49,127 nt of DNA from Ionaspis alba (Eukaryota), in contig CAXUUL010000039.1 in NCBI GenBank assembly GCA_964255285.1, positions 1 to 49,127 of the forward strand. Direction: 5' to 3'. The notes under the pieces were generated by a model. That model worked only from the letters and a program-made list of their open reading frames with translations. It searched no databases and had not been told where the DNA came from. Below, in pieces: positions 1-49,127 of the stretch (positions are counted from its first letter, which is position 1; each line of letters begins with the position of its first letter). Position numbers and translations under genes: made by a program.

Positions 1-359
1 CGAACGGCGTGATCAAGAGACCGACAGACGTGTAGTTCACAGCTTGAGCTTGTTCCTTGTCAAGCTTTACAGCAATCGTGTTTCATAAAGTTTGCATCAT
101 CTACCGCAGCGTGACTCGTTGTAAGAAAATTGCCTTAAGCCAGAAAGGCGCAAGCCGCATTCCCTCCCATTCCGCACCGCCTGCATATCCCGCCAGACAT
201 CTCCAGCTTGTCCTTACCTGCCAACTTGGACAAAGTTGCATTGAGAGCATCCCGATGTGACCAGGTTCCCCATCTTTCTCTTGGATCTCAGACTGGGAGC
301 GAAGCGGCATAAACGCAAGACAGGTAGCCGCACCTACAGCCGTCCCTTCTTCCACGAAG

Positions 360-3300
360 ATGACACGCCCTTCCACTCCTCCCATTCTTTCCGAATTGCG
401 GAGCCCATCTTCGCCCGCCACTCAAGTCGCCGCTCTCAAAGCCTTAAAGAACGAGATCATCGGTCATGAACAGAAGAAAGAGATGTGGATCGGCTTGGGG
501 GTGGTAGCGCCTATTGCCCGTATACTCAATACTCATAGGTGGAGTGGAAAGAGACGACATCGAGATGTTAATGGCAACATAGAACATGTCGACTATGACA
601 GGCTTAGAACGGAGGACGAAGAGGCTCGGTTGCAGGCCATTATCATCGTCGGTAGCCTTGCCCATGGTAAGCCAGTGCTCATGATCATAGATAGTCCACA
701 CTCCTTCCACGACGTAGCACTGAAGCTGACATTCTCAACCCCAGGTGGTCCAGCATACATCCCTCCTTTGAACAACGGCTCTATCTTTCCACCACTACTC
801 TCCATTCTCTGTCCATCAGAATCACATCCGCAACTCGTTTTAGCAGCCTTAAGAGCTCTCAATGCGATCGCAGATTCTAGGCTACTGGAGAGATCAAACG
901 AGGACTCTGGGCAAGATGACTTTATGAGAGCGTTATACACAGACCTGCATCTTAGCAGCTTAGCACAGATACTAGACCAGTATCCACTCACACTTGTGGC
1001 CGAGCAGCAAATATCTCTTGCTGCAGCCTTGGTCACGAAAACATGTCGGGAAGAGACCCATCGGAAGACTCTGGCTCACTCCGGTGTCCTAGAAGCCCTT
1101 GCGACCAGGCTGGCGTCGTTCATTGTTGCCACAAGGAGTTCTAAACAGGTGTCATTAGGTTCAGATGCTTCAAATACTTGCAGCATCGCCCCAGCTACTA
1201 CAAGATCCAGGCTAGCGCCTATTCTTCATGCGATCGGGACCATCATCATCGGCTCTAAGTTGCGACGTTCTCAGTTTGCCCATGCTTCAGTCTTCTCGGA
1301 CCTCTTTCCTAAGACCGATGATGATTCTTCTTCGCGGCAACCAGCCGACTCGAGATCAAGCCTACGCGGTGTACCAAGTCAACCTTCCAACAAGCGTTTG
1401 CCTCCAATATGGGCCATGAGTTATCGAGAGTCTGTGGGTCAGGCGACGAGCTACGCACCAGCCGTTGTGGGACAGAAGCCACGATCGAATAGGGGATTTA
1501 GTTCGGCTCTAGAGATAACCCCTACGGAACTCTTCAACGGTTCTGAAGAAGATGAGACACCATTGGTAACGTGGCTCATCCACGTCGTTCGAGCAGAAAG
1601 CGGAGTTACGAGGCTTATGGCGTCTTGGGTCGTCATACTTCTCCACCGTTCTGGATTGACGAACAGGCGGAGAGATCAAGAATTTGCGCTTCTTTTGGTT
1701 CCGTTATTGGTTCGCATGATTGAGAACGAGTATAAAATGGACAATGACACACATCCATCCTATGACAACAGCCTACTAGAGCGACCTGACTGGACCGTTA
1801 AAGAACAGACGCCTAGCATTCTGGCAATGCTTGTAGTGGACAGTCTGGAACTGCAGAAGGCAGCTGTAGAGGCTGGAGCAATCAAAAAGCTATCACAATT
1901 ACTCAAGCAATCCTATGACCCTGTTTCGACCAATTCGTCCGCTTTCATGTGGTCGCCAAATCCATCCAATCCTGAGAATACGACTTTACGGGATGGTCCA
2001 AGTGCATGTCGACTTGGCCCGTCAGGCCTCTCACCTATAGCTCATCACGTGCTACAGATGCGGGAATCCGTGCTCATTGCCCTCGCTGCATTGGCAACCG
2101 CGAAAGATGAGTACAGGAAATCAATCATCGAGAACGGAGTCGTACCGTTCGTCATCGAGTCGCTGAAACCCCACAACATGGCGTCAGCAGACGGTGTCGT
2201 CGAGGCAGGTGTTCCTGTGGGTAAGACCAGTGTAACTGGCAATCCTACAAAGGTTTTGCTTGCTGCATGCGGCACGTCGAGAGCACTGTCCAGGTCTGTG
2301 AGCACTCTCAGGACGAGTCTTATCGATGCTGGTCTTGCTGCGCCATTGTATACTCTACTAAGACACGAAGACATTGAAGTACAAATTGCTGCGACTGCCG
2401 TCATCTGTAATCTCGTCTTAGAATTCAGTCCCATGAGAGAAGTACGTCGAGAAGCCCTGGTTTCTTATCTTGCTACCCTTGTTGACATATTTCTTAGGCC
2501 ATCGTCGAGGCAGGAATCATCAAGGTCCTCTGTGAACATGCACACTCCTTCAATGCCGAACTTCGATTGAACTCGGTATGGGCACTGAAACATCTTGTAC
2601 ACACCGCTCCGAATTCCGTGAAGATGAATTGTCTAGAGGAGCTCGGACCTGGCTGGTTGAAGCAGATCATCTGCAGCGACACGGAGGACCTGTCATCGTT
2701 GGCTACTCGAAGCGTGGACCGTGAGATGAGCGGAGCGACGTCAATAGCAATGGGCACTCCTAATGCCGCCGGTGAGCAAGTCGACCTTCTCAATGCAGTC
2801 GAAGAATCGAATAATTCCGCCCACGCGGCAGATATGATCGACGACGATGATGACGATGAAGTCAACATGATCGACAGCATCGGTGCTCTTAGCAAACCGT
2901 CCTCTTCCTCCCCACCGAGAACTAATCGGCCTTCCCCTTCCGACAGCAATAGACATGCGAACACTCCTCCTGAGACAGACAGCGAAACTCTCGCACAAGC
3001 TCGGCGCGACGACCTTGCCGTTCAGGAACAAGGCCTCGATTTCATACGTAATCTGATCTGCGGGGAAGGCTCTGCCGAAATGATCGACTACATCTTCCGT
3101 GAGCTCGGCCAGGACAAAGTCTTCGATCTTCTAGCCTCGAAATTACGACCCAAGACCATCGATGCTTTTGCCCGCGACCGTCGCTCCGGTGTTGGCAGCG
3201 GCAGCAGTAACGGTGCCGGCCAAGGTGTGAAGCATATCCCGCCACAGCCCGAAATCGTCACCTCCGTCCTTTACATCCTCGTGCACCTTGCTGCCAGCGA

Positions 3301-3589
3301 GCCGCGGCATCGGCAATTGCTGATTGCGCAGTCGGAACTGCTTAAGCTGATGATACCGCTTTTTGCGCATCCAGATACCGGTATCAGGGGTTGTTGTGCG
3401 TGGGTGATCATCAATTTAACTTGGATGGATGATCAGAACGATAAGCTTCATGCCAGGTCGCGGGCGTATGAGTTGCGGAAGTTGGGCGTGCTCGAGAGGT
3501 TGGAGGCTTTGGACAAGCCGGATGAGATCTTGGACGTTCGAGAGCGGGCAAAGACGGCGCTGCATCAGATGGGAGAGCTGTTGAGGTAG
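360..3589 (+). CDS. VID28: Armadillo-repeat protein, Vid28/Gid5/ARMC8-like (GID/CTLH E3 ligase subunit); introns ~667-744 and ~2442-2497
   Basis: ORFs 360-2570 and 2567-3589 join through GTACGT(2442)..TTAG(2497), giving ...LEFSPMRE|AIVEAGIIKVLCEHAHS..LRLNSVWALKHL. An in-frame 78-nt intron GTAAGC(667)..CCAG(744) is also present. The motifs ALKALKNEIIGHEQKKE, RALSRSVSTLRTSL, CNLVLEFSPM and QEQGLDFIRNL match fungal ARMC8/Vid28 proteins as I recall them. Confidence 0.8.
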
Positions 3590-4076
3590 ATTTGGAGCGG
3601 GGTGGATGATGGTCTGAGGTGCCGTGTATGTATGTAGATTAGCGTTCTAATCATGATCAGTGGTAGCGTAACAGTGTCAACGGTCCTTCGGTCTACGGAG
3701 TTCACTTACAGAGACGAGCGAGGTCTATTTGACTTGAGCCCAGCTCCAGTATAACAAACTCCAAGCGAATCACGGATGCAGGCCAGTGAAATCGGAAATG
3801 GTCCAACGGAGTCTAAACACCCAAGTCACGAATACGCTCTATACTTTACCAAAGGAGTGGTCTTACAAGATGAAGATTAACGTGTTCAATAAATCGTGCA
3901 CCCCATGAATTCCAATCCTCAGCTTCCCCCAAACTTAACGACGTTATTAGCATTCGATTTGTCTGCACGTTTTATTTTACATAGGACACCTTATTAGGTC
4001 TACCATTATATATCCTGAAATCATCAAAGCACTATTGCCCGATCTGGTTCCCTACATTTCTATAATCTTGTCCAAT

Positions 4077-5921
4077 CTACGACGTCCGACCGGGCGGTGA
4101 TCCAGAGACGGTCGATTCCGACGTCGCTGCCACAACCGCAGCGCCCGGAGACCCATTCGATAAACCCTCCTTCACCCGTTCATTGACCGGCTCACAGTTC
4201 CCCGAGTCGCGCAGCCCAGCGTCATAGGACGTGGTCGATGTCTCCGAGTTACCCTGACTTCTTGAGTCCCTTGGATGGATGGCTGATCCCCCGATCCTGA
4301 AGATTGGTCTTGGAGGTACATTGCTTAGGACGGGTACATCAGTCCTGTCGGTGCGACGACGGATACGTTGACGCAGCTCGTGCTCTTCGGTACTGAAGTA
4401 CTCGCGAATGTGGAAGGGTTCGGGCTCATCGACGTCACGCGATTGGGATTCAATGGCGTTGGAGATGGTACGTGGCAGGTTGTAACCTAATTTGCCAAGA
4501 GGGACACTGAGGCCGTGTACGACCTGTAGGGAGAGAGATGAACCTAAACTTTAGGGGATGCTCTTGCAGGAAATGGAACTTACGATTGAGCAGATTGCGA
4601 GGAACCAAATAGTGACTGTCATCACCTCTATCAAGGTCGAGGCGTCTTCTCGTAGAACATGATCGACTTTGACTTCGCGAAGGAACTCGAGACTGATGTA
4701 TAGGTAGAATACTGCGCTGACGCCGATTGGACCAAAGAAGCCCACGAAGAGCGCCTGTTGCTTTTCTTCGATTTGATGAATCTTCCAGTGCATGGCGTAG
4801 ACGACTGGTAAGCGTCGGAGGAGTAGAACCAGGATGCCGAGGAATATCAGACGATAGATGGAAATGACCTGGTTATGGACAAAGAGTGTCCATGGGCATA
4901 CAGCGCCAAACCACATGAAAATCGAGAGATTGAGGAGCATGTCGATCGTTGGCTGCAAAGAATCATCGACTGTTTCCAGTCTGAACCAATCATCGATCGT
5001 GAAAATATTGCCAGCGACGAAGCATGCCAGGACATCGTCGCTCCCTATCATACCACAGGTACCGACGATGAAGAGCGCGAGTGTGATTGCGAAAACCAAA
5101 AAGCTCTCGCGGTCCACGAATTTCTTCTCTTCGGCATAGTGAAGCAGTTCCTTGGCAGTCCAGCCGATCACGGCACCATAAAGAACACTTAGGATGATCG
5201 TGTATCCCCAAGTCTCAGCAAACCACAGGCCAATAGCAGCTCTCGCACCACCACTGTAACCAGCACCGCCATGACCAGTGTATTTGATCAAGTACAATGC
5301 AAGAAATAGAAATGGATATCCCAAGCCGTCGTTGGCACCTGATTCGGCAATGATGATCTTTTGCAAATCCTTAGGGATGTTCTTGTCCGCAAACTTTCCT
5401 TTGACAATCGAGTTCGATAGAACAGGATCAGTCGGAGTCACGCAAGCGCCAACGGCCAAAGCATGTAGGAACGGGAGGTTGGGCACCAGGCCCCAGGCAA
5501 GAAGACTACTACTGATCCACATGACTGTCATCCCAGGCCCAAGGAGAAGGGCCAGGCTCTTCCATTCTCGAAATAGGTATTTGCTGGGAAGCTGGACACC
5601 CGCAAGCACAAGTTGCACGCCCAGGACGAGACGAGAGAAGTACAGAGTGATGGCTGCTAGGTTATCTTCAGAGCCCACGGCATAATCCAGTGGCTTGATA
5701 AAATTGGTGGCATGCGGAGAGAAGGTGACTCCAGCAAGTAAAGAGATGACTGTTTGCTCTTAACATTTACTATGTCGAATGGAGGCCATCGAAGACAGCT
5801 TACGAGCTTCGGAGAGAAAGAGGCGCTCCTTGAAAAGATAGGATACGAGACCAAACAAGGTGATGAAGCCTCCAAGGATTGCGCAAACCACGTTGAAATT
5901 GGTTATCGCAAGAGTGGGCAT
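4077..5921 (-). CDS. Na+(K+)/H+ antiporter, CPA1 Nha1/Sod2 family; introns ~5750-5803 and ~4524-4583
   Basis: ATG at 5921 (MPTLAITNFNVVC..LFKERLFLSEA|LISLLAGV). Family motifs TPTDPVLS, ESGANDGLGYPF, GSDD, LRRLP, FFGPIGV and SI|VVHGLS. The last exon reads open for 149 codons to TAG at 4077-4079. Confidence 0.93.
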
Positions 5922-6713
5922 ATTGAAGGACGATCGCGAGAGTCTCGAGTGCCAGTCAGGCAAAGGCTATATGTTAGCTAACGCTCGAGGTATGCCTCAT
6001 AGGTACCCCCACGGGAGGTCTGATATTCGAGAACGAGGCTGTCGCTATTATTGGATCGTGGAACGAAGGACCAAGCCAAACCAGGACGGACGTAAAGAGG
6101 ATTGAGCCTGCCACTTTGATTGTTTTCGAAAAGCTATGGGATAAGTACAACGTATTTGGGAAGTAGAATAAGAATCAGTGTGATAAGGAATTGAACAGGA
6201 GAACGTCACAGTCGTTGGCCAACAAATACCAAGGCACGGCCAAGCCACTAAGGTATCAACCTCAGGTTCCTCAGGCACATCGTACATGTTCAACAAGTTT
6301 CGTATTTCCACTTCTGATAGTATGCAAAGTTCCAGAAACGTACCAGAGAGCTTACAGATAGGTCTTCGAGAAGTGGAGGATATAAATTACGATCGGTCCT
6401 TGCGGTGCATGCAAAGTCAGCAGACGCAACCCGTACGAACAGTGGTCAAATCTTGGCTGTTCAAGGTTCTTGGAGACAGCATCAATCAGAAACAACGTAT
6501 GCAGCTTACAATCTAGTAACAATAGACCTTGTATTACATATTACCAATACTTGTCCTGCAGATATGTGAAGACAAACGTTGCGCATACAAAAATCTAGAG
6601 GCACCAAGATTGAAGTCCTAACCCTCAGTATATCACTACCCATGGCTTGCATACAAGATTTACAACCCATTCAAACTATGTTATAGAAGTACAGCAGCCC
6701 ATGTAACGCATCT

Positions 6714-9028
6714 CTAGAACCAATCTCTCGTTTCCAATTTCTCCTTGAGTCTTTGAGGGTCGTTCTCGCCCCTCGGCCCAAGATACCGGTGAACCTTCCT
6801 GTCTACTCCAATTTTCACATCCATGTCAAATAAATGATTTGTGTTCGCTTCTCGGAGTAGGAACAAGCCCTTCACCATAATACCATTGTTCCGCGCAAGA
6901 GCGTAGGCGCTAAGATGTGGTCCAATTAATTCCGCAATTCTAATTGCGAGTTGAGCTGGCTCCCAGTAGTGCCGTAATGCTTCAGCCCATTGGCTCACAT
7001 TGTCCAACTCCGCGTCTTCTTCTGGAAAAGAAGCCAGTGCTTCTTCATAGATTGCGGCTACCGCTGCAGTATCCCCTTTGTGCCGGCCTTCCCATAGAGA
7101 CCGGATCTGGTCACTTCGACTGCGTCCCTTGTAATACGTGAGGATCCAGAAGGCGCTTGTGAGGTGGGTCAGACGATGGTAGTTGCTGAGGAAGGAGAAA
7201 TCCTCTTGCATCGAAGGCGATGGTTGTTGGAGGATGGGAGCACCGTAGAACCCGCAGAATTTGAGCTGGGTGATCGTTGGGGCCTGGCTCTGTGCAAGCA
7301 TCAGAAGGAACGGAGGCTGTCTTTGTTCCCTCATAGAGAGGGTCTGGACCTCGTCCGACTGGGTTTCTGGAGAATCAGTTGCTATGATATCCCACTTGAG
7401 CTGCTCTTGCACATCAAATTGATTAAGATAGAGGTCCTTTCGGTGCCGTTGGTGAAGGTTCCCCCAGAAAAACTTGACAGGGAACAGTAAGCCGATGATG
7501 ACAACTTTGCACAGCGGGCTGGCATGTAATGCTCGGAATAGGGCATCTGTGATCTGATACGGAATACTACCTTCTATTTTGATGCTTTGAAGCGACGTCA
7601 GGAATGGAGCGACCTTCGTTACAAATTCCTTTAGCTTTGTCCAAGCGTAAGGAGTAAGAATGTCAGCCGCGTCCGAGTTGGTATGGATGATTGGACTGTC
7701 GATTCTAATCTGCTTCAGTCCCTGACAGACTTGGGAGACGATTGAGCATTCTCGAGACGTGATGGCTCTGTTGTCTGGTAAGAAGTGCTGCATAGGCCAG
7801 GCCAAGCATTGGATTTTGGGATGGCGGTTGAGGAATGCCAGCCAGAGCGGACTGAAGAGATACCAGTCGATCATTTGAGGTAATTGAGCATCGTCCAAGA
7901 CTGCATTTCGTACCTGAAAAGCTTTCAGATGCGGGAAGGTCAAGCCAGCGATTGCCCTGACCGTGGCTGTTTGATCAATCACCCAGTCTAAGGTGAGGGA
8001 CGTCAGAGTGGAAGAACTGGCAGATAGAAGATCCTCGAGGGCGGCGCTCGCCGCTGATCCTGAGAGATCAGCCGGAAAATGCTCGGTATGCTTGTCCTTT
8101 GATTCTGCGGAGCCCGAACTTGCACAGATTCGAAGATCTCCTGGCAGATCTTCTGGCAGATTCCTGTAAATCGACGCTTCCAATTCGTAACACGCTTGTG
8201 GGGATTCATCCGGTGGCCTAGAAGCGGATCGGTCAATTGTATAGTCGTAGGTCCCGTCCTTGTACACTGTGGTGGTTCTCCTGGCAAGTGCAAAGAAGCC
8301 ACCTTCATCGGCCGATTTCAAGTCGTGAATGCCAATTCTCATTCTTCTACACCGGATAGTTTCAAGTCCGGGACCAGAAAATGAGGTCCCCACAAGATTG
8401 GAAAGGGAGCAGCTTTCAACCCACAGACGCTTGACATGACAAGGCTGCTGTCGGTGGTGGCCAAAGAATCCTTGCAGCAGCTCTTTGACTATGGTTTGGT
8501 GACCAAGAATCAATCGAACCGTGGTAACATTCGTCATGTTTTTGATGGCGCGCCTTATTAGGCCTTTCGTGTTTGGATGCATCGAGAACGTGCTATTGTT
8601 GTACGCCATCCCAGAAGCAACATCCTCCCAGGGATCGGGTAGATGTTGATGACATCGATGAGACAGTTCTTGTACATACGAAGCCAGAATAGGATTCTTG
8701 ACGAAATGAATAAGCATTAGTATCAACGGTGTGTCATCATGGTCGTCATTGGTGATCTCATTCCGACGATCCACGAGCTCTATAGAACGGTAGAGTAGCG
8801 GGGTTGCTGACTTGTGCAAAGTCCGGGAAGCCTGAGAAATATGGTATTTGGACCCAGTAGAAAGGTCTCCAATGATAAGGTCTTTGATTTCTCGAGGCAG
8901 TGACTCAAGCTGCTCTTGTTCTCAGCTTGTGTATCTTTCTGGTTGCCAGACCAGCAGACTTCTACACCTTTCCTGGTGCTGTCGTGCCCTGCAATCAGAA
9001 CACATGGAGGACGTACCGGAGAAAGCAT
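6714..9028 (-). CDS. F-box domain protein with an LRR/RNI-like C-terminal region; probable 12-nt first exon and intron ~8910-9016
   Basis: The 701-aa ORF extends upstream in frame to LESLPREIKDLIIGDL..ISQASRTLHKSATPLLYRSIEL, an F-box consensus. A stop just upstream is bypassed by ATGCTTTCTCCG|GTACGT..GAGCAG|CTTGAG. LRR-like segments include LTSLTL, LKAFQV and LQSIKIEG. Confidence 0.75.
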
Positions 9029-9437
9029 GATGAAGACGTCCACAAGAGCTTCAACAACATTAGGATATCAGAACAACACAAGGATTTGCTAACACCTTAA
9101 GGCAGTCCCGGCGGCTCACCTCCGAACGAGGGGAAGCATTGGTCACTCCTCTACCTCCGTAGCACTGAAATAGTAGGGCTTTGGTGACACCGGCTCCCTC
9201 GGCTATGATGGGTCAAACGACAGTCCCGGCGTCCCGCCCACTGATATGCTAGCCCTGCAAGGTAAGCGCCAGGAGACAGTCGGCGAGAGTTTTCCCCGCT
9301 ATCGACGCGCCGCATCTCAGCTGAACGAAGCAAAAATCTAGACGACAACCGTCTCTAGTTACCATTGTTAGTCCTGCATTGTCTAGCCATTGGAAACTCT
9401 TGTTCATGTCTGTTTCTAGTTTCCTTCGCTGCAAGTC

Positions 9438-11896
9438 ATGTCGCTATCAGTAAGAGATCCTCGTGGAGGAAGAAGCCATTCCAGATCGAGAGAGAGATCA
9501 CGTTCGCGCAGCAGAGCCCCTTCGCCTCCTAAGCCGCCCCCCGTGAAGACCAGGAAGTATTACGAGTCGGATTCGGCCAGCTCGAGCGATAGCGACAGCG
9601 ACCATGATCCCCGGTCCTCCAAACGCAAACAAGAGCAACAACGACACGAAGAAGCGAGACACCGGCGTGCCTCCTCCCCTCCCCATCATGCTCCCGGTGC
9701 TGCCTATGTTCACAATTATGAGCCCAAATGGATAGCGGAACATCACCCCGAGTCTGAAAGGCAAGCACAATACGCAAGGCACGCGAGCTACAGCAGACCC
9801 AACGAACAACCTCCTCAGCCGCTTCCCGGGCAATACAAGTGGGAATACGACCATCCCGACAGTCATGACAGAACCTTTCGCCCTCCGCCATCTCCCAAAC
9901 CGGAGCATGTCAGACACATGTCCATCAACACCTCTGGAAGCGTCCATGCCGAGATAGGTCATGGTCATCCACAGCATCAACAATACGCAGAACCGCCCTC
10001 TCCGAAATACGCCTATCATCCGGCCTCTCCTAGTTACGCCCAGTATCCCTCTTATGACTATTCTCATGCGGCCCCGCCAAATCATTCGGCCACGGCTCAC
10101 CCGGAAACACAGCGACCTCATGCTATTTCAGTCTCAGCCGGTCGCCAACAGTATGCTAATGTGGAGAAGTACAAATATGCTACCCCACCAGCAGAGATCA
10201 AATATGTTGCTAAACCCGCCGAACCTCATAAGCAGCATTACATCGCAAGTCCTCACGCACAAATCGAGATCGAGACAAGGCGGTCCTCCCGTGCACACGG
10301 ACAAGAGAATGACCACAATCACAAGGAGCACTATGTGACAGCTCCCCATGCACAAATCGAAATAGAGACAAGAAGACCTTCTCATACCCACGGACGTGAA
10401 GATGAGTCCAAAACTCATTATATTACCGCGTCCCCACATGCGGACATTGAAATTGAAACCAGAAGACCGTCGTCCCACCTACCCGAGCACGAAAGACGTA
10501 AATACTCCATCTCACACGGCTCTCATGCTCAGGTCGTCGAGATACATCCTGGCGGACGATCATCCCATGCTCCTCCGTCTCCTGGCCTAGGTCCTCGTAT
10601 GCACAGGCTCTCGGTGACCGGTGGTGCTGCAGGAGCAGGAGCACTCTCTCTGGCCGCTCCGAGTCTTGGGCATAATCATCATCAAGGAGCTCTACCGCCG
10701 GGATCCCCATTGCTGGAAAGCTACCATGGAACATGGTCTCAGATTGGAGACATGCCTTCACCAATGATGTTAGGATCTAACATAGATGATGAATTGTCCG
10801 ACCTCGAGCCTCTAGAACCCGTCTATTCCTCCGATGACTCGCGTCACCACCGTCCCCAAAAATCGATACTCAAAAAGCGTGTGTCAATCTACGATCCAGA
10901 ACCCGATGCTCTTGCCCTTGCTGCAGCCCTCAAACACTCCAAGCCTGAATCCGGACCCATCATCCACATCCTCCCCGCTCTTTCGGACGACCATATCATG
11001 GCCCTGCGGACTGAATACAAGAAGCACATCAAGGTTGGCGGTAAAGGCATCAACATCGCCAAGCACATCAAGCTCAAAGTCCCTGGCAACCTAGGCAAAA
11101 TTGCTTACGCAACAGCTCTAGGCCGTTGGGAGAGCGAAGCCCATTGGGCTAACTTTTGGTACCAATCGGGAACGTCTAGGCGAGAGCTACTGATCGAGAG
11201 TTTGATGGGACGGACGAATGCGGAAATTCGTGCTATAAAGGCGGCGTTCAGCGATAAGCGGTATAACGACTCGCTGGAGAAGTGCATGGAAGCTGAACTC
11301 AAAAAGGACAAGTTCCGCCGAGCTGTGCTATTGGCTCTCGACGAGAAGAGAATGGAAGAGAAGACGCCTCTGTCGAAGTCGCTCATCAAGCAGGATGTTA
11401 GCGATCTTTACAAAGCACTGGTAGCGAAAGAGGGAGGCGAGACGGCCATGATCGATATCATCGTGGTTCGAAGCGACAGTCATTTGCGAGAAGTGCTGAA
11501 GGAGTTCGAGGCAAGGTATCGGAAAAACTTCGCAAAAGAGATGCTCGTCAAGAGCAGGAACCTTGTGGTATGTCTGCCTGTTCTCTTCTCTGAGCTTTCA
11601 TGATCCACTAACACTTCTCACAGGGTGAAACACTCGCCCACGTCTTCAACGGTGTTCTCAATCGGCCAGTCAGAGATGCTATGCTACTGCACCAGGCTCT
11701 CGGCGAGACGTCCAAAGATCGTACTGAGCTGCTTATCTCGCGACTTGTGCGGTATCATTGGGAGCCGAAACATCTGGATCACATCAAAGTGGAATATAAG
11801 CGCAAGTATGGGAAGTCGTTGGAGAAGGACATCAGGGACGAGACGAAGGGTGAATTTGGAGAGTTTTGCGAGAGGTTGTTGGATGGCCCACGATGA
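9438..11896 (+). CDS. ANXC4: Fungal annexin ANXC4-type with a long disordered N-terminus; intron 11568-11623
   Basis: C-terminal annexin repeats: YDPEPDA..L, LRTEYKK, ELLIESLMGRTNAEIRAIK, GGETAMIDIIVVRSDSHLREV, KSRNLV|GETLAH, YGKSLEKDIRDETKGEFGEFC. The intron GTATGT..CTAAC..CACAG restores the frame. Confidence 0.88.
10236..10466 (+). repeat. Three intragenic peptide repeats HY(I/V)x(2-3)PHA(Q/D)IEIETRR in the annexin N-terminus
   Basis: HYIASPHAQIEIETRR, HYVTAPHAQIEIETRR and HYITASPHADIEIETRR, read directly from the ORF at ~30-aa spacing. Confidence 0.9.
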
Positions 11897-12416
11897 GTGA
11901 GTGGACTTGAATCTGGCACCTTAAACCCGGCTTAAGGATTGAGGTTTTTGGATATCGTTGCAAGGTTGAATTCTGGGAGAAATGAGAAGGAGTGGTATCA
12001 CGAGATGTATACTAATCGGGTCGAATGCATAGCAGGAAAAAGTCACCCGATATCGAACAATCTGTGCTCATGAATGAAATTACCACTACAGCTATCACCA
12101 TGCTTAGCCTAAACTCTACAATCCAGGACAAATAAACGAACAAAACATTCCACTCTTACCATCAAGCTTTCCAGACACAACTCTTTCTCCTTCTCAACCC
12201 ACTCTTCACTATCGTGCACGATGCTGGCAACACTCACCGGAGTAGAAAAGAAGTAACAAGTGAAATCGTTTCCGCAGAGTAAGGGGGTATGAAACAAACA
12301 GACCTCAAACAGAAAAGCAAGGGGGAATATCATCCACACAACCACATTCATCTGCAAACTGACATGCCGTCGTCCGCTGCCATCTTCCCCTCTTCCTTTC
12401 TCCCTTCCCTCCTCTC

Positions 12417-14377
12417 CTACCTCGCCCTCCCGACTCCTCTCCCACGTCCCTGACTGCCATTCAATCGACTAGTCCTCCACCCCTCATACCAAAGCTCTCT
12501 ACTCGCCTCCCTCAACTCGCCCCTCCACTCCCTAAAAACCGCCTCCTTAAGCCTCACGAAATCGCAGTGCTCAACATTATACGGGTCTGCGAACCCCCAT
12601 GGAAATTGCCTCCCCACAGGCCCATCCGTGCTGTATCCCGGCTCGGGGGAGATAATGCTAAGAGGCAGGTAAGGAATGCTATCCGCAGCCGCCGTGGTGG
12701 AGTTGCCACCTGTAGTGTTGGCGGGAGGAGGCGGGAAGGTGGACGACGAGGCGCGGGAATGCGTAGGCGGCTTACGAGCAGGCGCAGCATCCGAGTCCGA
12801 GGACTCAGAAGCCGAGTCGAGATGCGAGGTCGGAGAGCCCGTACCGTCAGTACGCAGCAGGGCATCCTCGTCGCGCTCGTCGAGACGTTTACTATCGTGT
12901 TTGCGGCCCACGACGGGGGATTCAGCATCGGAGTCGGCTACGTCGTCGTCGTCGCCGTCGTCGAGACCGAGGGCTTCGAGGGGGTCGAGATTGGCTTTTT
13001 TGAGGGAGTCCCAGACGGCGCGCTTGAGGTTGCCCATGTGTGCCGTGGTGATGGTATCGGCTTTGGAGATGACGGGGACGACGGTGGTTTTGCCTTGGAG
13101 GGTGCGTAGGACTTGCAGGTCGAGGTCTTCGTCTAGGCCGCTGAAGACTTTGGGGGAGGTTGAGGACTGTGGGTGGGATTTGCCATTTGCGAAGGCGCCG
13201 TTTGTGCTGGACGAGGCGGCTTTTTGGGCCGCGGCGATGTTGGTGTCGAGGCGGAGGGGGTCGAGGACGAGGAAGACGCAATGGATATGTGTGTCGCGGA
13301 CGCCCGGAGACCGAATGACTTTCATTTCTTCGCTCAAAGTGTCTTCGAACTTCGATTCCAGGAAGGAGGACATTTCGCGGAGTTGAAGGTCGATGATGTT
13401 CTTGTCCAGGCTCTCTGAATCCCAAAGTGTTAGACCAATGCGCTCTCCGTCGTCCATTTCGGTCTCGACGTAGTGGGACACGAAGTTTGGAAAGAAACGG
13501 GTGGAGCCGGGGGTGGGAGATGTGGTGTCGTCGTGGCGGTTTTGTGGCCGTTGTTTGCGAGCCGGAAGGGCAAGAGAAGTTCGAAGAAATTCGAGGAAGG
13601 AGGTCTTGCCGGAACTGCGAGTACCTACAACAAGGATACTGTAATCTGGTCAGAGAAGATCGAGGATGGACGGGGTAGAGGGCAACTAACTTGAAGGGTG
13701 TAGGGTCTTTCCTTCTCCTCACCCTTCTTGGACTGTTAATCGTGCTTACCGCACTGCTTGCATAGCTATATCGTCCACGATGGGTCATACTCTCCGTTCT
13801 TGAATATGGATCGACGTATTCGCCCTTCTTATTGCCAGGTACTGGAGGCATCGGCACACCGTATGGAGTAGTCGAGCGCATTGTGTCCATCGAAGTCGCA
13901 GGATATGCTCGACCTGTATTGTTGTATATTCCCGTCNNNNNNNNNNNNNNNNNNNNNNNNNNNNNNNNNNNNNNNNNNNNNNNNNNNNNNNNNNNNNNNN
14001 NNNNNNNNNNNNNNNNNNNNNNNNNNNNNNNNNNNNCCCGTCCTTGCATCCTCACCACCAAAGGTCTGCAATTGCCCTGGAGATGCCAGATCTGGGATCT
14101 TCGGAGCCTGCTTTGGTAAAGCGGATGCTTGAAGCTGTTGCTGCATTTCTAACTCTCTCGCTTGTTTCTTACTTAATTTCCCTCCCGATATGCTCCTCTT
14201 TGAGTTTAGGCGCTCGACTGATTTGCCTCGACGTAAGAAATTGAAGGACGTTCGTCGTGGTGGTGGTTGTTGTCGATTCTCCTGATCCCCTTGAGGTATG
14301 GGTGGGATAATTGCATCTTCCGGCGGAGGCGACCTTCCTGGCGTTCGCGGACGCGAACTTGGGGAAGAAGCGACCAT
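12417..14377 (-). CDS. aspE: Septin, non-core group-5 AspE type; intron 13639-13690; interrupted by scaffold gap 13937-14036
   Basis: RTESMTHRGRYSYAS..SPRRVRRRKDPTPFN|ILVVGTRSSGKTSFL (polybasic region plus P-loop), LTLWDSES, VRDTHIHCVFLVLDP, VPVISKAD and GRQFPWGFADPYNVEHCDF (septin unique element). No C-terminal coiled coil. Confidence 0.9.
13937..14036. other. Scaffold gap (100 N); the others are at 25999-26098, 27400-27499, 32730-32829, 37236-37335, 41976-42075 and 43351-43450
   Basis: Runs of 100 N, a placeholder size. Confidence 0.98.
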
Positions 14378-15677
14378 GGTGACGAAAAGAGAGAAGTGAT
14401 TGCTATTGACTCGGAAGTCGCGGCTTGAATGCAAGCTAAGGAAGTGGCCAGGATGATGTGCCTTACTTCACAGAGCTCCGGATTCGTTGGAAGGTGACGA
14501 CAGTTGTTCTTCGCAGTGTTCGAGATCGAAAGGATAAGTGGAAAGCACCAATGTCGAGAGTGGTCCTGAAGTGCAACCTGTTAGACATCTTTCCCCTGCT
14601 GGATTCTAGAGTTGCCTGCTGGGTTTTTCCCCGAACGCGAAATGAGGCTCGTACCTGATCGTCCTTTAGCGTTGCAAGATAAACACCAAGCGGACTGCAG
14701 CTTATAACGCGTCTCTGACGGAAATGCAGTAGATACTAGATGTTCAACCTTCCGACCAGACTCGAAGTCGCAATGGACCCTAGCGGAATTGGCACTTCAT
14801 GTATTCTCGTCTGTCCTTCTGAGTGCCGATTGAACTGCCTAAGGTCGACGGTACCGACAACCTGACGACTCGGAATGGCGGATCTCTGGTCTCTCAGTGG
14901 AATTGGTCGTTGATATTGTTTCGATGTCGTTTGCAAAGGCAAAGCTGGTACCCGCTCCACTGGTGGTCGCGGCTCGTACCGTCAGGGCACCACCGGCACT
15001 TATTGTATCCGCGCAGTTCAACGACACACAACTTGTGCAGGAAGGGTTTACGATTCCTCAATCGTTGTGGATGTTGATATGTTTGTGGGGCTGATGTCGT
15101 TTACTTGCAGTTCAGGGGCTAGGACACCGTTGGATGTCGAGCATGATATTCGCATCGTTTGTTGGTGGACTCAGCTGCGTAAGCACCGTAACTGTCCTAA
15201 GCCAAGGTCCGGTGATATTGACTTTGATCTTGTTCCATCAATCTCAATTCCCCTAATCTAATTCCAGCCAATCAAAGCTTCCCACCCTGCAAGTCAGAGC
15301 AATCTGAAACAGCCGCCGCGCTACCTCGACGACTAGGATGTGCGTGGAATTGTTCATGGAATATGCCTTTATGCAGAGAATAGGGGTTGCGTAGGCACTA
15401 AGAATCTCGGCATTTCATCGTGTCGGTGAAGACACATGAACAGTGGCAGATGGGAAGCTTGTATGACTCCCTAGACGATGGACCATTCCAGTTATTTCTA
15501 GTGGACGAGTGCGGATCTTACATGTCTTTGTCTCCACATTCTTTAACGACCATTAACACCTTGGTCAAGGTCATGAGCTAATTACAGCAATACAGGGTTG
15601 TGTATGAAGCTACTCGACACAAACATGATCCTCCTAACTCCTCGCCATCGGCAAATGCACGCTTTCAGAACCCGCAC

Positions 15678-16823
15678 CTAATTCTTGGCGATCAAGACAG
15701 GATTGACGATGCATTTCTGCCCCGTGGGACAGACATCATTCCTGTTCAATTGCTTGTCCTTGGGTCCCGTCGGTCCACCCTGGTATTTGGCAGTCTGAGA
15801 TATGCCAAAGATCTCCTTCTGGCGAGGATCCGAGTTCGGGTATTGCTGATCGCCCCAAGCACCACTAAAGTTCAACCAATTGACCGGCCTCCCGGGTTCG
15901 GTGGTCGTAAAGGACTGGGTGCCGGCGTGATAGGTGTAGGTGGCCGCGGCAAGAGTGGGGTCCCAGAGCTTGCCTTTGTCGCAGTGGTCGTGGAGGATAA
16001 AGCTGAATGGAAGATTGAGACCGGGGATGGTGTGATCGTGCGTTCTATTGGCATCATCAGCTGACATCCTCTCGAGCAGGGCTTGCATGGCCTATTATGA
16101 GCATACCCAACGGTCGCGTAGTTCGCATGAGATCCCACAGCACTGTACGACACAGGGCGTATTCCCTTCTTCTCAACGGAAGCGTAGGTGAATGCTTGAC
16201 CAAAAGCATGTTGGGAATACCAGACAGACTGAGGGACTCCATTGACGAAACGAATCATGTTGTGCTCCCAGTCTCCAACGTGGTCGCCAATCTCCATTCC
16301 GAAAACAATGTTCCCCTTGTTGAATGCATAGAAATACATATAGAAGGCATCTACCGTGCCATCTCCGTGATCGTTGACAATGATCGCACAGCTGGTGATT
16401 CCATTCGTCTTGCCGGTACTGTCTGGTTCGACACCGGTCAACCAGGATGGGTTTTTGGTGATGTCGTCTTTGGAAGTCAGGTAGACCCTCCCTGACTGGC
16501 TGTTTAGGGAGTCGAGATTGTCAAGTGTAAGGGGATTGGGTGCATTGGCGACAGGCACGAAGTTGAGTTCCGGCGTTGTATGAAGCAGCTGGGCGGCAAA
16601 GTCTGAAGGGGCATAGATCTCGGTTGACTCTAGCCAAACAACCGGAGCTGGGGATTGAGGATTAGCAAGGTGGCATGACTACGAATGATTGCTTTGTACC
16701 GAAGTCAATGACATAGCTAGGAATTGCAGTCTGTCGCTTCAAAGTGGGCGACGCTAAGACATGGTGAACTGTCGACGCCAGAAGAGCTAGAAATATGCCT
16801 CGAATAATAATTGAGAATGCCAT
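15678..16823 (-). CDS. Secreted Vps62/Tda6-like protein; introns 16648-16699 and 16045-16106
   Basis: Spliced model MAFSIIIRGIFLALLASTVHHVLASPTLKRQTAIPSYVIDF|APVVWLESTEIYAPSDF..DAFYMYFYAFNKG..GDHVGDWEHNMIRF..YSQH..YSAVGSHANYATVG|THDH..WLNFSGAWGD..GPTGP. These are Vps62-family motifs. Confidence 0.87.
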
Positions 16824-16903
16824 TGTATCATACACCAGTCAGGAGAAGGATTGCAATGCGATCCTCAACAGATGTGACCGCAAAACAATGGGCATCTTGT
16901 TGC

Positions 16904-16911
16904 TATATATA
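16904..16911 (-). promoter_or_regulatory. Putative TATA box of the Vps62-like gene
   Basis: TATATATA about 80 nt upstream of the ATG at 16823. Confidence 0.4.
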
Positions 16912-17658
16912 CAAACGGAAGGATAGGTCAGAACCCACGGAGACAAAGCTCTTGTTGACCGATGTGACGGCCAGGTTTGTTCGAGTCAAATTACCATTGA
17001 GCATTTGGGGGGCAGTGCTCCGACTCACGAGTTGCCCTTTTGCGTTGGCGCCCGAAGGATCATGTTCCCCTCGCTAGGCCACCGGACCAACCGATTCTTC
17101 AGGCCGTAGCAGGTGGTGAAGTATGGTTCGGAAGTGCCTTGCAGCCATTATTGTCTCTCTCACATTGACGGGCATGGACCGAAGAGGAAGGATCGCGCGG
17201 TGCTTCAATAATCGTTCTCGAGGTCGCTATTCCTCGACGTTGACTGAATGACCAACGTGGTCATCGCTTGTAGTCGGAAAATGTATGGCCACCAAGTCAT
17301 GCAAAGTGCTGTCCATTCCTGTCCTTCATTTAAGAACTCTACGTACATTCAACACAGCTCTCTCCTTCGAGACTTCATGACCGAGCCTGCGGCAGATGCA
17401 TCATCACACTCTTAGCAGTCTCTTCCGTTTTATCAATAAGACTAAAGACTTCGCCAGGAGCGGAGAGTCACTTGGCATACCAGACCACGAATGACCACCA
17501 AGCCTTGAACATCAACTCTCAACAGCACCAAACAAACAAATGCTCATGGAATTACACACCGAATTGAAAGCATCTCCGGCCAACATGCATACCTGAAACT
17601 TGAAAACTCGACTCCCTCTCGTTCTCCCTTCCCCGTCTACTGCACATCCACTGCCTCG

Positions 17659-18684
17659 TCAAGTCCAGCCTCCCTCCGTCTTCCTCATCCTCAACGGCTT
17701 CAATACAGTCCCATCTAGCACGACCAAGGGGCCTCCCACGCCTTTTACATTCCTCACCGTCTCTTTCCTCCCCTGCTCGCCCACTCCCCAATCTACCAAA
17801 CTCCCCTGCCTTGTCCCTGACACGGTCGTTCCCCTGTCAGTCGAATCCTCTCCTCCCAAAATCCCCAACAAGAACCTCTCCTTTCCACATCCCACTTCTC
17901 TCAGCTTTTCTCTCGCAAGTGCAAAACCCTTACTGATTCTCTCTCCCACACGTGACACATCTCCTGAGGAATTTGACTCCAGCTCAGCAGGCCGACTGGG
18001 ACTTCCCAGTGCACCAGGTGAGCTTGGCGTCTGAATCTGCCACATTTCTTCTTTTGTCAAGGCACGCGATCTCGAGCGCGCCAGATCAGCCAGCTTTATC
18101 AACATTTCTCGACGGAGCAAGCTCGAGCTCGACGAGAGAGCTCGAGCATAAAGACGGGGTCTCGAAGTGCTGGAGGCCGAGCCTGGTGGTGGCGTCGGCT
18201 GCATAACAGCGACTTCCGGCTCAACCTCTGTATCTTTCGAGCGAATCGAATCAGCGGGCACTGCCTTAGCAGGCACAGTAATACCAGGTATCGGCCGGGG
18301 ATCGAATGGTTTCGAGACAAGGAAAGGCGTGATTGGTGTTCTCGGGGTTGCGGCAACCACTTTGGCAGGTATTGTGACTTCCGGAATTGGCCTAGCATCG
18401 AAAGGGCTTGAGATGAGGAAAGGCGTGATTGGAGGTCTCTGAGCTGCTGCTTCGATATCCTCACCGACATCGACGCCTTCGCGAGTCTCGCGGGCGTCCA
18501 TGAGCTTTTTGGCTCGAGCTGCGATGGCGAGACGACGGTTTCGGCGAGCTGCATCACGACGGCAGAGACGCCAGTAGAGAAGGAGAGCGAGACCAAGGAG
18601 AAGACAAAGAGTGCCAACTATGGAGCCCCAGATTATGATTTGGGTGCTGGGGACACCGTTGAGGGGACCACGGCGGTGGAGCAT
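17659..18684 (-). CDS. Hypothetical single-pass membrane protein with a 32-aa internal duplication
   Basis: 341-aa ORF. One hydrophobic helix (IIIWGSIVGTLCLLLGLALLLYW) is followed by a basic stop-transfer segment (RLCRRDAARRNRR) and a Pro/Ser-rich tail. No family recognised. Confidence 0.7.
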   Translation of the reverse strand: MLHRRGPLNGVPSTQIIIWGSIVGTLCLLLGLALLLYWRLCRRDAARRNRRLAIAARAKKLMDARETREGVDVGEDIEAAAQRPPITPFLISSPFDARPIPEVTIPAKVVAATPRTPITPFLVSKPFDPRPIPGITVPAKAVPADSIRSKDTEVEPEVAVMQPTPPPGSASSTSRPRLYARALSSSSSLLRREMLIKLADLARSRSRALTKEEMWQIQTPSSPGALGSPSRPAELESNSSGDVSRVGERISKGFALAREKLREVGCGKERFLLGILGGEDSTDRGTTVSGTRQGSLVDWGVGEQGRKETVRNVKGVGGPLVVLDGTVLKPLRMRKTEGGWT

Positions 18685-19473
18685 GGTGCGTGGATTGGTG
18701 AGTTGCCCTGTGATTGGATTGGTAGAAGAGCGAAGGAGTTGAGACAGCTTCTCGAAGATGATGAGAGAGGCTGAGAAGAGGGTAGCGTTGGTGGTGGTGT
18801 TGGAGGGAGGCAGCGGTTAGCATTGCAGTGACAGAACGTCAGGCATTGACATCGATGGGGAGCCGCGGCGATAGGATCAGGTGGACGATAACTTCATTGA
18901 GATGATAAGCCTCGTGATGGGATGTGAATTGGAAATGCAGAAGTCATTCGGTCGAAGGAGTCATCATTCCACCCGATGGGTTCAGACACATCGCTTTCCT
19001 AACAGAACTCCTCGGAGGCAACATAAGCATCAAGCTGAGCGGCAGTTGGTTCAATATACATCCATCATTGAGAGGAGACCACAGCTCGTCAGCTAATTGT
19101 ATTCATGCTACACAAGCCAAATGTCAGCCTCAAACAGGGTGGCAGCAGTCATGTGTACTTCGTTAATGGAGATATTGAAGGGGGGCTCTTCATGCTAGTT
19201 GACCCATATACCAACAAACAAATCGTCTCGCCCTTCGTGCAGCAGTCAAGCGGGATAATATATCGTCAACGATTATGAACGTAGGGCCGCCAGCTACTCG
19301 TAACTAAGCTATGTATAGGCCAAGAGCTCCTCCCAAGCAATACACAGTATGTGGATTCAAATGCCAAAATGAAATGCCGATTATCGTGATCACGAAGCAC
19401 CAAAGCAGCAATAGCGGGTATCTTCAGACCTAATGCACGCACCAACGCTGAGAACACGAAACAATACAAGAAA

Positions 19474-21835
19474 TCAACCTAATTTGCGATTTTCGCTCTC
19501 CTCATCTGACCTTCCCTGATCAAGTGTTCTGCTGCTGTCGCGAGAAACCGGGTTCGGACTCTGGGCTTTCGATTCTTTGTTGATTTCGTCCTTCATCTGG
19601 GGATCCGCACGTCTCTGCTCATCTCGTTGCTTCTTCAATTGCTTCTCCAGCGTCTCCGAGAGCTTGTCCAGAACCCATTCGGCTTCTTCAGTTTCTCCCA
19701 TAAGAGGACTCCGTGCACCGAGCCAACTCCATTGGCGGCGGTCTTCATCGCCTGTGTCGTTGTCTGGATCTGCTTGCTGAATCTGAGGGCTCGTCTCCAT
19801 CTTCGTGCCCTCCGTGCCAAGCGGCTTCCTATGGTACTTGGAGGAACTCTCATCCTCGCCCATCAGTCTGAGAAACCATGCCCATTCGTGGTAGGAATAC
19901 TTCCGAGGTGGAGTCTCACTAACATCCTTCATCACGTTCCGAATCTCCTTGACCAGGAGGTAGTGATATAGATGAACGTCTTCCCCTATTTTATCGCCTC
20001 TTCTTTTCGCTACTTCTGCTTCGTCAAGCTCTACTTTTTCAAACTCGTCGGCCAGCCGAGCAGCACCAGAGCTCTTGGCTGGATTTTTTTGCTTCTCGGG
20101 GTCGTCATCATGATGTCGGCGATTCTCCTCGCTCAAGAAGATACCACCAGGGGCCTCCTCGGCTGTGTCATCTCCTGACGAACTTAGTTTACCATTGGTC
20201 AGCTTGTGAGCACCAGCTTTGATCCTGCCACGAGCACCCTGTTCACCTGGCAGGACAGTAAACTCTCCCAACCAGATCGTCAAGTCCCGGATACCCTTAA
20301 TGACTGTGTCCCCCATATTAGAGATCAAGATGGTGAGTGTAGGGATCGCAAGAAGAGACCAGAAAACAAAGAATGGCTTGCCAGAATTTGAGAATGGCCT
20401 GAAGTCTCCGTAGCCAATCGTCAAAATGCTGACGAAGGAGAAGTATACAGCGTTGAAGTAAGTCCAGCTTTGGTTCTTCTCGGCCTTGTAAAAGACCAAG
20501 GCACCGACCAGCCACAAGAATAGCCATGCCGTGGCCGATATGCAGAGCGATATCCATTTTCTCTTGGCGGCTGCATGCTCTTGAATCTTCCGCATTATAT
20601 TGAACTCGGCCTCACGTCTCTCTCGCTCGGATTTGCCGCCAGGGGTAACCTTATGGCCCTTTAACAAGGGGTTTATTTTCGCAGCCTTTTTATCACCCAA
20701 ATCATCCACTACCTTCTCTCGCTTCTTCTCCACCATACGAGACCCTAGCTTCTTCTTTCCGCGATCTAGAACGAGGGATCTGATGGAGCCTATGACCAGG
20801 CCGAGGATAACGATACCGCCAATGGCATAAGGGAACAGAAGCCCACGTCCCGTGTCTGTCATTGGTGTATAGTCTCCGGTTCCGATCGTTAAAAGCGTGA
20901 AGTTGCTGAAGTAAACGGCGTCCAGGAACTTCCAGCCTTCGAGGTGTGCATAAACAGCCGACCCCCCAAGGAGGTAGACCAGATATGCAATAGTCTGCAA
21001 CATCAACGTCCTTTGACTCATTGTGAGCTTGAACTCCTTGGGATAGTGACCGGAGTACGCTCCGTAGACTGTAAAGACCATGAGAGATGAGATAATCACG
21101 TAAAGGGCTGCCGACATGATGGCATAGTAATACGCCTGTACCAATCAGCATAACTTGTGCATTCATTGCTCCCCATCCTCATACCTGAGTCAGCGCAACA
21201 TCCAAGTCTGGAGCCAGTTGCATTGCGGGGCTGTAACTTGCAGCGACGATTAAGCCTATCAATAGGAATGCCGAAATGTACCATCCAATTATTGTGATCG
21301 GCTGGGCAATTGCAAAAGGTAAGCGCCGCGCCATGTTGAAGAGGAGGGCGAGATTGGCGATAATGGCTAGGACGAGGGAAACAGCGTTGATTGCTATAAG
21401 CCTGTAAATTTAACCGTTAGCATCTTATGCAGCATCTCAAGACGCTGTCATTGAGGGATCACCAAGTCGGATCGGCCACCACGTCTCCATGCTCCTCTGT
21501 CCCGCCAGGAGGTATAGTCACTCTCCACTGCTCCACCAAAGCGCAAAGATTGAAGGCGCTTGCCATGGGCCCGAAGGTTCCCTATTATTCGTCAGTCGCT
21601 GCGGATGGTTGGAATAATGAGAGACGTACCGCAAGCAGTGGAAAGGCTGTCGAAGCAAACCACCACCGACTATAATCGAGCGTCAGCGACATGGACGGCA
21701 CTCATCGACAGAACCGTATATCAACCTTGGGTTTAGGAAGGCCATGTCCTCCTCCGCAGCCGCCTTCTCGTCCCTCTCCGACTCGATTGCTCCGGCATTC
21801 TGGCTGATGGGATCGTCAAGTCCAGGGTCATTCAT
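19474..21835 (-). CDS. TOK1: TOK-family two-pore-domain outward-rectifier K+ channel; introns ~21670-21725, 21582-21628, 21402-21462, 21136-21184
   Basis: Start MNDPGLDD. Spliced RWWFASTAFPLLA|GTFGPMASAFNLCAL..DPTW|LIAIN..ALTQ|AYYYA and LTMSQRTLMLQT. Two pore loops: TLLTIGTGD and SILTIGYGD. Confidence 0.93.
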
Positions 21836-22377
21836 TTTGCTTCTTCTGCTAAAGTGGAGGATCGAGCATGAAGGAGAAATAGAGAGACCCGACTCTCAAC
21901 CGGTATCCTAGCCCATTCTTCGACCCGCATCCAGGATATGCTCAAAGCCAAAGCTGGAGCGCAGGTGACCGGGATCAGACCGCCCGTAAACAAATCAAGC
22001 TCACGCAATATGACGTCGGCGCCTTGCCCTTCCGAACTTAGTGCTCGAAGCGATCAATCGAAAAAGGTTTACTTCCGATTGATCGTTGGGGAGGCTGCCC
22101 GAGACCGAGAGCCTGTTCTACATAACACTTGAAATGGAGAATTCCAGGATCTTACATCACGTGTACTTCGGTGCCTCGTGTTTCTTGCCTGAATCCCTAG
22201 AATCCTAAGTCCCTCTTTACAGGAAAAGCGATTTGTCGATCATATTGCACTTTATATCTCCTACTCTGCAAAGCGAAGAATGATAGTTTTGAACATAGAC
22301 AAACAGATACACACATAATCGTCAACTATAACTAGCAGTACCAACTCCCCACTCCCGTCCCTTCCCTGTTCCCCTAC

Positions 22378-23138
22378 CTAATCACCCAAAGCAGCCTTCC
22401 TCGCTGCCTCCGCTTTCATCGTCCTAAAAATCGACAAATCCAACGGCAACCTCTCCCCCATCCACGTCGCCCTTTGCGTATGATCCCGTTCCTGATCCTC
22501 CGTGTTCGGATGGACAAGCACGCTCAACGGGCCCCTGTTGACGACTAACCAGGAGACAAATCCTCCAAACTGCTGCGGCGTGAAGACGTTGACTTCGAAC
22601 ATGCCTGTTAGATGTGGTCCGATGGGCCGGTCGAAGAGCCGGTAGATGCGGAGTTCAGGGACTAGGCCAAGTATTAGCTATGGTGTGTGGGGGAGGGAAG
22701 AGTACGCCTGGTGGGGATGGACGCCAGTCAGGGAGAAGGCTTACATTCGCGACGGATGCGCTCCCAGAGGGCTTTGGCGAAAGTGGTTTGTTCGGCGTTG
22801 TTCTGTATTTAGTGGTCAGTCATCGGGGGTTCTTGAACAAATGTGTTAGGGATGAGAGTGTCGTACTTGGTAGAAGTAGATATGGACGTCGAAACCGCCC
22901 CTCTCGTCATTGCCGATGGGGTCGGGGAATTTCTCGTAGGCTTTGCTGAGAGTCCCGGTCTCTTCGTTGACGAACTTGACCGTGTGGTTGTCTTTGACTG
23001 TTTCCCTGTAGTATCTTAGGGCATGCTCATATGATGGAGCAAAAGGAGTGGGCGGTCAGGCTTGACTTACATTGAGATGGGAGGTAGGTGCTCGTACCCC
23101 TCAAGAGGGGATGGGTATGTGTATAGTGATGGGTCCAT
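22378..23138 (-). CDS. DOPA 4,5-dioxygenase family protein; introns 23006-23070, 22803-22866, 22662-22744
   Basis: Spliced MDPSLYTYPSPLEGYEHLPP..GGFDVHIYFYQ|NNAEQTTFAKALWERIRREF|PELRIYRLFDRPIGPH..MFEVNVFTPQQFG..NRGPLSVLVHPNT..RDHTQRATWMG. Confidence 0.9.
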
Positions 23139-23987
23139 GGTGGTTGATTGTCGGATATTTCCAGTTGCTATTGGATAAGGTCCGAAGTCTCCAAGCTCTG
23201 CACCAATCTGTGTTTGAAGTTGCTTTCCGTATCACTACTCGGATTGCTACCGCGTGATTGGAACAGTTCAAGAGAACGAGTGGATGAATGTAAAATTTAT
23301 GGACGTTAGAAAATTCTGTTAACTCTGAAAGAGGTACACGTCCAGCTTAAGGCGGTCTGTCTTTTATAGAAGAGTTTACCATTGCACGCGTCTCCATCCT
23401 TCTAACAAGACATTAGTAAAGCTTCCTCATGGATTTACATGAATCACCAAGCAAAATGTCAGCCAAAACGTCAGCCAAAAGGCTCCAAGGGTTGAAACCA
23501 AAAGGTACCACTGATTGCGTGGGGCTAGTGGTCATGAGTTCTGCAGACCTCCCTCGCCTCTTCGGCCCGACGGCAATGGATAGGAATTTTTCCACCAGTG
23601 CTTCTCCTTCGGTCTCTCGGCATTGGATCGTTGCGAAAGGTCGCACGAGTACATCACGGAGAATGGCCGCCGTTGTTGATAATCTCGTTTCCAATTGGAT
23701 CATGTTCCTCGTGGAAGACCAAAAATAGTGTACAATACTCAATATAATATTTACTTCAGCCGCATCCGCAGCGAAGACAAGACATACACAATATATACAT
23801 CGAACCGAAGCCGCGATATACCTAAAAAAAAAAATAAGTCTTTTTTTAGCCACACAGATATGTATACAGATGCTCAACTAAAGACAAGATAAGAAAAAAT
23901 AGTATATTAATGCGTGAGGTGACCGCTCGCCCAATATACATATAAATCATCCAACGTGAACCACGTCGTCAAGCCCACCTACTCATC

Positions 23988-25808
23988 CTAGATGACTAAC
24001 ACAGCGGCCGCACCAATCGCAGCAACGAGGCTGATGAAGCTCATGCTCGACTTGCTACCAGCACCCGCGAACGGAGTAGCGCCAGTGGCCTGAACTCCTG
24101 GAGCTGCGGTCGAGGAAGTCGAACCGGCATTGGCAGCTGCGGTAGACACTTCCGAAGCAACGGGAGCAGCTGGACTGGAGCTTGGGCTCGATGCGGTCGA
24201 GAGCGTAGAGGGGCTGACGGGGATGGCAGCGTTGTTGGAGCTGGCGCTAGCAGCGGGGCTCGACTGGACGGGAACGATCACGACAGTGGATACGCCTGAG
24301 GCGGTGACGGTCGTTCCGGCGTTGGTGGAGCCAATGACGACAACGGTGGGTGTGGGCGACTGTAGGGTAAGAGTGATGCGAGTGGTGGAGGTGGAGCGGA
24401 CAGTGGTTGTGGCTTCGCCAGCAGCGTTGGAGCTCTCAACTGTGGCAGTCACGGTCGTTTGCTTGGTTGTCAGAACAGTGAGAGTCTGGGTGGTTGTCAA
24501 GGAGGTTGTGGCTGCTGGTGCCGGTGAGGAGTTTTGCGCCGGAGGGGTGTTAGCGGCAGGGGATGAACTGGGCGCAGCGGCTCCCTGGCTGGACTTGCTG
24601 GCGCTGGGAGCTGGCGATACGGGAATTGGTGATACAACAACCACAGAGGTTGAGACGGGGACAGGAACAACGGTAGTCGAGACCGGGACAACCGAGGTGG
24701 TCACTTTTCCAACAGGGCAGCTAGTGACTGCTGCAGCACAGCTGGTGATGGTGTAAGTCTTGGTCGTGAAAACAGTGGACGTATAGAAGACAGGAGGTTG
24801 GGAGCTGGCCGGAGCTGCGGTTGTTGAGCTGGATGCAGGAACAGCGGCGTTGCTCGAGCTTGGGGCAATAGGCACAATGGTCTCAGTGATGGCTTTGATG
24901 GTGGTGCTGGTTGCCGAAGGTGAAGTGGCGGGGACGGCAGCCGCTGTGGTGCTTGATAGCGGCGTGACTGTATGGCTTTGACTTCCAATGGTGTACTGCG
25001 ACGGGGAAGATGTCGAAGAGCTACTGGCAGGGGCTGCCGAAGCAGATGTCGAAGCCGAAGCAGAACCTGAAGCAGAAACAGTGCTACTGCTAGAGTAGCT
25101 CGATGAAGACGAGGTGGCTGGCACCGCAGCTGCCGTACTGCTGCTAGACGGAGTTGCATAAGAGGCAGAGGCAGATGCGCTTAGGGAAGCAGACGCGCTG
25201 GTAGAAGCAGAAGCCGACGAAGTTGATGAAGTCGCAGTGGCATAGGTTGTAGAGGTAGACGACTTGCTCTCTGAAGCTGGCGCCGCGCTTGACGAAGATG
25301 ATGCCGATCCTGCGGTTGACGAACACGAAGTGGACGATGCCTTGGAAGACTCGGTTGTTTCCTTGATGGCAGCGGCGGTGCTTGAAGACGAGCCTGGAGA
25401 AGTAGTAGTCGTGGCCGCGGTGGTGGACTTTGCCGGGCAATTAGTGACATATGGCCCACAGCTGGTGACGGTCGAATATTCGGTCTGATGATACGTCTCA
25501 GTTTCCGTGAGGTTCCATCCTGCGGCACTTGTGTAGGTGGACGAGGACACCGAAACTGGAGCGGCTGTTGACGCAGTAACACCAGTTGAAATCGGAGCGG
25601 CTGTCATGGACTCGGTGCTACATGGAGTCTTCGTCGAGGAAGAGTGCGAGTGGTGACTGCCGTGGTGTTCGTAGCCCTGATTTCGCGCGCAGTCAGCATC
25701 CAACCAGAATTTGTCTTGATATTGCGGTCCCCATACCGGTCCATAGGTAGCAGAGACCAGTGAGGAGCAGAAGACTGCTGCTGCTGCCACAATCAAGTTG
25801 GAGCGCAT
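23988..25808 (-). CDS. Ser/Thr/Ala-rich GPI-anchored cell-wall protein (adhesin/flocculin-like)
   Basis: Signal peptide MRSNLIVAAAAVFCSSLVSA, a long S/T-rich body, two T(V/I)TSC-x5-CP motifs, and a C-terminal FAGAGS omega region with a hydrophobic tail (FISLVAAIGAAAVLVI). Single exon. Confidence 0.88.
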   Translation of the reverse strand: MRSNLIVAAAAVFCSSLVSATYGPVWGPQYQDKFWLDADCARNQGYEHHGSHHSHSSSTKTPCSTESMTAAPISTGVTASTAAPVSVSSSTYTSAAGWNLTETETYHQTEYSTVTSCGPYVTNCPAKSTTAATTTTSPGSSSSTAAAIKETTESSKASSTSCSSTAGSASSSSSAAPASESKSSTSTTYATATSSTSSASASTSASASLSASASASYATPSSSSTAAAVPATSSSSSYSSSSTVSASGSASASTSASAAPASSSSTSSPSQYTIGSQSHTVTPLSSTTAAAVPATSPSATSTTIKAITETIVPIAPSSSNAAVPASSSTTAAPASSQPPVFYTSTVFTTKTYTITSCAAAVTSCPVGKVTTSVVPVSTTVVPVPVSTSVVVVSPIPVSPAPSASKSSQGAAAPSSSPAANTPPAQNSSPAPAATTSLTTTQTLTVLTTKQTTVTATVESSNAAGEATTTVRSTSTTRITLTLQSPTPTVVVIGSTNAGTTVTASGVSTVVIVPVQSSPAASASSNNAAIPVSPSTLSTASSPSSSPAAPVASEVSTAAANAGSTSSTAAPGVQATGATPFAGAGSKSSMSFISLVAAIGAAAVLVI

Positions 25809-26103
25809 GTTGAACAGTATGTATAGATTAAAGACCTGCTATTATTCAAAAGATCGGAATCGCGATAGCGAGTGCGTTGTCGGAGGCGTGCAAAGGACAA
25901 AGAGCGTAGAGAGATATCTGATTCAAAGATAGGACGCAAACCAAAGTCTGCAAAGCACGAAGCACGATTGGCAAAGTAGCGACGTAGAGTCGAGTCACNN
26001 NNNNNNNNNNNNNNNNNNNNNNNNNNNNNNNNNNNNNNNNNNNNNNNNNNNNNNNNNNNNNNNNNNNNNNNNNNNNNNNNNNNNNNNNNNNNNNNNNNAG
26101 CCA

Positions 26104-27519
26104 TCACTTCACATCCTGCAAACTTCCCCACAAATTATTCAAACTCTCCGCCAACGTCGGATGAGCCCACACCGCCGCTTCCAGGCCCCTCCATCCCACA
26201 TTTCCCATCATTGCCATCTGCACCACACTCATGATCTCTCCACCCTCCAAGCCCAAACACGAAAAGCCCAAAATCAACCCACTCTCCGCATCCACAACCG
26301 CTTTCATCAATCCCCTACTCTCGTCCGTCTCCAATGCTCGCGCAACATGCGTCATCGACATCGAAGCAGTCTGCAGCTTTCGCGGCGGTGAAAGTGCGCG
26401 AGCTTCCCGCAGATGGAGACCGACGTGCGCCATCTGTGGATCCGTGTAGCAGACGTAGGGAACGATTCGCTTGCTTATGGTCCGTGGCGCTGGTGACGGG
26501 TTGAGTAGATTTGTTTGGAGAATGCGAAAGTCGTCGTAGGAGATGTGGGTAAATGCGGGAGGACCTTTGACGTCTCCTATCGCCCAGATGCCGGATACCG
26601 AGGTCTCCAACCGGTCGTTGACGGAGATGTAGGAGCGCGCACCGGTTTTCACGCCGGCGGTATCGAGACCTAGCATATCGGTATTGGGAACTCGACCAGC
26701 CGCACATAGGAGATGGCTTCCGGCGATCTGTTCTTCCTTGCCGGAGGGCAGGCGGATGTTCAAATTGATTGGGAGCTTGTCGGATGACATTGAGACTGTT
26801 GTAGCATTTGTGGAGAGATAGACCACGATGCCGTCTTCTCGTAGGATGTCCAGCATACAAGCCGCGACCTCCGGGTCCTCACGGGGTAAGAGCTGGGAAG
26901 CACGTTGGATTATCGTGACCTCCGCTCCCAAGCGCCGGAAAAGCTGCCCGAATTCAAGTCCAATGTAGCCGCCTCCCAGGACCAGAAGATGTTCCGGGAC
27001 GATATCGAGCTCTTGAATGGAAGTCGAATCCAGGAGACTGGCGGCTGGAATGGTGTGGAGGCCTGGAAGATCTGGGATGGCCGGACGCTCGCCCGTATTG
27101 ATCACTATAGTATCGGCAGCGATCTCGCGCTTGGAACCATCATTCATCGATACGAGTAAGCTCTTTGGAGAGGTAAATGACGCTTCTCCCATCAGAACAT
27201 CCACCCCAGCCGCTTTCAACCGGGCTTCATTGCCCTTGCGGAAGCTATCCACGATATCTCGCTTCCGCTGACGTACTTTGATCATGTCGACGCTGATATC
27301 ACCGTCTTTGGCACCCGGCATATGGATACCATAATCAGCCGCTCGATGGGCATGATAAGCTACCTTTCCAGAAGCGATGAGAGTCTTAGTGGGAGTGCAN
27401 NNNNNNNNNNNNNNNNNNNNNNNNNNNNNNNNNNNNNNNNNNNNNNNNNNNNNNNNNNNNNNNNNNNNNNNNNNNNNNNNNNNNNNNNNNNNNNNNNNNG
27501 AAAGCAATTGCAAAGACAT
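26104..27519 (-). CDS. Class I pyridine nucleotide-disulfide oxidoreductase (mercuric reductase/dihydrolipoamide dehydrogenase-like); N-terminus lost in gap 27400-27499, start uncertain
   Basis: CTPTK (second Cys of the redox CxxxxC), INTGERP, NAD(P)H motif VLGGGYIGLEFG, AAGRVPN, TSVSGIWAIGDV and HPTLAE. Confidence 0.88.
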   Translation of the reverse strand: MSLQLLXXXXXXXXXXXXXXXXXXXXXXXXXXXXXXXXXXCTPTKTLIASGKVAYHAHRAADYGIHMPGAKDGDISVDMIKVRQRKRDIVDSFRKGNEARLKAAGVDVLMGEASFTSPKSLLVSMNDGSKREIAADTIVINTGERPAIPDLPGLHTIPAASLLDSTSIQELDIVPEHLLVLGGGYIGLEFGQLFRRLGAEVTIIQRASQLLPREDPEVAACMLDILREDGIVVYLSTNATTVSMSSDKLPINLNIRLPSGKEEQIAGSHLLCAAGRVPNTDMLGLDTAGVKTGARSYISVNDRLETSVSGIWAIGDVKGPPAFTHISYDDFRILQTNLLNPSPAPRTISKRIVPYVCYTDPQMAHVGLHLREARALSPPRKLQTASMSMTHVARALETDESRGLMKAVVDAESGLILGFSCLGLEGGEIMSVVQMAMMGNVGWRGLEAAVWAHPTLAESLNNLWGSLQDVK

Positions 27520-28801
27520 TCAAGAGATCATAGTCACGCTCAAATCCGAGAGAAGGGAAATGGCCGGTACCTCTCGGAACTTTTGTAGATCGAAGACCAC
27601 TGTTCGGTTATTTGCTGCACAGTCATCATGGCTGAATGCCACATCTCGATCTTCTTGACTCGGTGGTCAGCGATCGAGCCACGAGGGGCCTGTGCCCGTT
27701 CGCTTATAAGGTCCCATTGAACCGATCGTGAGAGTTTAGAGACCCTACAGACCGTCACTTCAAGGTTTGGCACTACGTATGATGCTCCTCGGTCGAGTGT
27801 CAATCCAGGAGCACAGCACCTTGGCATACAGGGCTGACCTACAGTTACAGACGTGGCCAATGGACCCGACCACAACTGCAACTAAAGTTACCTCCCGCAT
27901 ACAGCGCGATTTGACAGCGGCAACACACGTTAACGACGAAAAGAAGTTTCCGACCCTCTATTGATGCCTCAAAACCCATTAAACCGCGGTTTTGATCTTT
28001 GGCAATCTTCAATAAGTGTTACGGCTAGCTAAGTCACTGCTTATGAAGGCCTAGAACCTATTCATTGAGTGAGCTATTTGAACCTAGAGGAAGAAAGGCA
28101 GATACAGCAGGCGCATGTGTTTTCTAATGCACGTTCGCTTAAATACGCTAGTATCCCGCTAGGCCTGATCCAGCCTTATATGCAACGTCCTATGAGACGG
28201 CCGTCACAATAAACAACGCTCATGAAAGTTAAGATATTTTGACAATACGTGAACGTCTTTAACATATTATTACAGCTTATCATAAAGTCTTGGAATAGTA
28301 GAGCACCGGGCTGAGGGAGCAGCCCTAGATAACGTGGGCGTAGTACTTCGGCGAGCCCTAGAAAGCGGCTAAATCCCGCTAACGCCCCGCCCGCGTCCCA
28401 CGCGGCGCGAGTGTAGGTGGCAATCATCATTTTCAGACATAGGCCTTTCCAGATCTCAAGCGATTCATTTATCCATTCGGCGGCCAGCGTCGATGTCCAG
28501 CTACACGATAGGTGGACAGGAACAATTCCAGTCTTCGAGATAGTCTGCACGAAATAAAACCACCGGACTTCCAAATCCAGAAAAGACGACCGAAAATTTG
28601 TACCAAGATCAAGAGTCGTCGGCCAGTCCTGATCATTTTGCCATTTCTATTACCAGCCTTCGGGTCTCCAATCTTTTCGCCTAGATTGTAAAGCCATACG
28701 TTATCATCGATAGCACTAACCGAAAGTAAAATTGTTCGAACAGCTTGCTATTCCCACCCCTGGCTTCTCTTGTACCCAAGAAGTCCTATACCCTTTTCAA
28801 A

Positions 28802-30475
28802 TCACTTCAAAATGACCCTTACAGCCACAGTGCATTTTCCTCCCTCGTTGGCCCAGCACGGGGCTTCGTTTATCGTCTCCAAAAGGGTGTCGAAAGTATC
28901 CGGCAGCCTCCTTTTGATATACATCGACGCATTCTCTGTCAACCACGTGCAATTGACCGCAACACTCTCCACCTTCTCTTCTTGGCCTTCTAGGTCGCAT
29001 GCGAGCAGGACTTCATCCAGAAACTTTGCCATAGTTGCGCAAGAGCGCATTTTGATCAAAGTGTAATTCGGGTCGGAGGATTTAGAGATGCGGAGATTGG
29101 TATTCTTCCGCTTATATAGAGTAAGCGGGTTCTCGTCTTCTGGCGTCTCTATTTCTCTGTGCCGCTCGTTAGGCTTATCGGTCGGTGCGCTATATTGTCG
29201 GGTAACAGAGGCTTGAGCGGTTTGGCCAGCCGTAGGACCTCCGCTGCTCGGTGATCCGCTAATATGCCCGAGACCAGACATTCCCTCATCTGTAATATGT
29301 GCACCCATGGCCGCTTCTGAATCTTCGTTAGCAGCAGACGGTTGCATTCGGGCGTTTTGCCCTGCCGCTTGATCACGTTCCACTGGTGGAGATGCACTGT
29401 ATAAGTGGCTGACGTTGCGTACGAATCTTCCCTCGTTCGAAGAAGTCGTTGTTGGTTGAATTTGAATACGCTTTGATGACCCAGGACTCAAGCCAGGGAA
29501 TTGAGCAGAGTAGAAAGATACTTTTTGTTTAGATTGCATCGTTTTTGAATCGGTTCGCGTATTCGATTGGCTCCCGTGAGGAGAAGCATATCTTTTGGGG
29601 AGTCGTGCTTCCCTTGTAGAACGAGCTGAAGTCTCGTACAAGCCGTCTGCTCGAAGAACTTTCTCCAAATCCACGTCGTTGCGTTCAGCCGCGTACATGC
29701 TTTGAACCCTCCGTCGCTTTCCGTTAGGCCTCGTTGGGGAGTTTTTATGATCCGAATCAAAGTTCGCAGGTCGCCCGTCATCCACCGTACGTTCCTTAGA
29801 CGTCGTTGACGGTCCCTTTTTCTCGTTCTCGGCATGGCCGCCGTAGGCGGACCCGTGATGCAAAAACGACTCGATCGTGGACTTTGGTACGGTGCCACCA
29901 CCTGTACTCATTCGGGTCGTTTGAAATCGATACGTTCTATCAAAGCCACGAATTTCGTCCTCGTCATCGTCATCTTCCGATTCTGAAGTCGTTCCTAGCG
30001 CTTCTTCCAATTCCGTAAATGACGCTGACTGTCGGTGCCGGGGACGATTAAGACTGAATGCGATAGGGAGGTCGGAGAAATCTTCGAAAGGTCCCTCCCA
30101 TTTTCTGTAGTAGGCACCTCCATAGGCACCTCCGCTATAAGTCTTGACGATATATCGTTTATTCCCGCAATCCAGCGTCCAGAAAAGGTGACTCTTGTCC
30201 CATGGGTGGGCGATCATTATAGCAAGATTATGCTCCTGATCCTGGGGTTTATGTCCGGTCTTTTCGGCTAATACGACTGTTTTCCGTGTTATTGGATCCT
30301 TTCGTTGGATGAAAGGCGGCATTTTTGAACGGTAAAACTTCCGAGCCTCATCGATGAGGTGAATTGGATGATTGTCAGGTAGGCTAACAGTTTCAACTGA
30401 GCTCTCACCCATATTTTGGGTGGACGGAATTGTTTGTGAGGACGATAGGCTTCCTGTTAGGTCGGGAAGTACCAT
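28802..30475 (-). CDS. Hypothetical protein (557 aa): globular N-terminus, disordered middle, ~95-aa C-terminal alpha/beta domain
   Basis: Long uninterrupted ORF with the ATG in good context (ACCATGG), an acidic tract, and a basic NLS-like segment PNGKRRR. No family recognised. Confidence 0.75.
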   Translation of the reverse strand: MVLPDLTGSLSSSQTIPSTQNMGESSVETVSLPDNHPIHLIDEARKFYRSKMPPFIQRKDPITRKTVVLAEKTGHKPQDQEHNLAIMIAHPWDKSHLFWTLDCGNKRYIVKTYSGGAYGGAYYRKWEGPFEDFSDLPIAFSLNRPRHRQSASFTELEEALGTTSESEDDDDEDEIRGFDRTYRFQTTRMSTGGGTVPKSTIESFLHHGSAYGGHAENEKKGPSTTSKERTVDDGRPANFDSDHKNSPTRPNGKRRRVQSMYAAERNDVDLEKVLRADGLYETSARSTREARLPKRYASPHGSQSNTRTDSKTMQSKQKVSFYSAQFPGLSPGSSKRIQIQPTTTSSNEGRFVRNVSHLYSASPPVERDQAAGQNARMQPSAANEDSEAAMGAHITDEGMSGLGHISGSPSSGGPTAGQTAQASVTRQYSAPTDKPNERHREIETPEDENPLTLYKRKNTNLRISKSSDPNYTLIKMRSCATMAKFLDEVLLACDLEGQEEKVESVAVNCTWLTENASMYIKRRLPDTFDTLLETINEAPCWANEGGKCTVAVRVILK

Positions 30476-31156
30476 GGTTTCCCTTTCAAAATGTTAGCGA
30501 TGATGCCTTACTCCATTAGATAATCCGTGTTAGAGTACGATACACACAGTACTCAACGAAAACTCTCAACATCAGTTCTGAATCCTCCTGTCGACCGTGT
30601 TTTGACCCGTTGGGCGATAGTCTATCCGAAGTACATGTGGCGATCGCTCTTGGCTGAAGATGAAAAAAAGGTTGTTTGATTACGCGTCGTAGCAGTCCAC
30701 AGTACGTCTGCAAAGTGCCAAAAGCTTGCTGTGATCGTATGGATGTAGTATTTCGCCGGAAATTTTCGATCTCTTCTGATCTCTGATCGCTATGGCGAGT
30801 GTTCGATGGCTTTGATGAGCCGTATGTCGCTCGGTGATATGGGCTACGGATTGTGTTCATAAGCTAAACCCAATTGAGACCTGCAGGGGGTGCCGTTACG
30901 ATTAAGTTAAAAAACACATGCGGACCGCAATGACACCCACGTTGTATGGCTTTGAAGTCATCCTTCAAGCGCGCCACCGATCTCGATGTCAAATATCACG
31001 GTAGTGTCTACGAGAGGCTGCTATCGAATTATGCTATTCAATTCCCAGGCTTAGGCACTTGATCTTTAAACCATAGTCCTGCAGCTCAGTCCGGACAAAG
31101 AAAGAGATGGACTGAAATAAGCCACATCCTTAATTCCGGGAGTTACGAGTCGACCT

Positions 31157-32606
31157 TCAGGAGGACCTAACGAACAACCCCTTTGGCTTCAAAATCCAAG
31201 CTCCCACACTCAATGAACTCAACAACATACAGACGCCGGTGAAGATCACAATTCCCTTGTATCTCAGAGCCCCATAACTTGGGACATTAGTAGTTTGGGA
31301 GATCAATACCGCAGACAGCGGCCCTGCCAGGACATTGCCAACTCCCTTTTCAAACGCAAAGATGCTGAATGTAGCCATTGCAGCCGCAGGATCGGCACTG
31401 AGTGCAGTCCCCATACGAGCCCAGAGTACAACAAATCCTCCGCCAAAGCCCCCATATATGAGCGAAAAGATGATTAGAGGCGGGAGCGAGCGTCCGAGAC
31501 CCCAAAGCGTGAATGCAGCTATTGCACAGGCACAAGGAGATAAGAACATCAGGAAGTGCAAGGGGAGTCGGTAATCGGAGAGCCAGCCAAACGCAATCTG
31601 TCCAAAGAGCTGTGACAAGCTTACGAGAGCAAGGAGGAGAGCGCCCGTCGAAGGATCGAAGCCTATGGATGTAGAGTAGGAAGGGAGAAAGATCAACGGG
31701 ATGAACCAGGACATCCCCTGAAAAAGATTCGCTGTTGCGAACACGTAAAAAAGTGGCTTCTTCAGAAATGACCAGTCTGTCTTCGGGATCGCGCCGTCTT
31801 GAACACTTGGTAGCCTGCCCTTCAGCATAGGTAGCAAGGGCCCGGTCAGGACAGCCAGACCAACAGCTGTAGCTCTCAAGGTGATTTCATAGCCATACTT
31901 CTTCAACAAGACCTCCATCACAAGTGGTATAGCAACTCCAGTCAAGCCAGTGGCGCAACACAAGACCCCGTATGCAAGGCCTCTTTTCTGCACGAACCAC
32001 TCGTTAAGCATACTAAGAAGCGGGTAGTAGAGCAAAAGGACCCCCAGCCCATATAATACGCCTTGAGTCAAGATGAGGATTTCGATTGTCCTTGCGAAGC
32101 TCCCAGCAACGAGTGCTAGGATACATGTGGGCCATCCGATCCAGATCATGTGGCGCTGATATCGATGAAACCTCTTCACGAAGGGGCTGATCAGTGGAGC
32201 TCCAAGATAAGAAATGCCGGTGGCCACAGTTCCCACGACCGAGATATTTTTGCTTCCACGAAAGGGTTCATGCTCGGAATAGTAGTCTTGGAAGACACCA
32301 TAAGATAGTGGAAATCCCAAGCGAAATGTTAGGGCTTGACTTCTCACTCTGTAGGGGTCCGCTCTTACCCCAAAGCAGCGCTTCGAAAACAAAAGCTCCA
32401 AACAAAAGCTTATATGCCCCAATACCTCGATCGACAGGAGGTAATTGATGGCTCTCCGAGCTGTAATGGTCATCAATATTGGTGTCGGTTTCCATAGTGA
32501 CTTCGTTAATCCGGTTGGACGGACAGGATTGGCTATGACTCAATCTTGGTAAACTAGGAAGCTCTTGCAGCTCGGTCTCGCGCGGTACAGTCATTGATGC
32601 CATCAT
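31157..32606 (-). CDS. MFS monocarboxylate transporter-like protein (MCT/Mch family); one intron ~32317-32368 with a non-canonical acceptor
   Basis: LPPVDRGIGAYKLLFGAFVFEALLW|GFPLSYGVFQDYY, TQGVLYGLG, EWFVQKRGLAYG and FGWLSD, with about 12 hydrophobic segments. Confidence 0.9.
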
Positions 32607-33472
32607 CAAACCCTAACATCAAGTGCGAAATAAAGGACGAGACGAAAATTCTCCGCGTTATCCTCGATTCCTGGAATGTTGTGGCGACGCGATAGGCCGC
32701 GTTACCGCAGATCTGTGTCTTGGCAGCTANNNNNNNNNNNNNNNNNNNNNNNNNNNNNNNNNNNNNNNNNNNNNNNNNNNNNNNNNNNNNNNNNNNNNNN
32801 NNNNNNNNNNNNNNNNNNNNNNNNNNNNNAATGTTGTGGCGACGCGATAGGCCGCGTTACCGCAGATCTGTGTCTTGGCAGCTACAAAGAAGATATATTT
32901 GCGCTAAGCCTGATCACACCCTCGTCCCTATTACTGGCTCTCTGATCGTCTGTCATACTAGAATAACCCAGTAGCTGGCCCTTTTAGCCATAGGCAGCAT
33001 AGCATTCAGGTTGGTCAATGAGTAATGCTTTACACTACTCCTTTATCTCTCGCAATTACACGACAATTGAATCTGTTGCCCCTGGCTTCAGCGTGGGTCA
33101 CAAGTATATTTCTTGATCCATTGATTATGCAGTATCCTTACAATCGCATGGTGGATAATCGTGTAGGATCTTTCTTGTGTACGTTGAATAGTCTTACTGC
33201 CTAAATATTGACAGTGACTGCAGATGCATACTTGAGGCTAGTTGTCCGTGATTACCATTCGCCCGCCTTTGCCTCTCCTCTATGACTGATTGACGAAGCC
33301 GTCCTGCCATGAATCCAGTGATAAAAATTATAGAGGACGAATCGCTTATTACTCAAACATCTCAATCATCGTCTGAAAGGACCCGTGGTCATCCGGAGCG
33401 CATAGCAACCCGTCAAATACAGAAAAACAGGCAGTGCCCGCTGCCAACAATAAAACAAATGATTGAACAGCG

Positions 33473-34084
33473 TCAGTCGCCTGACGTGCCAAGCCAATAG
33501 TCGTCGTGGTCCACGTTCGTGGTCTTATCATGCGTCTCGAGTGTATACAGCCTTAGAAACCGACCGTCAAGATCCTAAGCATGATTAAGCGAGTGTATCA
33601 GAACTTCCGCTCAAATCCCCGATATCAGGACTTTGCAGTGCAGAACATACCTCAAAGCAGAGCAGCCAGCCCGTAACGCCTACGAAGACTTTGCTTCTGT
33701 GCACCCCTTTCTCATCTAACCAAGTCCCCCACTGTTCCAGATCCTGCTTGCACTGCACAGCAAAGGTGACTGGATCGAACCCCTTCGCTTTAGCTGCTTC
33801 GTTCTTGTCCTCCCTAATTCATGTCAGCACATCCCTAGTACTCCTTAACCTTGCCCCTAACATGCTTACCTAAGCTCGAGAACACCCTGACTCATGCCAG
33901 GCACATTCATCTCGACAGCATAGCGCCTCCCACTTGCCGAGAAATGATCAAGTTCAGCTATACGAGAAGCAGACAACACAGAAGTGTACCAATCGATTGA
34001 AGCATCGATATCAGATACAGGGAATTTAAGGTGATGAATTCCCGCCAAGTTTTGGGTAGGATTTGAGACATAGGAGGAAGACAT
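33473..34084 (-). CDS. VOC/glyoxalase-bleomycin resistance-dioxygenase family protein; introns 33814-33869 and 33575-33650
   Basis: Spliced LAGIHHLKFPVSDIDASIDWYTSVL..LELR|EDK..GFDPVTFAV..DLEQWGTWLDEKGV..GWLLCFE|DLDGRFLRLYT..DDYWL. Stop at 33473-33475. Confidence 0.85.
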
Positions 34085-35058
34085 TGTAGATGTGCGAGAC
34101 GGGGGCGGAGAGATAACAGACTTGAGAAGGAGAAAAGGGTACGTGATACTGCCAAAAGACATTGTTCTGAGCGAGGCTATAATATCGGGTCTTTAATATT
34201 GAGTATTTTGGCCCCCAAAGCAATGAAAGGTCGCGAACTCCGCAATGACGGAGGAGGCTCCGGTACCACGAACGAATTGGGGAGTGCATTGGAAAGCAAT
34301 GATAAGGGAAAGGCCATCATATGGTTGGACGCAGAAGCGGCGATCAAGGCTCTCGAGTCTGACAGGCAAACTACGACATGGAGACGTGGTTGGCCAGCAG
34401 GATGGAAATCCGGTGATTGCATCGTCCTTGACGTTGGGGTGTGAGTAATAATCCGATTTGTGTATTCCATGTGATGACCAAGCATCCGAGAGATCCGCTC
34501 GGCCTCTCGGACTTTAACAAGGGAGATAAGGCGGCGGAAAAAGGCTGGAAAATGACGAATCGGGTAAGGTGGGTTTGTCATTCTTGACGTCTCGTCGTGC
34601 CTCAGGCAATAATGATGCCACCGATGAGGGTCAATATCTTTTCAGTGCAATGACGAGTGCTTCGTTGTTGAAGACCCCGTTATGAAGGGTTAAATCAAGT
34701 TACACACTCTACAGACATGTAGTAGGCAAGCGGCTATCGTGCGACCGTAAATTTCTAGCCTCACAAACAGAGCCTCAACAAGATTCCGTTTCCATCCCAA
34801 GAACCCTTCTCATACCTGCTTTTCCCTTTTCAAACAAACAAGTCAACGCATTTTTCAAGCTTCCAATAACCTGCCATAATGTTCCAGAACAGTGCGATCC
34901 GCCAACAGCCTCAAGTTTCATCAAAAACTGCGCTTAGCACGATTCTGGCCGCAGACAAAACACCAGCTGGAAGGAGCTAGCTACGCACAAGGGAGAACTT
35001 TAAGAACATGTCGCACTCTTCTTGCGAAGCTTCATGAAATCCCAGCTTCGAGGTCTGA

Positions 35059-37982
35059 TCAGAAGAACTTCTGAGCTGGAGGGCAAGTCGATAAACTTTG
35101 TGCAGCGTCGTTGTTCCCGGCTCCATCCTGAGAAGGCATAGAGACACGAACACGTTTCTCAGAGAGCGGAGTACCATCTGCCTTACGCTTGCTGCCGGCG
35201 GAAGTGATTCTGGTACCAGCTTTCGCTTTGCGCGGAGTTGTAGGAGCACGGAAGTTGCCATCCCTCGGGTCGTCAATCTCTTCGCTGCTCTGCTCGGTCT
35301 CTTCAACATGTGTAATGCGCTTGGTCTTCTGATTAGCAAGGCTGCCCGGCTCGCGCTGGTTGTGTTGCTTAGCAGCCGAAGTCCGCTGAATGAGAGAAAT
35401 TAGCAAATGTCGTTGCTCATGTCAAGTCGTGCTGCTTACCTTGTCACGATCAATTGAGTACTCCATATCACCGTGCGCCTCGGGACTTTCAGCGCCTGTG
35501 TTCGCAGTGCTTGCTAAACCACGTGCTTGAATTCCTATACTCAAGTCGTCGCTCGCGACAGCACGAGGCATGCGGAAGGTTTTCTTTCCCGAGACAGGAA
35601 GTGGATTCTTGAGCCTCTCTGCAATGATCCCGCCAGACGTATCAGGGAGTCCCAGAGCCAGCAGGGCCTTGGCAGCCTGGTCAGAGATAGGGTATAACCC
35701 GTTCGCATCACGCACTGGTTTGTTCCCACGCTTCTTGGGAGTCTTCTTGGAGTTTGCACTCTGCTCGTTCTCAGCCTTCATAGCTGCGGCTGTCTTTGTT
35801 GAGATACCAGTCTCGCCATAGTCGATGCCGGCTTGCATAGCTTCCTGGCTGATCCGAGAGGTTGGTAGATCTCCAAGTTGGTCTTCATACCAGGTCCCAG
35901 TCTTCTCGGGCTTCTTACGTGGGCCTCTCTTCTTCATAAAATTAGCATACAGCAGCATTCTATAAACAATCCATGTTTTACCTTCTTCGCGGCGCTTGGC
36001 TCTTTTGCTTGGTTCGTGATATCACTCTTCGCCTGTGGAAGAGGATTGAGTTCGTGGAATTCCTTTATGAGGTCTTTGAAGTCTTTTGGCTGGTAGGTCT
36101 TTCCATCAGCCCCGACATATGGCTGAGTAGGTACGAAAGGCATTCCGAGTCGGGGAGTCATTGATGGCGTTTGAGTTGCCAAAGCCGCATAGCCACTTGG
36201 TGCAATAGACTTCGGGAACCGCGATCGCGTGGGAGACTCATACGCAGGTGGACGAGGAATCTCATCGCCTGTCGGAACCTCAAGTGTCTCATTCGCTACC
36301 TGGGTGCTACTCAAAACGGCAGCGGTTGGTCCTGTCCCAGTGGAACGAAGTCCTGGTGAGATGGGTCCCTGGGTAAAGTGACGGCCATGTTCTGCAAGGA
36401 AAGAGCTTAGCATCTTCTCGTTCTTTTCGTTCTCTCGAAGGATCTCTGCTCTTTTCTGCTGATAGCGGCCAGACAGTGTTTGATAGGACTCTGTGGCGAG
36501 TATCGGATCGAGTACTGTCGAATTGATGATACAACCAGAATCGGAAACCCTAGCAGTATTGTTCCCTAATCGTACGAAGCAAGAGTGAGTTTGAGGCACG
36601 TCAGCTTGAGTGTCATGAGCCTGACTGACCTTGGTTGCTAGGATGTCCCAAACTCTGAACGTGGATCTTATCCGACAAGAATGTTTTGGGGTGCTTAGTA
36701 TGGAAATCTCCATTCTGGTATGGTATTGATGTAGTGGCTGGAGGTTCGAGGACTACAGGACCACGGCGCAGACCACCCATCCCATGTGCTGACGCATACT
36801 TGTCTGTGAGAGCTTTCACTTGTTGGTTGCGCTCTGCTTCACGGTTAACATACTCTTCGTATATCTTGACACGTTCATCCAGCAAGAGTTTGTCAAGTTT
36901 GAAGTCAGCAGCCCATTTCTTGTTACGCACCGCCGTCAATTTCTCCTGCTCTTCGTCCGACAAGTCTGTAGTCTTTGTACAGCTTGCTGTAAGACTTGCT
37001 TTGGCTACCATACGGGAGGCGTTGTATAGCTCTTCAGCTTTATGGGGTTCGATAGGCGCATCGCCAATTTTCCACCCAGGCGGAGGTAAGACATCGCTTA
37101 GAAGAGCAAGGCCTCGAATTCCATGCGCTGGACCGATCTCGTCGGCTCTGTAGGCATATGGGTTGGTATTGCGAGGATCTGTCGAGGTTTTCAGAGTTGC
37201 AAGGTTCTTCGCGACCGAACCTGAATCAAGTTCGCNNNNNNNNNNNNNNNNNNNNNNNNNNNNNNNNNNNNNNNNNNNNNNNNNNNNNNNNNNNNNNNNN
37301 NNNNNNNNNNNNNNNNNNNNNNNNNNNNNNNNNNNGTCGAGGTTTTCAGAGTTGCAAGGTTCTTCGCGACCGAACCTGAATCAAGTTCGCTAGATGCGAG
37401 CACATGTGTTGACCCAGGTTTTGATCCTTCGTGACTGATTGAGACCCCGCCTGTCTTTTCGGGTTCTGATTCGAAGCTGGACAATGTTTCCATAATGGTG
37501 GGGAAATGGTTCGCTGGATGTGGCTCGTGAACGCCTACAACCCTTCCGTCGCCAGGTGGCATGAACGCCGAACTTTCATTGCCATTGGAGACAATTTCGG
37601 AGATCTTCCTGCGCTGCTCTCTCCCCGCGGATGCTGTAATGAGATATTAGCAGTTTGTCTCACACAGTGAGCTGAGGAAGTCATTACGGCTCAAACCAAG
37701 ACTTGCAGCTCGCAACTTGCCATTCTTTCTGGAGCTCATAGGACTGACTGCTTCAGCATAGCTCTCACTGTTCTTGGTCAGCCTGTGGTCCAACTAATTG
37801 GATGGTCAGACTGCAGTATACGGTGGGGTATCATATTCCTTCCTTCGGTTTCCCTCATTTTTGGCTGTACTGCTATCGTGGTGTAGTGGATTCGGTTCTG
37901 TACCATTGCTTGTAAGGTTGATGCTATCACCCCTTGGGTCTGGTTCGACTTCAGGATTCGAGGACGGAGATGACTCTGCCAT
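35059..37982 (-). CDS. Large multi-exon hypothetical protein (basic, largely disordered, short coiled coils), about five introns
   Basis: The minus-strand ORFs 37806-37982, 37191-37562, 36613-37011, 35934-36713, 35422-35958 and 35059-35406 can be chained by GT..AG introns with branch sites (e.g. AAKK|GTAAAA..GCTAAT..GAAG|KRGPR and DRDK|GTAAGC..GCTAAT..TCAG|RTSAA). Removing the duplicated gap flank joins ..TLKTS-TDPRN..NASRMVAK in frame. The 5' exon boundaries are uncertain. Confidence 0.6.
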
Positions 37983-38523
37983 TGCTACTTTTCGTCTGAT
38001 GCTAGGTGCAAAAGAGTTGTGGAAACGTGAAAGCTCAAGAGAAACGTAGGAACGCCTACAACGGAAGAGAAGCTCAATAAGAGCAAAAGCTTGCAATATA
38101 CACAATACCCAACTCGGATCACAATGGTAGCTATCTTATTGTTGTACAACTGATAGTGAAACTGGCAATGGGAAATGGATGTGTTACTGCTACATTGTTG
38201 ACATGAGCCCTATATTCAAGGCTTAGCATCAAAATTAGCCTACAACATTCTACAACACGCGAAATGGAGAACGTTTTTGGACCAATGATATTCATCCCTT
38301 AAAGGGCTCTAAGCTAGGCCATCTAGCATGCTGTCACGCATGCCACCGGCAATGCTGCATACTAACCCCCCGCGATATCGTTTGATTGTACCTCTATCTA
38401 GTTCCACCAAATTGGACCCTGCTCCCGAAATTTTGAGCCTCATATCTGAGGTCCAGTATCCGCAAAGCAAATATTTACAAATCAGTGAGTCAGGAAGATA
38501 ACAAGAGTCGCGTCGAAGACACT

Positions 38524-40779
<2,256 letters not shown>

Positions 40780-40797
40780 CTTTCGCGGACGACGTGC

Positions 40798-41318
40798 CTT
40801 TAGATAATGAAGTCAGTCAGATGAACGTCAAAGTCAACTTGGGTAGATTTGGATAGATTTGGGTAGATTCTGAGATGGGGATATTGCTGAGATTGGAGTG
40901 AAGGAGATGTGTGAAGGAAAATGGACCTGCGGAGTGAGGTAAAAGTTTTCGGTGCTACTATTGACTGTGACTCTGTAAGGTCTACACAGCAAGCTCCACA
41001 GCACAAGGATAGAAAGGGCTGGCTGGAGATTTGGATAACATGAGGATGAAAAGAGGCGATTGATTAAGCACAAAGGTGTGAGAGATGCAGGGTGGGATGG
41101 GAAGGTTGGATATTAGAAGTGATGGTTGAGACACGAAAATTGCATACCTTGACTTAGCTGAAAGCGGCTTCTGCTTGTCTTGCGGGTCAGAAATTTGAAG
41201 ACCGGGCGAGCGGGCGGACCTGGGATCAATGAAAGTGAGCAGAGTGAGCGTCTTTAGAGATCTTGAACTCGAATGAGTAACATAATAGAGAGGCATGCAG
41301 ATGTAGAGAGGTGCTTAC
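40798..41318 (-). other. Putative 5'-UTR introns of the helicase (41220-41318 and 40798-41147) flanking a 72-nt non-coding exon
   Basis: Consensus donors AAG|GTAAGC (41318) and AAG|GTATGC (41147). Acceptors CCCAG (41220) and CTGAC..TAAAG (40798), the latter 18 nt before the ATG. Confidence 0.55.
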
Positions 41319-44300
41319 CTTCAGCTGTACTTTACTGGACCTCGTCGACCGGAGAAGTACCAAGCAGACGACCTAATCAGTAGTAATAGTAAGCCTCGAG
41401 AAGATCAAGCCGAAAGAAGAAGACCACTGTGTTTTGGAGGAAAGAAAGAAAAGGAAGGAAGGAGCGAGTTGGCGATCGGCCTTTTGTAGAAGGAAGGAAC
41501 AGCTCGCTTAGCCCTAAGAACAGTGAAGCATCGCAGCGCATCGTTCACAACATTCACGCTAACGCCAAAAACGTACCTAGCGCAACCCTTCCCGAGCTAA
41601 CCGAGGAGGGCCAGAGGGAGGGCCCATAAGGATAATATATACCAACGGCAAGCAGATGACAATTTTGTGCAGTTCATATATACACCTCGACAGCACTCTT
41701 CATACAAGCTCAATTCGAGGCTCTCGAAACTGGAATGAAGGGTCGCTGCCCCAAGCATTACTGCCTTGACACTGCAGCAGATCACAGACTCCATGAAAAA
41801 GAGAAAGGCCGGAGTGCAATGGTTCATAAATATGATACGAGGAAAAGATAGCGTGTGAGTACAAGCTGGGCGTTTAGAGCAGAGCATGGTGTAAAGACTC
41901 ATCCTTCCGAAGACAGGATGTTGGAAGATTCCGGGCTGCTTCAGGCTCCCCTTTACACTTGGTAGCTGCCAAAACNNNNNNNNNNNNNNNNNNNNNNNNN
42001 NNNNNNNNNNNNNNNNNNNNNNNNNNNNNNNNNNNNNNNNNNNNNNNNNNNNNNNNNNNNNNNNNNNNNNNNNNNGATTGCCTACAAACAGATTGATGAA
42101 GTGCCATGCCTTTAACTCTGCTTCGACCCAAGGCCTGTGACAAAGTACTTGGTTTGTTCTTTAAGTCCACAGACAACCTGATCAGAAGCTATGGGTGACT
42201 TGAGCCATTCACTGCAGGATCGGTTGTCTCGTGGCCATTGGCACCAAAGTTCAGGCTGGCTCGTTGAAGATTCAGTGGTGATTCATGGAGTCTGTCTTGC
42301 GAAAGCCTTGTCAAAACTATAGGCCTCAAGAGTCGTCCTTGACACAACAGGAGGCTGAATCCAGAAACCATATAGAAGAGTCTTCCGAAGAACTTGAAGG
42401 TAGCAGGAGGTGCTCCTCTTCTGCTATATTTGTTGTCATCATTGGTATAATGCTGGGTAACAAAGAAGCCAGGGTGCTGGATTGCGAAGTGAATGTGGCC
42501 TAAGTACCAGTGGCTCCAAAATGAAACTGGTCAGGGGGATGGGAAAACGCCACTGGCCGTGCCCACGGCCATAGCGGCCAATGGTAAAATATGTGTTCAT
42601 GAAGAGCCGCAAAAAAAGAAATGAGAACGACAAGCATCCTGTTTTTCCTATAGCTAATGTTGCATAGTCCGAGCTTGACAATACATACAAAGCACAAGTC
42701 TTAGGTATGGAGATCAAGAAAAAATGTTAGAATATCCCTACACCTCAACGCCAACATGAAACTCCACGGGTACTGCATCATCAATGCTGGGAATTGAAGG
42801 TCGACGGTACCACGAGACGCACTACCAACACGAATATCTGCAGTCATTATTTGATCCAGAACAACGCTATCAACTCCCAAAATCCCGGTGACACGAGCAC
42901 GGAAGGCTTGGTACAAATCGTATTTCCCGTGGATAAAAAGGGACCGAACATTGGAGTGCCTCTTGGCCAAACGGAGCTTCCCTGTTCAACGAAATCCTTG
43001 CGGTCCCTGTTCAGGAGATCCCCTGAGAATATGGATGCACAAGGAAGGCGGCGCACCCACGGTTGCCCATCTGCAGCATCCGAGGGTCTGGGCAACATGA
43101 GGCAAAAAGAGCGCCTCATGTTACCCAGGCGCAGTGTTAGTGCAAAATGCCCCAGTAGGCCGACTTCAGAAAAAGCCAGCCAAGCCGAGTTTGGAGTTCT
43201 CGGGGTTGGAATGCTGCTTGTGTGCAAATTTAAGGATAATCAACAAGCTTCAGAAAGGAGCAATACCCCCAAGCAGTTGTCCGTAAAGCATCAGGCACCA
43301 GGAACTTCCTGGGCAAGACGGTCTTTGGGGATTGAACGAGACAGTTGTCANNNNNNNNNNNNNNNNNNNNNNNNNNNNNNNNNNNNNNNNNNNNNNNNNN
43401 NNNNNNNNNNNNNNNNNNNNNNNNNNNNNNNNNNNNNNNNNNNNNNNNNNCACCAGGAACTTCCTGGGCAAGACGGTCTTTGGGGATTGAACGAGACAGT
43501 TGTCAGCAACCTGGGTGACCAAGTTGCAAAGGTCCCCTTTGACGCAAAGGGAGAGATTGAGCGAGATCTGTGCCATTGATGCATCGTGGGCAGGGAGAGA
43601 GTCTCGGATGAGATTATATATAGGTAGGCGGATTGCAAAAAAGCTATGTCGAAGTGGGTAGGGTGGTCGAACTAGGTTAGAGGTAGTCTGAGGAAGAGTC
43701 TTCAAGGATGAGTGGTCGAGGATGAGTGGTCGAGGGTAGGGGTTGAGAATTTGTGTCAGTCTTCGAGATTGGGTCCATGATGAACCATGGAAGCTATCAA
43801 GACGGGTCCTCTTGAGCTTGAGGGCCTGCAACGTCTTCCACTGGGCTGTCCAGACCCTAGCAGGACCTAGAGGTTAGCTTCCGTCAGTACGTGTGCGGTG
43901 CCCTATCCGACTGGATCGTTTACTTACTCGGTTTGCGACCGTACGTACCACCAATCATCAAGACTCAGGAGACGTGTCGACAACGTGCTTGTCTTGTGCT
44001 GGACTTCTAGAGCTGCTAGTCGCTACTTGCTGAGCAGAATATGCTGGTACAAGCTCGGGGAGAGACCCAAGTGTCAATGTGATGGAGCTATTCTTGACCC
44101 ATCCTGGGCGTCAGGATATCGGTAGGAGTCTTCCTCCTTGCCGACGAAGGAGTTACCGTTTCTAGCAATCTTGATTCTGTCTTGCTGCCGTCCGATGTCG
44201 ATATCTTGACCTCTTCTCCTACTGTCTACCGTCATGACCTTGGTTTTGCTTTCCAACCTGATGACCTCCAAAACCTTGTGACAGCAGCAGTCGTTCAGGC

Positions 44301-46643
44301 TTGGCAGTGCTTTGGTACAGAGCTGTCTGACTTGCCTAGCAGTCATTGAAACCTGTCGATCATGGTCTGTTCTCCTGCCTGAAAGGGGACTCAGTGAGGA
44401 TTTGGAGCGTGGGTACAGGACCGAGGTAGGTGTTACGACACTGATGAGTTGAGTCTGCAAGGCAGACGACAAAGGATGAAGATGGGCAACAGCTCAACAA
44501 GTCATGCGACAATGGTGCATTGTACATCATGCATGAGGAAAAGACTTGTCGATGTTGAGGGTGTTACTGATGAGGAGGTTGTTGAAGATTGAGAAGGAAG
44601 GGATGGGAGATGTGGTTTAAATAGTGCGACCAAGTCCACGGTAAGCCCTACAATGCTACCAATGGAGTGTTCACAAGACAGTATGGCACCATTTCCTATG
44701 ATTCAATAGTCAATTCAATGCCATTAGCGAACTTCATAAGGCAATTCATGCTTCGTTTGCATCAGGGCTCCGGCATGCCAGCGGTCAAATGGAGTCAGAA
44801 GCATCCTTCATCGTGACTGTTCACTCAATGAGCCGAGCTTGTTTACCTAGGCAGCTATGGCCTTCTTCTCATGTGAATAAGGATGGGCAAGGTTCCTGCC
44901 CCTTTTGTACAGCTTCTAAGGCCCCAATCTGTCTGTCTCGATTCTGGTCATCTCGTCTATCTGCTCTTTACCAACACCAGGCTTTTCAATCCTCAGATTT
45001 GCAAACGCGTCCATAAACTTAACCCAGGTGGAGCCAAAGAGCTCATCTCAGGGGCTGCTCGGCATCCTCGGACGAACCCCGGCTTCCTATGCCATTCACT
45101 ACACCCTTCTGTCCTCAAGTCCCGTAGCGCCTCAAACTCCTCGGCAAGTTGCGTGATGCTGTGAAGCATTCCCTTGTGACGGGTAAGCTCGGATGTCCCA
45201 GATGTCGCCTAGCGTTCCCGTTAGCGTCAACACCAGCTTCAGCAACACATCTTGGGCTTCTAGAGTGTGTCATCAAGTAAGGCATCTTTTCTCCTTCCTG
45301 GACACACGTTGTGGACCTTCCTAACAAGCTACGGGGTGTGGTTTTCGGTAGAGAACCTACTCCTAGCTATCAACAGCCAATTCCAGCCTGGTTAGAAGAA
45401 TCAACCAAGAGCTCATGACCTACAATTGACTACAGAGACCTACGCCGAGACTGTCAAGTCAAGTGTCAAAAGAGGAGTAACTCTGTTTGCCTATAGCCTA
45501 TCCTGAATCCTGTGAGGGTAGGAAATAGGACTTCAGAAGCCCTGACTGGTTTCTTGAGACGCATCCAACACAATTGACGCCAAACATCGGAGCAGAGACC
45601 TCGTGGCTTTCAATGACCTCTCTCTCTCATCTACGAAGTAAGGGGTTACACCCTAGAGGCTACAATCAAATCCAGGAGACACATATATAGCATTCGAAAT
45701 CAACCTTCGAAGGAGCATGGTCCCAGCTGTCAGCTGACGTTCCTATGTTGTAGGAAGGGAGACATCTAGAGCTCAGGGGTAACGGTTGACATCACGAAAC
45801 ATACACGAAGCACTCGAAGCCCAAGTCTTGACAGATTCGCCATGATTGCAATGAGCCTTTTGTGGAGAAAAAAACAGGGCAGTGGTAGCTCAGGGGTTAC
45901 GGAGGTGTGAGAGGCTATTGTTCAACCTTCTGTATTGGCAGTTGAGTCGACATACGTAGGATGCAAGGGACGGTAATATATTTTACAAAGTCGACAATAT
46001 ACTGACAGGATTTCGATAATCACAGATGGGCGTAGAGCTGGAACCAATATACCGCCAACGGCTACCGTATTGATCTACGGTCGAAGTAAGAGATACTACT
46101 ACATAACAAGAACGATACGATTGTAGGGCTCCAGGGGTGACAAGTCGGCATGAAGCTGATACTCTACCTTCTACATAAGCCACTGACTCGACTTACACAC
46201 AATACAGGAGATGGTACTACTTGCCACAGACCGTCGAAACATGGCTGGAGAGGAGATATCATTGTACCGAGAGTTTGTCTAGCAAATCTAGCCGCTTATC
46301 AATTGCAACAACCATTCTCGTCAGCAAAACACAATCGACCCTGCACGCTAGAGAAGCAGATCCAAGCAACATTCCATTAAGCCCCAGTCTTGCACCATTT
46401 TCCATTATCGCTTCCCAGCCACACCGCCCCCCTCGTTACTTCAACATAAGCATATGTCATATGTCTGTCTTGCTGGCTCAATCATGCTCGCGAAGCCATG
46501 CAGCAACATCACACAAAGCCAAGCAATTTGGACGAGTCTATCTACGCAAGTATCAGCACGTGACACCCACCAAATGACGAGCAAGGGGCATTGATACTAT
46601 TCACTACATTACCTTCATGAATCCGTAAATACCACCAAATCTC

Positions 46644-47532
46644 TCAAGCAAACCAGGATTTCAGCGGCTTAAAGCCATCCGGGCCTTCAGCTTTCGAAGG
46701 TGTGACTGGTCGTCCGCGGATGGCGACCCTCCGCTCACGGTCTGCCGGAATCGAAGGAGTGAGGATACTCGCGAGGCGCTTGCGAAGACACCCATGCCAC
46801 CCAAAGCATTCAACAAGCTCAGTGGTGGGAGGAACTTCCGGTGCTGGGGCAAGGAGACCCGTCAATCGCTTCTTGAGGCATTCCTGCCAGCCCGCGCAAT
46901 CCATACCATTGCTGGCTCTTAGGGGAGGTGCTCGGGCGAAGAGACTTGTGATACGCTTTTTGATGCACGAGTGCATTCCGAAGCAGTTGCTTATGTCTGA
47001 GTCTGGACCGACAGCCGCTCGGGCGAAGAGCTCGGAAAGACGCTTCTTGATGCATGAGTGCATTCCAAAGCATTCCGCCGCTTCGGTGAGGGGACCGATA
47101 GCAGTGGTAGCTGCAGCGGAGGTCGTAACGCCCTGAGAATTGTGAGCGTATCCAATACAATACCCGGTGTATCGTGCCACCTACTTCACTATCCTCGTTG
47201 CGGCGCACAAGCTGGCCGTTGCGGCTCTCAACACTGTCGAGAGATGGCGAAGGACTTACCTCACGACGGTCGAGGTTGTGGAGTATGGCGTTTGCTGTTT
47301 GGTCAGGTTAGCGGTTACGCCGTTCAAGTTGTCGGATCCATTGACGCTTACCTTCGGCATCGCGTGACATGATCACGCCGGCTTTGACCACTGCATCATC
47401 GGAGACTCCACGAGCGGCCACAGGACTCACTGCTAGGACACCGGCTTCGATACTCCTAGGCACGTAGGGGGCTGCAGAGCAGAGTGCCAATGTCACTGCC
47501 AAGATGACGTAGGCGATCCCGTGGGAGTGCAT
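46644..47532 (-). CDS. Secreted Kex2-processed repeat protein (KEP-like) precursor with four Cys-x5-Cys peptide units; exons 47352-47532, 47260-47294, 46644-47132 (~234 aa)
   Basis: Signal peptide MHSHGIAYVILAVTLALCSA-AP. Introns GTAAGC..GCTAAC..ACAG (47295-47351) and GTAAGT..GCTCAC..TCAG (47133-47259) keep the frame. Repeats CFGMHSCIKKR x2, CAGWQECLKKR and CFGWHGCLRKR. Confidence 0.82.
46776..47072 (-). repeat. Four tandem coding repeats, period 87/87/90 nt
   Basis: First-Cys codons at 47072, 46985, 46898 and 46808. Units 1 and 2 share the core CFGMHSCIKKR with synonymous differences. Confidence 0.9.
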
Positions 47533-47735
47533 CTCGATGTTTCTCTTCGACAGCTTGTACAACCACGAAATTTGACTGAGACTTTTTGAAGAATAAGAGG
47601 GGAAGATATGAATGTCAATTGTCAAAAGCTCGAGGCTGTCTCTTCAATTGAGATGGAGAATAGCTAGAGGACGTGGTGGGAGCTCGAGTTGTTGAGGAAG
47701 GAGAAAGAGGACAGGAATGCGAGGGCCATCGCTGT

Positions 47736-47743
47736 TTCTTATA
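47736..47743 (-). promoter_or_regulatory. Putative TATA box followed by a CT-rich tract upstream of the KEP-like gene
   Basis: TATAAGAA about 205 nt upstream of the ATG, followed on the minus strand by a pyrimidine-rich stretch (CCTCTTTCTCCTTCCTC). Confidence 0.45.
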
Positions 47744-48309
47744 GACACGAGCACGCCACTGTGTGAATGAAAAACACTCGGGTATCCTCCAAATATAGAT
47801 CCTTGATCACACGTGGAAAACAAAACCGGTTGATCGAACCTAGGATCGTGAATTGGCAGCTGGTATTAGCCAATCCGCAGCCAATCGTGTCCAGCCCTCT
47901 GATAAGCAGACCCCACATGACAGCCCCAAAAGAATTGACATATCATTGACGAACGGTGGAACCCTGCTAGTGAAGCTATCACTCAAACGCTTTTTCACCG
48001 CAAAGTAAGTAGCCGAGGAATAATTGAGATCGAGGGCTGCGAGCATCCGCAGATACAGTGGAAGACAAATGCAGGTACTTTAGCATAATCGTTCACTCAT
48101 GCAGGTTGCCAATTCCAAGAGCCGGAGGGCCTTTTCAATTATTGGGAAACGTTGCACAGCTAGACGACCATGCAACTTCCCGTTCTGATTACATTATTGA
48201 GGACAAAGACCAGATGAAGATATCGTACATCACTTACTCCTCACCGGAATATGCCAAGGAGCCCCACTGAAACACCACGCTATGCTCGATGTATCGGAAT
48301 GTCGATCAA

Positions 48310-49127
48310 TCACGCAAGGATTCCTTCAATGCGTTGTCTGAGCCATAACCATGATCTTCTGACAACTGAACCATTGCTAGCCTTGCTGTCCATATCTGGA
48401 AGTCGTCGAATCCTCTCAATTGGCCTCTGAGACTGAATCTCCTTTTCAGAGAACCAAGTGCCGTGAAGGCCATATGGTACTCGCTGGGGCAACTGCACTT
48501 TTGCCACAACATTCCTCATATTCCTTGCATCAATGATCCAGAGCTCGCTCTTCGCGTCGGGCATGCACTCTCCAGACGCATCGAGCTGACTCTCGTCAAA
48601 GACGTAGCTAAGCAGCCAGCCATCATCTTCTGCAACACCGTTCGCACGGGGAACAAAGCGTGGTTCTTGCGCGTACCAGCCTGGTGGCATCTGGAACATC
48701 TTGATTGGGTCGTCCGGATCCTGGCTAGCCAGTACTTCGTCCACATTCCGTGTGTCTACGCAACCTTTGATTTGCATTGGTGGTTGTCGAAGTCCTCGCT
48801 CGATCAAAACTGTTACGTCGATCTTGACGAGAGAGTTAATCTTGACAGCTCGTCCTAGCGCAGCACCGAAAGAGCCTCCTGAGACAGAGCATCCGTAGAT
48901 ATACCTGGCTGCGGACATGGAGGCTGAATCTCTCAAGGTTGGGAACTCGAAAGGTATTGCAGACAATGCCCATTGATGACTGATTGGGCCTATAGTGGTA
49001 GCATGCGATCCAAGGTCAACAGTATTGGGGGCCAGTGGGAACTGGTAGTAGTAGAGCTGGCATTTTTCTTCTTCCTGCATATGCTTGGGTATAGCTTGAG
49101 ATGGAACAGGAGCAGCGAGATCACCAG
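48310..49127 (-). CDS. Carotenoid oxygenase / RPE65 / lignostilbene dioxygenase family protein, 3' part (5' end beyond window)
   Basis: PFEFP, YIYGC, QEPRFVPR..EDDGWLLSYVFDE, SELWIIDA and LPQRVPYGLHGTW (last Fe-binding His). The frame is open to the window edge. Confidence 0.92.
   Translation of the reverse strand, partial: GDLAAPVPSQAIPKHMQEEEKCQLYYYQFPLAPNTVDLGSHATTIGPISHQWALSAIPFEFPTLRDSASMSAARYIYGCSVSGGSFGAALGRAVKINSLVKIDVTVLIERGLRQPPMQIKGCVDTRNVDEVLASQDPDDPIKMFQMPPGWYAQEPRFVPRANGVAEDDGWLLSYVFDESQLDASGECMPDAKSELWIIDARNMRNVVAKVQLPQRVPYGLHGTWFSEKEIQSQRPIERIRRLPDMDSKASNGSVVRRSWLWLRQRIEGILA

What the first reader, a model, noticed from the sequence alone, without database searches (positions are those of the whole stretch)
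46644..47532. Secreted multi-core precursor of disulfide-looped peptides (KEP-like): candidate new peptide signal or effector family
Seen: the ORF track splits this gene, but two consensus introns join a signal-peptide exon to an exon with four 29-30-aa units. Each unit ends C-(F/A)-G-(M/W)-(H/Q)-x-C-(I/L)-(K/R)-K-R, and an RR site precedes unit 1. Established: a signal peptide plus repeats separated by KR is the architecture of Kex2-processed repeat proteins, alpha-type pheromone precursors and dikaritin RiPP precursors. Differences: the ascomycete alpha-pheromones I know have a WC-x6-C core with GQ, whereas this core is C-x5-C with no W before the Cys. No DUF3328/UstYa oxidase is recognisable in the window. 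Inference: the precursor yields four related peptides closed by a 7-residue disulfide ring, possibly a divergent pheromone, a symbiosis or host signal, or an antimicrobial.
Basis: partly seen in the sequence, partly recalled or inferred. Interest (0 to 1): 0.85.

Follow-up and report, generated by a model that had tools for sequence, protein, structure and literature searches.

The report
Orphan fungal Kex2-type multi-peptide precursor
A small three-exon fungal gene encodes a secretion signal followed by four related units of about 29 residues, each ending in a two-cysteine loop and a Lys-Arg cutting site; this is the ordinary build of a fungal multi-peptide precursor, here without detectable relatives and unusually variable within one sequencing run.

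Summary
On the minus strand, an ATG at 47532 opens a signal-peptide exon. Two consensus introns join it in frame to an exon (47132..46644) with four 29-31-aa units, each ending C-[FA]-G-[MW]-[HQ]-x-C-[IL]-[KR]-K-R. That motif gave 0 matches in 300 shuffles of the window. Intron 2 has a second in-frame donor, which would add 25 aa without changing the architecture.

No RNA run was listed. Variant contigs of one DNA run keep the frame, every splice signal and the invariant C/G/W/C/KR. They vary 3.6-fold more in the introns than in the exons.

The protein meets both published definitions of a Kex2-processed repeat protein (KEP). It fails the tested alpha-pheromone features, and no DUF3328 gene is visible. 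No homologue appeared in four protein or metagenome searches. However, the neighbouring conserved enzyme also finds nothing above 73% identity, and a third of catalogued KEPs are stand-alone.

Verdict: a real stand-alone KEP, a new member of a known kind. Cleavage, disulfide rings and function are inferred. The one unusual feature is a 551-bp island of dense variation centred on the gene.

The parts
47738..47743 (-). possible TATA box (TATAAG), about 206-211 nt upstream of the ATG
   Evidence: Read from the sequence only. Inference, not tested.
47352..47532 (-). exon 1: start codon, signal peptide and start of the pro-region (60 codons plus 1 base)
   Evidence: First in-frame ATG after the stop at 47644-47646. 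Codon-usage score +0.25 bits per codon, against 0.08-0.235 for 10 reference ORFs of the window.
47473..47532 (-). predicted signal peptide, residues 1-20 (MHSHG + hydrophobic core + C-S-A)
   Evidence: It is the only hydrophobic segment of the protein: the 11-mer Kyte-Doolittle maximum is 2.63 at residues 9-19, and 19-mer windows above 1.6 occur only at residues 3-7. Small residues sit at -3/-1. SignalP was not available.
47295..47351 (-). intron 1, 57 nt, GTAAGC...CTAAC...CAG
   Evidence: Without splicing, the frame stops at 47310-47308. 4 of 57 places vary in run X1, and donor, branch and YAG acceptor are kept.
47260..47294 (-). exon 2 (35 nt; ..ANAILHNLDRRE), carries the RR site before unit 1
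   Evidence: It extends to 47185 if the alternative donor is used.
47133..47259 (-). intron 2, 127 nt (GAG|GTAAGT...CTCAC...CAG). An alternative in-frame donor GTAGGT at 47184-47179 would give a 52-nt intron.
   Evidence: 20 of 127 places vary in run X1. The 75 nt that only the alternative model reads as coding vary at 14 of 75 places, with codon positions 1/2/3 = 3/5/6. One haplotype turns GTAAGT into GTGAGT, still a consensus donor.
46644..47132 (-). exon 3: four repeat units, tail, TGA stop (46646..46644)
   Evidence: It is the only one of six frames with a positive codon score (+0.058 per codon). The open antisense frame scores -0.035.
47040..47132 (-). unit 1 (31 aa), core CFGMHSC-I-KKR
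46953..47039 (-). unit 2 (29 aa), core CFGMHSC-I-KKR. It differs from the core of unit 1 by 3 synonymous bases.
46866..46952 (-). unit 3 (29 aa), core CAGWQEC-L-KKR. The variant haplotype has Q>H and E>G in the ring.
46776..46865 (-). unit 4 (30 aa), core CFGWHGC-L-RKR. The variant haplotype has F>Y in the ring.
46647..46775 (-). 43-aa tail. It starts like a unit (LASIL..), has no cysteines, and holds one RR site.
46804..47354 (.). island of dense sequence variation within run X1 (33 partial-depth variant places, two to three haplotypes)
   Evidence: tables 3 and 8. All 33 partial-depth variants of the 2301 bases laid fall here (Fisher p = 1.5e-21). Contigs drop rare variants, so the flanks may be less uniform than they look.

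Best explanation
This is a real, lineage-restricted gene for a Kex2-processed repeat protein (KEP) of a filamentous ascomycete, possibly a lichen-forming one.

Proposed course; every step below is inferred. The 20-residue signal peptide takes the 234-aa (or 259-aa) pre-pro-protein into the ER. There the two cysteines of each unit, six residues apart, close a seven-residue ring. The eight cysteines left after signal-peptide removal form four local pairs. In the late Golgi, the Kex2 protease cuts after the KR that ends every unit and probably after the RR sites. A Kex1-type carboxypeptidase removes the trailing basic residues. Four related peptides of 26-29 residues are secreted. Each has a moderately conserved N-terminal stretch ([LI]-[ST]-x-L-[FL]-A-x-A), a variable middle, and a C-terminal ring C-x-G-[MW]-x-x-C followed by Ile or Leu. 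Net charge is -3 to 0.

With that charge they are more likely extracellular signals or interaction peptides than cationic membrane-active antimicrobials. Further N-terminal trimming to the ring is possible.

Shown: the coding architecture, its conservation between units and between haplotypes, and compliance with the KEP definitions.
For: - Architecture and motif. Chance is excluded (0 matches in 300 shuffles).
- Coding strand and frame: the gene frame is the only positive codon-usage frame over exon 3, and exon 1 scores strongly.
- Signal peptide: the only hydrophobic segment is N-terminal, and there is no other TM-like window.
- In-silico KR/RR digestion gives 7 fragments. Four are the homologous units, and the repeats cover about 50% of the protein. 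This meets Le Marquer 2019 (section 24) and Umemura 2020 (section 13).
- Selection on the core: the DNA units have drifted to 69% column identity, while C, G, C, K, R are invariant. Units 1 and 2 have identical 11-aa cores with 3 synonymous differences.
- Variation in run X1 shows no indels and no stops. The splice donors, branch sites and acceptors of both introns are kept.
- Within the bubble-covered stretches, introns vary at 24 of 184 places against 9 of 250 in exons (p = 3.6e-4). Ring changes fall only on the free positions (F>Y, Q>H, E>G).
- The 12 exonic differences are 5 synonymous and 7 non-synonymous, pN/pS about 0.47.
- A competing donor at 47430, which would lead into another open frame, is destroyed in X1.
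- Pichia expression and peptidomics have shown that KEPs of other fungi are cut as predicted (PMC9769878, abstract only).
Against: - No transcript evidence exists. No RNA holder was listed, so neither intron is confirmed at RNA level.
- SignalP was not run.
- The codon score of exon 3 (+0.058 per codon) is below all 10 reference ORFs (0.078-0.235).
- The synonymous differences between the unit 1 and unit 2 cores are also synonymous in the open antisense frame (46621..47136 +, 171 aa). That argument alone therefore does not pick the strand.
- No homologue confirms conservation beyond this genome.
- The spacer does not carry STE13-type dipeptides, so how or whether the ring is freed from the 18-residue N-terminal part is unknown.
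- The exon/intron contrast comes from contigs, which may have lost isolated variants.
- Kex2, Kex1 and PDI genes of this organism could not be looked for, because no genome is held.
Confidence: 0.6

Rival explanations
1. It is the precursor of a modified RiPP (dikaritin-like or a new class). The conserved ring residues and the conserved unit head are recognition and core elements for tailoring enzymes encoded nearby. The product would be a small modified macrocycle rather than a plain disulfide peptide.
For: Signal peptide plus KR-flanked repeated cores is also the dikaritin precursor build. 22% of KEP genes have a DUF3328 gene nearby (Umemura 2020 abstract). Each unit has a conserved N-terminal stretch besides the core, as recognition sequences would. 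Only 1.6 kb upstream of the gene is visible before the window ends. DUF3328-type clusters without a recognisable repeated precursor are reported in Lecanoromycetes (PMC12048977, passages).
Against: No DUF3328/UstYa, tyrosinase or methyltransferase family appeared in any of the 146 ORF translations scanned (26, 29, 91). These cover 20.3-49.1 kb at ORFs of 60-75 aa or more, and the whole window at selected ORFs of 120 aa or more. The adjacent genes are a carotenoid-oxygenase-type (RPE65) gene and a gene-poor stretch. Two cysteines six apart are explained most simply by a disulfide.
Confidence: 0.12
2. It is the alpha-type mating pheromone precursor of this lineage, strongly diverged.
For: Alpha-type precursors are KEPs. 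Those of several Pezizomycotina classes carry two conserved cysteines, for example RFCHLPGQGCSK in Xylona (PMC6339444 section 8). Such genes typically lack DUF3328 neighbours (Umemura abstract).
Against: Ring spacing is 5, not 6, and there is no P-G-Q. There is no W before the first Cys. Units begin LS, IT, LT rather than X-A/X-P dipeptides. Trimmed units are 26-29 aa, against the 9-24 aa range given for alpha pheromones (PMC6339444 section 6). There were 0 Pfam families at E <= 1. The four cores differ from each other and between haplotypes, whereas pheromone copies are usually near-identical (that last point is recalled).
Confidence: 0.06
3. It is a secreted repeat protein whose products act structurally, or which stays largely uncut. 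It could be cell-surface or hyphal-coat material in the manner of Ustilago Rep1 repellents, rather than diffusible signals.
For: Units of about 30 aa fall in the 25-50-aa class rather than the pheromone class. Helix-prone unit heads appear in a low-confidence model. The Rep1 analogy is recalled, not tested.
Against: The KR that ends every unit is invariant in all four units and in the variant haplotypes. This argues that cleavage matters. The peptides are not markedly hydrophobic or amphipathic.
Confidence: 0.1
4. It is not a functional gene. It could be a decaying or never-expressed ORF, or the true coding strand is the plus-strand ORF 46621..47136.
For: No RNA evidence, no homologues, a weak codon score for exon 3, and an open antisense frame of 171 aa.
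Against: ATG, signal peptide, two consensus introns and all four units stay in one frame. Three haplotypes carry no stop or indel, and all splice signals are kept. The antisense frame scores negative, is Arg-rich, and has no signal peptide. Open wobble-aligned antisense frames are a common by-product of a coding frame (recalled).
Confidence: 0.07

Closest known systems
Kex2-processed repeat proteins (KEPs) as defined by Le Marquer et al. 2019 (PMC6339444) and Umemura 2020 (PMC7329392), stand-alone class
   Same: It has an N-terminal signal peptide, no other membrane segment, at least 3 homologous fragments between KR/RR sites, repeats of 8-100 aa, and repeats above 15% of protein length. All these criteria are met. 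Like 2560 of the 7878 catalogued KEPs, it has no homologues.
   Different: The conserved core is a C-x5-C ring placed directly before the KR. I found no KEP described with this core. However, the held supplements of both catalogues list accession numbers, not peptide sequences, so my string look-ups say nothing.
Alpha-type mating pheromone precursors of Pezizomycotina (ppg1/ccg-4/ppgA type; example core RFCHLPGQGCSK)
   Same: A secreted KR-separated repeat precursor, with two cysteines in each mature unit and the bioactive part at the C-terminal end of each unit.
   Different: The ring is one residue shorter. There is no PGQ, no leading W, and no STE13 dipeptide spacer. Units are 26-29 aa rather than 9-24 aa, and the cores are not identical to each other.
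Dikaritin RiPP precursors (UstA, PhomA, AprA, GigA)
   Same: Signal peptide and Kex2-flanked repeated cores with conserved flanking residues.
   Different: No DUF3328/UstYa gene in the visible neighbourhood. The core carries a cysteine pair instead of the Tyr-centred cores of ustiloxin and phomopsin (those core sequences are recalled).
Candida albicans Ece1 (candidalysin precursor) and Ustilago maydis Rep1 - recalled, not tested here
   Same: Kex2/Kex1-processed polyproteins that release several peptides of about 30 residues, each ending in KR.
   Different: No sequence similarity was found in any search. Those peptides have no cysteine ring. Candidalysin is hydrophobic and cationic, whereas these peptides are neutral to acidic.
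Animal peptides with a small C-terminal disulfide ring (frog 'Rana box' C-x5-C peptides; urotensin II ring plus one hydrophobic residue) - recalled analogy only
   Same: A seven-membered (C-x5-C) or similar ring at the C-terminal end of a peptide of about 25 residues, cut from its precursor at dibasic sites.
   Different: Unrelated organisms and sequences. Frog peptides are cationic. Nothing was tested.

Membership tests
KEP (Kex2-processed repeat protein) | N-terminal ER signal peptide (SignalP in both definitions) | tested here: met
   Tested by proxy only. There is a single N-terminal hydrophobic core (11-mer KD maximum 2.63 at residues 9-19) followed by C-S-A. SignalP itself was not available.
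KEP (Kex2-processed repeat protein) | At least 3 tandem repeats of 8-100 aa between KR/KK/RK/RR sites (Umemura 2020, section 13) | tested here: met
   Four homologous fragments of 29-32 aa, each ending KKR or RKR. Criteria were read.
KEP (Kex2-processed repeat protein) | At least four fragments after KR/RR cleavage, at least 3 of them similar, repeats at least 15% of protein length, no TM segment (Le Marquer 2019, section 24) | tested here: met
   7 fragments, 4 of them similar. 4 x 29 of 234 aa is about 50%. There is no 19-mer window above KD 1.6 outside the signal peptide. Criteria were read.
KEP (Kex2-processed repeat protein) | Actual cleavage by Kex2 and secretion of the peptides | not testable with these tools
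   Needs peptidomics or heterologous expression.
KEP (Kex2-processed repeat protein) | Expressed, spliced mRNA joining signal peptide and repeats | not testable with these tools
   No RNA holder was listed. Only indirect support exists, from variation that spares the frame and splice signals.
Alpha-type mating pheromone precursor | Match to Pfam mating-factor-alpha families | tested here: not met
   0 families at E <= 1 for exon 3 and for exon 1.
Alpha-type mating pheromone precursor | Mature peptide of 9-24 aa (range in PMC6339444, section 6) | tested here: not met
   Units are 26-29 aa after trimming of basic residues. The feature would be met only with unknown extra N-terminal processing.
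Alpha-type mating pheromone precursor | STE13 signature (X-A / X-P dipeptides) after the KR site | tested here: not met
   Units begin LS, IT, LT. Only the cysteine-free tail begins LA.
Alpha-type mating pheromone precursor | Pezizomycotina core with two Cys six residues apart and G-Q (e.g. CHLPGQGC) | tested here: not met
   Two Cys are present, but the spacing is 5 and there is no GQ.
Alpha-type mating pheromone precursor | Activates the Ste2-type receptor; mating-type-dependent expression | not testable with these tools
   An experiment is needed.
Dikaritin-type RiPP precursor | DUF3328/UstYa gene close by (mean 3.09 genes away in Umemura 2020) | tested here: inconclusive
   None was found among 146 ORF translations. 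But only 1.6 kb is visible upstream, seven 100-N gaps interrupt the window, and ORFs of 75-119 aa below 20.3 kb were not scanned.
Dikaritin-type RiPP precursor | Signal peptide plus repeated core flanked by Kex2 sites | tested here: met

The most novel reading that the evidence does not exclude
The gene is a hypervariable secreted-peptide locus. Two to three haplotypes in one run differ at 5-19% of places over 551 bp centred on the gene. They also differ at the free ring positions of units 3 and 4, while roughly 0.8-0.9 kb on either side is uniform. If these are alleles kept by balancing or diversifying selection, the disulfide-ring peptides would be a recognition signal (self/non-self, mate or symbiotic-partner choice) in a probably lichen-forming ascomycete. 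They would also found a ring-type KEP class.
Probability: 0.12. Interest if true: 0.7.

Novelty: new member of a known kind. Interest (0 to 1): 0.36.

Why it matters
KEP-derived peptides are a large and almost wholly uncharacterised layer of fungal secreted chemistry. If the fungus is indeed lichen-forming, no KEP peptide has been studied in such fungi in the papers I could find. This gene is a clean candidate that can be synthesised and tested: four short peptides with a predicted seven-residue disulfide ring. The local excess of variation, if it proves allelic, would point to a recognition function. That would make the gene a handle on how such a fungus tells partners or competitors apart. 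As it stands, it is a well-formed but ordinary example of a known precursor type.

Tried and rejected
- Whole genome: none is held. I therefore could not search for a canonical pheromone gene, Kex2/Kex1, paralogues, or sequence beyond 49127.
- RNA evidence: no RNA holder was listed. Only one run (X1, contigs) holds the stretch.
- Pfam on exon 1 and exon 3: 0 families at E <= 1.
- PDB sequence search: 0 at E <= 1.
- Word-indexed protein search with exon 3 found only the window's own ORF among 480 candidates. A profile of two double units against longer proteins found only the same ORF among 934 candidates.
- Exhaustive phmmer over 1.84 billion representatives gave 3 hits at E <= 0.001. One is the window's own ORF. 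The other two are proteins of 1852 and 1125 aa, cysteine-free in the matched part, that I read as spurious repeat-on-repeat matches.
- Metagenome scan with the unit alignment: 52 pattern matches, none confirmed by tblastn.
- Degenerate DNA pattern for the core plus KKR plus [LI]: 11 loci, about what chance predicts by my own estimate. All 11 have in-frame stops within about 50 codons, and none has a second core. One (L004) lies in an alternative frame of another gene.
- String look-ups of the cores in the supplements of PMC7329392 and PMC6339444 gave 0 hits. This is uninformative, because the held files carry accession numbers and counts, not peptide sequences.
- The listing of cluster members, to name the neighbour's relatives: database switched off.
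- AlphaFold2 on exon 3 without an alignment: mean pLDDT 45.8, pTM 0.28, no residue at 70 or above. It is uninformative, and no fold search was made.
- Tandem Repeats Finder: 0 rows.
- The sigma-70 promoter and terminator scan does not apply to a eukaryote.
- Earlier notes of this scan: nothing on this genome or sequence. The word search returned only bacterial, archaeal and amoebal repeat-peptide notes that do not bear on this gene.
- Literature searches for lichen pheromone precursors, lichen KEPs and disulfide-bearing KEP peptides found nothing specific (listings only).
- Considered and dropped: metal binding by C..MH.C, because Met and His are not conserved in units 3 and 4.
- Considered and dropped: cationic antimicrobial peptides, because net charge is -3 to 0.
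Full report
WHAT IS THERE

The gene reads on the minus strand. The first in-frame ATG after a stop lies at 47532. It opens MHSHG, then a 13-residue hydrophobic core, then C-S-A. This is the only hydrophobic segment of the protein: the 11-mer Kyte-Doolittle maximum is 2.63 at residues 9-19, and 19-mer windows above 1.6 occur only at residues 3-7.

Read without splicing, the frame stops at 47310-47308. A 57-nt intron (47351..47295, GTAAGC...CTAAC...CAG) and a 127-nt intron (47259..47133, GAG|GTAAGT...CTCAC...CAG) join exon 1, a 35-nt exon 2 and exon 3 (47132..46644) into 705 nt, or 234 codons plus stop.

Exon 3 holds four units of 31, 29, 29 and 30 residues and a 43-residue tail. Each unit ends in C-[FA]-G-[MW]-[HQ]-x-C-[IL]-[KR]-K-R. 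The four matches are the only ones in the six frames of the 49,127-base window. 300 shuffles of the window gave none.

GENE MODEL AND ITS UNCERTAINTY

A second donor (GAA|GTAGGT at 47184) shares the same acceptor and is also in frame. It gives a 52-nt intron and 25 extra residues with a further RR site. Either choice leaves the precursor architecture unchanged.

Codon usage, trained on ten long ORFs of the window, gives these scores:
- exon 1: +0.25 bits per codon;
- exon 3: +0.058, the only positive one of its six frames, but below the 0.078-0.235 of the training ORFs;
- the extra 25 codons: +0.026.

The plus-strand ORF 46621..47136 (171 aa) is open because it is the wobble-aligned antisense of the gene frame. 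It scores -0.035, is arginine-rich, and has no signal peptide. The three synonymous differences between the identical cores of units 1 and 2 are also synonymous in that antisense frame. On their own they therefore do not pick the strand.

INDEPENDENT SUPPORT FROM VARIATION

No RNA run is listed. The one run that holds the stretch (X1, contigs) carries several versions of it. Of 37 variant places in the 2301 bases laid, 4 are at full depth (46107, 47416, 47430, 47449). The other 33 are at partial depth, in alternative contigs that rejoin the same flanks. All 33 lie between 46804 and 47354 (p = 1.5e-21 against the remaining 1750 bases).

No insertions, deletions or stops occur. Classified on the gene model:
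- intron 1 varies at 4 of 57 places;
- intron 2 varies at 20 of 127 places;
- exons vary at 9 partial-depth places plus 3 full-depth ones in 705 nt.

Counting only stretches covered by alternative contigs, introns vary at 24 of 184 places and exons at 9 of 250 (p = 3.6e-4).

The 75 nt that only the alternative model treats as coding vary at 14 of 75 places, spread over codon positions 3/5/6. This differs from exons (p = 5.8e-5) but not from the sure intron parts (10 of 109, p = 0.075).

All donors, branch sites and acceptors survive in every version. One haplotype has GTGAGT for GTAAGT. A competing GTGAGT at 47430, which would lead into another open frame of exon 3, is lost in X1.

The 12 exonic differences are 5 synonymous and 7 non-synonymous (pN/pS about 0.47). 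In the rings they hit only the free positions: F>Y in unit 4, and Q>H and E>G in unit 3. C, G, W, C and KR stay.

Two caveats apply. Contigs can drop isolated variants, so both the uniform flanks and the exon/intron contrast may be overstated. And I cannot tell alleles of co-occurring genotypes from collapsed near-identical paralogues.

RELATIVES

None were found:
- Pfam gave 0 families, and PDB sequences gave 0.
- The word-indexed search of 5.8 billion proteins returned only the window's own ORF, for exon 3 (480 candidates) and for a double-unit profile against longer proteins (934 candidates).
- phmmer against 1.84 billion representatives gave that ORF plus two long cysteine-free repeat proteins, which I read as spurious.
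- In metagenome contigs, 52 pattern matches were all unconfirmed. 11 matches to a stricter DNA pattern were all single, broken by stops, and in one checked case in an alternative frame of another gene.

This orphan status means little, for two reasons. First, the neighbouring RPE65-type oxygenase ORF (48310..49125) finds 424 proteins at E <= 1e-10, but the best are only 73, 70 and 66% identical. Only 1 of the 120 listed carries a name, a Lecanoromycetidae species at 65%. So the genome has no close relative in the database. Its placement among lichen-forming fungi rests on that one name. Second, Umemura 2020 counts 2560 of 7878 KEPs as stand-alone (abstract).

NEIGHBOURHOOD

The window is ordinary fungal chromosome. 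It carries armadillo-repeat, Na/H exchanger, annexin, septin, Vps62, K-channel, pyridine-nucleotide disulfide oxidoreductase, MFS, and DEAD/helicase genes, plus DOPA-dioxygenase and glyoxalase fragments.

No DUF3328/UstYa, tyrosinase or methyltransferase family appeared in 146 ORF translations:
- 26 of the 78 ORFs of at least 120 aa;
- 25 of the 30 ORFs of at least 70 aa between 40.8 and 46.6 kb, plus 4 more upstream of the gene;
- 91 ORFs of at least 75 aa starting between 20.3 and 40.3 kb.

ORFs of 75-119 aa below 20.3 kb were not scanned. Only 1.6 kb is visible upstream of the gene, and seven 100-N gaps break the window. The 5.8 kb downstream of the gene has no Pfam hit and near-zero coding scores.

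HOW IT MOST LIKELY WORKS (inferred)

- The signal peptide directs ER import.
- The eight remaining cysteines pair locally, giving four seven-residue rings.
- Kex2 cuts after the four unit-ending KR sites and probably after the RR sites.
- A Kex1-type carboxypeptidase trims the basic tails.

In-silico digestion gives four peptides of 26-29 residues with net charge -3, -2, 0 and -3. Their charge argues against classical cationic antimicrobials. I favour diffusible signal or interaction peptides. It is unknown whether the 18-residue N-terminal part is removed. KEP processing of this kind has been verified by peptidomics in other fungi (PMC9769878, abstract only).

COMPARISON WITH WHAT IS KNOWN

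The protein passes every sequence criterion of both KEP definitions (PMC7329392 section 13; PMC6339444 section 24; applied).

It fails the tested alpha-pheromone features. The ring spacing is 5 instead of the 6 seen in RFCHLPGQGCSK-type cores (PMC6339444 section 8). There is no GQ, no STE13 dipeptides, the size is outside 9-24 aa (section 6), and there is no Pfam match.

Dikaritin membership is undecided for lack of a visible DUF3328 gene. A lichen RiPP survey reports DUF3328 clusters that lack repeated precursors (PMC12048977, passages). This keeps a remote-precursor idea alive but does not support it.

Resemblances to Ece1/Rep1 and to animal C-terminal ring peptides are recalled analogies, not tests.

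VERDICT

This is a real, well-formed, stand-alone KEP gene: a new member of a known kind. Its cleavage, rings and function are inferred. The claim of a new family and the interest score are too high.

The one feature that lifts it above routine is the 551-bp island of dense variation, which touches the ring residues. If it is allelic, it would suggest a recognition role. Interest 0.36.

Noticed in passing
window 46804-47354: All 33 partial-depth variants seen in run X1 over 2301 laid bases fall in this 551-bp stretch centred on the gene. There are two to three haplotypes differing at 5-19% of places. The flanking contigs of about 1.4 kb are unbranched.
   Followed up: partly
window 46621-47136 (+): A 171-aa open frame antisense to the repeat exon, with its wobble positions aligned to those of the gene frame. 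Synonymous differences between units are therefore synonymous on both strands. The codon score is negative.
   Followed up: yes
window 13937-14036, 25999-26098, 27400-27499, 32730-32829, 37236-37335, 41976-42075, 43351-43450: Seven runs of exactly 100 N. The window is a scaffold of short contigs, and some ORFs (for example the septin and the pyridine-nucleotide oxidoreductase region) are interrupted by them.
   Followed up: no
window 23991-25838 (-): A 616-codon frame with a signal-peptide-like start, a very long Ser/Thr/Ala-rich body and a hydrophobic C-terminal end. It looks like a GPI-type cell-wall mannoprotein and explains the local GC-skew peak (0.26). No Pfam hit.
   Followed up: partly
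window 48310-49125 (-): An RPE65/carotenoid-oxygenase-type gene, cut by the window end, lies directly upstream of the precursor gene. Its best database relatives are only 73, 70 and 66% identical, and the single named one is a Lecanoromycetidae species.
   Followed up: partly
window 40800-46600: About 5.8 kb downstream of the gene has no Pfam match and near-zero codon scores in every ORF tested. It includes two of the N gaps. It could be gene-poor, repeat-derived, or home to orphan genes.
   Followed up: partly
window 22381-22677 (-) and 33869-34192 (-): Exon-sized ORFs match DOPA 4,5-dioxygenase (E 7e-30) and a glyoxalase/dioxygenase fold (E 2e-5). An MFS transporter lies at 31157-32539. Small-molecule metabolism genes are scattered through the window, and none is a known peptide-tailoring family.
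   Followed up: no
L001, L004, L006, L009 (metagenome loci): Four of the 11 chance pattern matches are copies of one conserved sequence. It reads ..CSGLQRCL[RQ]KR.. in a non-coding frame of a gene for a membrane protein. It is unrelated to the finding.
   Followed up: partly
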